A DNA stretch of 64,000 nt, taken from contig JADFXX010000003.1 of assembly GCA_015233335.1 (NCBI GenBank), forward strand, positions 29,694 to 93,693, in the 5' to 3' direction. Positions within the stretch are counted from its first letter, which is position 1; each line of letters begins with the position of its first letter. This stretch comes from Candidatus Omnitrophota bacterium. GTDB taxonomy: Bacteria; Omnitrophota; Gorgyraeia; Zapsychrales; Fredricksoniimonadaceae. Both the position numbers and the translations under genes were made by a program. The notes beneath the pieces are model-generated. The model saw nothing but the letters and a program-made list of their open reading frames with translations. It was not told the DNA's origin and ran no database searches. This document shows, piece after piece, positions 1 through 64,000 of the stretch.

Positions 1-555
1 ACAGCGACACGCTGACGCAATTGCTCGAGACGACTTAAAGCCAGCTTTTGCTTGAGTTCCGGCTGCCCCAGCAGAATAATCTGAATGAGTTTTTCAGTTT
101 CGGTCTCGAGATTAGACAACATGCGGATTTCTTCTAAAACTGCCGGTTTTAGATTTTGCGCTTCGTCGATGATCAAGACCACATTATTATCTTGCTTGAT
201 CTGGTCGATCAGATAGGTGTTAAGATTTGAAAGCAGGCGTGCTTTAGATCCGCCGTTAGAAAATTCAATTTCCAGGTCTTCTAAGACCGTCATTAAGAGA
301 TCTTTACTGCTTAAATGGGTATTGGTGATAAGAGCGACCTGAGTATGCCGATCAAGCCGGTTTAATAATGTTCTACAGACGGTTGTTTTGCCTGAGCCGA
401 TTTCACCTGTAATGACCACAAATCCTTTACGCTGATTAATGGCATACACCAGGCTATCTAAAGCCTCCGTGTGCTTGTGGCTGGCAAAAAAGAACCGTGA
501 ATTAGGTGTCAGGTTAAAAGGACTTTCTTTAAAACCGTAGAATTGATTATACATA
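1..555 (-). CDS. ExeA/MshM-like AAA+ ATPase of polysaccharide-export (PEP-CTERM/EPS-locus type) clusters; C-terminal part lies beyond the window
   Basis: Not in ORF track because it is open at the window edge. Own minus-strand translation from ATG at 555: MYNQFYGFKESPFNLTPNSRFFFASHKHTEALDSLVYAINQRKGFVVITGEIGSGKTTVCRTLLNRL...VVLIIDEAQNL. Walker A GEIGSGKTT and Walker B-like LIIDEAQ. Directly downstream of the Wzz and Wza genes. Confidence 0.8.
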
Positions 556-560
556 TGCGT

Positions 561-1862
561 TTACCTGTAATAATTACCGATGTTCGTAAACATGATCGTT
601 AAGCTGATCATGAGCACACCGCCGGCTATCATCCAAAACAGAAGATGTATTTGAGCTTGCTTATGCTCTTCTAAAGATTCAACGGTATTGATTTTAGAAA
701 TAGCCCCCAACAAAGGAACGTTTAAATAAGCCGAAGCTTCGTGAACATCTAAAAAAGATTTATCTAAGAATTCCATTAAGAATATAAGAGTAACCCCCAA
801 GGCTGTTCCCATAAATAGACCGATCAAAGATACCAGTATTTTATTAGGCCTGACAGGCTGTGAAGGGACTCGGGCATTTTCGATGACCGTGTATCGTGTT
901 CCTTCTTTGGAAGACTGCAGACGCTGGGTGATCTTAGCTGTTTCCAGGCGTTGAAGCAGGTTATTATAAATAGTCTCATTCACGTTAACGTCACGGGCCA
1001 TAACAGTACCAATTTTGTCCATGAGCATGACTTTATAAAGGTCTTTTTCATTAACAGGAGCCGTATTGTCATTACTTGCAGCGGAAGTGGTGAGTGCTTT
1101 TTGCCCGATATTGCTCAGGGCTTGCTGAATCTGTGTGACCATAGGATTGGTTGTTTCTGATGTAAGTTTGACGTCTTGAGTATATTCCAGGTTCTGGGTC
1201 TTAAGTTCTTCCATTTTTTTAGTTATTTGATTTCTTAATTCTCTGACCTGGGGGTGCATTTCTGTGGAATCCACTAATAATGTGTTTAATTTGTCTTTAA
1301 GATCCGCGATTTCAGCGGATTTAATTTTTCCTAAATATACATGCAACTGCTCTTCTATGAATTTGATGGCATTGGTGGTTTCACGGTTCTGGGCGACTAC
1401 ATTACCTCCAATGAAAATATCGGTCACATTCTTGACTACAGCCTGGGCTTGTTGAGGACTGGTTGAAATATAAGAAATTTCAATGATGTTCCCATCGGGT
1501 TTAAAATCAATTTTACTTTGAAGGATTTTGATGAAATGTTCTAATTCTGTTGAGTTATGAATATTTTTGTCTAATTTTAAGCGTTTGACCAGTTCATTCA
1601 GGCTGTCCCAGCCCAGCATGGTTTCTTTGATGGTTTGAACACGTTGTGCCGCAGAGGTAGAAACGGCAATATTAGTTAAGAGCGGATTGTCATTTTTTTC
1701 TTCTTCTACCAGAATTTTCATGGATGAAAGGTATTCTTTGGGTAAAAGCATAGACGTGCAGATACCTAAAATTAATCCCACAAAAGAAGGAAAGATGATA
1801 AACCATTTTCTTCTGAAAAAAACTTTTAAATATTCTATGATTCCATGATGCATTTCATCCAT
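561..1862 (-). CDS. Wzz/GumC-type polysaccharide chain-length determinant protein
   Basis: 433 aa. N-terminal TM helix (WFIIFPSFVGLILGICTSMLL) followed by PKEY, long coiled-coil middle, C-terminal TM (ILVSLIGLFMGTALGVTLIFLM). No tyrosine-kinase domain. Flanked by Wza-like and ExeA-like genes. Confidence 0.75.
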   Translation of the reverse strand: MDEMHHGIIEYLKVFFRRKWFIIFPSFVGLILGICTSMLLPKEYLSSMKILVEEEKNDNPLLTNIAVSTSAAQRVQTIKETMLGWDSLNELVKRLKLDKNIHNSTELEHFIKILQSKIDFKPDGNIIEISYISTSPQQAQAVVKNVTDIFIGGNVVAQNRETTNAIKFIEEQLHVYLGKIKSAEIADLKDKLNTLLVDSTEMHPQVRELRNQITKKMEELKTQNLEYTQDVKLTSETTNPMVTQIQQALSNIGQKALTTSAASNDNTAPVNEKDLYKVMLMDKIGTVMARDVNVNETIYNNLLQRLETAKITQRLQSSKEGTRYTVIENARVPSQPVRPNKILVSLIGLFMGTALGVTLIFLMEFLDKSFLDVHEASAYLNVPLLGAISKINTVESLEEHKQAQIHLLFWMIAGGVLMISLTIMFTNIGNYYR

Positions 1863-1881
1863 GATATTTGTCCTTTACTTT

Positions 1882-2712
1882 TTAAAATGCATATTTTGCA
1901 GATCCGCCTGCTCCCGCTACCTCGCCAACAGGTTGGGTTACAGGACTTATGTAGCGCATAGCTTTAGCCAAGAAAGTAGCCGGCACATAAAGACAGTCGC
2001 CCGGATGCAGCACGTAATTCTCTCTTAAATCCCCTTTGTAAAGTAAGGCCTCAACATTAACTTTTTTTCTTATGACTTTACCGGTTGCCGCAGGGGTGAA
2101 TATTGAAGCGCTATCGGTCGCAGCTGTTGGAATGATCGGCAATCCGGCTTCCAATAAAGCATCGCGGACGGTGATCGTGTCTCCATGCATAGGAATTCTT
2201 CCCGGACGGGCAACTTCTCCTACAACATAGACGATTTTGCTATTATAGCCTGAAATTTTAAAGCTTATTTCTGGCCTGATAATATAGGTAGACAACTCTT
2301 TGGTTAAGAATTTAACGGCTTGTTCTTTGGTTAGGCCAGCCAAGACAATATCTCCAACAAATTCATATTGGATCTTTCCTTCCTTGTTAATGATATACTG
2401 GCCGCTGACTTCGGGGTGGCGCATCACAACGATGTCAATCACATCATCAGGACCCAAGGTGTACTTGCTGTTCTGTTCTATATAAGCCTGTGCTCCCGCA
2501 AAACTTTTAAATTCCCCGGAGCTCATTGTTGCTCGGATCTTGTCTTGATCGATGGCTTGCGTTGTGACGGATGATTTGTTTACGGCTTCGTCTTGGGTGG
2601 AGTTTTGATTGTTTAGCTGGTTTAGCGCATCTTGTGCTTCAACCTTTGGAATAAATATCAGTAAGCTCCATAGGGCCACTATTTGTAAAATTAAGAATTT
2701 AGATGTTGTCAT
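1882..2712 (-). CDS. Wza-family polysaccharide export outer-membrane protein (Poly_export + SLBB)
   Basis: Motifs PDDVIDIVVMRHPEVSGQYIINKEGKIQYEFVGDIVLAGLT and VYVVGEVARPGRIPM. Start moved from ORF-track 2793 to ATG at 2712, which gives the signal peptide MTTSKFLILQIVALWSLLIFIPKVEAQ and has an AAAGGAGAG SD just upstream. Confidence 0.8.
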   Translation of the reverse strand: MTTSKFLILQIVALWSLLIFIPKVEAQDALNQLNNQNSTQDEAVNKSSVTTQAIDQDKIRATMSSGEFKSFAGAQAYIEQNSKYTLGPDDVIDIVVMRHPEVSGQYIINKEGKIQYEFVGDIVLAGLTKEQAVKFLTKELSTYIIRPEISFKISGYNSKIVYVVGEVARPGRIPMHGDTITVRDALLEAGLPIIPTAATDSASIFTPAATGKVIRKKVNVEALLYKGDLRENYVLHPGDCLYVPATFLAKAMRYISPVTQPVGEVAGAGGSAKYAF

Positions 2713-2725
2713 GTACGGCTCTCCT

Positions 2726-2929
2726 TTATTCAACTTCAATAAGAATTTCATGTAATTGGCGTATTTGAGCCAAATCATTTTCATCATAAACACGCCAGCT
2801 TCGCCAATTACGCTTGGGCTTTTTGATTTTTCCCATTTTTTCCCACCTCACAATGGTTTTGGTGCTTATACCCACCATTTGAGCAACTTCGGTAATTGTC
2901 AGGTGTTTTTTGAATTCGCTTGTGATCAT
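2726..2929 (-). CDS. Small MerR/excisionase-type helix-turn-helix DNA-binding protein
   Basis: LTITEVAQMVGISTKTIVRWEKMGKI HTH. I prefer the ATG at 2929 (MITSEFKKH, 67 aa) because AAGGGGA lies 8 nt upstream and the ORF-track ATG at 2962 falls inside a sigma-54-like promoter. Confidence 0.65.
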   Translation of the reverse strand: MITSEFKKHLTITEVAQMVGISTKTIVRWEKMGKIKKPKRNWRSWRVYDENDLAQIRQLHEILIEVE

Positions 2930-2963
2930 AATTTTTATCCCCTTTGGTTCAACACCAAACATA

Positions 2964-2981
2964 TAGCAAATTACGTACCAA
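2964..2981 (-). promoter_or_regulatory. Candidate sigma-54 (-24/-12) promoter for the HTH-wza-wzz-ATPase operon
   Basis: Minus strand reads TTGGTACGTAATTTGCTA versus consensus YTGGCACGrNNNTTGCW. The GG and GC elements have correct spacing. About 35 nt upstream of the SD+ATG at 2929. Confidence 0.5.
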
Positions 2982-3171
2982 CAGCACAGTATTAATATTA
3001 ATTATGTGATAACTGATTGTTTGGTAAGGGGTTAAAATATTTTTCTTAGAAAATTCATCCCATAGCAGGTTAAGCCAACTGTATAAAAGAATGAACAGTA
3101 CTGTCCAGGAAATACCAGGACATTGGCAGAAATTATATCATATTTAGGCTTTTATGTGGTATATTTAATGC

Positions 3172-4518
3172 ATGCATCTCCAAGCGACCAGAGTCCAAGT
3201 TCAAAAGCCTGTTTTTACTGCCTCCCTAGAGAAGTCTATTGCAATGCTCATTTTACCGCATGCAGAGCTGGCTGTCAGTATTGAGCAAGAACTGCAGAAT
3301 AATCCGTTACTTGAAGCTGAGTATGAGAGCACATCAGAGGTTGATGTGGACCGGATGAATGCGCTTATAAACCTCTCTTTTTCTAAAATTCAAAGATCCG
3401 GCCTTGAAGAAGGCGCGGAGTTCGAGCCTTCTACGATTGAAGATCGGATGACCTTGGAAGACCACTTGCTTCAACAACTGTATTGGGAAATTTCTGATTC
3501 TTTAAAGAGAAAAATAGGTGAATTTATTATTGGGAATCTGGATCGAGAAGGCTTTCTTCATTTGAGCTGTACAGATATAGCCCAAGCCTTAAATATTACT
3601 GATGAACATGTTGTTAAAGAAGTGTTAAGAATTATCCAAAATTTTGATCCCGCCGGCATAGCCACTAAGGATTTTAAAGAATGTCTGATTGTTCAATTGC
3701 ATAGCCGCCAGTCGCCGTTTGGCGATTTGGCTATACGCATTGTAGAAAAATATCTGGATGACTTAGGGAACAAGCGTAACGGGGCTTTAGCTAAGAAACT
3801 GTCCGTCTCACTTGAGGAGATATCACATGCCGCTGATCTGATTGCCTCCCTTGAGCCTAAGCCGGCGCGTAATTACCGTCCTATTGATCCGACAATTTAC
3901 GTTGCTCCGGATCTTTACCTTCGTAAGAATGAGGATGGGCTATATACTATTGAAACAAATAAAACCGGTATACCTATTCTTCGTATTAATCAAATGTACC
4001 GTAATTTGCTTAATCAATCGGATATATCTGACAAGGACCGTCGTTTTATAAAGGAAAAAATTAATAATGCTATTAATTTCATCAGAAATATTCATCAACG
4101 CGGTAAGACTTTAACAGCTGTTGCCCGATACATTTTAAATCATCAAAAAGAATTCTTTGACGCAGAAGACATGTCCCTTAAGCCCATGGCCCTCAAAGAA
4201 GTGGCAGAGCATTTAGACAGAAATGAGTCAACCATTTCCCGTGCGATCAGTAACAAATACATAGATACCCCCCAGGGACTTTTCCCCTTGAAATTCTTCT
4301 TTTCCCATAATGCTTCAAGACAAAATCATGAAAACGTTTCAGCGCACACAGTTAAACAAGAGCTTGCTTTGTTGATCAAGGATGAGGACAAAAAAGCCCC
4401 TTTTTCCGATAGCGCTATTCAAGCCCACTTCAATTCCAAAGGAGTTCATTTGGCTCGCCGGACCATTGCCAAGTACCGCCAGATGCTCAATATCCCCGCC
4501 GCATATCTACGGAAATAA
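3172..4518 (+). CDS. rpoN: RNA polymerase sigma-54 factor
   Basis: 448 aa. Region I-like N-terminus (…SIEQELQNNPLLE), core-binding region, C-terminal HTH (ESTISRAISNKYIDTPQG) and RpoN box ARRTIAKYRQMLNIP. Confidence 0.9.
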   Translation: MHLQATRVQVQKPVFTASLEKSIAMLILPHAELAVSIEQELQNNPLLEAEYESTSEVDVDRMNALINLSFSKIQRSGLEEGAEFEPSTIEDRMTLEDHLLQQLYWEISDSLKRKIGEFIIGNLDREGFLHLSCTDIAQALNITDEHVVKEVLRIIQNFDPAGIATKDFKECLIVQLHSRQSPFGDLAIRIVEKYLDDLGNKRNGALAKKLSVSLEEISHAADLIASLEPKPARNYRPIDPTIYVAPDLYLRKNEDGLYTIETNKTGIPILRINQMYRNLLNQSDISDKDRRFIKEKINNAINFIRNIHQRGKTLTAVARYILNHQKEFFDAEDMSLKPMALKEVAEHLDRNESTISRAISNKYIDTPQGLFPLKFFFSHNASRQNHENVSAHTVKQELALLIKDEDKKAPFSDSAIQAHFNSKGVHLARRTIAKYRQMLNIPAAYLRK

Positions 4519-4523
4519 TGGTG

Positions 4524-4868
4524 TTATATTCCTGTTTTTGGAAGGAGTTTCTTAAGATATTTCTGGGAGGCGTCATCCATTTTAGAAAAATAAATAGCAA
4601 ATCCTTCGCCGGGGACAAACCGGGAAATATGGGCTGATCCCTGCATGAGGGCATCAGTATCATTAGGTGAAGATAAAATAGCAAAGCCTACCTCATCTCC
4701 GGTCTTTAAAAAAATGTTATTTTTGATCTTGATAAAAGCGCTATTCAAGGAAAGATCTTTAAGATGTCCTTGCACTGTTATTTGCGAGCCGACACTGATC
4801 CTGACCGGAAATTCAAGGCTGACCCGCGGATCCTTGCGTTGTTCATAATTTTCAATGGGATTAAACAT
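4524..4868 (-). CDS. Single-domain PilZ protein (putative c-di-GMP receptor)
   Basis: 114 aa. RxxxR motif (QRKDPRVSL) and a D-x-S-x-x-G-like DLSLNSAF in which the G is replaced. Confidence 0.6.
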   Translation of the reverse strand: MFNPIENYEQRKDPRVSLEFPVRISVGSQITVQGHLKDLSLNSAFIKIKNNIFLKTGDEVGFAILSSPNDTDALMQGSAHISRFVPGEGFAIYFSKMDDASQKYLKKLLPKTGI

Positions 4869-4881
4869 AAGGATAGTTCTT

Positions 4882-5625
4882 TCAATAGTCGACAGAAATC
4901 AGACAAAGCCCGTGGCTTGGAACTGTTCTGGGTGCTAATTTGCGTTCGGCGGATTTAAGCAGTAAAGGTATGCTATCTCCTGCCATCCGGCCGCATCCAA
5001 TGGCAATTAAAGCCCCTACAATGTTACGTACCATCTTATAAAGAAAACCATTAGATGTGATTGTAATATAGATCAAATCTCCTTGTTTGACAATAGTCAA
5101 ATTTATAATAGTACGAATGGTATTTTTGATCCTGGAACGCTTGCCGGCAGATTGAAATGGTTTAAAATCATGAGTACCTTTTAAATCATTGGCTGCTTGT
5201 CGCATACGGGATAATTTCAGCTTATATGGATAGAAATAAGCCCGATTCCTTAATAATGCCGAGGGGTAAGGACGGTTGAGTATAGAATAACGATAGGTTT
5301 TATTTATTACGTCCTTCTGGGCGTGGAAATGAAGCGGCACTTCCTCAAGCCCGGTAACGCTTAGGTCTTTGTCCAAAAAAGAATTAAGAGCTTTTAGGAT
5401 CAATGAGGCCGGCATTTCGGTTTCAACTTTAAAATGCGCAACCTGTCCAATTGCATGTACACCGCCGTCTGTGCGGCCGGATGCCTGGCAGTGTATTTTC
5501 TTTTTAAAGATCATTTCCAGCTTTTCTTCAAGATGATTTTGGATCGTGCGCAAACCTTTAAATTGAGTTTGCCAGCCGGAAAAATCAGTCCCATCGTATT
5601 CCAGGGTTAGTTTGAAATTTCGCAT
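4882..5625 (-). CDS. truA: tRNA pseudouridine(38-40) synthase
   Basis: 247 aa. GRTDGGVHA catalytic Asp motif and typical TruA length and layout. Confidence 0.9.
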   Translation of the reverse strand: MRNFKLTLEYDGTDFSGWQTQFKGLRTIQNHLEEKLEMIFKKKIHCQASGRTDGGVHAIGQVAHFKVETEMPASLILKALNSFLDKDLSVTGLEEVPLHFHAQKDVINKTYRYSILNRPYPSALLRNRAYFYPYKLKLSRMRQAANDLKGTHDFKPFQSAGKRSRIKNTIRTIINLTIVKQGDLIYITITSNGFLYKMVRNIVGALIAIGCGRMAGDSIPLLLKSAERKLAPRTVPSHGLCLISVDY

Positions 5626-5644
5626 TAAACTTACGTTTATTATT

Positions 5645-5992
5645 TTAACGGGCGTAATCGTCCTGGATGCGGATTATATCATCTTCCCCTAGATATTCTC
5701 CGCAGGCAACTTCGATGAATGCCAGCGGAAGCTCATAGGGATTTCCGATGCGGTGAAGTGCGCCTAAAGGCACATCCACAACGCTTCCGGGGAATACAGG
5801 GATTTCTTGATCGTTAACAATGGCCAAACCCTGTCCATGCACGATAATCCATTTTTCGGAACGGTATTGATGTTTCTGCAGACTAAGACGTCCCTTAGGG
5901 ATGACTTCTACTCGTTTGACCCAAACGCCGTTTTCTTGATAGAATTTTTGATATTTTCCCCAAGGGCGTGTGGATTCTTCTAAAAATTTCAT
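5645..5992 (-). CDS. Cupin-type mannose-6-phosphate isomerase (type II PMI C-terminal domain-like)
   Basis: 115 aa. RPWGKY…LSLQKHQYRSEKWIIV…GALHRIGN…EVACGEYLGEDDIIRIQDDYAR matches the ManC/PMI cupin signature. Confidence 0.7.
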   Translation of the reverse strand: MKFLEESTRPWGKYQKFYQENGVWVKRVEVIPKGRLSLQKHQYRSEKWIIVHGQGLAIVNDQEIPVFPGSVVDVPLGALHRIGNPYELPLAFIEVACGEYLGEDDIIRIQDDYAR

Positions 5993-6041
5993 AATATTAT
6001 CTCAGATTGTAAATTGACCCTAATTAAGAATAACAAAAAGA

Positions 6042-7334
6042 TCAGGAAAAAGAAAGTATTTCCACCAGGTTCTTCTGCAAAATGCTAAGGTGTTGAGTGC
6101 TGTGGCAGGTGGAAATAAAAAATGCTTCAAGATCCGCCGGCGGCAAATAAATGCCTTTTTTTAATAAATGATGAAAAAGCCGGCTGTATAAGCGTCCTGA
6201 AGATGCGGCAATAGCATCGGTATAATTATAAACCGCCTGTTTTCTAAAACGCAGACTGATCATGGATTTATAGCCGGATAAATGGGCTTTGGTATGATGC
6301 TGGGCCAAGATGTTATTGGTATCAGTAATAAATTTTTCAGCCTGTGTATTTAGTTTCTTATAAATTGATGGTGTAAGGTTTTTCAGGACCGTCAAACCGG
6401 CACGCATAATGACCGGATTGCCGGAGAATGTGCCGGCTTGGTAGACTTTGCCTAGGGGAGCTAAATTTCTCATAATGTCACGGCGACCGCCATAGGCTCC
6501 TATCGGAAATCCCCCTCCGATAATCTTGCCTAAACAAGTCATGTCAGGAATGATCCCAAAATCTGTCTGGACACAGCCTAGATTGGTACGAAATCCGCTC
6601 ATGACTTCATCAAAGATCAGCACAATATTGTATTTCTTAGTCAGGGCTCGCAGGTTTTTAAGAAATTCTTTTTCTGGTGCAATGACGCCCATATTACCGG
6701 CCACGGGTTCTAGAATAACACAGGCGATGTCCTTGTGATTGTGTTCAATAACATTTTGCAGGGCTGTTGTATCATTATACGCAAGACTAAAAGTCCCTTG
6801 GATATGGGCATTGGGCACGCCTTGACTTGATGAGGCAGGTAGGAAAGCTACCCCTGAACCGGACACAGAAAGAAGATCGTCACAGTGGCCGTGGTAACAG
6901 CCGTCAAATTTAATTATTTTATTTCGTTTGGTGAAGCCTCGGGCGAGACGGATGGCGCTCATGGTGGCCTCAGTGCCGGAATTCACAAAACGCACCATTT
7001 CAATGGAAGGGACATGTTTGACGATAAATTCAGCAATTTCGACTTCAGGCTTGGTGCTCGTCCCAAAACTGGTGCCGAAACTAACGGCTGTCTTAGCTGC
7101 ACGAAGGACATCAGGGTCATTATGCCCTAAGATCAAGGCACCCCAAGAAAGGCAGTAATCGGTGTAAGAGTTGCCGTCCACATCAAAGAGTTGGCTGCCC
7201 TTTCCCCGGCGCATGATTACAGGAGACCCCCCTACGGCTTTAAATGCGCGCACCGGGCTGTTGACACCTCCCACCATTATTTTCTGGGCTTGGTCAAATA
7301 TCTCTTTTGAACGGTTTATTTTCATTGCAGCCAT
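6042..7334 (-). CDS. hemL: Glutamate-1-semialdehyde 2,1-aminomutase
   Basis: 430 aa. GGVNSPVRAF and class-III aminotransferase layout with the PLP Lys region GKIIGGG. Confidence 0.92.
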   Translation of the reverse strand: MAAMKINRSKEIFDQAQKIMVGGVNSPVRAFKAVGGSPVIMRRGKGSQLFDVDGNSYTDYCLSWGALILGHNDPDVLRAAKTAVSFGTSFGTSTKPEVEIAEFIVKHVPSIEMVRFVNSGTEATMSAIRLARGFTKRNKIIKFDGCYHGHCDDLLSVSGSGVAFLPASSSQGVPNAHIQGTFSLAYNDTTALQNVIEHNHKDIACVILEPVAGNMGVIAPEKEFLKNLRALTKKYNIVLIFDEVMSGFRTNLGCVQTDFGIIPDMTCLGKIIGGGFPIGAYGGRRDIMRNLAPLGKVYQAGTFSGNPVIMRAGLTVLKNLTPSIYKKLNTQAEKFITDTNNILAQHHTKAHLSGYKSMISLRFRKQAVYNYTDAIAASSGRLYSRLFHHLLKKGIYLPPADLEAFFISTCHSTQHLSILQKNLVEILSFS

Positions 7335-8284
7335 TGGAGCGCATCCTGGGCGTGATAAGAAATAATAATATCCGCTCCGGCGCGTTTGATCGAGGTTAGA
7401 GTTTCAAGAACGACAGATTGCTCATCCACCCAGCCTTTTTGAGCGGCAGCTTTGACCATACTGTATTCACCGCTGACATTATAAGCGACAATGGGCAGGG
7501 TCAATTTTTGACGCAGCACAGCTATGATATCTAAATAGGCAAGTGCCGGTTTGACCATAATCATGTCTGCCCCTTCTTCCACATCCTTGAGGGCTTCTTT
7601 AAGAGCTTCACGGCTGTTGGCGGGATCCATTTGATAGGTTTTGCGGTCACCGAATCCCGCAGCAGAATGCGCGGCATCACGAAAAGGGCCGTAGAAACTT
7701 GAAGCATATTTAGCGGCATAGGATAAAATACCTACCTCTTCAAAATGGGATTTGTTTAACTCCTGACGGATGGCTCTCACTCGAAAATCCATCATGTCAG
7801 AAGGAGCGACTATATCAGCTCCGGCAGCCGCATGGGCCAAGGCCATCTTGCTAAGAATTGGCAGGCTTTTATCATTATTAATCTTTTGGTCCTCAACAAC
7901 ACCACAGTGCCCATGAGTCATATAGGCACATAAGCACACATCTGTGACAACTAAAAATTCCGGAAAATGTTTTTTGACCGCTTGGACAGCTTTTACCACA
8001 GGGCTATTGGTAGCATAGGCGTATTTGCCGCTGTTATCTTTATGATCAGATACACCGAATAATATCCCCCCTCTTCCTCCTAAACGCATATAAATTTCGA
8101 CGGCGCGAAGCAATGGATCCGTTGAAAAACGGTATATTCCCGGCATAGAAGCGATGGCATCTTTTTTATTCTTGCCATCAATAACAAAAAAAGGTTGTAA
8201 GAGATCGTAGGCCCTCAAGTGTGTTTCTTGTACAAAATTTCTGATTGTTGAAGTGGCTCTTAATCTACGATAGCGATGTGGCAT
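7322..8284 (-). CDS. hemB: Porphobilinogen synthase (zinc-type)
   Basis: 320 aa. RRLR…ETHL N-terminus, Cys-rich metal site DVCLCAYMTHGHCG and MVKPA active-site Lys region. Confidence 0.92.
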   Translation of the reverse strand: MPHRYRRLRATSTIRNFVQETHLRAYDLLQPFFVIDGKNKKDAIASMPGIYRFSTDPLLRAVEIYMRLGGRGGILFGVSDHKDNSGKYAYATNSPVVKAVQAVKKHFPEFLVVTDVCLCAYMTHGHCGVVEDQKINNDKSLPILSKMALAHAAAGADIVAPSDMMDFRVRAIRQELNKSHFEEVGILSYAAKYASSFYGPFRDAAHSAAGFGDRKTYQMDPANSREALKEALKDVEEGADMIMVKPALAYLDIIAVLRQKLTLPIVAYNVSGEYSMVKAAAQKGWVDEQSVVLETLTSIKRAGADIIISYHAQDALQWLQ

Positions 8285-9572
8285 TGTGATATCCTGCTTC
8301 TTGCAAGGTTTTTAAGGTCACCGGCCCACGGGCTATGATCTGCCAATGTGCCGGTATTGTAGCATAATCTGTCAAAAAATTCTTCACTGTTGAAGGGCTG
8401 GTAAAAATGACGCCCGCGATACTTAAGGATGGCAGGTCGCGTTTGGCCGGTTTGGTATTATTGTAAATAGTGATTTCTGTAACATGGGCGCCCATTAGAG
8501 TTAAAACATCTTTTAAAAATGGATTAGGCAATGATGAGCGTGGAAACAATATGCGTTTGCCTTTGACATTGATCTGTTGGGTCATTGTTTTTAAAAGACC
8601 CCGGGCTGTTTCATCTTGGGCTACAATTGCGGCTTTGATGTTATACTTTTGTAATGCCATGTGGGTGTGCTGCCCGACCACGGCAAAAGTTTTTTCTATA
8701 AAATTAACATCCGGCGCAATAGATAATAGTGTTTTTACAAAATGATCTACCGCAAAAGTGCTGGTGCACATAATGATATCCGAGGATTCAAATGCCTGGA
8801 GGATTTGTTTTTGGGAGGCTTTGTTGAATGCTACGGCCTTGATGTCGATCATAGGCCAATGGATGATTTTACCCAAACGAATGTAATTTTCCGGATGAGT
8901 GCCGCAATGCAAAAAAAGGCGGCGAACATCAAGCACGCTAAATAGATTTCTTAAATCATGGTCTTCATGACGGCCGACTACGGCCAATTGTCCTTGAAGG
9001 GGCATGCCTTCCCATGGAAAAATATCTGATATTTCTCCTTCAAGTTTGAGGCGTTTAAGGGCGCAGGCCGCAACGACGATACCGTCGAGTTGGCCGTTTT
9101 TCACTAACTGCAGACGCTCTGTGATGCTGCCGCGAATATTGACGATATTGACATCTGGACGCAGTTGGAGGATTTGATTTTGACGCAGAAGGCTGCTGGT
9201 GCCAACCTTCGCATGAGCTTCTAGCTGGCTCCAAGGCTTTCTTCCTACCCAGGCGTCTTTATTATCAAGACATTGCGTTAAAGCAAAGATATCCAAGCCT
9301 GCAGGGAAATGTTGCGGCAGGTCTTTGGCGCTGTGTATGGCGATATCTGCTTCTTTGGAAAGCAAAGCGTGATCAATAGCATCAGTAAAAAAATTGTCGG
9401 GGCTTGTGGTCAAAGGAGTCGTTTTATCCTTGTCCCCTGCGGTTTCATACTTAAGGAGTGTATAATTTACATTTGTTCCTAATAGTTTAAGACTCTGGAT
9501 AATTTCCTCGACTTGGGCCAAAGCTAATGGGCTTGAACGAGAAGCGATTTTTATAGGCAAATTCATAGACAC
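8265..9572 (-). CDS. hemCD: Fusion protein: HemC-like domains 1-2 (hydroxymethylbilane synthase) + uroporphyrinogen-III synthase HemD
   Basis: Residues 1 to about 212 align to HemC (IASRSSPLALAQ, HSAKDLP, GTSSLLRQ, IRGSITERL, LQGQLAVVGR). The sequence then passes directly into a HemD-like half (FAVVGQHTHMAL, KRILFPRSS, VIFTSPSTV). The HemC domain-3 segment with the cofactor Cys is not visible. Confidence 0.8.
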   Translation of the reverse strand: MSMNLPIKIASRSSPLALAQVEEIIQSLKLLGTNVNYTLLKYETAGDKDKTTPLTTSPDNFFTDAIDHALLSKEADIAIHSAKDLPQHFPAGLDIFALTQCLDNKDAWVGRKPWSQLEAHAKVGTSSLLRQNQILQLRPDVNIVNIRGSITERLQLVKNGQLDGIVVAACALKRLKLEGEISDIFPWEGMPLQGQLAVVGRHEDHDLRNLFSVLDVRRLFLHCGTHPENYIRLGKIIHWPMIDIKAVAFNKASQKQILQAFESSDIIMCTSTFAVDHFVKTLLSIAPDVNFIEKTFAVVGQHTHMALQKYNIKAAIVAQDETARGLLKTMTQQINVKGKRILFPRSSLPNPFLKDVLTLMGAHVTEITIYNNTKPAKRDLPSLSIAGVIFTSPSTVKNFLTDYATIPAHWQIIARGPVTLKTLQEAGYHNATSLS

Positions 9573-9577
9573 TTTTA

Positions 9578-10771
9578 TTAAATAAATATATACCGGTCAA
9601 CTACGTATTTTGAAAATGGAAAAGCACAGCTAAAAGCCGGAGATACCGCATTAAGAATATGGATGCTTTTGCGATCCCCTTCGATTACAAAATCTTGAAC
9701 AAGACTTAGGGTTTGCTTATTGAGCAACTGTGCCCTGATTCCGGGTTTGGTCCATGTTGTAAATCCTTGCGGGTCGATCGATTTAACCATGGCTGTGGCG
9801 AGAGAAACAAAATATTTCTTGTTGTATTTATGCATTTCTTCATGTGCCAGTGAACGGAAATTAAATGCATTATTCCAGTATAATTTAGATTCATAAAAGA
9901 GGATTTCACTTGTTTCTTTTAAGGAAAACCGGCTTTTGAAATCATAATTTTCACGCCAAAATGCCGGAATAGCAGTGGGCCCGATCTTAATGTCACCTGC
10001 CACGGTTTTGGTGTAGTGAACCCCAAGAAAAGGGTTTTTTAAATTAGGCACGGGATAAATGTTCATATTGATGTCAGTTTTATTTTTAGTATATTTTAGA
10101 TAAAGCCCCTTAAAAGGGATCATGGTATATTTCAACCCAAAGCCGAAATCCTGCGCGACACAATCCGCATAAAGTCCGGCACAATTAATGATTTTATCGG
10201 ATTCAAAATCGCCTTGACTGGTTTTGACAATATTTTGGATGTGGCTTAAATATTTAGCGTTAAATATAAAATTAACCCCAAGCTTGAAAAGGTCGTTTTT
10301 AAGGCTTGCGCATACCTCTTTGGGGTCAACACTGGCTGTGTCCGGAGAATATAAAGCGCGTTTAAAGGTTTTTACATTGGGGCTTAAATCAGAAGCCTCT
10401 TTCTCATCAATTAGACGGACATTGGAACCATTTTGTTTCCCGCGGCGTAAAAGCTCATCTAGTTGTTCTAGTTCACGCTCATTTTGGGCCACAACTAATT
10501 TACCGCATTCATTAATAGCCAAACCCTTGGCCTTCACATAGGCTTTCATGGCACGGCTTCCTTCGACTGTGAACTTGGCCTTGAGACTGTCCGCCGTATA
10601 ATAAAAACCTGCGTGTAAGACTCCGCTGTTTCGGCCTGAAGCGTGACAGGCTTCTAGCGGCTCTTTATCCAAAATTAAAATGCGGGCATCATGCCAGCGG
10701 TTTTTGATGGCCTGGGCGATTGTTAAGCCTATGATCCCTGAACCAATAATTAAAAAGTCAAATTTCTTCAT
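9578..10771 (-). CDS. lhgO: FAD-dependent L-2-hydroxyglutarate oxidase-like oxidoreductase
   Basis: 397 aa. GxGxxG FLIIGSGIIG. CHASGRNSGVLHAGFYYTADSLKAKF aligns closely to E. coli LhgO ([26 protein letters not shown]). NAVSPAFSCAF near the C-terminus. Confidence 0.7.
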   Translation of the reverse strand: MKKFDFLIIGSGIIGLTIAQAIKNRWHDARILILDKEPLEACHASGRNSGVLHAGFYYTADSLKAKFTVEGSRAMKAYVKAKGLAINECGKLVVAQNERELEQLDELLRRGKQNGSNVRLIDEKEASDLSPNVKTFKRALYSPDTASVDPKEVCASLKNDLFKLGVNFIFNAKYLSHIQNIVKTSQGDFESDKIINCAGLYADCVAQDFGFGLKYTMIPFKGLYLKYTKNKTDINMNIYPVPNLKNPFLGVHYTKTVAGDIKIGPTAIPAFWRENYDFKSRFSLKETSEILFYESKLYWNNAFNFRSLAHEEMHKYNKKYFVSLATAMVKSIDPQGFTTWTKPGIRAQLLNKQTLSLVQDFVIEGDRKSIHILNAVSPAFSCAFPFSKYVVDRYIFI

Positions 10772-10855
10772 TAAATTCTACTTTCGTATTTAGTCCATTT
10801 TTGTTAAAATAAATATTAAATTATAACATTAACCTTATGGAAATCTATATAAAAG

Positions 10856-11089
10856 GTGCCTATGAGTAAGTATAATCATCCTTTTGTTATGACGGTTAAA
10901 CCGGGTCGTTATGTATGGTGCAGCTGCGGGGAGTCACAAAAACAACCATTTTGTGACGGCTCTCATGGTCCTACCGGTATGCGGCCTATGTTTGTGGAAA
11001 TTACTGAGGAAAAACAGGTTGCCTGGTGCGGTTGTAAGGTCTCTGCTATTAAACCCTTTTGTGACGGATCACATAAAAAGCTCGTTTAA
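10856..11089 (+). CDS. CDGSH iron-sulfur domain protein (two CDGSH motifs)
   Basis: 77 aa with CSCGESQKQPFCDGSH and CGCKVSAIKPFCDGSH. Confidence 0.85.
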   Translation: MPMSKYNHPFVMTVKPGRYVWCSCGESQKQPFCDGSHGPTGMRPMFVEITEEKQVAWCGCKVSAIKPFCDGSHKKLV

Positions 11090-12204
11090 AACTCTATACC
11101 CACCCTTCCGCCTATTTCAGTGGATGTGTTATCAGGTTCAGTGCCTCCTATATGAAATCTGGTCGAACCTATATAGAAGGGAGTGCTCCATTCAAAATTG
11201 GAATCCTTAATATGCCAATAACGGACAAAGGGCTCAAGAAATAAATTGAAATACTTGAACCTTTTGACCACCTTAAGAGAGCCTTTCAAGCCATACCCGT
11301 GTTTTTGAGGGTTTGAGACATCACCCAACCCCATTTTCCCTAGATAACTTGTTACATAGCCATAAGCAAAGAAATCATACTCTCCCTTCACTGATATCGA
11401 CCATCCATTTTTCATTTCAGTTGTTACTTCAGCTCCTGTTGGGATGTAAAGATATTGGATCCAGCGGGCATAACCACCCGGTTTGTCCTCATAAAAAGAA
11501 TCAAATAAAGAGCGGTAGCCAAAACCTACATAGGGGGTCAGAGTTGTGGATATTTTTTTAATATGGTAATCTTTTCCAAAAAGGGTCCTAACTTCCGCCA
11601 TATAATCATCAATACCTTTGAAATCATTGGAACCCATGTATTCTATTTTGCCGTAACTAAATCTGCCTTCAAAACGGCTAAAGCTAAGGATTTGTGAATA
11701 AAGACTTTCCCCTTCTGGAAGATGCAATGTATAGTTAGCATTAAGGCCATTCATCGCTCCTTTTTCTTTGACAAAGGTAGCGCCTTCAACTGACTCGCGA
11801 TAACTGATATAAGAGGTTTCCGGAGCAATTTCAAATGTGTTGGGCTTTCTTTTGGGAGGTTCTTGCACGGTGGCTTGTTTTTGGATAGTTTGTGCAGGTG
11901 TTATATTTTGTGGTTGGGTGGTTTTCTTTTGAGGAGTGTTTTGTTCGTTTAGCATCTGAAGATTTTGAATATCTTCTGCAGATTGCATCGGTTCTTCCCC
12001 GGGCATCTGCCCCATTTCATTTTTAACCCTTAAATCAGCTTCTTCTGCTTCTTTAAGCATTTGTTTGTCATGGGCGTCATGTGGGGCGTTCCAGTTTACA
12101 TCATCATTTTGAAGGATGGCTTGATCTTCATTGGCGGCTTGAGCAATATTAACTGATAAGCATAATGATAGGCCTAAGATATAAAATACTCTTATATTGA
12201 ACAT
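11086..12204 (-). CDS. Predicted outer-membrane beta-barrel protein with Q/P/E-rich N-terminal region
   Basis: Signal peptide MFNIRVFYILGLSLCLSVNIAQA, low-complexity acidic/Gln-Pro region, alternating-hydrophobicity C-terminal half ending GGRVGIEF (terminal Phe). Confidence 0.55.
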   Translation of the reverse strand: MFNIRVFYILGLSLCLSVNIAQAANEDQAILQNDDVNWNAPHDAHDKQMLKEAEEADLRVKNEMGQMPGEEPMQSAEDIQNLQMLNEQNTPQKKTTQPQNITPAQTIQKQATVQEPPKRKPNTFEIAPETSYISYRESVEGATFVKEKGAMNGLNANYTLHLPEGESLYSQILSFSRFEGRFSYGKIEYMGSNDFKGIDDYMAEVRTLFGKDYHIKKISTTLTPYVGFGYRSLFDSFYEDKPGGYARWIQYLYIPTGAEVTTEMKNGWSISVKGEYDFFAYGYVTSYLGKMGLGDVSNPQKHGYGLKGSLKVVKRFKYFNLFLEPFVRYWHIKDSNFEWSTPFYIGSTRFHIGGTEPDNTSTEIGGRVGIEF

Positions 12205-12281
12205 ATTATCATTCTGGAATAAAAGGGACCAAAAAACAAGTAAAAAAGGAAAAAAGAGGAAAAGCTTTTGATTTTTACAAT

Positions 12282-13304
12282 TTAGGCATAACGGAACATG
12301 GCCTCAATGGACTTAAGGGCGCGCAGTCGTGTGGGCTCATCTAAAATTACCCGGTCACGGGATAACGGGTTTTTTAACGAGCGCAGGATGTCTTCAAGGG
12401 TGTTAGACTTCATATATTTACACATGGTACAACTTCCGACGAGTTGCTTGTCGGGGAATTCCGACTGCAGACGCGCGGAAAGTCCGCATTCGGTCAGCAT
12501 CAAGAATTGTTTTGAGGTGGTATCTTTCATATATTTTAGCATTTGCTCTGTACTGCCGACAAAATCAGAATTATCAATAATGGCGGAGTTGCATTCCGGG
12601 TGGCTGACAATTTTAGCTTCGGGATATTCAAATTTTACTTTTAAGATATCATCCATGCCATACTCTTCGTGAACATAACAGGTGCCTGAATAAAATTTAA
12701 TGTCCTTTTTGATCCCCTGACGTTCCATATAATTCTTAAGATTTTGCCCCATGAACTTATCCGGTAAAAAATAGATCTTGTCATTCGGGATACTCGCGGC
12801 AACTTTGTATACATTTGCAGATGTAACTGTTATATCGCACTCAGCCTTGACTTGAGCGGATGTATTGATGTAGCAGATAAAAGTGTAATCCCTGTATTGG
12901 AGACGTAAATCCTTCACAATTTCAGGCGTGATAGAATCTGCCAGCGTACAACCATCCAAAACGGCAGGAATCAACACCTCTTTTTCAGGGTTGAGAATTT
13001 TGGCTGTTTCCCCCATGAAACGTACGGCCACAAAAACGATCGTTGAAGCACTCGTATTCATAGCATCACGGCTTAATTTATAGGAATCACCCACAAAATC
13101 TGATACACCATAAATGATTTCCGGAGTGATATAAGAATGCGCCAGAATAACGGCGTTATTCTTTTCCTTAAGCTCATTGATTTCAGTGATGATGGGGATT
13201 AATTCTTCACACTTACGCAGGGAATATTGGCAGACGGAGGCGCCAAGCTTAATATTCTTAAGTTTATTGTAAAGTTGTGAAGCTGTCATTTGGGTCTTCA
13301 ACAT
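12282..13304 (-). CDS. nadA: Quinolinate synthase
   Basis: 340 aa. ILAHSYITPEI, FLPDKFMG, CYVHEEY and SHPEC motifs typical of NadA. Confidence 0.9.
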   Translation of the reverse strand: MLKTQMTASQLYNKLKNIKLGASVCQYSLRKCEELIPIITEINELKEKNNAVILAHSYITPEIIYGVSDFVGDSYKLSRDAMNTSASTIVFVAVRFMGETAKILNPEKEVLIPAVLDGCTLADSITPEIVKDLRLQYRDYTFICYINTSAQVKAECDITVTSANVYKVAASIPNDKIYFLPDKFMGQNLKNYMERQGIKKDIKFYSGTCYVHEEYGMDDILKVKFEYPEAKIVSHPECNSAIIDNSDFVGSTEQMLKYMKDTTSKQFLMLTECGLSARLQSEFPDKQLVGSCTMCKYMKSNTLEDILRSLKNPLSRDRVILDEPTRLRALKSIEAMFRYA

Positions 13305-13352
13305 GGGTTAATAAATATATACCTAATCATTAAAATTATCAATATAAAGGTG

Positions 13353-13397
13353 ATAAAGGTGACGGACACAATTTTTAATTAAGTCCGTCACCTTTAT
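13353..13397 (-). terminator. Rho-independent terminator after the ECF sigma/anti-sigma operon
   Basis: Perfect 15-bp inverted repeat ATAAAGGTGACGGAC / GTCCGTCACCTTTAT with a 15-nt loop, just downstream of the anti-sigma stop (13405). T-rich tail on the minus strand. Confidence 0.65.
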
Positions 13398-13404
13398 ATT
13401 ATGA

Positions 13405-14739
13405 TCATTTTTTAAAGAACATGCTGATTATAAAGTATATAATCCCGAAAATAGCACACCAAACCAACACAGGGACAATATATGAAAGCAAGTAGATAAT
13501 CCCGAATAAAATATTAGTGAATACCTCAATGGATGCATTTTTAGTCAGTGTCCATTTATTGTCAAACACGGCTTTCCATTGGTTGCTAGGATCGTTTTGA
13601 TGGACGGCGGTTTTGAAGTTGTCATGATATTTGACAATTATTATGCTCATGCTTGTTTGCTCTTGGTAAAATTTAATCACACGTTCCAGGGCTTTGATCT
13701 CTTCCTGTGTTTGTGTAATTTGTCTTTGAGCATTTTCTTTTTCCGCGTCTGTAGTTGGATTAAAGAGCTTAAAATTGTTAAGTGATTTTTGCAAACGGTC
13801 TTTGTCGGATGTGTATTTAACGATGTTTTCCTGAGCATCATTGTACTGGTCGGTCACATCAGCCGAACTTTCATTCTCTTCATCAACCTCTCCTAATTTT
13901 CTAATCTGTTGCAAAGCATGTTCCAGGTCTTTAGGATAAACTTTGCAAACCATGCTCCCCCCACCGGCCCCATCCATCGACCGATTGAATTCAGAACTCT
14001 CAATGATCCCGTTAAACTGAAGGATCAGGTCGGTTAATTGTGATTTGACCTTAAACGCATTGTCCACCAGCAGGCTTATTTCTGCTTTCTGGATTTTTTT
14101 ACGTGCTTCATCTGCGGCGTAATATCCGTTAGAATTTTGATAATAGCTAGATGTAACAGCATCCTGTACCAGTGCCGGCGCAGCATCCATGCCTGTCATT
14201 GCGACATTTTCCATTCCTGATCTTGCGCTGTAGCTCTTTGCAACTGCTCCTACTGATCTGCTAGCTAAGCGTTTTTTATCATCTTTAAAAGAAACGGAAG
14301 GATAAGTGCTCGCCAGATAATAAGATTCATATTGAGCGCTTTGTACTCCACGACCCCCTCTGCCATGGGAATATTGATCACCAATATCATCCGAGGCTGA
14401 TTTTAGCCGTACTTGCACTCCTCTTTTTAGAGGCACTTGTAATACAGACCCGATGACTAATGTTAAACATAAGGTTGTAACAAAAATAGTTGCCGAGCGT
14501 TTGGTAAACATAGGTTCTCTCCTTTGTTCGAAACGTTTTTGCATTTTGATTTCTTCATCCGGAGAGAGATCTTCATTGGACCATTTTGAGAGAGAAGACG
14601 ACATGGCTTTGTAACTTTTGTAGTCTTTTTGGCACAAAGGACAGGTGCTTAAATGTTCTTCAACAATATTCTTTTCTGACGGCATTATTTCACCATCAAT
14701 GTATGCGGATATGAGGATTTGGATTTCTTCGTGTGTCAT
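13405..14739 (-). CDS. Anti-sigma factor: N-terminal zf-HC2, TM helix, DUF4349-like extracytoplasmic domain, C-terminal TM pair
   Basis: H-x3-C-x2-C (HLSTCPLCQ) near the N-terminus. TM ATIFVTTLCLTLVIGSVL. Coiled-coil region with VTDQYNDAQ-type DUF4349 pattern. Directly follows the ECF sigma gene with a 2-nt gap. Confidence 0.65.
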   Translation of the reverse strand: MTHEEIQILISAYIDGEIMPSEKNIVEEHLSTCPLCQKDYKSYKAMSSSLSKWSNEDLSPDEEIKMQKRFEQRREPMFTKRSATIFVTTLCLTLVIGSVLQVPLKRGVQVRLKSASDDIGDQYSHGRGGRGVQSAQYESYYLASTYPSVSFKDDKKRLASRSVGAVAKSYSARSGMENVAMTGMDAAPALVQDAVTSSYYQNSNGYYAADEARKKIQKAEISLLVDNAFKVKSQLTDLILQFNGIIESSEFNRSMDGAGGGSMVCKVYPKDLEHALQQIRKLGEVDEENESSADVTDQYNDAQENIVKYTSDKDRLQKSLNNFKLFNPTTDAEKENAQRQITQTQEEIKALERVIKFYQEQTSMSIIIVKYHDNFKTAVHQNDPSNQWKAVFDNKWTLTKNASIEVFTNILFGIIYLLSYIVPVLVWCAIFGIIYFIISMFFKK

Positions 14740-14741
14740 TT

Positions 14742-15329
14742 TTACCTTCCCTCCTCTAATAAAATAGGCGGAAGCACATCTTTGAGGTGACTGCGTGCGC
14801 GAAAAATAAGTACTTTTACTTTATCCAATGAGCAGTTTAAAACTTGGCCGATCTCTTCATAGGTCAGGCCGTTATACTCCCTTAATATCAAGGCCTCTTT
14901 TTGTTCTTCAGGTAATTTGCCTATGGCCTTTTGGAGGATTGCCGATATTACTTTTTGATCCAGCTGGTCACGGGCGATTCCCGTTTGGTCAATGACATCG
15001 ATCGGTTCTTCATCTTCTGTATTATTATTTTTAAACCATAAAGGAAAAAAACTGTTACGGTTGCGTATTTTTGAAAGACAGATGTTGCGGGCAACGGTAT
15101 ATATCCAGGTTTTAAAACTGGCCCCCGGTTTGTTGGTATAACGCTTTTCGCAGACCATCATAAAAGCGTGACTGACCGCATCTTCGGCATCGGCTCTATT
15201 ACCAACAAACCGCAGGGCAAAATTGAACAGTCCATCTTTGTGACGCTTGAATATCACTTTTAGCGCCTCCTGATTCTCCTTATAGAACCGAAGGATCAGC
15301 TCTTCATCGTTTGTGTCTTGTATCTCCAT
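14742..15329 (-). CDS. ECF-family RNA polymerase sigma-70 factor
   Basis: Region 2 (ALRFVGNRADAEDAVSHAF, FKTWIYTVARN) and region 4 (LILREYNGLTYEEIGQVLNCSLDKVKVLIFRAR). Start moved to MEIQDTNDEEL (ATG 15329), because the ORF-track start at 15434 overlaps the miaB 3' end. Confidence 0.85.
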   Translation of the reverse strand: MEIQDTNDEELILRFYKENQEALKVIFKRHKDGLFNFALRFVGNRADAEDAVSHAFMMVCEKRYTNKPGASFKTWIYTVARNICLSKIRNRNSFFPLWFKNNNTEDEEPIDVIDQTGIARDQLDQKVISAILQKAIGKLPEEQKEALILREYNGLTYEEIGQVLNCSLDKVKVLIFRARSHLKDVLPPILLEEGR

Positions 15330-15362
15330 TCGTCTACTCTCTCGTCTCTCTCTAACCTTTAA

Positions 15363-15387
15363 ACGCACAACACTCAAGAAAGTTACA
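15363..15387 (-). promoter_or_regulatory. Candidate ECF-type autoregulated promoter (TGTAAC-N16-CGT)
   Basis: Minus strand TGTAACTTTCTTGAGTGTTGTGCGT lies between the miaB stop and the ECF sigma ATG. The AAC / 16-nt spacer / CGT architecture is typical of ECF promoters. Confidence 0.4.
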
Positions 15388-15396
15388 ACTATTTTT

Positions 15397-16725
15397 TTAC
15401 AATGGGTGCCCTTTGAGAGCATGCGGGGTGGCATCGGTGATCATAACTTGGACTGTTTCCCCTATTTTATAGTCTTTCTTAGACAGGATGACCAACTTAT
15501 TGCCCCCTGTACGGCCAACAGAATGGTGTGAGGGTTTGTCTTGAGGTGTCGGTTCGATTAAGATCTCAAAGACCTGGCCGATATGGGCCCGGTTTTTCTT
15601 ATAAGTGATCTCATTTTGGACCTTGTTTAGGCGAAGGATGCGATCTGTTTTGACTGTTTCAGGTACTTGATCGGGGTATTTTTTGGCAGCAATGGTTCCT
15701 TGACGCTCGGAGTACTTGAAGCTAAAGGCAGAATCAAACTGTGCGTGAATGACGGCTTGAAGAGTTTCTTCAAATTCAGCATCTGTTTCGGTCGGAAAAC
15801 CTACGATAATATCTGTTGTTAAAGTAATATTTGGTATTTTGGAGCGTATTTTGTTGACAAGTTTGAGATATTCCCCTTTGGTGTACGTTCTGTTCATCAG
15901 ATTCAGCACGCGGTTATTAGCGGCCTGCAAAGGCAGGTGGACATGTTTGCATATTTTTGGGTTTGCCGCCATCAGATCAAGCAAACGGTCAGGAAAATCT
16001 TTAGGGTGAGGAGAAGTGAAACGGACACGTTCAATGCCTTCAACCCTGCTGACCTCGTCCATCAAATAAGCAAAATCATGATTCTCATAACGGTAAGAAT
16101 TAACGTTTTGGCCTAGTAGAGTGACCTGTTTAAAGCCTTCGCATGCAAGCTGGCGTACCTCTTTGAGTACATTCTCCGGTGAACGGCTGCGTTCTCGTCC
16201 CCGTGTATAAGGCACGACACAAAAGGTGCAAAAATTATCACACCCGCGCATGACCGCAATCCATGCATTGACTCCATCAGTGCGGTTTGGGGTAATATCC
16301 GAATAGGTTTCAAATTCGGACAAAGTCACATCATATGCTTTTTGGCCGTTGTCAGCCGCCTCGCGAATTAATTGCCCCAGACGTTTGTAGCTGTCGGGTC
16401 CGGCGATAAAATCGATCTTTAGACTGCGGTCTTCTAATAAAGACTGGCGTAAATTGGTGGCCATACAGCCTAAAATGCCGATCATGACCAAGGAGTCCTT
16501 GCCCCGCTCATGACGGATGTTATGGACACGGCCATAGACTCTGCGATGGGCATGTTCGCGTACGGCACAGGTGTTAAGAAGAACAATATCCGCTTTCAGT
16601 TCATCAGTGACAAACTCATAGTTCTCTTTTATGAGGATCGAACGCACAAGTTCTGAATCATACTCGTTCATTTGACAGCCGTAGGTCTCTAGGAAAACTT
16701 TTTTCTGTAAAGTGTTATTTATCAC
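15397..16725 (-). CDS. miaB: tRNA-2-methylthio-N6-dimethylallyladenosine synthase
   Basis: 442 aa. ETYGCQMNEYDSE N-terminal domain, radical SAM CDNFCTFC and a C-terminal TRAM domain. GTG start at 16725. Confidence 0.92.
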   Translation of the reverse strand: MINNTLQKKVFLETYGCQMNEYDSELVRSILIKENYEFVTDELKADIVLLNTCAVREHAHRRVYGRVHNIRHERGKDSLVMIGILGCMATNLRQSLLEDRSLKIDFIAGPDSYKRLGQLIREAADNGQKAYDVTLSEFETYSDITPNRTDGVNAWIAVMRGCDNFCTFCVVPYTRGRERSRSPENVLKEVRQLACEGFKQVTLLGQNVNSYRYENHDFAYLMDEVSRVEGIERVRFTSPHPKDFPDRLLDLMAANPKICKHVHLPLQAANNRVLNLMNRTYTKGEYLKLVNKIRSKIPNITLTTDIIVGFPTETDAEFEETLQAVIHAQFDSAFSFKYSERQGTIAAKKYPDQVPETVKTDRILRLNKVQNEITYKKNRAHIGQVFEILIEPTPQDKPSHHSVGRTGGNKLVILSKKDYKIGETVQVMITDATPHALKGHPL

Positions 16726-16785
16726 GGATTAATAAAAAATCATATTCGTTCAACGGTTAAAATTTTTAGATGAACGAGTATGATT
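16726..16785 (-). terminator. Hairpin + U-tract abutting the miaB start: candidate terminator of higBA and/or miaB 5'-UTR structure
   Basis: Arms 16771-16785 (TGAACGAGTATGATT) and 16738-16752 (AATCATATTCGTTCA) pair at 14 of 15 positions with an 18-nt loop. On the minus strand this is followed by TTTTTATTAATCC and then the miaB GTG. Confidence 0.4.
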
Positions 16786-16803
16786 TTGTCTTTCAATATC
16801 AAA

Positions 16804-17148
16804 TTAAATATGTCCAGCAAGTAAAACGTGGGTTGTAGCAAACTTCTCTTCTTTAATTTTAGGTTTGATGATGATTTCCACATCACGGTCTAATGCGTTA
16901 AGCAATTCAAATAAATGGTCTAAAGAAAACATGCTTAACTTACCATTCATTAGACAGGAGACCTTTGATTGAGGGATGCCTAAAAGCTCTGCCGCTTGCT
17001 TTTGAGTCAACCCTTTATCCATAATTATTTCTTTTATACGAATCATTATTTGAGAACGAACCAACACCCTTTCAGGATGAGGCAAACCAATATCTGCAAA
17101 AACATTGCCACTTCCTCTATAAACTTTTTCTTTTGTATTCATAAGCAC
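16804..17148 (-). CDS. higA: HigA-like XRE-family HTH antitoxin
   Basis: 114 aa. GLTQKQAAELLGIPQSKVSCLMNGK HTH. Immediately downstream of the Gp49/HigB-like toxin gene (3-nt gap), in toxin-first order. Confidence 0.75.
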   Translation of the reverse strand: MLMNTKEKVYRGSGNVFADIGLPHPERVLVRSQIMIRIKEIIMDKGLTQKQAAELLGIPQSKVSCLMNGKLSMFSLDHLFELLNALDRDVEIIIKPKIKEEKFATTHVLLAGHI

Positions 17149-17151
17149 CTC

Positions 17152-17514
17152 TCATGTATGGTCAAACTTATATAATTCTTCTGCTAATTTCAACCTTTGC
17201 TTAATTAATTCGATTTCATGCTGCGGTGTTTTAATACCCCTTTTTGACTTCTTTTGAAAACAATGTAAAACATAAATAACTTTGGCAAATTTAACAGTGT
17301 AAACTGCTCGGTATGTATCCCCAACAAAATTTTCAATAATCTCTAAAACACCCGCTCCTCCGAATCCTTTTAACGGTTTCGCCTCTGTTGGTTTTATACC
17401 CATTTGTACTTCATGAAGCGCATGTCCTATCTCTTGCTTCACTTCATCAGGAAATTCTTTTAAATCATCCCGAGACGAACCTATGAAATCCAACCTTTTA
17501 AGTTCAATGCTCAT
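17152..17514 (-). CDS. higB: HigB/RelE-superfamily toxin (phage Gp49-like, DUF891)
   Basis: Start taken at MSIELKRLDFIGSSRDDLKEFPDEV (ATG 17514). GAGVLEIIENFVGDTYRAVYTVKF…YVLHCFQKKSKRGIKTP is typical of the Gp49-like toxin family. Confidence 0.75.
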   Translation of the reverse strand: MSIELKRLDFIGSSRDDLKEFPDEVKQEIGHALHEVQMGIKPTEAKPLKGFGGAGVLEIIENFVGDTYRAVYTVKFAKVIYVLHCFQKKSKRGIKTPQHEIELIKQRLKLAEELYKFDHT

Positions 17515-17594
17515 TTTAAATATACCACATTTGATATAAGCAGGCAAAATTTTATGCGTAAACTTTTTCCAAGAACCCAATTAAACTCGGAACA

Positions 17595-17636
17595 TACTGA
17601 ACCCATCGGCCAACCGTAACTTTCTAGAAAAACGTT
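17595..17636 (-). repeat. Partial copy of the miaB 5' coding end plus an 18-nt junction motif (copy B)
   Basis: Minus strand AAC GTT TTT CTA GAA AGT TAC GGT|TGG CCG ATG GGT TCA GTA. Compare miaB AAA GTT TTC CTA GAG ACC TAC GGC|TGT CAA. It begins at the alkD-like stop codon. Confidence 0.7.
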
Positions 17637-18307
17637 CATCCTGCCACGTCAATATTTTTGAGCCTAAATTCCCGAAGGGCATCGGTGGCAATCCATCGAG
17701 CACTCTTTGAGGGAATTGCCTGCATGTCTTGAGCCGTTTCAATGGCAATTTTATTAAGGGCCTTGTTCCGTTTGCCAATTTGTCTTAAAGCCCAATTGAC
17801 CGCCTTTTTGACAAAATTCCGTTCATCAATGGCACCTCTAATAATAAGCGGGAAAAACGACAGAAAATTCTTGTCATCAGCTTCTTTATCATGAACTGCC
17901 AGGCAGGCCATCAAAACAAACCCCGCACGTTTAATAAATTCTTTCTCTTTATTTGACCATTCGACGGCCATGGAGTAAGCAAAAGGAGTTTTATCAAAAA
18001 GATTACTGCAAACCTGGTCGCAGATATCCCAACTATCGAAATCTTTCACCCAGCTGTTTATTTGTTTCTTGGTTACCATGGCGGGCACATCAATAAAGCC
18101 AGCCAAAAGGCGTGCCTCATGGATGCCAGAATCCCATAATTCCAAAGCCATAGTATGATTTTTACCAATCTCTTTGGCCATTTGACGCAAAACAGGGATG
18201 CTAACGCCCAAAGTATTATGTGTGTTAATCCCAAATCTTGCCATTCCCTCAACATTTCTTGGATTAGCCTGATTTTTTAGCTGTTGAATGATATTTTGAA
18301 AGCTCAT
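17636..18307 (-). CDS. DNA alkylation repair protein (AlkD-like HEAT-repeat family)
   Basis: 223 aa. NPRNVEGMARFGINTHNTLGVSIPVLRQMAKEIGKNH…ELWDSGIHEARLLA…WVKDFDSWDICD matches the PF08713-type pattern. Confidence 0.75.
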   Translation of the reverse strand: MSFQNIIQQLKNQANPRNVEGMARFGINTHNTLGVSIPVLRQMAKEIGKNHTMALELWDSGIHEARLLAGFIDVPAMVTKKQINSWVKDFDSWDICDQVCSNLFDKTPFAYSMAVEWSNKEKEFIKRAGFVLMACLAVHDKEADDKNFLSFFPLIIRGAIDERNFVKKAVNWALRQIGKRNKALNKIAIETAQDMQAIPSKSARWIATDALREFRLKNIDVAG

Positions 18308-18400
18308 TTAATAATTTTCTACTCCGCCCTTCCAAATAGAACGCCGGTCATTATACCTCAAATATGGATTTGATTTAAATAACTAACAAAAGTCATGTAA

Positions 18401-18523
18401 TACTGCAACCAACGGCCAGCCGTAGGTTTCTAAAAATACTTTTTTCCGTAATGTGTTATTTGTTATTATGTTAAAAAAAACCGTATACGTTTAACGGTTA
18501 AATTCTTTAGATAAACGGTATTT
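18401..18523 (-). pseudogene. Displaced, startless copy of the miaB 5' end with diverged miaB leader (copy C)
   Basis: Minus strand ACA AAT AAC ACA TTA CGG AAA AAA GTA TTT TTA GAA ACC TAC GGC|TGG CCG TTG GTT GCA GTA. This gives 15 in-frame codons matching miaB codons 2-16, with GTG replaced by ATA. The upstream part resembles 16726-16790. Confidence 0.7.
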
Positions 18524-18607
18524 GATGTTTAGCGTTCTAAGACATCTTACGATTCTTCGTCGCTATCGCTCCTCAGAATGACGATTTTCTCTATGTGCGC
18601 TAAACAT
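18524..18607. repeat. About 85-nt MITE-like insert with 10-nt terminal inverted repeats
   Basis: ATGTTTAGCG (18525-18534) and CGCTAAACAT (18598-18607) are flanked by the near-duplicates AGATAAACGGTAT and CGATAAACGAGTAT. It interrupts the hairpin-like part of copy C. Confidence 0.3.
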
Positions 18608-18773
18608 TAACGATAAACGAGTATGACTTATAAGTGCTGTTTTGGAATATTTTTTGCCCAATAGCAGTTGCCCTGAATTTCCGGGTAACTGAAGCCTTAT
18701 TAAGCTCTTTTTCTTTAAAGAGATTTATAATATGCTCACCTTATAGTTTTGACATCTCCATTGAAAAGCTCTG

Positions 18774-19193
18774 CTATCTGTTTGGACAGATCTTGCGTTG
18801 ATCGTTGATTGCTTTTTCTAATTGGGCTGGCTGGTCAGTGCCTATATAATAGGCCATGCCGTTCTTCATTTTTAGTTCAATAGTATCAAATCCAGAGACA
18901 TTGAACAGCCATCGTTTCCCCCAACCATGAATACCCCAAGAACAGCATTTTGTTTTTGAAATTTGACAATTTTCAATACTTTTAAGTCTAAATTTTTTCC
19001 GTATAATTCCCGGGCCAAATGCAATATTAACGTTTTCAGCGTCAACAGATACTGTCAGCGTTGCGAATAAAACAGCTAAAATGGATAAAATCCAAACTGA
19101 CAACGCGCTGACATTTAAGAAAAATGTGATCATAGCCGCGGCACCTAAAGAACAAATGATAACCCAACCGATTTGCGTGTGTTTATAAATCAT
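18774..19193 (-). CDS. Hypothetical membrane protein (two N-terminal TM helices + small soluble domain)
   Basis: 139 aa. TM helices IGWVIICSLGAAAMITFFL and VWILSILAVLFATLTV. The start overlaps the GIY-YIG stop (ATGA). I recognise no family. Confidence 0.5.
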   Translation of the reverse strand: MIYKHTQIGWVIICSLGAAAMITFFLNVSALSVWILSILAVLFATLTVSVDAENVNIAFGPGIIRKKFRLKSIENCQISKTKCCSWGIHGWGKRWLFNVSGFDTIELKMKNGMAYYIGTDQPAQLEKAINDQRKICPNR

Positions 19194-19492
19194 ATCAATG
19201 AATCCTTTAACAATTCGTTGAAGGTTATTTTGGTCTTAAATTTTTGAACTAATTCTTCCTTTTCTTTACGAGGCAAACTCTTAATTTTAATTTCATTATT
19301 TATGGCGTGCTTATAATACCCATACTTTTTTAGATAGACTAATTTTAGAGGTTGACGACCTCTAAGATATTTTGCCCCACGACCCTTTGAATGCAAATCG
19401 AAGCGTTTTTTAATGTCATTAGTATATCCGGTATAATAAGTGTTTCGTTTATCCTCAATAATATACACGAAAAAAAGACCATGTCTTTTCAT
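19190..19492 (-). CDS. GIY-YIG nuclease family protein (UPF0213/YhbQ-like)
   Basis: 100 aa. FFVYIIEDKRNTYYTGYTNDIKKRFDLHSKG…GAKYLRGR is a classic GIY-YIG layout. Confidence 0.8.
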   Translation of the reverse strand: MKRHGLFFVYIIEDKRNTYYTGYTNDIKKRFDLHSKGRGAKYLRGRQPLKLVYLKKYGYYKHAINNEIKIKSLPRKEKEELVQKFKTKITFNELLKDSLI

Positions 19493-20031
19493 TTATTGGA
19501 AGCCTGATCAGATGCTTTTTTAAGATCTTCAAGGAAATTAGGGTTTATAGTTCCTCCTAATTCTTCTGCTTTATATACGTCTAACCAGGCTTTAGTATAT
19601 TCTTTTGTGTTATACCAAGAAAGCGCGCGGTTGATATAGGCCTTTGTATAATTTGGATTAATTTGTATGGCATGGGTAAAATCGGCAATTGAATCTGATA
19701 AGTTGCCCTGCTTGGCATACGAATGGCCGCGATTATTGTAGGCTTCTGCATCATTAGGGTTATTGGCAATAGCCATTGTAAAATCAGCAATGCTTTCGGT
19801 CAAATACCCCAGTTCGGCATAGATGACTCCGCGGTTATTATAAGCTTTTGTAATGTTGGGATCGATATCAATGGCCTTGGTGTAGTCTGAAACAGCCTTC
19901 GCATAGTAACTTTGTTTATAGTAGGCATTGCCACGATCCAAGTAGTCCTCTGCTGTTTGTGCATAAACATCACAGCTTAATAATAAACCGCTGATTATAA
20001 AAAATGAAACAAAACTGTTGAATAATATCAT
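19489..20031 (-). CDS. TPR-repeat lipoprotein
   Basis: 180 aa. Lipobox-like LLLSC, then four tandem TPR units (…AYNNRG.IYA.LG…). Confidence 0.7.
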   Translation of the reverse strand: MILFNSFVSFFIISGLLLSCDVYAQTAEDYLDRGNAYYKQSYYAKAVSDYTKAIDIDPNITKAYNNRGVIYAELGYLTESIADFTMAIANNPNDAEAYNNRGHSYAKQGNLSDSIADFTHAIQINPNYTKAYINRALSWYNTKEYTKAWLDVYKAEELGGTINPNFLEDLKKASDQASNK

Positions 20032-20540
20032 GAGTGAGTAAGGATTCGAGTATATGTATTATAGTTAATTTCATTGAAACAAACAAAGATGACTTTATTG
20101 ACTTGAGATCCCAATATATTGTCTTTGACCGTCCTAATAGCTATTTGTGCGGCGCGTTCAATGGGGAAACAATAAACACCTGTGCTGATAGCGGGAAATG
20201 CGATTGAGCGAATTAGATTTTCTTGGGCTAGTTTCAACGAATTGCGATAGCAATTGGCAAGAAGGGTGTCTTCATTTTGACTTCCGTCCTGCCATACAGG
20301 TCCCACCGTATGAATAACAAATTTAGACGGCAGTGCGTAGGCTTTTGTTATTTTGGCCTCCCCTGTTCTGCAGCCATGCAAGGTGAGGCATTCTGCTAAA
20401 AGCAATGGTCCCGCAGCCCTATGAATGGCCCCATCAACACCGCCACCGCCCAAAAGGGTGGAATTCGCTGCATTGACAATTGCATCCACATGTTCTTTGG
20501 TAATGTCACCAAGTTTAGCTTCTATGAGTTCATTGGACAT
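20028..20540 (-). CDS. Macro domain protein (O-acetyl-ADP-ribose deacetylase, YmdB-like)
   Basis: 170 aa. GDITKEHVDAIVNAANSTLLGGGGVDGAIHRAAGP and SIAFPAISTGVY. Confidence 0.85.
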   Translation of the reverse strand: MSNELIEAKLGDITKEHVDAIVNAANSTLLGGGGVDGAIHRAAGPLLLAECLTLHGCRTGEAKITKAYALPSKFVIHTVGPVWQDGSQNEDTLLANCYRNSLKLAQENLIRSIAFPAISTGVYCFPIERAAQIAIRTVKDNILGSQVNKVIFVCFNEINYNTYTRILTHS

Positions 20541-22365
20541 ATTTATATTTATGGTCGACCGCCAATAAAAGTTTCTTTAACGCAGATAAAACATTAGGAT
20601 CTTTTCCGTGGGCCAGCAGCTGGCGGGAATACCTGTTCATGGCATCCATGTCATTTAATCCGGCATAGGCTTGAACTAAGCCAAATAGAGATGCATCTTC
20701 ATTAGGAATAATGTCTAAACTCATCTGATAGAATTCAACTGCTTGTTTATAATTTGACTCCAATAAGGCAATAAATCCAAGATTGTCATAGGCTTCGATA
20801 CAATATTTGTCTAGTTTTATGGTTTTTAAAAACGCATCTTTAGCTAATTTGTAGTCCTTTTGGTTAAAATAGATGACGCCAAGATTATTATAGGATGAAG
20901 AGAATTTAGGATCCAATTGGACAGATAAAAGAAATTCTTCTCGGGCCTGGTTTATCGATCCTAACTGCGCATCGATTAGACCTAAGTTATAATAGATGCT
21001 GGCATCCGGTTTTTTCTCAAGGGCTTTAGAAAAATAATACCTGGCTTGCCGGTATTCTTTTTTTCTTACGTAATAGTTTGCAAGATAAGTATTATTAATG
21101 GCCGGAAGAGGATCGATTTGTTGGGACCAATAAAAATAATAATTGTACTCATCCCCCCAAATACGATTATAGTCACGTACAAGAGCGATCATCATAACTA
21201 TTAAAATAATAAAAATTATAAGAAATCCTTTGTTCCAATAGGAATACAATTTAAGGCCGATCAAGGAAATAAATATAAAAAATCCCACCGAAGCGAATGT
21301 GACCCATTGAGGCTCAATAAGAAGACCGTAAAAGGTTTTATCGTAAGGCGGATAAGCGGCTAGAAACACGGGAATAAAACCCATCAATAGCCATGTCACA
21401 CAAAAGAATATGATGCTTCTTGAGTTTCTTTTTAGTAATAGTCCCCAGCCTCCAAGCAATGCCAGAAGACCTATGAGCCAGATAAAAGCATTGAACCCTC
21501 TCATCCAAGGGCTATTCCAGAAAAACACAATGCCCTGAGGACAAAACAATTTAGAAATATACAAATAAATGATTTTAGAGAATGTCGATAAATAAGTTAC
21601 CGGATGCATGTGAGCAACAGGCAAGGTTGAGTGGAGATCGGTGCACTGAAACCTGAAAATGAGGTAAACGAGAAGAATAAACCAGTAGGGCCAGCTTTTG
21701 AGCAAAGCTCGTTTAAAATCCATCTGTTTAAAATAGAAGCCTGCGAAGAAAACGTAAAATGGCAAAACAATAGATGTCTCATGGCACATTAGAGCCACTA
21801 CAAAACAAATAAAACTTGCCGCATAAAGAATGTATTTGCAGGATCCCTCTAAGGCTTTCAGGAAACAAATTAAAATCAAAAACATACAGATAAAGCGGAC
21901 AGCATGAAGAGTGGACGTAATGTAATCAACATAAAATACATTGATGGGATGGACAGCAAATAAGAGACTTGTTGTAAGCCCTAAGGCCGTATTTTTAAAG
22001 AAAAGATCAATAAAAATATAGACCATAAAACACATCAGGGAAAATAATATCAGATTAACAATATGGTAGCCAAAAGGGTTATTCCCGAAAGACAGATAAG
22101 AAATCAGGAAAATGATATGCGCGACCGGCCGGTAATAATTATCGCTGACATTAAAGATTGCTCCTTTTTCAAAGCCCAAAGAAGGGTAAAAAAAGGTGTT
22201 GGGGAGGAATTTGATATTGTTAAGTTTGATATCAGAGAATACAGGGCCGTCATCGATCATGAAGGCATTGTGTAAGCTGTTGCTATAGGCAATAAAGGAG
22301 ACCCCTAATAAAGCGAAGAAAACAATCACAAGTTCGAATTTTCTTAAAATAATTAAATGACGCAT
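20530..22365 (-). CDS. Polytopic membrane protein with C-terminal TPR repeats (TMTC/GT-C glycosyltransferase-like)
   Basis: 611 aa. N-terminal AYSNSLHNAFMIDDGPVF (TMTC/DUF1736-like), more than 10 predicted TM helices, and about 5 C-terminal TPR units. Confidence 0.55.
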   Translation of the reverse strand: MRHLIILRKFELVIVFFALLGVSFIAYSNSLHNAFMIDDGPVFSDIKLNNIKFLPNTFFYPSLGFEKGAIFNVSDNYYRPVAHIIFLISYLSFGNNPFGYHIVNLILFSLMCFMVYIFIDLFFKNTALGLTTSLLFAVHPINVFYVDYITSTLHAVRFICMFLILICFLKALEGSCKYILYAASFICFVVALMCHETSIVLPFYVFFAGFYFKQMDFKRALLKSWPYWFILLVYLIFRFQCTDLHSTLPVAHMHPVTYLSTFSKIIYLYISKLFCPQGIVFFWNSPWMRGFNAFIWLIGLLALLGGWGLLLKRNSRSIIFFCVTWLLMGFIPVFLAAYPPYDKTFYGLLIEPQWVTFASVGFFIFISLIGLKLYSYWNKGFLIIFIILIVMMIALVRDYNRIWGDEYNYYFYWSQQIDPLPAINNTYLANYYVRKKEYRQARYYFSKALEKKPDASIYYNLGLIDAQLGSINQAREEFLLSVQLDPKFSSSYNNLGVIYFNQKDYKLAKDAFLKTIKLDKYCIEAYDNLGFIALLESNYKQAVEFYQMSLDIIPNEDASLFGLVQAYAGLNDMDAMNRYSRQLLAHGKDPNVLSALKKLLLAVDHKYKYVQ

Positions 22366-22366
22366 G

Positions 22367-22825
22367 CTAATTTATTTTGACCTTAAAAACCAACTTTTTG
22401 ACCTGACCTTTGTATTTGTCATATAAACACGACGGCCGGTGGGGCTCCGGAGGGTAAAAAACAGCAAATTCACCTTCCTTTACGATCAAATCCGTCATGG
22501 TGTCATCGGAGCTTTTATAAAAACAGTAATCACCTTTTTGGTCATAATCTGTTAAGGGGATCAAATCGTTCATGTGTGCTGTTTGCATCAGCTCTGTTCC
22601 GCTTACCACATATTGCACATCAGCATAAATACGGTGTATTTCAAAGCGGTTTTCTAAAGGCGGCTTTGGGGTATAGGTCATTATACGCACAAATAATTGT
22701 CTGCCTTGAATTTCAATTTCTCCATCCGGCAGATTAGCGCAATCATGTTCGGCGATAAATTTAAGGATTTCACCGGAATTTGGAACCGCATAACGCTCTA
22801 AATGATCAATGCTATCAATGATCAT
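22367..22825 (-). CDS. YhcH/YjgK/YiaL family (DUF386) protein
   Basis: 152 aa. EIHRIYADVQYVVSG…FAVFYPPEPHRPSC…VKKLVFKVK aligns with E. coli YhcH. Confidence 0.8.
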   Translation of the reverse strand: MIIDSIDHLERYAVPNSGEILKFIAEHDCANLPDGEIEIQGRQLFVRIMTYTPKPPLENRFEIHRIYADVQYVVSGTELMQTAHMNDLIPLTDYDQKGDYCFYKSSDDTMTDLIVKEGEFAVFYPPEPHRPSCLYDKYKGQVKKLVFKVKIN

Positions 22826-23472
22826 ACATCTGCTCCTCTAAAGGTCCGGCGGTGGATGATGCAGGGACCGTGCCACTTGATGGCTGATAGATGCGCCTTG
22901 GTGGGATAGCCTTTATGCTCTGCAAACCCATATTGAGGGTAAATTTTATCATAGGCTTTTAAAATATGGTCGCGATAAACTTTAGCTATGATGGACGCAC
23001 AGGCTATGGACAATGATTTTCCATCACCCCCTACGATCGTCTGATGCCGGTACTCAAGTTGGGTTCTGAAAATATTGCCGTCCACTAAAAGCATGACCCG
23101 ATGGCAAAAGGTATTGTGGGAGGTTATCTCAGAGGGCATACGCCAGATGAGTTGTTGTACTGCCATGTCCATGGCCCTGTGTGAGGCATTGAGGATATTA
23201 ATGATATCAATGGCCGCTTCAGAGATCATGCCGATGCCGACATAAGCTTTTTCAAAAATTTCATGGAAGGCGGCTTCACGGGCAGCCGGGGTCATTTTTT
23301 TGGAATCGTTGATAGGACACTTAAAATCAAATTGTTTCAGACAAACCGCAGCTGCGACCACGGGCCCGGCCAAGGGGCCGCGGCCTGCCTCATCCACTCC
23401 TAAAATAAAACGCAAGCCTTGATTGACGGCTTGCGTTTCAAAATGAAGCATATCTGCGGCTTGAGCAGACAT
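22822..23472 (-). CDS. rnhB: Ribonuclease HII
   Basis: GVDEAGRGPLAGPVVAAAV and DSKK motifs; 216 aa. Confidence 0.9.
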   Translation of the reverse strand: MSAQAADMLHFETQAVNQGLRFILGVDEAGRGPLAGPVVAAAVCLKQFDFKCPINDSKKMTPAAREAAFHEIFEKAYVGIGMISEAAIDIINILNASHRAMDMAVQQLIWRMPSEITSHNTFCHRVMLLVDGNIFRTQLEYRHQTIVGGDGKSLSIACASIIAKVYRDHILKAYDKIYPQYGFAEHKGYPTKAHLSAIKWHGPCIIHRRTFRGADV

Positions 23473-23478
23473 TAAATT

Positions 23479-23844
23479 TTATTGAACTGTTTGGTCAACT
23501 TGGACGCGGGCTTTTTTGCCTAAACGGTCGCGCAGGTAGTACAATTTTGCGCGTTTGATAACGCCTTTGGAAACTACTTCAATCTTCTCGATGACAGGAG
23601 AATTGACCGGGAAGGTTCTTTCAACCCCTTCACCAAAAGATATCTTACGGACGGTAAAAGCAGCGCCTATACCGATGCCGGTTTTCTTGATCACAGTCCC
23701 CTCAAAAGGATGAATGCGGATCTTATCAGCTTCTTTAACCTTGATCTTCATTTTTACGGTGTCACCAACGTCAAATTTGGGTAAATCCTTGCGAATGTTA
23801 TTCGCATTGACTGAATTCATCTTTTCAAGACTGCTTGCCATCAT
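23479..23844 (-). CDS. rplS: 50S ribosomal protein L19
   Basis: 121 aa. PKFDVGDTV…[11 protein letters not shown]…[21 protein letters not shown]. Confidence 0.95.
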
Positions 23845-23845
23845 T

Positions 23846-24549
23846 TCAAACTCCTTTGTCTTTCTTTAATAAATCGGGCCGGACCGCTTTGGTCAAGGCT
23901 AATGCTCTCGAATTGCGCCAAATTTCGATTGTTTTATGATTGCCAGATAATAACACATCCGGGACTTTTTTACCACGGAAATTTGCCGGCCGGGTGTACT
24001 GCGGCCCTTCCAACAAATTATCTTCAAAGGACTCATGGATGAGAGATTCCTTTTTGCCTAAAACACCTGGGATCAGGCGTGTAATTGCATCGACAATTAA
24101 CATGGCCGGTATTTCTCCCCCAGTCAGTACATAATCGCCAACCGAGAGCTCTTCATCGACTAGAGACTCACGTACACGTTCATCAATCCCTTCGTAATGG
24201 CCACAGATAATAATCAAATTTTTGGCCTTGGTCAAGCGTTTTGCGTGAAATTGTGTAAATGGCTTTCCCGCAGGAGAAGTATAAATCACCTTTGCCTTGC
24301 GTCTGCCCTTGATAGCTTTAACCGCATCGAATAAAGGCTGCGGCATCATGACCATGCCCGGCCCTCCGCCAAACGGACGGTCATCGATTTTACGGTGTTT
24401 CTTATCATCGGTGTAATCGCGCAGGTCATGGACGCGAATGGCGATTCGCTTTTTTTCCTGAGCACGTTTAAGGATGGACTCGTTAAAAACAGGCACAAAC
24501 ATCGTCGGAAAGATAGTGATGATGTCGAAACGATTCATAATATTTTTCA

Positions 24550-24550
<1 letters not shown>
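23846..24550 (-). CDS. trmD: tRNA (guanine37-N1)-methyltransferase
   Basis: 234 aa. [48 protein letters not shown]. Confidence 0.95.
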
Positions 24551-25707
<1,157 letters not shown>

Positions 25708-26778
25708 TCAAAGGATCAACATGGCATCCCCATAGCTATAAAACCGGTAACGTTTGTTTATGGCCTCTTGGTAGGCCTTCATTACCAGATCATACCCTCC
25801 GAAAGCACAAGCCAGCATTAAAAGAGTGCTGTAAGGCAGATGAAAATTGGTGATGAGCGCATCTGTTATCTTAAATTTATAGTTCGGATAAATAAACATA
25901 TTACTGTGGCCTTCCAGGATTCCGCTATGATTGACAGATTCAAGCACGCGGCAGCTTGTTGATCCAACAGCTACAACAGGAAAAGATTTCTTTTTAGCTT
26001 CCAGGATGCTTTTTAAACCCGCCTGTGTGAGCTTATACGGCTCCGCATGCATTTGATGCGAACGAATATCAGGACATTCAACAGGTTTAAATGTCCCATA
26101 ATTAATGTGTAAGGTCAACTCTAAAAATCGATGTCCATGATTTCTAAGTTCATTCATTAGATCATTGGTAAAATGCAATCCTGCTGTGGGAGATGCGACA
26201 GAGCCAAATTTTTTGGCATATACGGTTTGATAATCTTCACGATCATGAGAAGTGTCCGGTCGTTTAATATAGGGAGGTAATGGGATATGGCCGATTTTTT
26301 GTAAATGCTTGATAATGTTTTTTTTATTAAAACGCACGATACGCTTTTCTTTGTTTGAAACAACTGCTCTGACACCATCGCTAAAATCAATCGTTTCGCC
26401 TTCACGCATCTTTTTAAGAGGCCTTAGTAAAACTTCGAATGAATATCCATCCTTTAAGGGTGATAGTAAAAAGATTTCCACTGCCCCACCGGTTGATCTA
26501 TGCCCTAATAAACGTGCTGGAATTACGCGAGAGTTGTTGATAACTATAAGACTTGGATCAGGCAGATAATGTTTAAGGTGACTAAAAGAGTCATGACGGA
26601 TAGTGCCTTCATGCCGGTCGATTATCATAAGACGGGCTTGATCACGGCGCTCACATGGCCGTTGAGCAATCAACTCTTCAGGCAGGTGATAAAAATAAGA
26701 CCCTAGTCGATAGATATCACTTGGTGTTGTGGAGGGAGGGTTTGCTGTCTTTGATGGTTTCGGGTTTTTCAAGTTCAT
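25708..26778 (-). CDS. queA: S-adenosylmethionine:tRNA ribosyltransferase-isomerase
   Basis: 356 aa. YHLPEELIAQRP…RDQARLM, PLPPYIKR, VASPTAGLHFT. The N-terminal 25 aa overlap the SpoIID-like 3' end. Confidence 0.92.
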   Translation of the reverse strand: MNLKNPKPSKTANPPSTTPSDIYRLGSYFYHLPEELIAQRPCERRDQARLMIIDRHEGTIRHDSFSHLKHYLPDPSLIVINNSRVIPARLLGHRSTGGAVEIFLLSPLKDGYSFEVLLRPLKKMREGETIDFSDGVRAVVSNKEKRIVRFNKKNIIKHLQKIGHIPLPPYIKRPDTSHDREDYQTVYAKKFGSVASPTAGLHFTNDLMNELRNHGHRFLELTLHINYGTFKPVECPDIRSHQMHAEPYKLTQAGLKSILEAKKKSFPVVAVGSTSCRVLESVNHSGILEGHSNMFIYPNYKFKITDALITNFHLPYSTLLMLACAFGGYDLVMKAYQEAINKRYRFYSYGDAMLIL

Positions 26779-27943
26779 GATAATTCATCAGTTGGGATCC
26801 TGGATAGTAGTAACTAAGGATTTGCTCATAGGTAAATTGCTGCTGGGCCATCCCTAAGGCCCCCCATTGGCACATGCCTACTCCATGTCCCCAGCCACGT
26901 CCGATTAAATCTACATAATATCCCTTCATGGATATTTCGTAGTTATTGCTTTTGATGACATTAGGGCCCATGATTTCACGAAAATCTTTACCTTTAAGAA
27001 TTAGTTCCTGACCGTTATTCTGGGTGATCTTTAAATGGTCGATACGTTCGCTTCGGTCGCGGTCAACTACACTTATATCTTTGATGGTATCAATCTTATA
27101 TCCATGACGTTTAAGCGTTTCTTGAACGTCCTTAAGACGGAAATTATTCTTCCAGTGCATGTGAGGCGAATTTTTACAAAATGGACATGGCACCCCTCGA
27201 AGTGGAGAGATGTCCGTAATATTCCATAGTTCATGCGCATCTTCAGTCATACCCCCACAGGTGGCATGAAAATAGGCTGGGATGATCACTCCGTTAAAAG
27301 TCAATATTTGTCCACGTGTACGCTCAACTGCCAAATCCGTACGGTAACGCTCAGACTCACGTCCTCCATAAACCTGCGAATAAATATCGTTCGTCACGTC
27401 ATAAATCTTACCGGACGGATTGAGGGAATACAAGGCATAGGTACGGGCTGCGACGGCCTGGGCTTTAAGGGCTTCCATGGGCCAGTGATGTGATACCTCA
27501 TGATATAATACACCCTTGATATAATCTTCAACGTTGATATTATTGACAGCAGTGATGCGGTTGTCCGATGTGCGGATTAAGGTCACTTCTCCACGGAAGG
27601 GTCGATTATCAATGATGATAGAAGCGTCTTTGGAGCTTTCAATGGTCAAACGGCGGGCGGGATAAATATCCAGACCTACCAATATGCCGCGGTCTAAAAG
27701 CCTTACCTTGCATTCCGCGAGTCTCAAACCATGAGCAATGACATGGCCTGAAGACATGTCACGAAGGCGATAATTTCCGTGGATGGCAAGAACCACCTCC
27801 CTTGAGTCGCGTACAATAGCGACCCTTACTATGTCCGGGGTTTTTAGTGAAATTTTATCACTGGCATTGACGGAGAAAGTGATCATCCCACTTAACAGAA
27901 CAAGAATTAAGAATATATTTTTTTTCATTTTCTTTCTATCCAA
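26717..27943 (-). CDS. SpoIID/LytB domain protein (peptidoglycan hydrolase/amidase enhancer family)
   Basis: 408 aa. Signal peptide, EDYIKGVLYHEVSHHWPMEALKAQAVAARTYAL, HATCGGMTED, GHGVGMCQWGA. Confidence 0.8.
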   Translation of the reverse strand: MDRKKMKKNIFLILVLLSGMITFSVNASDKISLKTPDIVRVAIVRDSREVVLAIHGNYRLRDMSSGHVIAHGLRLAECKVRLLDRGILVGLDIYPARRLTIESSKDASIIIDNRPFRGEVTLIRTSDNRITAVNNINVEDYIKGVLYHEVSHHWPMEALKAQAVAARTYALYSLNPSGKIYDVTNDIYSQVYGGRESERYRTDLAVERTRGQILTFNGVIIPAYFHATCGGMTEDAHELWNITDISPLRGVPCPFCKNSPHMHWKNNFRLKDVQETLKRHGYKIDTIKDISVVDRDRSERIDHLKITQNNGQELILKGKDFREIMGPNVIKSNNYEISMKGYYVDLIGRGWGHGVGMCQWGALGMAQQQFTYEQILSYYYPGSQLMNYHELEKPETIKDSKPSLHNTK

Positions 27944-28140
27944 TACATGATAATACTTAAAATAATGCTTAGTAAAATACAGGTCGTCAAAGGAAAATAA
28001 AAGCTAAAGTTTTCTTTTTTAATAAAAATATCCCCGGGTAGTTTTCCGGTATATGGAATTTTATCTGCCAGCGATAAAACTATTCCAATGACTGTCAGAA
28101 CAACGCCAATCAAAATAATTGATTTTCCCAGTTCTCCCAT
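27925..28140 (-). CDS. DUF2905 small membrane protein
   Basis: 71 aa. GKLPGDIFIKKENFSFYFPLTTCILLSIILSIIMY is a typical DUF2905 sequence. Confidence 0.7.
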   Translation of the reverse strand: MGELGKSIILIGVVLTVIGIVLSLADKIPYTGKLPGDIFIKKENFSFYFPLTTCILLSIILSIIMYWIERK

Positions 28141-28142
28141 TG

Positions 28143-29141
28143 TTATTTAATTCCTAAATGCGAAATGGCCATTGGGGTCAGTTCACGTCCTCTGGATGTA
28201 CGGCGTAAGAAACCGGCTTTTAACAAATAAGGCTCAATGACATCTTCGATCGTATCCGTTTCTTCGTTTAAAGTCGCGGCTAAGGCTTCTATTCCTACAG
28301 GCCCTCCGCTGTAATTGGTTTTGATGATCGTCAATAACCGACGGTCTAATTCATCGAGCCCCTGGGGGTCAATCCGTAATGCCTTCATGGCTTCATTAAC
28401 GATTTTTAAGTCAATATGGTTTTTGTTCGAATTGACTTGGGCATAGTCGCGGCTGCGGCGTAAAAGCCGGTTGGCGATGCGTGGCGTGCCTCGCGCACGC
28501 AAGGCTAAGCCCAAACATGCATCGGAGTCAATTGCGACATTAAGTTTTCCTGCTGATGTTGAAATAATAGAACTAAGGTCTTGTTGAGAATAAAATTCTA
28601 AATGATAAAAAATTCCAAAACGGTCACGCAAAGGTGTGGTCAAAAGGCCGCTGCGTGTAGTTGCCCCAATTAAGGTAAATGGTTTTAAATTAAAATTGAT
28701 CGTCTTTGCGTAAGGCCCCTTATCTACAATAAAGTCGATTTTAAAATTTTCCATGGCCGGGTAAAGAAATTCTTCAACGGTTTTAGAAAGCCGGTGTATC
28801 TCATCAATAAAGAGCACATCTCCCTCTTCTAAATTGGTCAGGATCCCGATAAAATCTCCTGCTCGATCAATAGCCGGACCAGAAGTAACGGTAATGCGAC
28901 GGTTCATCTCATTCGCAATGATATGGGCCAGGGAGGTCTTACCTAAGCCGGGCGGGCCTGAAAAAAGGGTATGCTCTAACGGTTCGTTACGTTTCTGGGC
29001 GGCCGTAATTGCAACCCTCAAACCGCTCACTAAATCCGGTTGTCCGACAAAATCGTCTAAACGTTCAGGCCTTAAAGACAGGCTGATGACACGATCTTCT
29101 TCATTTTCCTGATTTAATATAAGACGTTTGATCTCTTCCAT
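28143..29141 (-). CDS. ruvB: Holliday junction branch migration helicase
   Basis: 332 aa. LRPERLDDFVGQ, GPPGLGKTSLAHI, LFIDEIHRL, TRSGLLTTPLRDRFG. Confidence 0.95.
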   Translation of the reverse strand: MEEIKRLILNQENEEDRVISLSLRPERLDDFVGQPDLVSGLRVAITAAQKRNEPLEHTLFSGPPGLGKTSLAHIIANEMNRRITVTSGPAIDRAGDFIGILTNLEEGDVLFIDEIHRLSKTVEEFLYPAMENFKIDFIVDKGPYAKTINFNLKPFTLIGATTRSGLLTTPLRDRFGIFYHLEFYSQQDLSSIISTSAGKLNVAIDSDACLGLALRARGTPRIANRLLRRSRDYAQVNSNKNHIDLKIVNEAMKALRIDPQGLDELDRRLLTIIKTNYSGGPVGIEALAATLNEETDTIEDVIEPYLLKAGFLRRTSRGRELTPMAISHLGIK

Positions 29142-29143
29142 AA

Positions 29144-29890
29144 TTAAGCCGGTGGTACGGTTGGCGATTCCTCTGGCGTATTACGCAGGATTTCAATATC
29201 CGCGAAATGGCGCTGTTGCAAAACGATAATTTCTTTTAAACGGATTAATTCAAGGATCGCAATAAATGTGCATATGATCTCCGGTCGGCCGGAAGACCTT
29301 TTAAAAAGTTCCATTAATGAAAGACGTGAACGATCTTTTAAAAGATCGAGTAAGCTGTGAATTTTTTCATCAACGGTATATTTTTCACCAGTGACTTGAT
29401 AATCATTTCTGTCCGGTATATGTTTTAATGCCTCTGAAAAAGCATTAATCAAGTCAAAAAGGGTCGGTTCGAATAAAATCTCCTGGGCTTCTTCTTTAAT
29501 TTCATTGATTTTATCTTCATCAACGATACGCCCGAATAAATTTTGACGCTGGTATTCCTTATTTTTAAGTCCCAAAGCGACAGCCTTAAACTGTTCATAT
29601 TCCCGCAGACGGTCCACCAGTTCCTGTCGGGGATCTGGGGCTTCTGTCGCTGACAAAGGATCAGGCGGCAGTAACATCTTGGATTTGATCTGCATTAAGG
29701 TTGCGGCCATAACTAAAAAGTCCCCTACCACATCCAAATCGAGTAATTTCATCATATGGATATATTCCATATACTGATCCGTGATCGTGGCAATGGGGAT
29801 ATCACAGATATCAATATCATCTTTCTTGATAAGATAGAGCAACAGATCCAATGGCCCTTCAAATTTCTCAAGGTGAATTTTATAGTTCAT
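29144..29890 (-). CDS. scpA: Segregation and condensation protein A
   Basis: 248 aa. FEGPLDLLLYLIKKDDIDICDIPIATITDQY. Confidence 0.85.
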   Translation of the reverse strand: MNYKIHLEKFEGPLDLLLYLIKKDDIDICDIPIATITDQYMEYIHMMKLLDLDVVGDFLVMAATLMQIKSKMLLPPDPLSATEAPDPRQELVDRLREYEQFKAVALGLKNKEYQRQNLFGRIVDEDKINEIKEEAQEILFEPTLFDLINAFSEALKHIPDRNDYQVTGEKYTVDEKIHSLLDLLKDRSRLSLMELFKRSSGRPEIICTFIAILELIRLKEIIVLQQRHFADIEILRNTPEESPTVPPA

Positions 29891-29891
29891 A

Positions 29892-30869
29892 TTAATAGAT
29901 CGCTTGACGGACTTCTTCTATTGTTTGGCGTGCAATGACTCGGGCTTTTTTGGAGCCTTCATTTAGGATGTCCTCGATCCTGCTTTTATTCTGTTCCAGT
30001 TGAGCACGTTTATCCCGGATGGGTTTAAGTTCCTGATTGATGCTTTTGCTTAAATTTTTCTTACAATCGACACAACCTTTAAGAGCTTTAGAGCACCACT
30101 GGTGTGCTTCAGGGGCTTGTTTTGTCGCAAATACCAGATAATAACTGTATACATTGCATTCTTCAGGATGTCCGGGATCAGTTTTACGAATACGTTTAGG
30201 GTCTGTGATCATTGATACAACCTGAGTTTCAACTTGCTCTTCGCTATCTGATAAATTAATGGTATTGCCGTAACTCTTGCTCATTTTTCGGTTATCAAGC
30301 CCTAACAGCCTGGGAGTTTCGGTTAATATGGCACGGCAGTCGTTAAATACCTCTTTTTTATAGATGGAATTGAACCGTCGGGCGATCTCACGGCATAATT
30401 CCAGATGAGGCAGCTGATCTTCTCCGATGGGGACAGCATCAGCCTTATACAAAAGGATATCTGCTGCCTGTAATACCGGATAACCTAAAAAGGCGTAGGT
30501 TTGCAAGTCCCGTGATGTGATCTCGCGCAGCTGTTCTTTGTAGGTGGGATTGCGCTCCAGCCACCCCAAAGGGGTTAGGCAGGATAAAAACATTTGTAAT
30601 TCTAAATGCTCAGAAACATCGGACTGCACATAGATAATGGATTTTTCAGGGTCAATACCGCAGGCCATCCAATCGAGGGCCATATCTATCCCATAACTGC
30701 GTAAGGGGCGGCTATTTTCATACTCACTCATGAGGGCGTGCCAGTCAGCGATGCTGAAAATGCATTGGTACTCTTCTTGAAGGGAAACCCAATTTTTAAG
30801 AGCCCCCAACAAATGTCCCAAATGCAACTTTCCAGTCGGTCGCATCGCTGAAAAAATTTTCTTTTTCAT
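29892..30869 (-). CDS. trpS: Tryptophan--tRNA ligase
   Basis: 325 aa. PTGKLHLGHLLG (HIGH) and KMSKS. Confidence 0.93.
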   Translation of the reverse strand: MKKKIFSAMRPTGKLHLGHLLGALKNWVSLQEEYQCIFSIADWHALMSEYENSRPLRSYGIDMALDWMACGIDPEKSIIYVQSDVSEHLELQMFLSCLTPLGWLERNPTYKEQLREITSRDLQTYAFLGYPVLQAADILLYKADAVPIGEDQLPHLELCREIARRFNSIYKKEVFNDCRAILTETPRLLGLDNRKMSKSYGNTINLSDSEEQVETQVVSMITDPKRIRKTDPGHPEECNVYSYYLVFATKQAPEAHQWCSKALKGCVDCKKNLSKSINQELKPIRDKRAQLEQNKSRIEDILNEGSKKARVIARQTIEEVRQAIY

Positions 30870-30923
30870 ACTTAAATGTTAACGCCTGTAAGGGAATTAT
30901 GAATTTATTATGCGCCGTATGTC

Positions 30924-33416
30924 TTAAAGCTTGCGCGCGATTGATTCTATGTCAAAAGCTTCGATGATGTCTCCCACAGTGATCGTGTCAAAATGGGAAA
31001 CCGTGATCCCGCATTCAAAACCTTCGGTAACTTCTTTGACATCATCTTTAAAACGTTTGAGCGTGCTGATATGTCCGGTATGAACAACCTCGCCGTTGCG
31101 TAAAACTTCAACTTGAATTTTGTTGCGTACCTTGCCTTTTTGGACATAACAGCCTGCAACGATCCCTGATCGGCTTAATTTAAATACATTACGGACCTCA
31201 ATGCGTCCGACAAAGTGCCTCTTGAGCTTAGGTGCCAATAAGCCTTCCAGGGCCTTTCTTAGGTCTTCCACTGCATCATAAATGATGCGGTATTCCCGCA
31301 CATCCACAGGATTTTTTTCCAACTCTTGTCTCGCTTTATCATCAGTTCCGACCTGAAAGGCAATGATAATAGCTTGAGAGGCATGTGCCAAAACAACGTC
31401 AGAAGCATTGACATCACCTACCGCCACATGGATAAAACGCAGCTTTACTTCATCAGAAGGAATTTTTTCCAGAGACTCTTTGAGCGCTTCTAGAGAGCCT
31501 TGCACATCACCCTTCATAACAACGCGTAATTCCTTGATCTCGCCTTGCTGGATCTGCGAATAAAGTTCTTCTAAAGAGACTTTCGCAGTGCCCGAAAGTT
31601 TTTCATTTTTCAATTTTTCTTGACGGTTTTCAGCGATTTCTTTAGCTTTCTTTTCATCTTCGACAGCGTAGAAAATTTCACCGGCAGCAGGAACTTCCGA
31701 GAGGCCAAGGATTTCCACGGGTGTTGAAGGGCCAGCTTCCTTAATCAGCTGTCCTTGATTGTCAAACATGGCCTTGACCTTACAATGAAGCGGCCCAATG
31801 ACGATAGCATCTGACTCGCGCAGCGTTCCGCTTTGTACAATCAAAGAGGCGATAGCTCCCTTACCTTTACTCATATGAGCCTCAATGACAATACCTAAAG
31901 CGTTTTTATCGGGGTTGGCTTTTAGCTCCAGTATTTCAGCTTCTAATAAAATCCGTTCTAAGAGTTTTTCAATTCCTTGTCCTGTTAAGGCTGAGACTTC
32001 AACTACACCAACTTTGCCTCCCCAATCCTCCGGACTAAGATCAAGTTCTGCAAGTTGTTTTTTAACCCGGTCCGGATCAGCGGTTTTTTTATCGATTTTA
32101 TTAAGGGCAACCACAATCGGTGCATTAGCGGCCCGGGCATGGGCAATGGCTTCCTGGGTCTGAGGCATGACACCATCGTCAGCCGCGACAACTAACACTA
32201 CGATATCAGTGATGTGAGCTCCTCGTGCTCGCATCGCTGTGAAGGCTTCATGACCTGGGGTGTCTAAAAATGTAATCTTACCGCTTGAAGTTTTGACCAA
32301 ATAAGCCCCTATATGCTGAGTAATGCCTCCATGTTCACCTTCTGCCACTCTGGCTGAACGGATCTGGTCAAGTAAGGATGTTTTACCATGATCAACATGC
32401 CCCATAAAGGTGACCACAGGGGCCCGCGGCCTTAAAGAAGCCGGATCGTCCTTTTGCTGCTGGTGAACGTCAATGAGTTCTTCTTCCTGGGTTTTACTTT
32501 TGATGAGATTAATCCCAAAAGAATTTGCTAATTTTTCGACTAATTCTTCGCCTAAATTCTGGTTAATATTGGCAAACACTCCCATATTCAGCAGCTTTTT
32601 TAAAACAACATTCATCTTCTGATTGATACGTACGGCGAAATCTTTAACACTGATCGGTATGGGCATTTCAATATCTAAAAGCGGCCCTGCAGGTTCAACT
32701 TCTGGAACGACGGCACCGGCAATAGAGGCAGACGGCTTATGGTCCCTCCCTCGGCTTTGGCTTGCGGCGTCCTCAAAAGATCTTTTACGCTTTTTAACTA
32801 AAGGTTTAACTGATATAAAAGGCTCATTATAACGGACTTTTTTCTTGAGAGGATCAAGAGTGGGAATATCTTTAGGGATATCAATTTTTGTGACATCAAT
32901 TTCAGGAATTACTAGTTTTGGCGTGGGTTCAATTTTAGGCGCAGGTTCCGCCTTAGGAGTGGAATCAGTTTTGGGGGGTTCAGATTTTGGTAAAATCGGC
33001 TTGGTGGTCTCAACAACAGGTGGTGCAATTTTTTGAATGATCAGGGCCTCGGTAGTTTCAGGAACAGCCGCTGGTTTTTTATCGGAAGATATTTTGGGTA
33101 ACGGTTCATCATCAGACTCAAGGGCTGTTTTCTTACGAGATAAGGCCGGTTTCGCCTTTTTTTCTTTTTTTTCACCCTCGGTCTTTATTTTAGGCTTAGG
33201 TGCTGTTTTAGTCTTTTTGATTGTCTTTTTAGGGGGAGGCGGTTCATCAGCCACCTTTTGGCCTATGCCTTCATCAGCTAAAGCGTCACGTAAAATCATT
33301 TCAACTATGGCGGTAATTTCGCCGTTCTCTTTGGATCGCAGTTTTAATGATTTGATTTTATTTAAAATGTAAGCATCGGTAATCTTTAGTTCTTTGGCCA
33401 AATCTGCTATAAGCAT
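30924..33416 (-). CDS. infB: Translation initiation factor IF-2
   Basis: GTPase core VVTFMGHVDHGKTSLLD, DTPGHEAF, NKID. Start moved to MLIADLAKELK (ATG 33416, 1 nt from the nusA stop) rather than ORF-track 33491. Confidence 0.95.
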   Translation of the reverse strand: MLIADLAKELKITDAYILNKIKSLKLRSKENGEITAIVEMILRDALADEGIGQKVADEPPPPKKTIKKTKTAPKPKIKTEGEKKEKKAKPALSRKKTALESDDEPLPKISSDKKPAAVPETTEALIIQKIAPPVVETTKPILPKSEPPKTDSTPKAEPAPKIEPTPKLVIPEIDVTKIDIPKDIPTLDPLKKKVRYNEPFISVKPLVKKRKRSFEDAASQSRGRDHKPSASIAGAVVPEVEPAGPLLDIEMPIPISVKDFAVRINQKMNVVLKKLLNMGVFANINQNLGEELVEKLANSFGINLIKSKTQEEELIDVHQQQKDDPASLRPRAPVVTFMGHVDHGKTSLLDQIRSARVAEGEHGGITQHIGAYLVKTSSGKITFLDTPGHEAFTAMRARGAHITDIVVLVVAADDGVMPQTQEAIAHARAANAPIVVALNKIDKKTADPDRVKKQLAELDLSPEDWGGKVGVVEVSALTGQGIEKLLERILLEAEILELKANPDKNALGIVIEAHMSKGKGAIASLIVQSGTLRESDAIVIGPLHCKVKAMFDNQGQLIKEAGPSTPVEILGLSEVPAAGEIFYAVEDEKKAKEIAENRQEKLKNEKLSGTAKVSLEELYSQIQQGEIKELRVVMKGDVQGSLEALKESLEKIPSDEVKLRFIHVAVGDVNASDVVLAHASQAIIIAFQVGTDDKARQELEKNPVDVREYRIIYDAVEDLRKALEGLLAPKLKRHFVGRIEVRNVFKLSRSGIVAGCYVQKGKVRNKIQVEVLRNGEVVHTGHISTLKRFKDDVKEVTEGFECGITVSHFDTITVGDIIEAFDIESIARKL

Positions 33417-33417
33417 A

Positions 33418-34464
33418 TTATTCCTGTTCCTCTTCTTCTTTAGAATCCTCATCCGCGGGGATGGCATCCTGGAAAGGACCGGCTGGAGCAATTTCCTCAG
33501 ATTCTACGGTTTTTTGTTTTTCTTCCCATTGTTTGGCGGAATAGATATCTAATTCCCAGCCCAATAATTTACTGGCAAGCCTGACATTCTGGCCATATTT
33601 TCCGATGGCTAAAGATAATTGATCTTCATCAACGATGATATTGACTCGTTTTTCATCGGCAATCAGCTGCATTTGTGAAATTTCGGCCGGAGATAAAGCC
33701 GCCTGAATATATTCTTTAATGTCGTCGGAATGACGAACGATGTCAATTTTTTCACCGTGCAATTCGGTAACAATATTTTTGACCCGGCTGCCGCGCATAC
33801 CCACACAAGCCCCCACACAATCGATCTTTTCGTCTTTGGAATAAACGGCGATTTTTGTACGTTCGCCTGGATCCCGGGCGATCGCTTTAATTTCAATGAT
33901 GCCTTCGTATATTTCAGGGACCTCCAGCTCAAAAAGACGTTTGACAAAATTAGGATGAGCCCGTGAAAGGATCACCTGGGGGCCGCGATTTTCACGGCGA
34001 ACCTCCAACACATAAGCACGAATCCGCTCCCCCTGACGAAACTCTTCCTTATTGCTTTGTTCGCTCTTGGGTATCAGAGCCTCAGATTTTCCTAAATCCA
34101 CAATAATGTTGCCCCTTTCAAAACGATAAACGCTGCCGCTTATGATCTGCCCGATACGGGCATTATATTCTCCGAATACCACGTCTTTTTCTGCTTCACG
34201 GATTTTTTGAATTACGACCTGCTTGGCGGTTTGTGCAGCGATACGGCCAAATTCACTAGAATGAATTTCCTCATCTCCAGCCCAAGCCTTAATTTTACCG
34301 GTTTTACGGTCCAAGGTCACTCGAACATCTTCTTCTTTATCTACGGTCCATATTTTTTTTGCAGCTGAGGCGACTGCTGCCTCTACGGCTGCGATTAAAG
34401 TTTCTTTATTAATGCCTTTATCCCGTTCTAACTGTTCAAGAATCGTCATTAATTCACTGTCCAT
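33418..34464 (-). CDS. nusA: Transcription termination/antitermination factor NusA
   Basis: 348 aa. S1 + KH domains (GRIAAQTAKQV, ARDPGERTKIAV, CVGMRGSRV, AIGKYGQNVRLASKLLGW). Confidence 0.95.
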   Translation of the reverse strand: MDSELMTILEQLERDKGINKETLIAAVEAAVASAAKKIWTVDKEEDVRVTLDRKTGKIKAWAGDEEIHSSEFGRIAAQTAKQVVIQKIREAEKDVVFGEYNARIGQIISGSVYRFERGNIIVDLGKSEALIPKSEQSNKEEFRQGERIRAYVLEVRRENRGPQVILSRAHPNFVKRLFELEVPEIYEGIIEIKAIARDPGERTKIAVYSKDEKIDCVGACVGMRGSRVKNIVTELHGEKIDIVRHSDDIKEYIQAALSPAEISQMQLIADEKRVNIIVDEDQLSLAIGKYGQNVRLASKLLGWELDIYSAKQWEEKQKTVESEEIAPAGPFQDAIPADEDSKEEEEQE

Positions 34465-34495
34465 ACTTCCCCTCTCTAAAGAAAATTATATAGTA

Positions 34496-34969
34496 TTAAA
34501 TAACAAGCAACCCTTTGATAATATCATTCAGGGGCAAAACTAATTTGGATGAATGCGAAACTTCAATGATTACGGAGTTTTCTCCAATTTCAGTTAAGAT
34601 TCCTCTCACTTCTTTTTTTCCTGCTACAGGTTCTTTAAGCCAAATATGAAGTTCTTGGCCCTTGAAGCGTATAAAATCTTTGCGCGTGACCAACGGTCTG
34701 TCTAACCCCGGTGAAGATAGTTCAAGGGAGAAATGATCAGCAGGCAAGAGCTTTTCCTGTTCAATCCGAGCTGCCAAAGTTTTGTTTAGTATAGCACACT
34801 CCCTTATGTTGATGCCACCAGAAGGTTTGTCCGCTGTGATCTGAATAAAAATGTCATTTAAAGATCCGCTTACTTTAAAATCAATTAAATCTATATTTTG
34901 TGCCTCGAATATTTTATCGGCCAGCAATTTAATTCTATGATCGAGGTCTTCACGGTTTATGTCTTCCAT
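34496..34969 (-). CDS. rimP: Ribosome maturation factor RimP
   Basis: 157 aa. LELSSPGLDRPL motif and the conserved rimP-nusA-infB order. Confidence 0.85.
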   Translation of the reverse strand: MEDINREDLDHRIKLLADKIFEAQNIDLIDFKVSGSLNDIFIQITADKPSGGINIRECAILNKTLAARIEQEKLLPADHFSLELSSPGLDRPLVTRKDFIRFKGQELHIWLKEPVAGKKEVRGILTEIGENSVIIEVSHSSKLVLPLNDIIKGLLVI

Positions 34970-36195
34970 AATTTCATGATTTCTTCTTTGATATTGTCTT
35001 TGTTGACGGCAATCACCTGTCCGCTGCGGCGGATTTTAATTTCTACCTGATTTTGTGCAAGCATGCGTTTTCCGATAACGATACGCAAGGGGATGCCAAT
35101 GAGATCTGCGTCATTGAATTTACGTCCGGCGCTTTCATCCCGGTCATCTAGAAGCACATCCAGTCCCAATGATTTAAGTTCTTGATAATATTGTTCACTC
35201 AAACGCATGGTTGGATCATCAGTGGCTTGTAAGGGTAAAATTTCCACATCAAAAGGAGCGACTTCTTTAGGCCATATAATACCGCCACTATCATTGTTGA
35301 CTTCGATGATCGCCGCAATCAAACGGCTGACGCCGATTCCGTAACAACCCATGATCAGGGGTTTCTGATGTCCATTTTCGTCTAGATATAAAGCTCCAAG
35401 GCTTTCAGAATATTTCGTCCCTAATTGAAAAATATGGCCCAGTTCAATGGCTACTTTGCGTTCCCAATGTTCTCCTTGGGGAGCCTTGCCTTCTTCGTCC
35501 TTGATGATCTCACCGTTAATTTTATTGACCCATACCCCATCTTCCCCAATGGGAGCTGTGACTAAAAATTCGTGAGAAATGCTTCCTCCCATGGCCCCGG
35601 AATCGGCACCAACCACCATCACATCCAGGCCGCAGCGTTGAAAAATTTTTTTATAGGCGGAAAGTTGTAATTCGTAATTTTTATTCAGACCTTGGATATC
35701 ACGGTCAAAGCTATAAGCGTCCTTCATGATAAATTCACAGGCGCGTACGATACCAAAACGCGTACGGATCTCATCACGGAATTTGGTCTGGATCTGATAC
35801 AAGGTAACCGGTAATTGACGATAACTTTTAATGAATTTTCTGGCCAAGTCAGTAATGATTTCCTCATGAGTCGGCCCCAGGCACATGCGTTGGCCTTTTT
35901 TGTTATCAAAAGTGATCATAATCTCTTTGAGAGTTTGATCGCGGCCGGTTTTTTCCCAGATTTCAATAGGATGCAATGCCGGCATCAGCAGTTGGTGGCA
36001 ACCGATGGCATTCATTTCCTCACGGATGATATCTTCAACCTTGCTTAAGACCTTAAATCCCATAGGTAAATAGGAATACACCCCAGAGGTGAGCATTTCA
36101 ACTAATCCGGCACGTAATGAAAGCTGATGGCTTATCGCTTCAGTCCCTGTGGGGACTTCTTTTAATGTTGGAAGAAAATATCTAGACCAATACAT
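34957..36195 (-). CDS. proS: Proline--tRNA ligase, bacterial-type catalytic core without INS editing domain
   Basis: Start at MYWSRYFLPTLKE (ATG 36195, 1 nt after the upstream stop). Class II motifs FRDEIRTRFGIVRACEF and GCYGIGVSR. Only about 30 aa lie between SHEF and GHIFQLGTKYS, where E. coli has an INS of about 180 aa. Confidence 0.9.
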   Translation of the reverse strand: MYWSRYFLPTLKEVPTGTEAISHQLSLRAGLVEMLTSGVYSYLPMGFKVLSKVEDIIREEMNAIGCHQLLMPALHPIEIWEKTGRDQTLKEIMITFDNKKGQRMCLGPTHEEIITDLARKFIKSYRQLPVTLYQIQTKFRDEIRTRFGIVRACEFIMKDAYSFDRDIQGLNKNYELQLSAYKKIFQRCGLDVMVVGADSGAMGGSISHEFLVTAPIGEDGVWVNKINGEIIKDEEGKAPQGEHWERKVAIELGHIFQLGTKYSESLGALYLDENGHQKPLIMGCYGIGVSRLIAAIIEVNNDSGGIIWPKEVAPFDVEILPLQATDDPTMRLSEQYYQELKSLGLDVLLDDRDESAGRKFNDADLIGIPLRIVIGKRMLAQNQVEIKIRRSGQVIAVNKDNIKEEIMKLWKT

Positions 36196-36196
36196 A

Positions 36197-37471
36197 TTAT
36201 TTAAAAAAATCCAAAGGTAGTTGAATGTTGCGTTTAACAAATTTGTCATAGAAGGATGGTTTTTGATGATTCATAATCCAGTCTCCTATAACATGCGAGT
36301 GTTCATCAAACTTTTCTTGCTTAAAAGTGAAGATATCATCCAGGGAAATAACACCTTCTTCTTTTGCGTAACGCAGGTCAGTAATATTCGTGATCCGACG
36401 TATACCGTCGACAAATAGTTCAACATAAACAATGAGGTCAATCGAAGTTGCCAGCTGTTTCTGGATTTGCTCGCCACTCAAGCGGATACCGGACATCAGC
36501 ATCATAGTAATCATCCGGTTAAAGCATTCTTGTGGAGAATCCGCGTGGACAATGGCTAGAGCGCCGGCATGACCTGAAGCAATCGACTGCACTAGGTCTA
36601 AAATCTCATGGCCGCGTACCTCGCCGATAATGATGCGGTCCGGGCGCATACGCAAAGAATTGATAAACAAATCTCGGATCGTTACCTCTCCCTTACCCTC
36701 CATGTTGGAGGTCTTAGCCTGGAGGGAAACCACATGTTCCTGCATTAAGCGCAATTCCGATGTGTCCTCAATGGTAATAATACGCTCATGTTCGGGTATA
36801 TGACGTGAAAGCACATTAAGTAAGGTTGTTTTGCCGCTGCCGGTGGAGCCGCAAAAAACAATATTCAGTTTTGCTTTGATGGCGGCGACCAGAAAGGCCG
36901 CCATTTGGGGGTTGAGGGTTTTCTTTTCGATTAAATCATCGAGAGTCGTCAATTCACGTGAAAATTTTCTGATCGTCATGACAGGGCCGATCAGCGAACA
37001 TGGCGGTAAGATGACGTTCACACGCGAACCGTCAGACATGGAAAAATCCACATACGGAGAAGATTCATCGACACGACGGCTTGATCCCGAAGCAGAAATG
37101 ATTTTTTGTATTGTATGCATTAAATTGGCATTATCAGGGAAAGAGACATCGGTCTTCTCAATTTTACCCGCGCGCTGAATATATACCGATTTAAATCCGT
37201 TGACCATAATTTCAGTGATTGTCGCATCTTCAACCAATGGACGTAAGGGCCCCAAGCTGATGACAGACGCGGCCAACTCCCGCAGGATCGAAAGCCGCTC
37301 TTCAAGAGTGACTACCAATTTTGTTTCCTGACAGAGCTTATTGATCGCATTGTCGACAAAAGCGCGCAACTGTTCTTCCTGCATCGTATCTTTGAGTTCT
37401 AAGAAATTCGTTTTTGAGATCAGGTAATGATGGATGCGCGCCTTTATTTCATTGTGCTCAAAATTTGACAT
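36197..37471 (-). CDS. CpaF/TadA-family type IV secretion/pilus assembly ATPase
   Basis: 424 aa. Walker A CGSTGSGKTTLLN, TIEDTSEL, RPDRIIIGEVRG, and His box region IASGHAGALAIVHA. Confidence 0.85.
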   Translation of the reverse strand: MSNFEHNEIKARIHHYLISKTNFLELKDTMQEEQLRAFVDNAINKLCQETKLVVTLEERLSILRELAASVISLGPLRPLVEDATITEIMVNGFKSVYIQRAGKIEKTDVSFPDNANLMHTIQKIISASGSSRRVDESSPYVDFSMSDGSRVNVILPPCSLIGPVMTIRKFSRELTTLDDLIEKKTLNPQMAAFLVAAIKAKLNIVFCGSTGSGKTTLLNVLSRHIPEHERIITIEDTSELRLMQEHVVSLQAKTSNMEGKGEVTIRDLFINSLRMRPDRIIIGEVRGHEILDLVQSIASGHAGALAIVHADSPQECFNRMITMMLMSGIRLSGEQIQKQLATSIDLIVYVELFVDGIRRITNITDLRYAKEEGVISLDDIFTFKQEKFDEHSHVIGDWIMNHQKPSFYDKFVKRNIQLPLDFFK

Positions 37472-37483
37472 AGTTCACCTCGC

Positions 37484-38605
37484 TTAAAGTCCGGTTCCCC
37501 TAAATAATTTGATGATATTGTCAATCCAGCCGATACGTTCGAAATCAGAATAACATACAAATAATGCCAGCATGCAAATTAAGATAAACCCCGTTTTGGT
37601 AATCAACTGATCAGCTTTGAGCGATAATGCTTTGCCGCGTAATTTTTCTATGCCAATTAAAAATAAATGTCCTCCGTCTAATGGGATAACAGGCAGTAAA
37701 TTAAAAATCGCCAGAGAAGCGCTGATGACCCCTAGGATATGAAGTACAAAAGCAAAGCCTATGGTTAAGGCGAATTGAATCACAAAAAACATACCCACAA
37801 TACCCATGGCCTCTTTGGGAGATCGCTCACCGATCATCATTTCATACAACGCGACATAAGTTTTAATGGTGATAGTCCATAATTCTTCACCAGCTTTGGC
37901 AAAAGATTCAAAAAAGCCGTATCGGGTGATGACAATATCTTTGGCGCTATTAATGGGTTGCGGCCCCACACCGATGCGCCGGGTTAAATGATGACGGCCA
38001 AAAATGTCATGCGTATCTTGTTGTTGGGGTGCGATGATAATCGTAATTCTATGCCCTGCTCGTTCGATATTTAAAGTTAAATGATCACCAGTTGACCCTG
38101 AAATCAAATCCTGAAGTTGCGGCCAACGCTCAATGTTCTGGCCATTAATGCTCTTAATCTTATCGCCTAATTTAAGCCCTGCAATTTGGGCCGGCGAGTG
38201 AGGCGCAATTTCACCGATCAAGGGGGCAAGATTTTTTGTTGAAAGGTCCATATCAACATAACCGATCACGAACACAAACCAGAAACAAATGTAGGCCAAG
38301 AGCAAATTCACCACAGGTCCCATTAAAATAATCAATGCGCGCTGGCCGTAGGATTTAGAAAAGAATTCATCATTTTTCCCCAAGCATTTATCTCTCTCGT
38401 CACCGGCCATTTTCACAAAACCGCCTAAAGGTATGGCACACAAACAGAATTCCGTATTATCATAAACTTTCGAGTATAATTTCGGTCCAAATCCTAAAGC
38501 GAATTGCTCGACTCGTACTTTGCATTTACGAGCGGTGATGTAATGCCCCCACTCGTGAACAAGAATTAAAATACTCAATATAAAAATAAAAACAATCAAT
38601 GTCAT
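37484..38605 (-). CDS. rseP: RIP metalloprotease RseP (site-2 protease)
   Basis: 373 aa. HEWGHY zinc motif, single PDZ region, LNLLPVIPLDGGH. Confidence 0.9.
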   Translation of the reverse strand: MTLIVFIFILSILILVHEWGHYITARKCKVRVEQFALGFGPKLYSKVYDNTEFCLCAIPLGGFVKMAGDERDKCLGKNDEFFSKSYGQRALIILMGPVVNLLLAYICFWFVFVIGYVDMDLSTKNLAPLIGEIAPHSPAQIAGLKLGDKIKSINGQNIERWPQLQDLISGSTGDHLTLNIERAGHRITIIIAPQQQDTHDIFGRHHLTRRIGVGPQPINSAKDIVITRYGFFESFAKAGEELWTITIKTYVALYEMMIGERSPKEAMGIVGMFFVIQFALTIGFAFVLHILGVISASLAIFNLLPVIPLDGGHLFLIGIEKLRGKALSLKADQLITKTGFILICMLALFVCYSDFERIGWIDNIIKLFRGTGL

Positions 38606-39750
38606 AGCATCCTTAAAATGCTCTTAGTTTCTTGGCGAGCCCATTCATCAGCATGAATGATCTGGGCAAGCGAAGGATTTTCTACTATTGTATGACGGCC
38701 AATGACTTTTTCAATGACTTTATAAATACTTAAGAAATTGATTTTTCCGGCTAAAAATGCCTCTACGACTTCTTCATCCACCGCATTAAGGACGGCGGGT
38801 TGTGTCCCCCCCCGAAGGGCCGCTTCAAAAGCAAGACCTAAAGCCGGGAATTTCTTCATATCAGGACTTTCAAATGTTAGTTCACCCAAGGCCGCGAAAT
38901 CAGGTGGTTTTATTCCTGTCGGCAAACGTTGGGGATAAGTCAGAGCATATTGAATCGGCAAACGCATATCTGTTGCTCCCAGCTGAGCTAACAGGCAGCC
39001 ATCAGCGAATTCTACCATAGAATGGATGATTGCCTGTGGATGAATCAGGACATTGATTTGATCATGACTTAAATTAAATAAATGTTTGGCTTCGATAATC
39101 TCAAAACCTTTATTCATGAGAGTCGCTGAGTCTACTGTAATTTTTGGCCCCATTTTCCAGCGGGGGTGACATAAAATATCTTTGATAGTCATGTGTTTGA
39201 AATTCTTAGATGCTACCTTGCGTAAAGGGCCGCCAGAGGCCGTTAAATGGACTGACTTGACAGGTGATTTTTGTCCGTCCAGACATTGAAATATGGCGCT
39301 TTGTTCGCTGTCGATGGGTATAATTTGTGCATGGTGGACCAAGGCTTCCTTCATGATCAATTGGCCTGCCATGACTAAGGCTTCTTTGTTAGCGGGAGCG
39401 ACGGTTTTACCGGCTCGAACAGCCGCTAAAAACGGCATCAAAGCACCCGCACTACGCATAGCGATAATCACCGTATCTATTTCTTTTAATGATGCGATTT
39501 GCTCGGAATCACGGACAGGGTAAAATTTTACCCCTTTGGTGCCGATTTTTTTGAAATAAGCTAACCCCGTCTCCCCTACGGCCACATGCCGAGGTTTGTA
39601 TTTTTTAATCTGCTTCTCAAGCAGTTTAAAATTATTGCAGGCTGTCAGAGCCATCACTTGAAAACGTCCGGGATTCTGATCGACGACTTTCAGAGTGTTA
39701 AGGCCAATTGAGCCCGTTGAACCTAAGATAGCTATACGTCGTGGTGTCAT
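38602..39750 (-). CDS. dxr: 1-deoxy-D-xylulose 5-phosphate reductoisomerase
   Basis: 382 aa. ILGSTGSIG, ANKEALV, PIDSEQSAIFQC, HPRWKMG. Confidence 0.95.
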   Translation of the reverse strand: MTPRRIAILGSTGSIGLNTLKVVDQNPGRFQVMALTACNNFKLLEKQIKKYKPRHVAVGETGLAYFKKIGTKGVKFYPVRDSEQIASLKEIDTVIIAMRSAGALMPFLAAVRAGKTVAPANKEALVMAGQLIMKEALVHHAQIIPIDSEQSAIFQCLDGQKSPVKSVHLTASGGPLRKVASKNFKHMTIKDILCHPRWKMGPKITVDSATLMNKGFEIIEAKHLFNLSHDQINVLIHPQAIIHSMVEFADGCLLAQLGATDMRLPIQYALTYPQRLPTGIKPPDFAALGELTFESPDMKKFPALGLAFEAALRGGTQPAVLNAVDEEVVEAFLAGKINFLSIYKVIEKVIGRHTIVENPSLAQIIHADEWARQETKSILRML

Positions 39751-40574
39751 TGATGCAATGTTTTAAGCATTGAACTCATATATAGATAAAAAGCAGGGGC
39801 TGAGAATAACAGGCTGTCAATGATATCCAATACGCCTCCCATACCAGGCAATAATTTCCCGGAATCTTTAACGCCGCAGTCACGCTTGATCAATGATTCG
39901 GATAAATCACCAAGTTGTCCTAAGCCGCCGAAAAATGCACCCATAAAAAATATTTGCCAAAGAGGTAATTTTAAGTCTGCCGGTAGAAAAGACCGGAAAA
40001 CCAAGGCCGTGCATGCAGACATAAATACTGCTCCGAGGGCCCCTTCGATAGACTTGTTTGGGCTCACTTTTGGTAAAAGCGGATGCTTCCCTATGCTGCT
40101 GCCTATAAGCAATGCCCCAATATCAGCGCTTTTAGTCACTAAAAGAATAAATCCTACTAGTTTGACGCCATCCATACCCGGGAGCATGAGACGAATTTTT
40201 ACAAGAAAACTAAAAAACCAGGCGACATATAAAACCCCAAACAGAGTGGTCGACAAACCTAAAATGGCATGACGATTATCACGACGGGCAAATTGCATAA
40301 ATAAAATCAACAAAAACCCGATGACCGTAAATAATAGTTCCCAATTATTGGTCGGTTCAAAATGAGTAAAAATAGAAATGGGAATGAGAAGCCCGATTAG
40401 AATTCCGGTATAACTGTATATGGGCACATCTTTTTTACGAACCATGTAAAAGAATTCGTAAAGTCCGCCCGCTGTTAAAATGACCACTTCAAGAATAAAC
40501 AAAATATTAATACAGATGGCTAAAGCCGTTAAAGTGATCATGAGTATGGATGATAAAAGCCTTTTGGATGACAT
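39747..40574 (-). CDS. cdsA: Phosphatidate cytidylyltransferase
   Basis: 275 aa polytopic. SLIKRDCGVKDSGKLLPGMGGVLD signature. Confidence 0.85.
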   Translation of the reverse strand: MSSKRLLSSILMITLTALAICINILFILEVVILTAGGLYEFFYMVRKKDVPIYSYTGILIGLLIPISIFTHFEPTNNWELLFTVIGFLLILFMQFARRDNRHAILGLSTTLFGVLYVAWFFSFLVKIRLMLPGMDGVKLVGFILLVTKSADIGALLIGSSIGKHPLLPKVSPNKSIEGALGAVFMSACTALVFRSFLPADLKLPLWQIFFMGAFFGGLGQLGDLSESLIKRDCGVKDSGKLLPGMGGVLDIIDSLLFSAPAFYLYMSSMLKTLHQ

Positions 40575-40580
40575 AAAAAC

Positions 40581-41300
40581 TTATCCTGGCACCCTAATTG
40601 TGCCCCAGCGACGTTCTCTTTGGGTATAATTATCCAATGCTTTGTGAAATTCGCTTTCAGTAAAATCCGGCCAACATTTATCGGTAAAATATAATTCTGC
40701 GTAAGAAAGTTGCCATAAAAGAAAATTGCTGATCCTCTCCTCACCTGATGTGCGGATTAATAAATCAGGGTCCGGTTGTCCCCGAGTATAGAGATGGGAG
40801 CTGATCAATTGTTCATCAATTGAATCTGCATTTAATTTATCTTCACGCGCCAAAGAAACAATCGACTTAACAGCATCGATAATTTCAGCACGGGCACCAT
40901 AATTAAATGCTATATTCAGGGTCATACTTGAGTTATTCATTGTTAAATGCACGGCTTGGTCTATAGCTTTTAAAACTTCATCAGGCACGCCCGTTCGACG
41001 TCCAATAAAATTAATTCGAATACCGTTTCTTCCCAGATCCTTCGCTTTCTGCCCTAGTACGGCAATAAAGGTGCGCATGATCATGGATACTTCATCGGAA
41101 GGTCTCTTCCAGTTTTCTGTTGAAAAAGCATAAATGGTCAAGAATTTGATTCCGATATCATGGGCGGTTTTAATAATTTCTTGGATCCGTTTGACCCCTT
41201 CCATGTGGCCTTGCGTGCGGCCTAAGCCTCGGGCAGAAGCCCAACGTCCATTACCATCCATTATTATAGCTACATGTTGGGGAAGTTTATTTTTATCCAT
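40581..41300 (-). CDS. uppS: Isoprenyl transferase (undecaprenyl diphosphate synthase)
   Basis: HVAIIMDGNGRWA, FSTENWKRP, IRTSGEERISNFLLWQ. Start taken at MDKNKLPQ (ATG 41300), because the ORF-track extension would read through a GC-rich terminator hairpin. Confidence 0.9.
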   Translation of the reverse strand: MDKNKLPQHVAIIMDGNGRWASARGLGRTQGHMEGVKRIQEIIKTAHDIGIKFLTIYAFSTENWKRPSDEVSMIMRTFIAVLGQKAKDLGRNGIRINFIGRRTGVPDEVLKAIDQAVHLTMNNSSMTLNIAFNYGARAEIIDAVKSIVSLAREDKLNADSIDEQLISSHLYTRGQPDPDLLIRTSGEERISNFLLWQLSYAELYFTDKCWPDFTESEFHKALDNYTQRERRWGTIRVPG

Positions 41301-41328
41301 AAATAAAAAGGGGGATATCGAATCCCCC
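41301..41328 (-). terminator. Rho-independent terminator abutting the uppS start codon
   Basis: Minus strand GGGGGAT-TCGAT-ATCCCCC (7-bp GC-rich stem, 5-nt loop), followed by TTTTTATTT and then ATG of uppS. Confidence 0.6.
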
Positions 41329-41381
41329 ATCGTCAAAGTCATTAATCTCAACCGCGAACGCTTTTGATCAACGTTCAGACA

Positions 41382-41852
41382 TCAATGTCCCGCAGCCGCA
41401 GGTTGTGCAGAAGCCATTGGAGCGCCAGGAGGTTGAGCAGCCGCAGCTTGGGGCTGTTGGGTCGCCTGAGCTTGTTGGTTTAGAGCTTGGGCTGCCTCAA
41501 TTTGTTGGGATATTTTTGCTTTCTCTTGAAGTGCGGATTGTAACTTAGCTTCAAGGTCAGCTTTTGCCTGCGCTAATTCATCATATTGTTTCTTTAAATC
41601 CGTATTAACGTTCTTTTCCTGGTCGAGAATATCCTCAATCTTCGCCATTTTGTCCTTCTCATCCTTAAGTTGGGAGTTGAGGGTCGTTAATTTAGCGGCA
41701 TTCTTTTGTAAAGTTTCTTCGGCTACCATACGGCTATAGCGCTCTTCTTCCAAATTCTTAGAAGCTTTGTCCGCTTTTTCAGAGAACCGTACAAGCATGA
41801 CCGATAAGCCAACTGCAACTAATACAATGATCACTAAAATAATATCTTTCAT
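41382..41852 (-). CDS. Hypothetical membrane-anchored coiled-coil protein with Q/A/P-rich tail
   Basis: 156 aa. N-terminal TM IILVIIVLVAVGLSVMLV, heptad-like coiled coil, and tail QATQQPQAAAAQPPGAPMASAQPAAAGH. Confidence 0.45.
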   Translation of the reverse strand: MKDIILVIIVLVAVGLSVMLVRFSEKADKASKNLEEERYSRMVAEETLQKNAAKLTTLNSQLKDEKDKMAKIEDILDQEKNVNTDLKKQYDELAQAKADLEAKLQSALQEKAKISQQIEAAQALNQQAQATQQPQAAAAQPPGAPMASAQPAAAGH

Positions 41853-41864
41853 CAGAGTCGCCTC

Positions 41865-42491
41865 TTATTGTTCAGTAGTGTCACCGGTTTTGGTCTTTTC
41901 GATTTTAGGAAGAATGACGATTTCAACACGACGGTTTTTCTGCCGGCCATCCTTTGTATCATTAGGAGCTACGGGTTTGTATTCGCCGTATCCTATGGCA
42001 GCCAAACGCGGTTCGGCAACACTTTTTTCACTTAAATAATGCAAAACACTTAAAGCCCGGGCAGTTGATAATTCCCAATTAGATTTCCATCCAGATTTTT
42101 TGATCGGTTGATTATCTGTGTGGCCTTCAACACCGACACTTAGGTCTGCAACGGTTGTGTTTAAAACTCCGGCGACTTTGTCCAATTTACCCAATGAATC
42201 GCTGCGGAGCTTAGCTTTTCCTGAATCAAATAGAACTTCCGATACAAAGGTAATGACCAAGCCCTTGTCCTGCATTTCCACTTTGACCTGTTTATTGTTA
42301 ATATCATCTTTAAGGCGCTTTTCTAATTCTTCTTTGGCGCGTTGCAGTTCATTCATATCATTTTTTAATTTGGAGATTTTTTCAATGTCGGTCCGACGGC
42401 CTTTTTGAAAGATAACTGTACAGCCGGAAAGTCCTAAAGTTAGAGCTAAGACTAAGGTAAAATTCATGAGAATTGCTTTTTGACCACGCAT
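41865..42491 (-). CDS. OmpA/MotB-family peptidoglycan-binding lipoprotein with coiled-coil linker
   Basis: 208 aa. Lipobox LGLSGC. OmpA_C motifs GHTDNQPI…SNWELSTARALSVLHYL…GYGEYKPVAPNDT…NRRVEIV. Confidence 0.75.
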   Translation of the reverse strand: MRGQKAILMNFTLVLALTLGLSGCTVIFQKGRRTDIEKISKLKNDMNELQRAKEELEKRLKDDINNKQVKVEMQDKGLVITFVSEVLFDSGKAKLRSDSLGKLDKVAGVLNTTVADLSVGVEGHTDNQPIKKSGWKSNWELSTARALSVLHYLSEKSVAEPRLAAIGYGEYKPVAPNDTKDGRQKNRRVEIVILPKIEKTKTGDTTEQ

Positions 42492-42593
42492 TACAGCCCT
42501 CCTGGTTATACTTTACAAAATTAATTTAGAACTCAAATTATCACAGCCATTTATGAAAGTCAAGAAATGAATCACGATGTTCCTTAAGAAAGT

Positions 42594-44535
<1,942 letters not shown>

Positions 44536-44547
44536 TGGTTTATCCGA

Positions 44548-46134
44548 TTATATTTTTATAGTTTTGACAAAAAGGATATTCTTGGTTTTACGTAATTTCT
44601 CGATCACCGATTCTGATATTTCACTATCGACATTGACGACACTGACCGCGACCCCCTGCTGGTTTTCTCGGCCTAAAGTAATGCCGGCGATATTGATATT
44701 TTCCGATGCTAAGATCGTACCGATCGCTCCCACAATCCCTGGCTTATCATTATTGTTGATAAATAACATATGCCCTAAAGGAGCGGTCTCTACATAGACA
44801 TTGTTGATCTTGACGATACGCGGTTGTTTGTTACTGGATAATGTACCCAACAAAGAAAAAGGTTCACGATCAGTCGATACATCTAAAGCAATCGCGTTAA
44901 CATATTCCCCTTCCTGATTAGAGGCAATCTCGTTAATGCTAATGCCCCTATCCTTCATGATATTTAAGGCATTGATGGTATTAACACCCTCTTCCAAAAT
45001 AGGGGTCAAAAGTCCTTTGGCTAAAGACATGGTCACTGCTGTGATTTTTTCCTGGGCTACCGCTCCGCTGTAAGTGACGGTCACAGTTTTAATGCGTCCT
45101 TGGATCAGTTGGCCGGCAAATTTACCCATACGTTCCGCTAAATTAACATAGGGTTCAATAGCTTTATAAGCCTCTGCAGATAAGGACGGAAAATTGACGG
45201 CATTGCGTATGCCTTCTCCGGATAAGGCATCTTTAACCGCATGGGCTATTTCAATGGCTACGTTTAGCTGGGCTTCGGACGTGGATGCCCCCAAATGCGG
45301 GGTCGCAATGCAATTATCCAATTTAAAAAGAGGTGATTGAAAATCCGGAGGCTCAGTTTCGTAAACGTCCAATGCGGCCGCGGCTATGCGTTTTTCTCCT
45401 AAAGCCTTGATCAAAGCGGATTCGTCGATGATACCGCCTCTGGCACAATTAATGAGGCGAACTGTTTTTTTCATCAAAGAAATTTGTTCGTCTTTAATCA
45501 TATGGGTTGTTTCATCAGTTTTAGGGATATGTACGGTAATGTAATCTGAAGTTTTATAAAGTTCATTGAGATCAACAACCCTGATACCATTTTTGGCGGC
45601 AACTTCAACGGATAGATACGGATCATAACCGATCGTCACCATACCGAAAGCTTGGGCCATTTTGGCAACTGTCGAGCCGATGCGGCCTAAACCGATAATG
45701 CCTAATACTTTACCGTGAAGTTCGATTCCCGTGAACTTAGAACGTTCCCATTTACCAGCGCGCAGGGAAGCCACTGCCTGAGGGATATTGCGTGAAAGGG
45801 CCATGATCATGCTCATGGTATGCTCTGCGGTTGAGGTGGTGTTGCCCGCAGGGGTGTTCATAGCGACAATCCCCTTTTTAGTCGCAGCTTCCAGATCTAC
45901 GTTATCCAACCCTACCCCTGCACGTCCGATCACTTTTAATTTGTCTGCGGCTTCAATGATCTGGGCTGTGACCTGGGTGCCTGAACGGACGATCAGGCCG
46001 TCATAGTCCTTGATTATCTTTTTTAACTCATCTGCTGATATACCGAACTTACAGTCCACTGTAAATTTTCCGTCAGCTGTAAGGATATCAATGCCTTCTT
46101 TTTCCAATTTATCGCTGATTAAGATCTTGGGCAT
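44548..46134 (-). CDS. serA: D-3-phosphoglycerate dehydrogenase (long form with ACT domain)
   Basis: 528 aa. GIIGLGRIGSTVA NAD site, RGGIIDE, HLGAST, C-terminal ACT. Confidence 0.92.
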   Translation of the reverse strand: MPKILISDKLEKEGIDILTADGKFTVDCKFGISADELKKIIKDYDGLIVRSGTQVTAQIIEAADKLKVIGRAGVGLDNVDLEAATKKGIVAMNTPAGNTTSTAEHTMSMIMALSRNIPQAVASLRAGKWERSKFTGIELHGKVLGIIGLGRIGSTVAKMAQAFGMVTIGYDPYLSVEVAAKNGIRVVDLNELYKTSDYITVHIPKTDETTHMIKDEQISLMKKTVRLINCARGGIIDESALIKALGEKRIAAAALDVYETEPPDFQSPLFKLDNCIATPHLGASTSEAQLNVAIEIAHAVKDALSGEGIRNAVNFPSLSAEAYKAIEPYVNLAERMGKFAGQLIQGRIKTVTVTYSGAVAQEKITAVTMSLAKGLLTPILEEGVNTINALNIMKDRGISINEIASNQEGEYVNAIALDVSTDREPFSLLGTLSSNKQPRIVKINNVYVETAPLGHMLFINNNDKPGIVGAIGTILASENINIAGITLGRENQQGVAVSVVNVDSEISESVIEKLRKTKNILFVKTIKI

Positions 46135-46171
46135 AACCCGTTCCTTCCGTAATCATTATGTTGTATCGGTT

Positions 46172-47317
46172 TTAACTTTTGTTATTAAGGACTTTTTGGG
46201 CCGCTGTCAATGCGCTGCCAAGCTCAAATTTATGTCCCATTTGAAACAAGACTTTTTCTAAACAAGCCAGACCTGTCAGAATATCATACTCATCCAAGGA
46301 ACCCATATGTGCCATACGGATGACTTTACCTTTGAGATGGTCTTGTCCACCGGCAAAGGTGATACCGTAGGTATCGCGCATGGTTTTAGTTAATTTTTCT
46401 CCGTCAATGTTGGCGGGGACTTTAACCGCTGTCAACACATTGGTGGCACAGGTCTCATCAGGGAATAACTCGAGACCAATGGCCTTGCATCCGGCGCGTA
46501 CAGCACGGGCTAGATGCGCATAGCGGACAAACATATTATTTAAACCGTCTTTCTTAATCATGTTGAGACTTTCCACTAATGCGATCATTATACCGATGGC
46601 CGGTGTAAAAGGTGTGTCTGTTTTTTCCATCGCTTTTTTGCATTCGCGCAGATCAAAATAGTAACGCGGTGTAGCGCACTTGTTAATAAGATCAATAGCT
46701 TTCGCTGAAGCGCTGACAAAGGCCAAACCGGGAGGCAACATGAGCCCCTTATGAGAACCGGATACAACAATATCGCAATGCCATTCATCGGTCTTAATTT
46801 CCTGAACCGCTAAACCGGAAACCGCGTCCACGACTAGAACAGCTGGGGTTTTAGAAACAACTTCCCCGATAGCTTTGACATCAGGAGTAACACCGGTGGA
46901 AGTTTCTGCTAGGGTGATAAATACGGCTTTGGTGTCAGGGTTGGCTTCAAGTAACGATTTAATCTGGGATGCGCTGGGAGCCTTTCCCCATTCTACCTTA
47001 TGTACGATCGTGCGGGCGCCATAAGTTTGGCAAAGTTCTACCCATCGCTCTCCGAATTTTCCCCCATCGACCGCAATGGCCTTGTCATTAGGGGAGAGCA
47101 AATTCACGACAGCTGCCTCCATAGCTCCTGAACCCGAAGAAGTTAAAATATAAATGTCATTTTTGGTCTGGAAGATCTCTTTTAAGCCTTCAACCACCTG
47201 TTTGATGTTATCTTGGAACTGGGGAGTTCGGTGATGAATGATCGGCCGTCCTAAAACTTCACAAAGTTGGGCAGGCACTTGGGTTGGCCCTGGAGTTAAT
47301 AATAGATTGCGTTTCAT
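46172..47317 (-). CDS. Class V aminotransferase (serine-pyruvate/phosphoserine aminotransferase family)
   Basis: 381 aa. SGSHKGLMLPPGLAF PLP-lysine motif. Adjacent to serA, which suggests a phosphoserine aminotransferase role. Confidence 0.8.
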   Translation of the reverse strand: MKRNLLLTPGPTQVPAQLCEVLGRPIIHHRTPQFQDNIKQVVEGLKEIFQTKNDIYILTSSGSGAMEAAVVNLLSPNDKAIAVDGGKFGERWVELCQTYGARTIVHKVEWGKAPSASQIKSLLEANPDTKAVFITLAETSTGVTPDVKAIGEVVSKTPAVLVVDAVSGLAVQEIKTDEWHCDIVVSGSHKGLMLPPGLAFVSASAKAIDLINKCATPRYYFDLRECKKAMEKTDTPFTPAIGIMIALVESLNMIKKDGLNNMFVRYAHLARAVRAGCKAIGLELFPDETCATNVLTAVKVPANIDGEKLTKTMRDTYGITFAGGQDHLKGKVIRMAHMGSLDEYDILTGLACLEKVLFQMGHKFELGSALTAAQKVLNNKS

Positions 47318-47333
47318 AGCTTGGTACCTTTCT

Positions 47334-47942
47334 TTATTTTATGACTTCGCCAAAATGAGTAATCACTCCGTCTACTAAACCATAGTCTTTTGCCTCTTGG
47401 GAGGACATAAAAAAGTCGCGATCGGTATCTTTAACGATTTTTTCCAAGGGTTGATGAGTATGGTTAGATAAAATTTTATTAAGTTCATGCTTCATGCGTA
47501 AAATTTCTTCGGCCTGAATGGAAATATCGCTGGCCGTACCCTGTGCGCCCCCCCAAGGCTGATGGATCATAATGCGGGCATTCGGAAGCGCATAGCGTTT
47601 CCCCTTGGCGCCAGCAGTTAACAAGACGGCTCCCATGCTTGCCGCCTGACCTACACAGCAAGTCACCACATCTGGTTTTACATATTGAATTGTATCATAA
47701 ATGGCTAACCCGGCAGTTACGGAACCGCCCGGAGAGTTGATATATAAAAATATATCCTTTTCTTTGTCTTCGGACTGTAAAAACAAAAGCTGGGCGATGA
47801 TTAAATTAGCGACATGATCATCAACGGCCATCCCTAAAAAAACGATACGTTCTTTAAGGAGCCTAGAATAAATATCATAAGCGCGTTCGCCATGACTGGT
47901 TTTTTCAACGACCATCGGGACTAATATTTGTGCATGAGGCAT
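47334..47942 (-). CDS. clpP: ATP-dependent Clp protease proteolytic subunit
   Basis: [19 protein letters not shown] (Ser), MIHQP (His). Start set to ATG 47942 (MPHAQIL) with AGGAG 7 nt upstream. The ORF-track start at 47963 is a TTG. Confidence 0.95.
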
Positions 47943-47964
47943 AGTTTTCTCCTGTTTAAACAAT

Positions 47965-48855
47965 TTAAGCGTCCTTCCACGAAGCTTCCTTGAGCAAGTA
48001 TTCCATTACTTTACCACCTAAGGATTCATTTTGGTCAGCGGCAGTTATGTTTTCAAGCTTGGCGATTTCCTCTAAAATCAGATAAACCTTAACCTCACGC
48101 TCCACCAATGGTTCTAACTGTTTTCGCAGCTCCCCTTCTTTTGTTTTTAAGTCTTCTTCTTTTGAGCCCTGGTTTTTAAGACGCTGTAACGCATCATTTA
48201 AACGGTAATGCAGCTGACGCTTAACTAACGATTGAGGAACAATTAGTTTAGCATTTTTTAATAGATTTTCTACAATTTGATTTTCTATATCTAAACGGTT
48301 GTTGCGGTCTTTGTCAAAAGCCAACTGACGCTTCAACGCGGTTTTAAATTCTTCAAGGCTGGGGAACCCCATCCCCTTGGCAAAGGCATCGTCGATCGTG
48401 ACTGTTTCTTCACCACGGCCTTTTTTAAAGAATTCCAGGGTTTTTTGTATTTCTTCATCAGTTACATCGCTTTTTTTACGAATTACTTCCATTCCTTTAT
48501 ATTTGTTTATTTCAACTTGGGGGCGTATATCCAGAGTGGCCTTAAAAGTCAATATGCCGTCTTTAAGATCTACATCGGTGATCTCCGGCATATCGATGGG
48601 GTTTAACTGATGCTCCTCTAAGGCTTCATGATAGGCCTCGGGAATTATTTTTTTGATCGTTTCATCCTGAGCAAGCCGTCCATGGGTGGAAGCTAAAATA
48701 TGACGTGGAACATGGCCGGGGCGAAACCCTTTAACTTTAGCATGTTTTCCGATTTCTAGATAAACGGCGTCCATCGCTTGACTGACCCGTTCACGGGGGA
48801 TCTCAAACTTCATTTCATGTTTTAACGCGTCCATTTTTTTTACTTCAACTTTCAT
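47965..48855 (-). CDS. tig: Trigger factor, short form lacking the FKBP/PPIase domain
   Basis: 296 aa. N-terminal ribosome-binding domain with GFRPGHVP. The sequence passes from about residue 150 straight into a C-domain-like helical region. Conserved tig-clpP order. Confidence 0.8.
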
Positions 48856-48873
48856 GCGGCTCCCTTTCTTTGT

Positions 48874-49596
48874 TTACATTGTAAATTTTTCACCGAGATA
48901 AATTTTTTTAGCCTTAGGGTCATTGATCAGATCCTGCGCTGTGCCTGAAATAAGCACACGCCCTTCAGCCACTAGATACGCGCGATCGGTGATGGAAAGT
49001 GTCTCACGTACATTGTGGTCAGTCAATAGAATTCCCAGCCCTTTTTTCTTTAAGTCCTTGATGATTTCCTGGGCTTCAGCGACTACGATCGGATCAATAC
49101 CGGAAAAAGGCTCATCGAGTAGTAGAAATGACGGGTTGGTCACCAAGGCCCGGGTTATTTCCAGCCTGCGTCTTTCTCCTCCAGAGAGCGTATATGCCTT
49201 AGATTTTGCTAAATGTGAAATGTTAAGCTCTTCGAGAAGGGATTCTAAGCGGCGTTTGCGCTCCGTGGGGCTTATGTTTAAAGTTTCTAGAATGGCCAAA
49301 ATATTCTCCGCAACGGTCAGTTTTCTAAAGATCGAGCTTTCCTGAGCTAAATATCCCATTCCCAAACGGCAACGCTCATGGATGGGTTTTTTAGTGATAT
49401 CGTCCTGGTCAAAGATAACCTGACCTTGATCGGGATTGATTATGCCCACCACCATATAAAAACTGGTTGTTTTGCCCGCACCATTAGGCCCTAAGAGACC
49501 AACAATCTCTGAGCGGCCGACCGTAATGCTTAGCCCGTCTACCACTCGACGGCCGCCGTAAATCTTGACCAAATTTTTTGCTTCCAATAAACGCAT
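48874..49596 (-). CDS. lptB: LPS export ABC transporter ATP-binding protein
   Basis: 240 aa. GPNGAGKTT, LSGGERRRLEI, LLLDEPFSGIDP. Follows the lptA-like gene. Confidence 0.92.
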   Translation of the reverse strand: MRLLEAKNLVKIYGGRRVVDGLSITVGRSEIVGLLGPNGAGKTTSFYMVVGIINPDQGQVIFDQDDITKKPIHERCRLGMGYLAQESSIFRKLTVAENILAILETLNISPTERKRRLESLLEELNISHLAKSKAYTLSGGERRRLEITRALVTNPSFLLLDEPFSGIDPIVVAEAQEIIKDLKKKGLGILLTDHNVRETLSITDRAYLVAEGRVLISGTAQDLINDPKAKKIYLGEKFTM

Positions 49597-49597
49597 A

Positions 49598-50455
49598 TTA
49601 TTTTCCTAAGGGCTGGAACATGCCGTTGCCTTTGGTACTGCCGGTATCAAAAACTATTTTAGGCCGGCCGATCATGGTCAATACCTGGGTATCTCCCATA
49701 TAGGTCATCTGATCCGCATAACTGACATTAGGGCCCTGAACCACTTTCACATTCCCGGTGCATACGGCTTTTTTGATATGTTTAGTCGCCTGGTCAAACC
49801 AAATTTCCATTTTATCGCAGTGAAGCTCCCTGCCTGTTGCTTGATCAACTGCTATGACATGGATATTGAATACGGCATACATTTTGACCTGGTCCATCTG
49901 CATGGGGCCATCCGAAGTTACCGTGACTATCTGGGAATTGGCCGGTTCCTGCGTGTCCGTTTTGACAACAGCTTTTACATCATGGTTGATTTGAGCTTTT
50001 TTTAAATTCGGGTGTGCGGATAATCCTTGCCCTGTAACGGTGCCTTGTTCATCCACAATTTTGACATGATCCTGGGTTGTGACCAAATCCTTATCGCGAT
50101 TCCAATTTAAAGTGTCTGTGGTCATCCGGGTGCCGCGATCAGCGGTAACCACAACATTGTCTTGCAGATGGACATTGCCATTGGTCTTATCAATAGTGCC
50201 GTGGTCTGCCTTTAAATTCGCATTTTCTTTACCGTAAAAATTAGCGTCTACATTTGTTATTTGAATATTCGCATCCGAGATATCGGCTTTTGAACCATTA
50301 ACATCCCAAGCCTTCTGGCCGGTATTGTTATAACCGTTAAGATTAAACCCCTGCAGCTGCTGTGCTGAAGGAGTGGTTTCAGTTGTTTCATCTGCACGAC
50401 ACACGAAAGAAGAGCACGAAACAATCAGAAAGCAAAGAAAAATTTTAATGTTCAT
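49598..50455 (-). CDS. OstA/LptA-family LPS transport protein, apparently a fused LptC-like + LptA-like protein
   Basis: 285 aa, compared with about 185 for LptA. Signal/lipobox LIVSCSS. Two successive OstA-like beta-jellyroll-type segments (…GNVHLQDNVVV… and …TGNVKVVQG…). It occupies the lptC-lptA slot between kdsC and lptB. Confidence 0.6.
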   Translation of the reverse strand: MNIKIFLCFLIVSCSSFVCRADETTETTPSAQQLQGFNLNGYNNTGQKAWDVNGSKADISDANIQITNVDANFYGKENANLKADHGTIDKTNGNVHLQDNVVVTADRGTRMTTDTLNWNRDKDLVTTQDHVKIVDEQGTVTGQGLSAHPNLKKAQINHDVKAVVKTDTQEPANSQIVTVTSDGPMQMDQVKMYAVFNIHVIAVDQATGRELHCDKMEIWFDQATKHIKKAVCTGNVKVVQGPNVSYADQMTYMGDTQVLTMIGRPKIVFDTGSTKGNGMFQPLGK

Positions 50456-50963
50456 AAAGTCGGGGGCCCCAATGTCCCTGTGCTTTTAAAATCAATTCAA
50501 CAATTTCTCTGACAGCTCCATGGCCGCCTTTTTTGACGGTTACATAATCCGCGATCTCCTTAACCTCGAAGACCGCGTTGGCAGGCGCCACACTCACTGC
50601 ACATCGGCGCATAACCGCCAAATCTGTTAGGTCGTCGCCAATAAAACATACTTGGGCATCTTGCGCGTTGAACTCTTTTAACATATTCTCATAAGCGCTG
50701 AGCTTAGGATTTACACCTACATAAATTTTGTCGATCATTAAATCTTTGGCACGGTATTCTACCACACCAGACTTTCGTGCCGAGATGATCGCCGTCTTGA
50801 TCCCGCATTTTTGTAAGAATACTATCCCTAAACCATCCTGTACGTCGAAATTCTTACTTTCAATCCCATTGCTGTCAACGATAATACGTCCATCGGTCAG
50901 CACACCATCCACGTCCATTGCGACCACTGTAATTTTTTTTAACGCATCATTGATTTTTAGCAT
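50445..50963 (-). CDS. kdsC: 3-deoxy-D-manno-octulosonate 8-phosphate phosphatase
   Basis: 172 aa HAD. VAMDVDGVLTDG and FIGDDLTDL. Confidence 0.85.
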   Translation of the reverse strand: MLKINDALKKITVVAMDVDGVLTDGRIIVDSNGIESKNFDVQDGLGIVFLQKCGIKTAIISARKSGVVEYRAKDLMIDKIYVGVNPKLSAYENMLKEFNAQDAQVCFIGDDLTDLAVMRRCAVSVAPANAVFEVKEIADYVTVKKGGHGAVREIVELILKAQGHWGPRLYEH

Positions 50964-51946
50964 CAGACAAGTCCAGCCTTAAGAAGGTCTTGCACGTCTA
51001 AAAGTCCTACCACACGGCCGTTCTTGTCGATCACCGGCAACTCATCGATCTTTTTAGTTTTCAGAATATCAAAGGCTTGGGCCGCTAATTGATCACGGTT
51101 GATGGCGGAAGGTTTATGGGTCATGACTTCAGAGATTTTTTTGTCCAAAACAGACGGATCCCCTTCCAAATGCCGGCGTAAATCCCCATCTGTAAAAATA
51201 CCTAAAAGTTTATGTCGGCCATCGACCACACAGGCACAACCGCAGCGCGTTTTGGTGATGGCCCATAACACATCCTTGACCCGGGCGGTGGCCTTGACCT
51301 TTGCGAAGGTGCCTTCGGTACGCATGATGTCTTCTACCTTTAATAAAAGACGCCGTCCCAAACTGCCCGCGGGATGATATAAAGCAAAGTCTTCTTTCCG
51401 GAATTTTTTACGATCGATAAGGCAGGCAGCCAAAGCATCTCCTAAGGCCAGGGCCGTTGTTGTTGAGGCCATGGGAGCTAACCCCAAAGGACAACCCTCA
51501 TGCTCGACTGCAATATTCAATATCAGATCCGCATGACGGGCTAAGGTAGATTTAGGATTCCCTGTCATGACAATAATTTTAGCACCTATTTTTCTGACCA
51601 AAGGCAGTAGACGGACAGTTTCCTCGGTCTCACCGCTTTGAGAGATTAAGATGACGATATCCCGGGATGTCACCTGGCCAAGATCTCCGTGCACCGCTTC
51701 AGCGCTGTGTAAAAAAATACTGGGAGAGCCGGTTGAGGACAGGGTCGCCGCTATTTTCCGGGCTACAATGCCTGTTTTACCCATGCCGCAGATGATCACG
51801 CGGCCTTCGCATTTAGCAATTTCTTCTACGCTCGCCTCAAAATGATGGTCTAGACGCAGCATCATCTGAGTGATTGCTCGGGCCTCAATAGTTAAAACTT
51901 CCTTTGCACGTTTAAGCATAGAAATTTTTACCTGCAACTTGGTCAA
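50963..51946 (-). CDS. kdsD: Arabinose-5-phosphate isomerase (SIS + tandem CBS)
   Basis: 327 aa. CGMGKTG, ISQSGETEE, CBS pair at the C-terminus. Confidence 0.9.
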   Translation of the reverse strand: MTKLQVKISMLKRAKEVLTIEARAITQMMLRLDHHFEASVEEIAKCEGRVIICGMGKTGIVARKIAATLSSTGSPSIFLHSAEAVHGDLGQVTSRDIVILISQSGETEETVRLLPLVRKIGAKIIVMTGNPKSTLARHADLILNIAVEHEGCPLGLAPMASTTTALALGDALAACLIDRKKFRKEDFALYHPAGSLGRRLLLKVEDIMRTEGTFAKVKATARVKDVLWAITKTRCGCACVVDGRHKLLGIFTDGDLRRHLEGDPSVLDKKISEVMTHKPSAINRDQLAAQAFDILKTKKIDELPVIDKNGRVVGLLDVQDLLKAGLV

Positions 51947-52748
51947 TGGCTATTAAACTTTTTAATAAATTCTCTAATTTTTTTAAAGGCAGCGCATTGG
52001 GACCATCAGACAGGGCCCTTTTAGGATTAGGATGAGTTTCAAGAAATATAGCATCAACCCCTGCCGCAACCGCACACCGTGCCAAAAGCGGTATATATTG
52101 ACTTTCCCCACCGGAAGAAAGCCCAAGACCACCCGGTTTTTGCACGCTGTGAGTGGCGTCAAACACTACCGGGTAACCAAAAGTACGCATGATCGCCAAA
52201 GCACGAAAATCGGACACCAGATTATTATAACCAAAAGATACACCTCTTTCGGTCAACAGCAGTTTATGACTGCCGGCCTCCTGCATTTTTTTTATGATGC
52301 CTTCGATATCCCAAGGAGCCATGAACTGACCCTTTTTGACATTTACCGTTTTTCCTGTCTTTGCGGCAGCAACAATTAAATCTGTTTGACGGCATAAAAA
52401 TGCCGGAATTTGAATGATATCTAAGATCTCTCCTGCAGGTTTGATCTGATTAATATCATGGACATCGGATAAAATCGGTACTCCCAGCTTAGATTTGACG
52501 CTTGAGAGAATTTTCAATCCTTCCTCAAGGCCGGGACCGCGAAAAGAATGTATGGAGGTGCGGTTGGCTTTGTCAAAACTCGCTTTAAAAACAAAAGGGA
52601 TTTTAAGTCGAATAGTGATTTTTTGGATTGCCTCAGCGATTTTCAGCGTACCGGCGGCTGATTCGATTACACAAGGGCCGGCAATGAGCGCTAATGACTT
52701 ATTAGCTCCGATCGTCACTTTGTCATTAATTTTAATTGATCGTACCAT
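51912..52748 (-). CDS. kdsA: 2-dehydro-3-deoxyphosphooctonate aldolase (Kdo8P synthase)
   Basis: 278 aa. AGPCVIES, FKASFDKANR, QIPAFLCRQTDL, FDATHSVQ. Confidence 0.93.
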   Translation of the reverse strand: MVRSIKINDKVTIGANKSLALIAGPCVIESAAGTLKIAEAIQKITIRLKIPFVFKASFDKANRTSIHSFRGPGLEEGLKILSSVKSKLGVPILSDVHDINQIKPAGEILDIIQIPAFLCRQTDLIVAAAKTGKTVNVKKGQFMAPWDIEGIIKKMQEAGSHKLLLTERGVSFGYNNLVSDFRALAIMRTFGYPVVFDATHSVQKPGGLGLSSGGESQYIPLLARCAVAAGVDAIFLETHPNPKRALSDGPNALPLKKLENLLKSLIAIDQVAGKNFYA

Positions 52749-53461
52749 GTTTGTGCTTTCTGTAAATCTTGCGGAGTATCAACGGCGATTGATTCATAAT
52801 CCGTCAATGTTGTTTTAATTTTATATCCATGTTCCAAAACTCTCAACTGCTCCAATTCTTCCGCAGACTCCAAAATCCCCTTAGGCCAGAGTGTAAAGCG
52901 CGTTAAAAATTCTTTTCGGTACGCATAAAGACCTAAATGTTTGTAGCGCTTCATTTGACCCTGAGATTGAGCACGAAAAAAGGGAATAGCCGCCCGGGAA
53001 AAATACAAAGCATGCCCTTGAGCATCGACAACACATTTGACCACATTCGGGTTCTGGGCATCCGACTCGCTGGTAATTTCTTTGATCACCGTCCCCATAG
53101 GGACATCAGGATCCTCTTTTAAAAGAACAGCCAACGCATCAATAGTCCTGGGATCAATAAATGGTTCATCCCCTTGGATGTTGACTACAATGTTAACGTC
53201 TAAGTTCCTCACCGCTTCTGCAATACGATCAGATCCGGAAATATGATGAGGATCTGTCATAACCACCTGTGCTTTGAAATTATGGGCCGCTTTAAAAACT
53301 TCCTGATGGTCACAGGCAATAAGAATGTTGTCTAATTCTTTACATAAACAGGCTTTTTCCCACACATGCTGAATTAATGGTTTACCGTCAATTTCCGCCA
53401 ATATTTTTGCGGGAAAACGGGTGGATGCAAAGCGCGCCGGAATGACCCCTATGGTTTTCAT
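52715..53461 (-). CDS. kdsB: 3-deoxy-manno-octulosonate cytidylyltransferase
   Basis: 248 aa. IPARFASTRFPAKIL, VNIQGDEPF, LEQLRVLE. Confidence 0.92.
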   Translation of the reverse strand: MKTIGVIPARFASTRFPAKILAEIDGKPLIQHVWEKACLCKELDNILIACDHQEVFKAAHNFKAQVVMTDPHHISGSDRIAEAVRNLDVNIVVNIQGDEPFIDPRTIDALAVLLKEDPDVPMGTVIKEITSESDAQNPNVVKCVVDAQGHALYFSRAAIPFFRAQSQGQMKRYKHLGLYAYRKEFLTRFTLWPKGILESAEELEQLRVLEHGYKIKTTLTDYESIAVDTPQDLQKAQTWYDQLKLMTK

Positions 53462-54483
53462 TGATGGGCTCCGATCGCAGCCGTTAATTCGTTTAGGTCA
53501 ACTGCCACCGCACCCATTTTGGCAACGACAATACCAGCCGCGTAATTGGCGATTTGGGCAGCCTGACGTTTATCTGCTCCCGCTGCAATACATAAAGCAA
53601 ATACAGAAATGACTGTGTCTCCCGCACCCGAGACATCAAAAACCTGCCTTGCCTTAGTCGGTATAGGAAATGGTTTTTTATTGTGCTCAAATAAATACAT
53701 GCCGTGTTCCCCGAGCGTAATTAAAAGTGATTCAATCCCTAGATATTTTAATAGCCCGCAGCCATTATTTTCAATCTCTTCCTTGGCCTCTAATTTGGTG
53801 GAACGTATGCCAAAAGCCCGACGGGTTTCGTCCGGGATAATTTTAAGAATACTTTCAGCCTCTTTTTTATTAGGCGTGATGCAGGTCACTTGACCATATT
53901 CACGTAAATCCTCTAATTTTGGATCCACCACAACCGGTAATTTATTTTTCAGGGCCAATTCATGCACCAGACTCATAAGGCTTGGATCAATGACTCCTTT
54001 AGCGTAATCAGAGATAATGACAGTGTCAAAATCTTTCATGTTACGACGCAGGAACGGTAATATTTTATCTTCTTTGACATGGTCAAAACTTTCAGAAGCT
54101 TTTTTTTCTCTATCGAGACGTACAATCTGCTGATGCTGTGCAATGATACGAGTTTTGAAAATTGTATCTATAGCCCCATCTATGAAAACACCATTGGTAT
54201 GGACATGGCGTTTATGAAGTTCACGCTTGAGAATGCCTCCTTCGATATCGTCACCGATTTTTCCAACCAAGGTGACATTCGCACCTAAACTGGTCAAATT
54301 ATTAGCCACATTAGCGGCTCCGCCGGGCGTATAAAAAGATTCTTCTTGAAGGACGACCGGTACCGGGGCCTCCGGAGAGATCCTGGAAACATTGCCTTTG
54401 ATATACTGGTCAAGAACCAGGTCTCCGATGACCAGAAGACGTTTGTTTTTGAAATGTTTCAATATATTAATATATTTAGACAT
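53458..54483 (-). CDS. hldA: D-glycero-beta-D-manno-heptose-7-phosphate kinase (RfaE domain I only)
   Basis: PfkB-family kinase. VIGDLVLDQY, GGAANVANN, DVSGAGDTV. ATG at 54483 preferred over the ORF-track GTG at 54501, but neither has a clear SD. Confidence 0.72.
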   Translation of the reverse strand: MSKYINILKHFKNKRLLVIGDLVLDQYIKGNVSRISPEAPVPVVLQEESFYTPGGAANVANNLTSLGANVTLVGKIGDDIEGGILKRELHKRHVHTNGVFIDGAIDTIFKTRIIAQHQQIVRLDREKKASESFDHVKEDKILPFLRRNMKDFDTVIISDYAKGVIDPSLMSLVHELALKNKLPVVVDPKLEDLREYGQVTCITPNKKEAESILKIIPDETRRAFGIRSTKLEAKEEIENNGCGLLKYLGIESLLITLGEHGMYLFEHNKKPFPIPTKARQVFDVSGAGDTVISVFALCIAAGADKRQAAQIANYAAGIVVAKMGAVAVDLNELTAAIGAHQ

Positions 54484-54530
54484 AAGTCGGCATATTAACA
54501 CAGTTTATAAATGGAGTCAATGACGAGTCG

Positions 54531-55283
54531 CTAAGGGATACTGGCTTGACGGTATTCTTTGTTCATGAAGGCAATATGGCTCACGCTGATCTGTTTCGGA
54601 CAGGCGGCTTCACATTCGTAGGAGTTTGAACAGTTTCCAAAACCCTCATGGTCCATTTGATGGACCATATGAAGTACCCTCGTTTTTTTCTCCGGGGCCC
54701 CTTGGGCCAAAAGATTTAAGTGTGAAACTTTTGACCCCACAAAGAGCATAGCAGAACCGTTAGGGCAAGCCGCTACACAGGCCCCACAGCCGATGCATTG
54801 AGCAGCATCCATAGCATTATCTGCAGCTTCTTTTGGTACCGGGATGGCATGAGCCTCCGGGGCTTGACCGGTTTTAACAGAAATAAATCCGCCTGCCACC
54901 ATAACACGGTCAAAGGATGAGCGTTCAACGGAAAGGTCCTTATTGATAGGAAAGGCTTTGGCCCGCCAGGGTTCAACAACCAAGGTTTGACCATCTTTGA
55001 AGTGGCGCATATGCAATTGGCAAAGTGTAGTGCCCCTGAGTGGGCCATGCGGTTGTCCGTTAACAACCGCCCCGCAGGAGCCGCAGATGCCTTCACGGCA
55101 GTCATGATCAAAAGTGATAGGGTCACGACCCTCATGGGTCAGCATTTCATTGACAAAATCCAGCATTTCTAAGAATGACATGGCCGTATCAATTTCCCGG
55201 GCTTGGTAGGTCTCGAAGGCCCCAGGGGTTTTGCAATTCTTTTGACGCCATACTTTAAGGGTTAAATTAATTTTTTTCGACAT
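54531..55283 (-). CDS. sdhB: Succinate dehydrogenase/fumarate reductase iron-sulfur subunit
   Basis: 250 aa. [34 protein letters not shown] clusters. Confidence 0.9.
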
Positions 55284-55293
55284 TACGTTAGAA

Positions 55294-57210
55294 TCACTTA
55301 TAATTTCTTTGTGCTAAATGGGTTTCTTCAAATTTTAATTCTTCTTTATGCAAGGTTGGGGATTGCCCCAAACTGTTAAACTGCCACGCGGCGACATAGG
55401 AAAACAGGTCATCTCGGCGCAAAGCCTCACCTTCAGGCGTTTGGAATTCCTCTCTAAAATGGCCTCCGCAGGATTCCTGACGGTGGAGTGCATCAAAGCA
55501 TAACAATTCACTGAATTCTAAGAAGTCAGCCACCCTCCCTGCCCTTTCTAAAGCTTGGTTGAAGTCATCGTTGCTTCCTAAGACACAGACATCTTTCCAA
55601 AACCGTTCACGGATTTCAGGGATCTTATTTAAAGCTTCTTTTAAACCTTTTTCATTGCGGGCCATGCCGCATTTATTCCATAACAAATGCCCCAATTCAC
55701 GATGAAACTCATCGACGGTGGTTTTGCCCTTAACAGATAACAATCTTTTAATTTTATCAGAAACCTGTATTTCGGCATCTTTAAATTCACTGCGATGGAT
55801 TATTTCTTCGCCAGCGGGTTTGACCCCCGCCAGATAATTAGCCATTGTGTAAGGCAGAACAAAATATCCGTCAGCCAAGCCCTGCATCAAGGCGGAGGCC
55901 CCCAAACGGTTAGCGCCATGGTCAGAAAAATTAGCTTCCCCGATAACAAAAAGCCCGGGCAAATTACTCATCAAATTATAATCTACCCATAAGCCGCCCA
56001 TGGTGTAGTGCGCCGCAGGATAGATCATCATGGGGGTTTGATAAGGATCTTCACCTGTTATTTTAGCATACATATCAAGTAAATTGCCGTAACGGTCTTT
56101 GATAACTTGTTTACCTAATTGCGCGATCGATTCTTTTAAATCTAAATAGACTGCCATTCCTGTATCGCCTACTCCATGATGCGTATCACATTGCTCTTTG
56201 GCATTGCGTGAGGCAATATCTCGCGGTACCAAATTGCCGAAAGCCGGATATTTACGTTCGAGAAAATAATCACGTTCTTGCAAAGGGATTTCATTGGGGA
56301 GCCTCGTGTCTTTAATTTTTTTGGGCACCCACACCCTGCCGTCATTTCGTAAAGATTCACTCATCAAGGTCAGCTTGGATTGATAGTTACCGTGGAGGGG
56401 AATGCAGGTCGGATGAATTTGGGTATAACAGGGGTTCGCAAAAAAAGCGCCTTTTTTATGCGCTCGCCAGGTAGCTGTGACGTTACATCCCTTGGCATTA
56501 GTGGAAAGATAAAAAACATTACCATAACCGCCGGTTGCCAAAACCACAGCGTCAGCAGAATAAGACTCTATTTTTCCTGAGAGCAGATTGCGCACCACAA
56601 TACCGCGGGCGATACCGTCGATGACAACCAGGTCAAGCATTTCGGTACGGGGGTGTAAGAAAACATTATTCTTAGCAACTTCTTTCATCAAAGCCTGATA
56701 GGCACCCAATAAAAGCTGTTGGCCGGTCTGGCCTCTGGCATAAAAGGTGCGGGACACTTGGGCTCCACCGAAGGAACGGTTATCCAGATAACCGCTATAC
56801 TCACGGGCAAAAGGGACGCCTTGGGCTACACACTGATCGATGATATTATTACTGACCTCTGCCAGACGGTAAACGTTAGCTTCACGCGAACGAAAATCCC
56901 CGCCTTTGATAGTGTCATAAAACAGGCGACGGACACTATCCCCGTCATTGGGATAATTTTTAGCGGCATTAATTCCGCCTTGAGCGGCAATAGAATGTGC
57001 CCGGCGTGCCGAGTCTTGAAAGCAAAAAGATTCAACCTGATAGCCCATTTCAGCCAAGGAAGCGGCTGATGAAGCTCCGGCTAATCCTGTGCCTACTACA
57101 ATAATCTTGTATTTACGCCGGTTAGAGGGATTGACCAATTTGTTGTTAAACTTGTGCGAGGTCCACTTGTCCTGCAGCAAGCCAGATGGAATTTTGGAGT
57201 CTAGTGTCAT
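55294..57210 (-). CDS. sdhA: Succinate dehydrogenase/fumarate reductase flavoprotein subunit (type B, Bacillus/Wolinella-like)
   Basis: 638 aa. [25 protein letters not shown] (FAD His), [14 protein letters not shown]. Confidence 0.93.
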
Positions 57211-57869
57211 GGGCGGCTCAAAATATAAACATAGATTGGAATAGAACTAAAACCAAGGATCATCAGTAAAGCAAAATAGTCGCTGATCATTTTAATGACA
57301 GACGCCCATTTAGGGCGAAAACCGCTGGTTTGCACCAAGCTTTGAACACCATGACATAGGTGTAATCCCAAAAAACATATAAAAAAGATGTAAAGAAGAT
57401 CGTAGACCGGGTCTTTAAATGAATTAAACACTATGCCGTATAGTCCATAACTTCGACCGTGCAGGAAACTGCGCACCCCATGCTGATTGGCGAAGGCAAA
57501 GTCGATAATATGAAAAATCACGAATACAAAAATGTAAAGACCGCTATAGGGCATAATGGATTCGGCCATAGAACGGTTTCCAACCGATTTTTGCATACTG
57601 TAGCGTTTATGACCGCCCCGGGCTTTGATATTCTCAATAACGACAAGACAAGTAAATGTGATGTGAATTACAAAAATAATAAAAAGCAGCGTACGCGGCA
57701 GCAACAAGAGAGGCCCTACGCTATGTAATTTATGCGCATAAGAATTAAAAACTCCGGGGCCGGCATAAATAAATAAATTGCCCCCTAAATGAGTAAATAT
57801 AAAAAAGATTAGTAAAAGACCGGTGAAGGCAACTACTTGTTTTTTAAATATGGAGGAGTTTGAAAACAC
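57207..57869 (-). CDS. sdhC: Succinate dehydrogenase cytochrome b558 subunit (5-TM type)
   Basis: 220 aa with five hydrophobic helices and conserved His ([25 protein letters not shown]). GTG start. Overlaps sdhA by 4 nt. Confidence 0.75.
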
Positions 57870-57921
57870 AGTGTCATTATAATAAAATTTCTAATAATCC
57901 CAAGCTAAATTTTAAGACTTC

Positions 57922-58443
57922 CTATGGAGATGATTTTTGATAGATGCCGACCAATTTAGTCTCGCTTATGATATGGCCCTTTATGGCGCGTTCAACCTCA
58001 TTAAGAGTGGGGCCTTCATTGATGATCAAAAAAGTATTAAGGGCAAAGAGACGGAAAATGTAGTGATGCGGACGTTCATTCGGCGGGCATGGACCGCCAT
58101 AGGCATATTTCCCAAAATCATTAAGACCTTCGGTGCCGGGATTGGTATTTTTTATGATGTCTGTCATGTTGGGAGAAATATTATAAACGACCCAATGAGA
58201 CCATGTCCCCTCAGGAGCATCCGGGTCAGAAACGGTCAATACCAGGCTTTTGGCCGCAGATGGAACATTTTTAAATGTCAGGGGCGGATTAACATCTCCC
58301 CCTTCGCAGGTGTACTGTTTGGGAATATCGCCATTGTTGCTAAATGACGGCGAAATGAGTTGAAAATTGTTCCCCTGTGCAGAACTCGGGGTTGCTAATG
58401 CAGGTAGTAAAAGCCCGATAAAAATGCATGCGAAAGGTTTCAT
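57922..58443 (-). CDS. YbhB/YbcL-family PEBP (Raf kinase inhibitor-like) protein, secreted
   Basis: 173 aa. Signal peptide, VLTVSDPDAP…WSHWVVYNI…GGPCPP…HHYIFRLFAL. Confidence 0.8.
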   Translation of the reverse strand: MKPFACIFIGLLLPALATPSSAQGNNFQLISPSFSNNGDIPKQYTCEGGDVNPPLTFKNVPSAAKSLVLTVSDPDAPEGTWSHWVVYNISPNMTDIIKNTNPGTEGLNDFGKYAYGGPCPPNERPHHYIFRLFALNTFLIINEGPTLNEVERAIKGHIISETKLVGIYQKSSP

Positions 58444-59195
58444 CGATCAGTTTCTCCTTTAAGTGTAGTCATAAGCTTATTGAAGAAAGTATCAATATCG
58501 CTTTCAACTTCTAGAATAATATTATACATATTTAATCCTATTTTTGAATGATTGACTACAACTATTTTACCCGGCACAAATTGAGGAAGACTGGCGGCCG
58601 GATATACCACACAGGAGGTGCCCAGCACAAAAAATAAATCAGCGTTTTGTGCCAATTCCAAAGATTGCGGGTAGTATTTGACATCTTCACCAAAAAAAAC
58701 AATGTCGGGCTTGATAATTCCACGGCAGGAGCAATGTGCTATCTGGTGGCGCAATACCATTGTTTTAAGATCGGAATAGTCATAAATTTTTCGGCATTTA
58801 AGACAATGGCTGGCTAGAAAATTACCATGCATATCCATCACATTTTTTGAACCTGCTTTTTGGTGCAACCCATCGATATTTTGAGTAATGACAGCTTTGA
58901 GGTGGCCTGAATTTTCAAGTGCAGCTAAAGCGTAATGGGTTGCAGTCGGCCTGATTTTGGCTTCAAGGGATATAAAATCATACGCAAATTCATAAAAAGG
59001 CTTAGGGTCTTTTAAGAAATAAGTGATATCAAATATTTTCTCGGGGTCATACAGACGACTGGTGTAAAGCCCCTGGGGCCCGCGAAAATCAGGAATGCCC
59101 GCATTGGTGGACACGCCGGCACCCGTTAAAACAACGGTATGACGGGAACGACGGATCAATTCAGCACATTGGGTTATTGGATCTTTGGGCATCAA
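58440..59195 (-). CDS. cobB: NAD-dependent protein deacylase (Sir2 family)
   Basis: 251 aa. GAGVSTNAGIPDFRGPQGLY, QNIDGLH, Zn ribbon CLKC…CSC, GTSCVVYPA. Confidence 0.85.
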   Translation of the reverse strand: MMPKDPITQCAELIRRSRHTVVLTGAGVSTNAGIPDFRGPQGLYTSRLYDPEKIFDITYFLKDPKPFYEFAYDFISLEAKIRPTATHYALAALENSGHLKAVITQNIDGLHQKAGSKNVMDMHGNFLASHCLKCRKIYDYSDLKTMVLRHQIAHCSCRGIIKPDIVFFGEDVKYYPQSLELAQNADLFFVLGTSCVVYPAASLPQFVPGKIVVVNHSKIGLNMYNIILEVESDIDTFFNKLMTTLKGETDR

Positions 59196-59214
59196 AAGAG
59201 AAACATAATCATCC

Positions 59215-59763
59215 TTATTGCGTTTTAATATGAGAAATAATTTCTTTGAACTTAGGATGGTCGGCAGATTTCAATAATTCACATATAGCCATTTCAGTGG
59301 TGGTAATAATGATCCCTTCGTCGCGCATGCGGGCTATGGCTAACTGATGGTCAAAGGCTTGACGCGACGAGACTGCATCAGCCACCAAATGCACCTGATA
59401 ACCGTGGCTTTGTAGATCCTGTACGGTCTGATAGATGCATACATGGGTTTCAATGCCTGTTATCAAAACCTGACGTCTGTGGATTTTTTGAAGTTCACAG
59501 ACATATTCGGGGCAAGCGTAACAGCTGAAGCTTCGTTTATGAATGGGTTTAAAGTTATGGGATAATAAGTTTCGTATGGATTCGACGCTCTCCCCTATTT
59601 TGTCAGGCGCCTGTTCAGTCCATAGGATAGGCAAGGCAAAAGCTTGTGAGGCTTTAATGATATGTTGGATACGAGTCAAAATCTTTCCATGCTCGTGCAC
59701 ATGAGCGGCAAGTCTTCCTTGCATATCAATAACAGTTAAGACCGTTTGGTCGGCATTTAACAT
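59215..59763 (-). CDS. Isochorismatase-family cysteine hydrolase (possible nicotinamidase-like)
   Basis: 182 aa. LTVIDMQ N-terminus and ITGIETHVCIYQT with the catalytic Cys context. Confidence 0.72.
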   Translation of the reverse strand: MLNADQTVLTVIDMQGRLAAHVHEHGKILTRIQHIIKASQAFALPILWTEQAPDKIGESVESIRNLLSHNFKPIHKRSFSCYACPEYVCELQKIHRRQVLITGIETHVCIYQTVQDLQSHGYQVHLVADAVSSRQAFDHQLAIARMRDEGIIITTTEMAICELLKSADHPKFKEIISHIKTQ

Positions 59764-59773
59764 AAATGAACAA

Positions 59774-60538
59774 TTAACTTTTTAATTCAATGCCCACAGG
59801 GCAATGATCTGAACCCATCACTTCTTTTAATATAAAGGCATTTATGAGTTTGGGCAATAAATTTTCCGTGACAAAGAAATAGTCAATACGCCAGCCGACA
59901 TCCCGGGCACGGGCAGCAGTATAATAATCCCACCAGGTATAGTGCCCCCCTTCTTTTGTAAAGTGACGGAAAGTGTCCACATACCCGCATCGGATAAATT
60001 TACTGACCCATTCCCTTTCTTCAGGAAGAAATCCGGTATTCTTAACATTTTCTTTAGGGCGCGCCAGATCAATTTCAGTATGGGCTGTATTAACATCTCC
60101 GGTAACAATTATTTTTCTGCCTAATTTACGTAATTTTTCGGCCTTTTCCAAAAAGGCATCATAAAATCTCATTTTAAAAGGGACCCTTTTATTGCCTGCT
60201 CCTCCGTTAGGATAATAAATATTAAATAAAACGAAATCCTTATAATCCGCCATGAGCGTGCGTCCCTCGGAATCAAATTCTTTGATACCTAAGCCTTCGT
60301 TTAAAGACCTAGGTTTAATTTTGCTATAAATACACACACCGCTATAACCCTTTTTTTCGGCCGAGGCCCAGTAAGAATGATAGCCTGCAGGTTTAATTAA
60401 ATTTTCGGTTAATTGCTGCGGATGGGCTTTGGTCTCTTGCAGGCAAATGATATCCGGGGATTCTTTGAAAAGCCATTCCAAAAACCCCTTTTTTTCAATG
60501 GCACGTATGCCGTTGACATTCCATGATAATATTTTCAT
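59774..60538 (-). CDS. xth: Exodeoxyribonuclease III
   Basis: MKILSWNVNGIRA start (ATG 60538, which avoids overlap with the upstream gene). ICLQETK, GDVNTAH, SDHCPV. Confidence 0.92.
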   Translation of the reverse strand: MKILSWNVNGIRAIEKKGFLEWLFKESPDIICLQETKAHPQQLTENLIKPAGYHSYWASAEKKGYSGVCIYSKIKPRSLNEGLGIKEFDSEGRTLMADYKDFVLFNIYYPNGGAGNKRVPFKMRFYDAFLEKAEKLRKLGRKIIVTGDVNTAHTEIDLARPKENVKNTGFLPEEREWVSKFIRCGYVDTFRHFTKEGGHYTWWDYYTAARARDVGWRIDYFFVTENLLPKLINAFILKEVMGSDHCPVGIELKS

Positions 60539-60540
60539 AG

Positions 60541-61602
60541 TTAATATATTTTTACCGGTACTCGTTGGGCTTGCCAATGACCCGGAGTTTTATCAAAAAC
60601 GCCCGCAACACGGTATCCACAAAATTTACATTCATTATCCCGCAAATTATACTCACCTAAAACAAACCAATCACGCTCAATCAATAATTTCTTACAAGAT
60701 GGGCAATAGGTGCTTGAGCCGGCTGCATCATGCACGTTACCAGTATAAACATAATGAAGACCCTGAGCCAATGCAATAGCACGGGCTTCTTGCAGGGTTT
60801 TCATAGGGGTATGAGAACAATCCAGCATTTTATAATCCGGATGAAAGGCTGTAAAATGTACAGGCACGTCATTGCCTAGATGGTCAGCAATCCATTGGCA
60901 CATATCTTTTGTTTCCCGGTAAGCGTCATTAACGCCCGGGATCATCAAATTAGTAATTTCAAACCATACCTTAGTTTTATTTTTTAAATATTCCAGGGTA
61001 TCTAAAACGGGCTGTAAATGACCTAAAGAAACTTTACTGTAAAAGTCTTCCGTGAAAGCTTTAAGATCCACATTCGCGGCATCCATATGATCATAGAATT
61101 CTCCCCTAGCCTGAGGGGTTATGTAACCTGCGGTAACAGCAATGGTCTTAATCCCTAATTTGTGGCATTCGATGGCTGTGTCTATGGCATATTCTGCAAA
61201 TATCACCGGATCATTGTATGTAAAGGCTATGCTCTTGACATTCAATCGGTGTGCGGTTTGAGCAATAGCTTGTGGACTTGCCTGATCATTTAAGCGTTCA
61301 ATTTCTTTAGATTTACTAATATCCCAATTTTGACAAAATTTACAGCCTAGATTGCATCCGGCAGTGCCAAAGGATAACGTTGGTGTACCCGGAAGAAAAT
61401 GGTTAAGTGGTTTTTTTTCGACCGGATCAAGGCAGAATCCGCTGGAGCGGCCGTAGGTGGTCAGTATTAATTGGTTATTGATATTTTGCCGGACAAAACA
61501 GAATCCCCTCTGGCCTTCGCTGAGAGTGCAATAGCGTGGGCAAAGATGGCATTGCAGTCTGCCATCTTCGGTTTTGTTCCAATAACGCCCCAAGGTAGGC
61601 AT
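60541..61602 (-). CDS. AmmeMemoRadiSam system radical SAM enzyme
   Basis: 353 aa. N-terminal CHLCPRYCTLSEGQRGFCFVRQN, radical SAM GCNLGCKFCQNWDIS, and C-terminal Cys cluster CPSCKK…CKFCG. Confidence 0.8.
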   Translation of the reverse strand: MPTLGRYWNKTEDGRLQCHLCPRYCTLSEGQRGFCFVRQNINNQLILTTYGRSSGFCLDPVEKKPLNHFLPGTPTLSFGTAGCNLGCKFCQNWDISKSKEIERLNDQASPQAIAQTAHRLNVKSIAFTYNDPVIFAEYAIDTAIECHKLGIKTIAVTAGYITPQARGEFYDHMDAANVDLKAFTEDFYSKVSLGHLQPVLDTLEYLKNKTKVWFEITNLMIPGVNDAYRETKDMCQWIADHLGNDVPVHFTAFHPDYKMLDCSHTPMKTLQEARAIALAQGLHYVYTGNVHDAAGSSTYCPSCKKLLIERDWFVLGEYNLRDNECKFCGYRVAGVFDKTPGHWQAQRVPVKIY

Positions 61603-61607
61603 AAAAT

Positions 61608-62216
61608 TTAGGATATGTTCTTAAACTTTTCCGGTGATATGATGCCGATGGAAACAACCATTTTGAGCGCTTCTTCAACTGTCCAGCCGCAATCTAGAAT
61701 TTGGGAAGGCTTAACAATAAAAACAATTCCTGTTAATGGATGTGGGGCTGAAGGTACAAATACGCGTAACAATTCTTCACCATTTTGGTCTTTTATGTTA
61801 CCTGTTATAAAACCTAACATCCATCCGTTATCGTTAAATGTCTTGACTAGAACAGCTTTTTTAAAAGCTTGTTTTTGGGAACCAGCGTCAGAAAGGGTGT
61901 CAGAGAGCTGTTTGCCGATCCCATATATAAAATTGATGATAGGAATTCGTTCTGCGACAGAATGAATGAATTTAAGGATCTGACGGCCTAAAACATTGCT
62001 AAATATTAAACCGATAAAATATAAGCTAAGCAGAAGCAATAAGATGCCTAAACCGGGAATTTGATGTTTATCAATGAACGTGGGAAGGTGTTCGAGTATT
62101 TGTTTGTCAATAAATTTACGTAAAAACCATATCGCAATAAAACACAAAAAGAGCGGGATCACAGCAAGAAGGCCGCGCAGGATGTATCTTCCTAAATGGA
62201 TAAATATTTTTTTCAT
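61608..62216 (-). CDS. DUF502 family membrane protein
   Basis: 202 aa. Two or three N-terminal TM helices, RIPIINFIYGIGKQ, VFVPSAPHPLTGIVFIV, VEEALKMVVSIG. Confidence 0.75.
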   Translation of the reverse strand: MKKIFIHLGRYILRGLLAVIPLFLCFIAIWFLRKFIDKQILEHLPTFIDKHQIPGLGILLLLLSLYFIGLIFSNVLGRQILKFIHSVAERIPIINFIYGIGKQLSDTLSDAGSQKQAFKKAVLVKTFNDNGWMLGFITGNIKDQNGEELLRVFVPSAPHPLTGIVFIVKPSQILDCGWTVEEALKMVVSIGIISPEKFKNIS

Positions 62217-62343
62217 AAGTGAGTTATATTAACATAAAATCATCTTCTTTCCATTAAAAATGCATTAATGGCCTGTTTATTTTATCCGCAATGTCAGTAA
62301 AATCACATTGACTTTAAACTTGCCTAGGATAAGATAACTTCAT

Positions 62344-64000
62344 ATGAAACGTAAGCCTATTACACCTAATTTTAATACCCCGCCTGAAAAGTTTTCTAAA
62401 GAAGAACTTAATAAGCTTGCTGCGGGTTCTATTGCCGGGAATGTCCGTGCCGATTTTGCTGATTTAAGCCGCGATGATACCAGCTGGGAATGCGAACAAT
62501 TGGCTAAATCTCACGGTGTTTATCTTGAATTTAACCGTGATAAAGAAGCTATCGGTGTAAAAGAGTGGATTTATATGCTGCGCATCAGCATACCCGGCGG
62601 AGGCCCATTGACGCGCCAGCAATATAATCTCGTCGATGATTTGGCCGAAAAATATACCAAGGATCCTGACGGCCATCCCTCCATTCGCCTGACTAACCGA
62701 CAGAACATTCAATTTCATTGGGTTAAAAAACACAATGTACCTATTTTGATCAAATCTTTAGCTGAATCAGGACTTAATACGCTTAACGGCTGCGGGGATA
62801 ATACACGTAATGTTATGGGCTGTCCGATAGATCGTTTTTCTGATGTGATCAATACCAACGCCCTGTCCCAAAAATGCGGGGCCTATTTTCAATTGCCAGT
62901 GGAACCTTTTATTTCAGTTTGGCAAATCGATCCTCATAAAATCCGCAAACCCACAGAATCGTTTAAGTACGGCAAGAATTTGCTTAATCGCAAATTCAAG
63001 ATCGGTTTTGCTTCTGTTCATAAGGATATCAACGGTCATTTGGTTCCTGATAACTGTGCGGAAGTTTTAAGCGATGATCTGGGAGTGGTCCCTGTTATCA
63101 AAAATGATAAAATAGTTAAATTTCAGATTTATGTCGGCGGAGGGCAAGGGGAGCGTAACGGCAAGCCTTCCATGGCCTGTTTCGGCCAACCCTTAGCCCA
63201 AGTGGATGAAAATAATTTGTTTCAAGTGCTTGACGCGATCATTCGTGTTCATCAGCATTGGGGTGACCGTGAGAATCGTATTTGGGCTCGGGTCAAATTT
63301 GTAATTAAAAAGATGGGCGTTGCATGGTATCGAGAAGAGGTTGAGAAAATCCTTGGGGTCAAATTAGATTTGCCCGATCCTTATCTGGACCCCGGGGCAC
63401 GTCATTTGCATCATGGGTGGATCAAACAGCCGGTTGATCATTTATGGGCCTTTGGCCTGTTTATTGAAAATGGCCGTATTATAGACAGTTCCCCCAATGG
63501 GCGGTTAAAATCCCTATGCAAACATTTGATGAATTCTTATCCTGTTGATTTTTTAATCACTCCTAATCAGGATGCTTTGTTTGTCAATTTGCCTGAATCT
63601 ATGAAAGCTCTGTTTGAAGCTGATCTTAAAAAATTCGGATTTGGAGAGCGCAATGGCAAGGGTTATTCTAACCTCAGGCTGCATTCCGGAGCTTGTGTAG
63701 GCCGTAATACATGTCGTTTGGCGTATACTGATTCGGAAAAATTTGAACCCCTTTTAATTGATCAGTTAGAGTCCATGGGCTGGGGGGATTTAAAAGAGTC
63801 TATAGGGATAACCGGCTGTGAACGTCAATGTTTCCGGCCTGCCACCAAGACCTTTGGTTTGATTGGTTCCGGTTTTAATCGTTATCAGTTAAAATTAATG
63901 GGCAGCGAAGATGCGCGTCATCAGGGCTTGCCTATACTATCAGCTGATGGGGACAATATTTATCTCAAGTCAATCCCCCGCGAACGTGTGGCTCAAGTTA
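62344..64000 (+). CDS. Ferredoxin-type sulfite/nitrite reductase hemoprotein (NirA/Sir family); 3' end beyond the window
   Basis: Not in ORF track because it is open at the window edge. Own translation from ATG 62344: MKRKPITPNFNTPPEKFSKEELNKL…IRLTNRQNIQFHWV…GLNTLNGCGDNTRNVMGCP…, then the siroheme/4Fe-4S ligand pattern C-x5-C (SGACVGRNTC) and C-x3-C (TGCERQC) about 35 aa apart. Confidence 0.8.
   Translation, partial: MKRKPITPNFNTPPEKFSKEELNKLAAGSIAGNVRADFADLSRDDTSWECEQLAKSHGVYLEFNRDKEAIGVKEWIYMLRISIPGGGPLTRQQYNLVDDLAEKYTKDPDGHPSIRLTNRQNIQFHWVKKHNVPILIKSLAESGLNTLNGCGDNTRNVMGCPIDRFSDVINTNALSQKCGAYFQLPVEPFISVWQIDPHKIRKPTESFKYGKNLLNRKFKIGFASVHKDINGHLVPDNCAEVLSDDLGVVPVIKNDKIVKFQIYVGGGQGERNGKPSMACFGQPLAQVDENNLFQVLDAIIRVHQHWGDRENRIWARVKFVIKKMGVAWYREEVEKILGVKLDLPDPYLDPGARHLHHGWIKQPVDHLWAFGLFIENGRIIDSSPNGRLKSLCKHLMNSYPVDFLITPNQDALFVNLPESMKALFEADLKKFGFGERNGKGYSNLRLHSGACVGRNTCRLAYTDSEKFEPLLIDQLESMGWGDLKESIGITGCERQCFRPATKTFGLIGSGFNRYQLKLMGSEDARHQGLPILSADGDNIYLKSIPRERVAQV

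Follow-up and report, generated by a model that had tools for sequence, protein, structure and literature searches.

Staphylococcal SCC and SCCmec elements, which use Ccr large serine recombinases (LSRs), enter a single site in a conserved RNA-modification gene, rlmH (orfX), that is kept intact, and their gene-proximal junction is reusable, giving tandem arrays bounded by att repeats. Some cassettes of SCC arrays have no recombinase and rely on excision in trans, and the cargo of the arrays is of the defence or accessory kind (PMC11470126); ψ-SCC elements without ccr have been described (bioRxiv 10.1101/336396). Insertion into the 5′ end of a housekeeping gene is known for the dusA-specific islands with DAI integrases and for SXT/R391 elements. 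SXT integrates in the 5′ end of prfC, for which it supplies new 5′ coding sequence. The dusA islands also supply new 5′ coding sequence and leave a remnant 5′ end behind, dusA being a tRNA-modification gene (PMC4482086). Tyrosine integrases drive both the dusA and the prfC elements, which take the form of large islands or prophages and usually occur singly.

Integrons hold small, mostly co-oriented cassettes rich in toxin–antitoxin genes, with recombination modules of about 100 nt and a single fixed anchor, attI, next to intI. Tandem accretion also occurs at tRNA genes, for example in the tycheposon islands of Prochlorococcus, where tyrosine recombinases integrate elements repeatedly at one gene end, the tRNA gene 3′ end, and partial target copies bracket cargo that includes recombinase-less modules. 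The system reported here, at the start of miaB in Omnitrophota, has its closest analogue in a composite island of the SCCmec type. No description of it was found in the literature on miaB with attB, integrase or large serine recombinase, nor in that on Omnitrophota with integron or serine recombinase.

The window, i.e. the whole stretch of DNA analysed, comprised 64,000 nt of Candidatus Omnitrophota bacterium (GCA_015233335.1, contig JADFXX010000003.1, forward strand 29,694-93,693). Its relevant features are as follows.

15397-16725, minus strand: miaB, intact, 442 aa, GTG start; Pfam UPF0004, Radical_SAM and TRAM
16676-16725, minus strand: junction A; working miaB 5′ arm (16678-16725), TG (16677-16676), then native miaB from TCAAATGAAC
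16678-17610, minus strand: HigBA cassette, 933 bp, delimited by the TGs of B and A
16731-16792, minus strand: leader hairpin with a trailing U-tract, some 10 nt upstream of the miaB start (inverted repeats I4 and I6)
16804-17148, minus strand: higA-like antitoxin gene (Pfam HTH_37, E 2e-24), probable ATG at 17142
17152-17514, minus strand: higB-like toxin gene (Pfam Gp49, E 1e-27)
17511-17639, minus strand: 42-codon ORF across junction B, sharing ATGA with the alkD stop codon (at its ATG) and with the higB ATG (at its TGA)
17552-17640, minus strand: junction B, attL/attP-like; displaced 5′ arm ATGAACGTTTTTCTAGAAAGTTACGGT (17639-17613), TG (17612-17611), arm P′ (17610-17552)
17613-18416, minus strand: AlkD cassette, 804 bp, delimited by the TGs of C and B
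17636-18307, minus strand: AlkD-like DNA alkylation repair gene (Pfam DNA_alkylation, E 9e-37)
18361-18464, minus strand: junction C, attL-like; displaced 5′ arm (18464-18419), TG (18418-18417), arm P′ (18416-18361)
18465-18630, minus strand: diverged leader of copy C, in two pieces (18465-18530 and 18611-18630; repeats D1 and D5)
18531-18610: MITE-like insert of 80 nt splitting the copy C leader, with 10-bp inverted ends ATGTTTAGCG and CGCTAAACAT
19190-19492, minus strand: GIY-YIG gene (Pfam GIY-YIG), the far boundary of the insertion

Every feature described in an earlier sequence-only reading of this DNA was found in place on the minus strand, and the triplication of the miaB 5′ end that it had reported was borne out by local alignment, with similarity exceeding shuffled controls. 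Copies A and C, which belong to a direct repeat of 101 nt (16676-16776 and 18417-18517, 78 % identical), reached a Smith-Waterman score of 103 where shuffled sequence averaged 19.3 (z=30), and B and C gave z=9.7; A and B alone showed no significant similarity (z=1.9), copy B being short. A junction HMM trained solely on junctions of other metagenomes, and so independent of the window, matched C (E 6e-19) and the entire length of B (17552-17640, E 4e-16), and followed A no further than the break. A 20-nt pattern spanning the break occurred exactly three times in the 64 kb, where 0.07 occurrences were expected.

The three junctions share a ..TAYGGY TG core and all switch at the TG, B and C continuing into a common element arm that is itself very diverged miaB-like sequence. 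The break thus falls at the same point in all copies, as had been claimed, but identity runs through the TG instead of ending before the Cys codon; the arm shared by B and C is likewise real but extends for about 60 nt past the break, not 18. The 18-nt post-break motif had exact matches in the window at B and C only and was found elsewhere at miaB-type junctions; it is not a generic REP element. The start codon of copy C is mutated to ATA, and recomputation for the codons outside it gave the previously reported proportion of synonymous differences between A and C (five of seven, with two non-synonymous). Copy B has its own ATG (17639-17637), overlapping the alkD stop codon. Continuation of the copy C leader beyond the insert was also confirmed (18601-18629, repeat D5), and the core of the MITE-like insert occurred once in the window. 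The 5′ arm of the miaB leader hairpin (16770-16785) is complementary at 16 of 16 positions to the miaB codons MNEYDS (16656-16671), and the hairpin was present in eight junctions or genes on other contigs, with one G-C to A-T compensatory change.

The DNA between the copies is accessory cargo, as had been proposed: a HigB-like Gp49 protein, an HTH_37 antitoxin and a DNA_alkylation protein. Both cassettes begin with the element arm P′ and a promoter-like site. In the AlkD cassette, the latter (TTTAAA-18-TATAAT at 18379-18350) is followed by the alkD-like gene and a 27-nt replacement miaB 5′ arm; in the HigBA cassette, the order continues with higB, higA, the leader and the replacement miaB 5′ arm, the toxin preceding the antitoxin as in HigBA type II systems. 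The 42-codon ORF across junction B had no Pfam match and may couple the neighbouring genes translationally. The HigBA cassette recurred with its own arm in three other contexts with different left neighbours: L122 (77 % nt identity over 625 nt), L125, where it stands behind a junction, and L136, as a remnant. The reported lack of a recombinase in the window held, since tblastn with the LSR gave 0 matches and none of the 20 ORFs examined by Pfam had a Resolvase, Recombinase or zinc-ribbon domain; the two cassettes are therefore recombinase-less satellites or relics.

Approximately 27 junctions of like build were found in other metagenomes, each with a miaB 5′ arm followed by the TG that opens the first Cys codon and then by a conserved arm of about 60 nt starting from GCCGWTGG. 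They often formed arrays, with two or three tandem junctions directly upstream of an intact miaB (L119, L135, L124, L081, L103, L125, L096 and L104); tandem cassettes bounded by att repeats were present beside miaB in L119, L135, L103, L125, L096 and L104, as they are, with two cassettes, in the window. Invariance of the core is partly built in, because the search pattern required a conserved 22-nt core; junctions recovered by the HMM alone do vary within it. Other cargo at the same miaB site was common. Across the junction family it was mostly toxin–antitoxin genes, with ParE, RhuM-Fic, DUF4160/DUF2442, zeta toxin, Doc and AbiEii-like proteins among the products. Empty sites were also found, in L152, L155-162 and L001. 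In L152, the closest relative, a GIY-YIG orthologue 74 % identical to that of the window directly abuts and overlaps the miaB start. Array-bearing metagenome contigs, like the window, had no recombinase by tblastn. For array-bearing species, neither an excised circle nor polymorphism between strains was observed, and both many-contig species (P0004 and P0035) were without arrays.

Junctions with the same cargo were more alike to the right of the TG (identity 0.75 compared with 0.63) and not to the left (0.70 compared with 0.72), as exemplified by L081 and L121 (right 0.94, left 0.61). Unrelated sequences were joined at the identical point in L101 (TACGGCTG followed by AGTG), L129 and L007, and the exchange point lies at the junction. 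Over their last eight codons, displaced arms differed from the resident gene by 26 synonymous and 12 non-synonymous codon differences, a pattern from which they appear to have worked once as miaB 5′ ends.

The likely enzyme is present in relatives, at exactly this miaB site. A protein of 561-595 aa with Resolvase, Recombinase and Zn_ribbon_recom domains (L166/167, L171, L172-175 and L003/L221) was encoded immediately upstream of miaB, overlapping it, in every chromosomal context examined, and the 3′ end of the LSR gene encodes a replacement MiaB N-terminus in another frame. The catalytic motif YxRVST..Q (Y6, R8, V9, S10, T11 and Q14) was invariant in 21 family members, all of them enzymes of relatives. 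Among 493 homologues at E<=1e-60, the few with a source name were mostly from Omnitrophota/Omnitrophica. On a phage contig the recombinase is adjacent to an uninterrupted attP, and in L006 only its C-terminal 139 aa are left, adjoining miaB. One complete element of 16,854 bp (L221) retained both junctions, attL (..ACCTACGGC TG GCCATTGG..) and attR (..ACCTATGGA TG CCAAATGA..). The sequence switches on either side of the TG (C-TG-G in attL, A-TG-C in attR), and as the bases differ immediately on both sides, exchange took place within the TG. The P′ arm of L221 shares GCCRTTGG...CAGTAT with the window arms, and the junction HMM reached 20-29 nt into P′ arms of that type (HMM end 50-59 in L221, L110 and L134). 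The window P′ (type I) and the LSR-associated P′ (type III) are linked solely by this partial identity of about 25 nt, and the phage attP bears little similarity to the window P′ (z<=4.5).

The three copies are thus probably attachment-site junctions of a system widespread in Omnitrophota, produced when small cassettes entered miaB serially and site-specifically at the TG of codon 17 through an enzyme of the LSR class. This is directly supported by the junction anatomy, the junction family, cassette recurrence, the empty sites, the LSR at the site in relatives and the TG crossover in one complete element; the earlier proposal of serial insertions that bring replacement 5′ ends and leave the old ones as scars agreed with every check made. 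An incoming circle would carry an attP-like module with a left arm mimicking the miaB start (ribosome site, start codon and ..VFLETYG), the TG, and a right arm P′ of about 60 nt (GCCGWTGG..CAGTAT..). Recombination with miaB would join the resident 5′ arm to P′ and the cargo, the junction always reading TGG and the displaced 5′ end being dead, and would join the incoming arm to the remainder of the gene, so that MiaB stays intact. The incoming arm must encode the same N-terminus, and hence the miaB-proximal junction looks like a target again and would permit another insertion. Canonical serine integrases are known to recombine attP with attB only; non-canonical re-use of the hybrid junction is assumed here by analogy with SCC elements, the regenerated miaB-proximal junction presumably being a competent target. 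In the window, the resident arm C, probably the oldest displaced one, would have been followed by the AlkD cassette with arm B and then by the HigBA cassette with the hairpin leader and arm A, which in this model is its right end. An LSR of this kind may have inserted the recombinase-less cassettes in trans.

Decay offers another account of the recombinase-less cassettes, as relics of once full elements at the TG from which internal deletions took the recombinase and most of the cargo, so that the array is now fixed and immobile. The recombinase remnant beside miaB in L006 indicates that decay does happen, and the fused and eroded cassettes of L136, the loss of the start codon and the MITE-like insert in copy C, and the lack of a recombinase in the window would fit such a history. 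In LSR-bearing elements, however, the 3′ end of the recombinase gene contains the replacement arm, which encodes ..GKRKxxVLLETYG, and the right ends of the cassettes carry no trace of this, being short native-like arms or hairpin-leader arms. No recombinase remnant was detected in any array by tblastn, and the same compact cassettes, consisting of arm and cargo, recur across different arrays; this origin is considered unlikely.

Far less probable is RecA-dependent (Campbell-type) integration of DNA that bears a miaB 5′ fragment and arrives as circles or by transformation, with no dedicated recombinase and with the break kept sharp by selection against TGG CCG mutations entering the working gene. 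The diverged miaB character of the post-break arm, which extends down to AAGGAGAATTTAC matching the KKENY codons, speaks for it, as do the intermediate form in L097 (MDEYDFEIG) and the single difference in 48 nt between displaced and resident arms in L135, which fits gene conversion. It does not account for the joining of unrelated sequences at exactly one nucleotide in L101, L129 and L007, for left arms of just 5-14 nt that still precede the element arm (L103 and L081), for flanks switching on both sides of a 2-bp interval in L221 or for a dedicated LSR occupying the site. That the copies are functional regulatory leaders, i.e. upstream ORFs mimicking the MiaB N-terminus, rich in UNN codons and duplicated to control the cassette genes, is scarcely credible. 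Most displaced arms do keep their start codon and frame, synonymous differences are in excess and the junction B ORF overlaps both of its neighbours by ATGA. Post-break substitutions, on the other hand, lack a synonymous bias, the peptides stop at different points and copy C has lost its start codon, whilst the empty sites, the varied cargo and the recombinase at the same nucleotide would go unexplained.

Taken as an LSR-type insertion system, the locus differs from SCC in its target, the 5′ end of a gene instead of the 3′ end used in rlmH, so that ribosome site, start codon and 9-35 codons all have to come from the element. Its cassettes are far smaller (0.1-3.5 kb compared with 17-68 kb for SCC cassettes; PMC11470126), its miaB-derived att module is long (about 90-150 nt), and its host belongs to an uncultivated phylum; the LSR is comparable with Ccr by class. 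As in the dusA and prfC islands, insertion is into 5′ coding sequence, with a replacement end supplied and a remnant left, but the enzyme at the miaB site is a serine recombinase instead of a DAI/SXT-type tyrosine integrase, the crossover is 2 bp and the products are tandem mini-cassettes. The system shares with tycheposons the partial target copies that bracket cargo, but lacks their tyrosine recombinases and tRNA gene targets. Like integrons, it has arrays of small, mostly co-oriented cassettes rich in toxin–antitoxin genes, with recombination modules of about 100 nt and one fixed anchor. In contrast to the integron anchor, that of the miaB system is a housekeeping gene that must keep working. 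No IntI tyrosine recombinase was found in the window or in the Pfam-annotated contexts of the arrays. Neither attC structure nor a GTTRRRY core was found at the cassette boundaries, where the core reads ACGGY TG GCCGWTGG; GTTGGGT occurred only in the T variant of this core, and its RYYYAAC partner was absent. The ORF across the insertion junction can be likened to ORF-11, the short ORF at attI of integrons, and may in the same manner couple translation into the first cassette gene.

The miaB start is therefore likely to be a landing pad for small accessory cassettes, inserted successively at one exact dinucleotide. More tentatively, it is possible that the junction modules are live attP-like sites and that Omnitrophota run an integron-like, LSR-based gene-capture platform, in which cassettes of less than 1 kb and without a recombinase enter, leave and are reshuffled in trans at a miaB pad that regenerates itself, their cargo being driven by displaced miaB start signals and the element-arm promoter. 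LSRs with defined attP/attB pairs are genome-engineering tools, and an LSR family whose target regenerates after each insertion would be a natural serial-integration system. The logic of SCC-type elements would be extended to a gene 5′ end, with the element bearing the translation signals and the N-terminus, and to cassettes as small as those of integrons. The window MiaB is 74-83% identical to other Omnitrophota MiaB proteins, and the system would account for the mosaic MiaB N-termini upstream of ETYGC in this Omnitrophota clade and for the hypervariable interval upstream of miaB. It would be the first description found of a mobile-element system and its attachment site in this uncultivated phylum.

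The part of the window under study comprises miaB and the genes upstream of it.

15397-16725, minus strand: miaB (Pfam UPF0004, Radical_SAM and TRAM)
16804-17148: HigA-like HTH_37 gene (Pfam), upstream of miaB
17152-17514: HigB-like Gp49 gene (Pfam), upstream of miaB
17636-18307: DNA_alkylation (AlkD-like) gene (Pfam), upstream of miaB
19190-19492: GIY-YIG gene
16677-16676, 17612-17611 and 18418-18417: the TG at which identity ends in copies A, B and C of the miaB 5' end, respectively

The sequence-only reading had described a threefold miaB 5' end bracketing a toxin-antitoxin pair and a DNA alkylation repair gene, and both the copies and the cargo (Gp49, HTH_37 and DNA_alkylation) were confirmed. 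Copies A and C lie in a 101-nt direct repeat (78 % identical); local alignments of A with C (z=30) and B with C (z=9.7) exceeded dinucleotide shuffles, with z=1.9 for A and B alone. A 20-nt pattern across the break occurred three times in the window (0.07 expected), and a junction profile built only from other metagenomes matched C (E 6e-19), B over its full length (E 4e-16) and A only as far as the break. Leaving aside the lost start codon, five of the seven codon differences between A and C were synonymous, as had been claimed. Homology had been placed as stopping before the first Cys codon; identity instead runs through TG, the first two bases of that codon, and all displaced copies read TGG because the element arm (the conserved sequence following TG) starts with G. 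The 18 nt beyond the break reported as common to B and C did have exact matches in the window at these copies only, but the conserved arm is really ~60 nt long. Exact-protein look-ups of the window miaB and alkD returned no record, and no known RNA families or tRNA genes were found in 16400-19300.

The best MiaB matches to the window protein were 76-83 % identical, and the source organism is an Omnitrophota relative. The first displaced miaB 5' ends outside the window came from the genome contigs L002 and L007. A metagenome scan with one pattern, GARASYTAYGGYTGGCMGWTGG, returned 61 loci, about half of which represented an unrelated gene and ~27 of which were junctions of the same build, with a miaB-like 5' arm, TG and a conserved arm of ~60 nt (consensus GCCGWTGGGTGCAGTATTGTACGGCTTTTGTTGAGTTTTTAAGGAGAATTTAC); conservation of the 22-nt core was imposed by the scan pattern, and junctions found only by the profile vary in that core. 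Many junctions were arranged in tandem, immediately before an intact miaB whose downstream synteny matched that of the window, and the MiaB proteins of junction-bearing contigs were 74-79 % identical to that of the window. Two junctions precede miaB in each of L119 and L135 and one in L124 and L081; L103 has three within 2.5 kb, and L125, L096, L104 and L117 have two each. Inter-junction cargo in these other metagenomes included ParE, RhuM-Fic, DUF4160 with DUF2442, zeta toxin, Doc and an AbiEii-like nucleotidyltransferase. The junction pattern was found in none of the viral contigs scanned. Contig L129 (oriented, 1069-4800) has a junction whose element arm is of another kind (TGGCAGATGG.., also present in L002, L102 and L104), followed by >5 kb of cargo resembling, by eye, AbiE-like, DUF1643 and ArdA-like genes; the whole probably represents a larger element with an arm of a second type.

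Pairs of junctions sharing their cargo were more alike right of TG than other pairs (identity 0.75 vs 0.63), with no gain left of TG (0.70 vs 0.72); for the pair L081 and L121, right-hand identity was 0.94 and left-hand identity 0.61. These and the following observations place the point of exchange at the junction. In L101, L129 and L007, unrelated sequences meet at one and the same nucleotide, and left arms are down to 5-14 nt in L103 and L081. The HigBA cassette of the window recurs with its own element arm in L122 (77 % identity over 625 nt), in L125, behind a zeta-toxin cassette, and in L136, as a remnant; a MazE/Doc cassette with its arm was present in both L096 and L136, the left arms differing. 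In L122 (oriented, ~110-1500) an IS with an opposite-strand transposase lies inside the HigBA element arm, with TTTATT duplicated. Over the last eight codons, displaced and resident working arms showed 26 synonymous and 12 non-synonymous codon differences; since the differences are mainly synonymous, the displaced arms are consistent with each having been a genuine 5' end of miaB.

No recombinase was found in the window, in agreement with the sequence-only reading, and a large serine recombinase was found at miaB in relatives. The route to it was through gene calls starting MiaB at MNEYDS, some of which are wrong because the gene overlaps that of the recombinase. In L166, reached in this way, a 561-aa Resolvase, Recombinase and Zn_ribbon_recom protein ends within the miaB 5' region, and the MiaB N-terminus (..GKRKTTVLLETYG, then CQMNEYDS) is read from the recombinase 3' end in a different frame. 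All other chromosomal contexts fetched (L167, L171, L172-175 and L003) showed the same arrangement, and in L006 the recombinase is reduced to a C-terminal remnant. The family comprised 493 members at E<=1e-60, few of them with a source name (mostly Omnitrophota/Omnitrophica), and its catalytic serine motif was invariant. A profile search of viral contigs yielded only two close relatives. In the phage-like contig L176, the recombinase stands beside an uninterrupted attP whose right arm weakly resembles that of the window; a test for homology between the phage attP and the window element arm gave too little similarity to support a claim. Directly before the recombinase gene, L173 (8371-8550), L174 and L175 have a 59-aa gene with a faint match to HTH_17, which we take to be an excisionase-like domain, making this gene a candidate directionality factor. 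One recombinase protein (P0160) has different linked cargo in L172 and L173.

Walking upstream within the L003 genome gave L221, which contains a complete element of 16,854 bp; besides the recombinase, this element carries HipBA and a type I restriction system with a TIR protein. Its attL is ATGAAAAAAATATTTTTAGAAACCTACGGC TG GCCATTGGCCACGGTATAGACGCAT and its attR ..GTGCTTTTGGAGACCTATGGA TG CCAAATGAAC. Because the flanking bases switch on both sides (C-TG-G vs A-TG-C), exchange in L221, as read from its two ends, is within TG, in keeping with the 2-bp staggered cut that serine recombinases make. The right arm of attL is common to L110, L116, L134 and L104. This arm type and the window arms have GCCRTTGG...CAGTAT in common, and the junction profile reaches 20-29 nt into such arms (HMM end 50-59 in L221, L110 and L134).

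Relatives were checked for empty sites. In the closest, L152 (MiaB 83 % identical), the orthologue of the window GIY-YIG gene overlaps the miaB start and there is no junction; the site is also empty in the species of protein P0035 (24 contigs) and in L001. The species of protein P0004 (24 contigs; L142-L151, ~9916-10003 in L142) and L007 (1064-1176) have a cargo-less scar, consisting of a displaced arm (MKIFLETYGW..), a 50-95 nt spacer and a working start; the L007 spacer is a strong hairpin. Strain-level variation was sought in these two 24-contig species (P0004 and P0035), neither of which has an array and one of which has a fixed 85-bp cargo-less scar. The MiaB proteins P0001-P0060, 70-83 % identical overall, have unrelated N-termini before ETYGC (MKVFLETYGC, MINNTLQKK.., ..GKRKLTVLLETYGC), a mosaic that, at the sequence level, fits repeated 5'-end replacement.

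The surroundings also varied. Strains of P0004 (L144, 18-1700; L145, L148 and L150) differ upstream of miaB, some with an ISL3 transposase insertion; one strain has a gene for a tyrosine recombinase as well as a second C-terminal fragment of a recombinase. A small GIY-YIG gene (89-100 aa) recurrently adjoins miaB or the first junction (window; L152, 9748-10017; L104, 1348-1644; L016). Between this gene and copy C, the window has a 139-aa membrane ORF (18774-19193) with no Pfam match, absent from L152, which may be an older insertion without a recognizable junction. The entire interval from the conserved DUF386 gene to miaB is hypervariable among relatives (window 16726-22366 vs L142, L152, L155, L163, L165 and L168), variously containing Macro, RRM, START, DUF1761, GST, TPR, serpin and methyltransferase genes, and variability therefore reaches well past the junction-marked part.

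Together, the analysis supported the proposal of serial site-specific insertion into the miaB 5' end with replacement 5' ends. Arm C would have been the working 5' end at first. Insertion of the 804-bp AlkD cassette (17613-18416) would have displaced it and brought arm B, and arm A and its hairpin leader would have arrived with the 933-bp HigBA cassette (16678-17610), whose insertion would have displaced B. This order fits the sequence of arm C, the most decayed, with its start codon gone and a MITE-like insert present. The enzyme would either have acted in trans or have since been lost. We infer that a regenerated junction could be re-used as a target for further insertion; the 20-27 nt beside TG are the same as in the native site because an incoming arm must encode ..VFLETYG, and SCC elements offer a precedent. 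The predicted circle junctions are GAAAGTTACGGT-TG-GCCGTTGGTTGCAG for an excised AlkD cassette and GAGACCTACGGC-TG-GCCGATGGGTTCAG for an excised HigBA cassette; loss of a single cassette would, for example, join arm C to GCCGATGGGTTCAG, and the predicted empty site is arm C joined to TG-TCAAATGAAC.

Several further features were observed at the locus. A hairpin followed by a U-tract (16731-16792), ~10 nt before the miaB start, is conserved in L135, L119, L124, L096, L097 and L101, and contigs differ by a single compensatory change (G-C to A-T). Its 5' arm is complementary to coding region 16656-16671 (16/16 in the window) because its 3' arm copies the miaB codons QMNEYD. It is terminator-like, yet a promoter has no room between it and miaB. 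A 42-codon ORF (17511-17639) crosses junction B, its start overlapping the alkD stop and its stop the higB start; this chain of ATGA overlaps suggests translational coupling. The MITE-like insert (18531-18610, 80 nt) has 10-bp inverted ends, ATGTTTAGCG/CGCTAAACAT, and core GTCATTCTGAGGAGCGATAGCGACGAAGAATC, and occurs once in the window; the L006 leader holds a similar motif, ..GGGAATGAC...

Other mechanisms were weighed against this serial insertion. Integron cassettes are alike in size and cargo, but the boundary core is unlike the GTTRRRY/RYYYAAC of attC and IntI is absent; Xer/dif-type modules were rejected because, on inspection by eye, the module lacked a dif-like 11-6-11 site. Single-strand transposition of the IS200/IS605 or RAYT type was also rejected: Y1 genes occur near two arrays (L118 and L121) and not near the others, and the ends behave unlike those of such elements. 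These transposase genes, IS200-like/RAYT-like, lie 0.8-1.3 kb upstream of the arrays (L118, oriented, 4847-5272; L121, oriented, 9347-10024); L118 has three pseudo 5' ends with no miaB after them. Homing by the GIY-YIG gene was set aside, the gene being a conserved neighbour beside only two of ~13 arrays, and inspection of 19 aligned junctions revealed no covarying stem that would make a conserved junction-spanning hairpin.

In its working, the window system resembles two known kinds of element. In SCC, Ccr serine recombinases mobilize tandem cassettes at rlmH, including recombinase-less ones (PMC11470126), and islands such as those in dusA supply a new 5' end for the gene that they target (PMC4482086). 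Literature searches turned up no account of serine recombinases targeting miaB, nor of such arrays in Omnitrophota. Because its target is not rlmH, its enzyme does not belong to the tyrosine integrases and neither IntI nor attC is present, the miaB system lies outside SCC, 5'-end-replacing islands and integrons, failing the defining tests of each.
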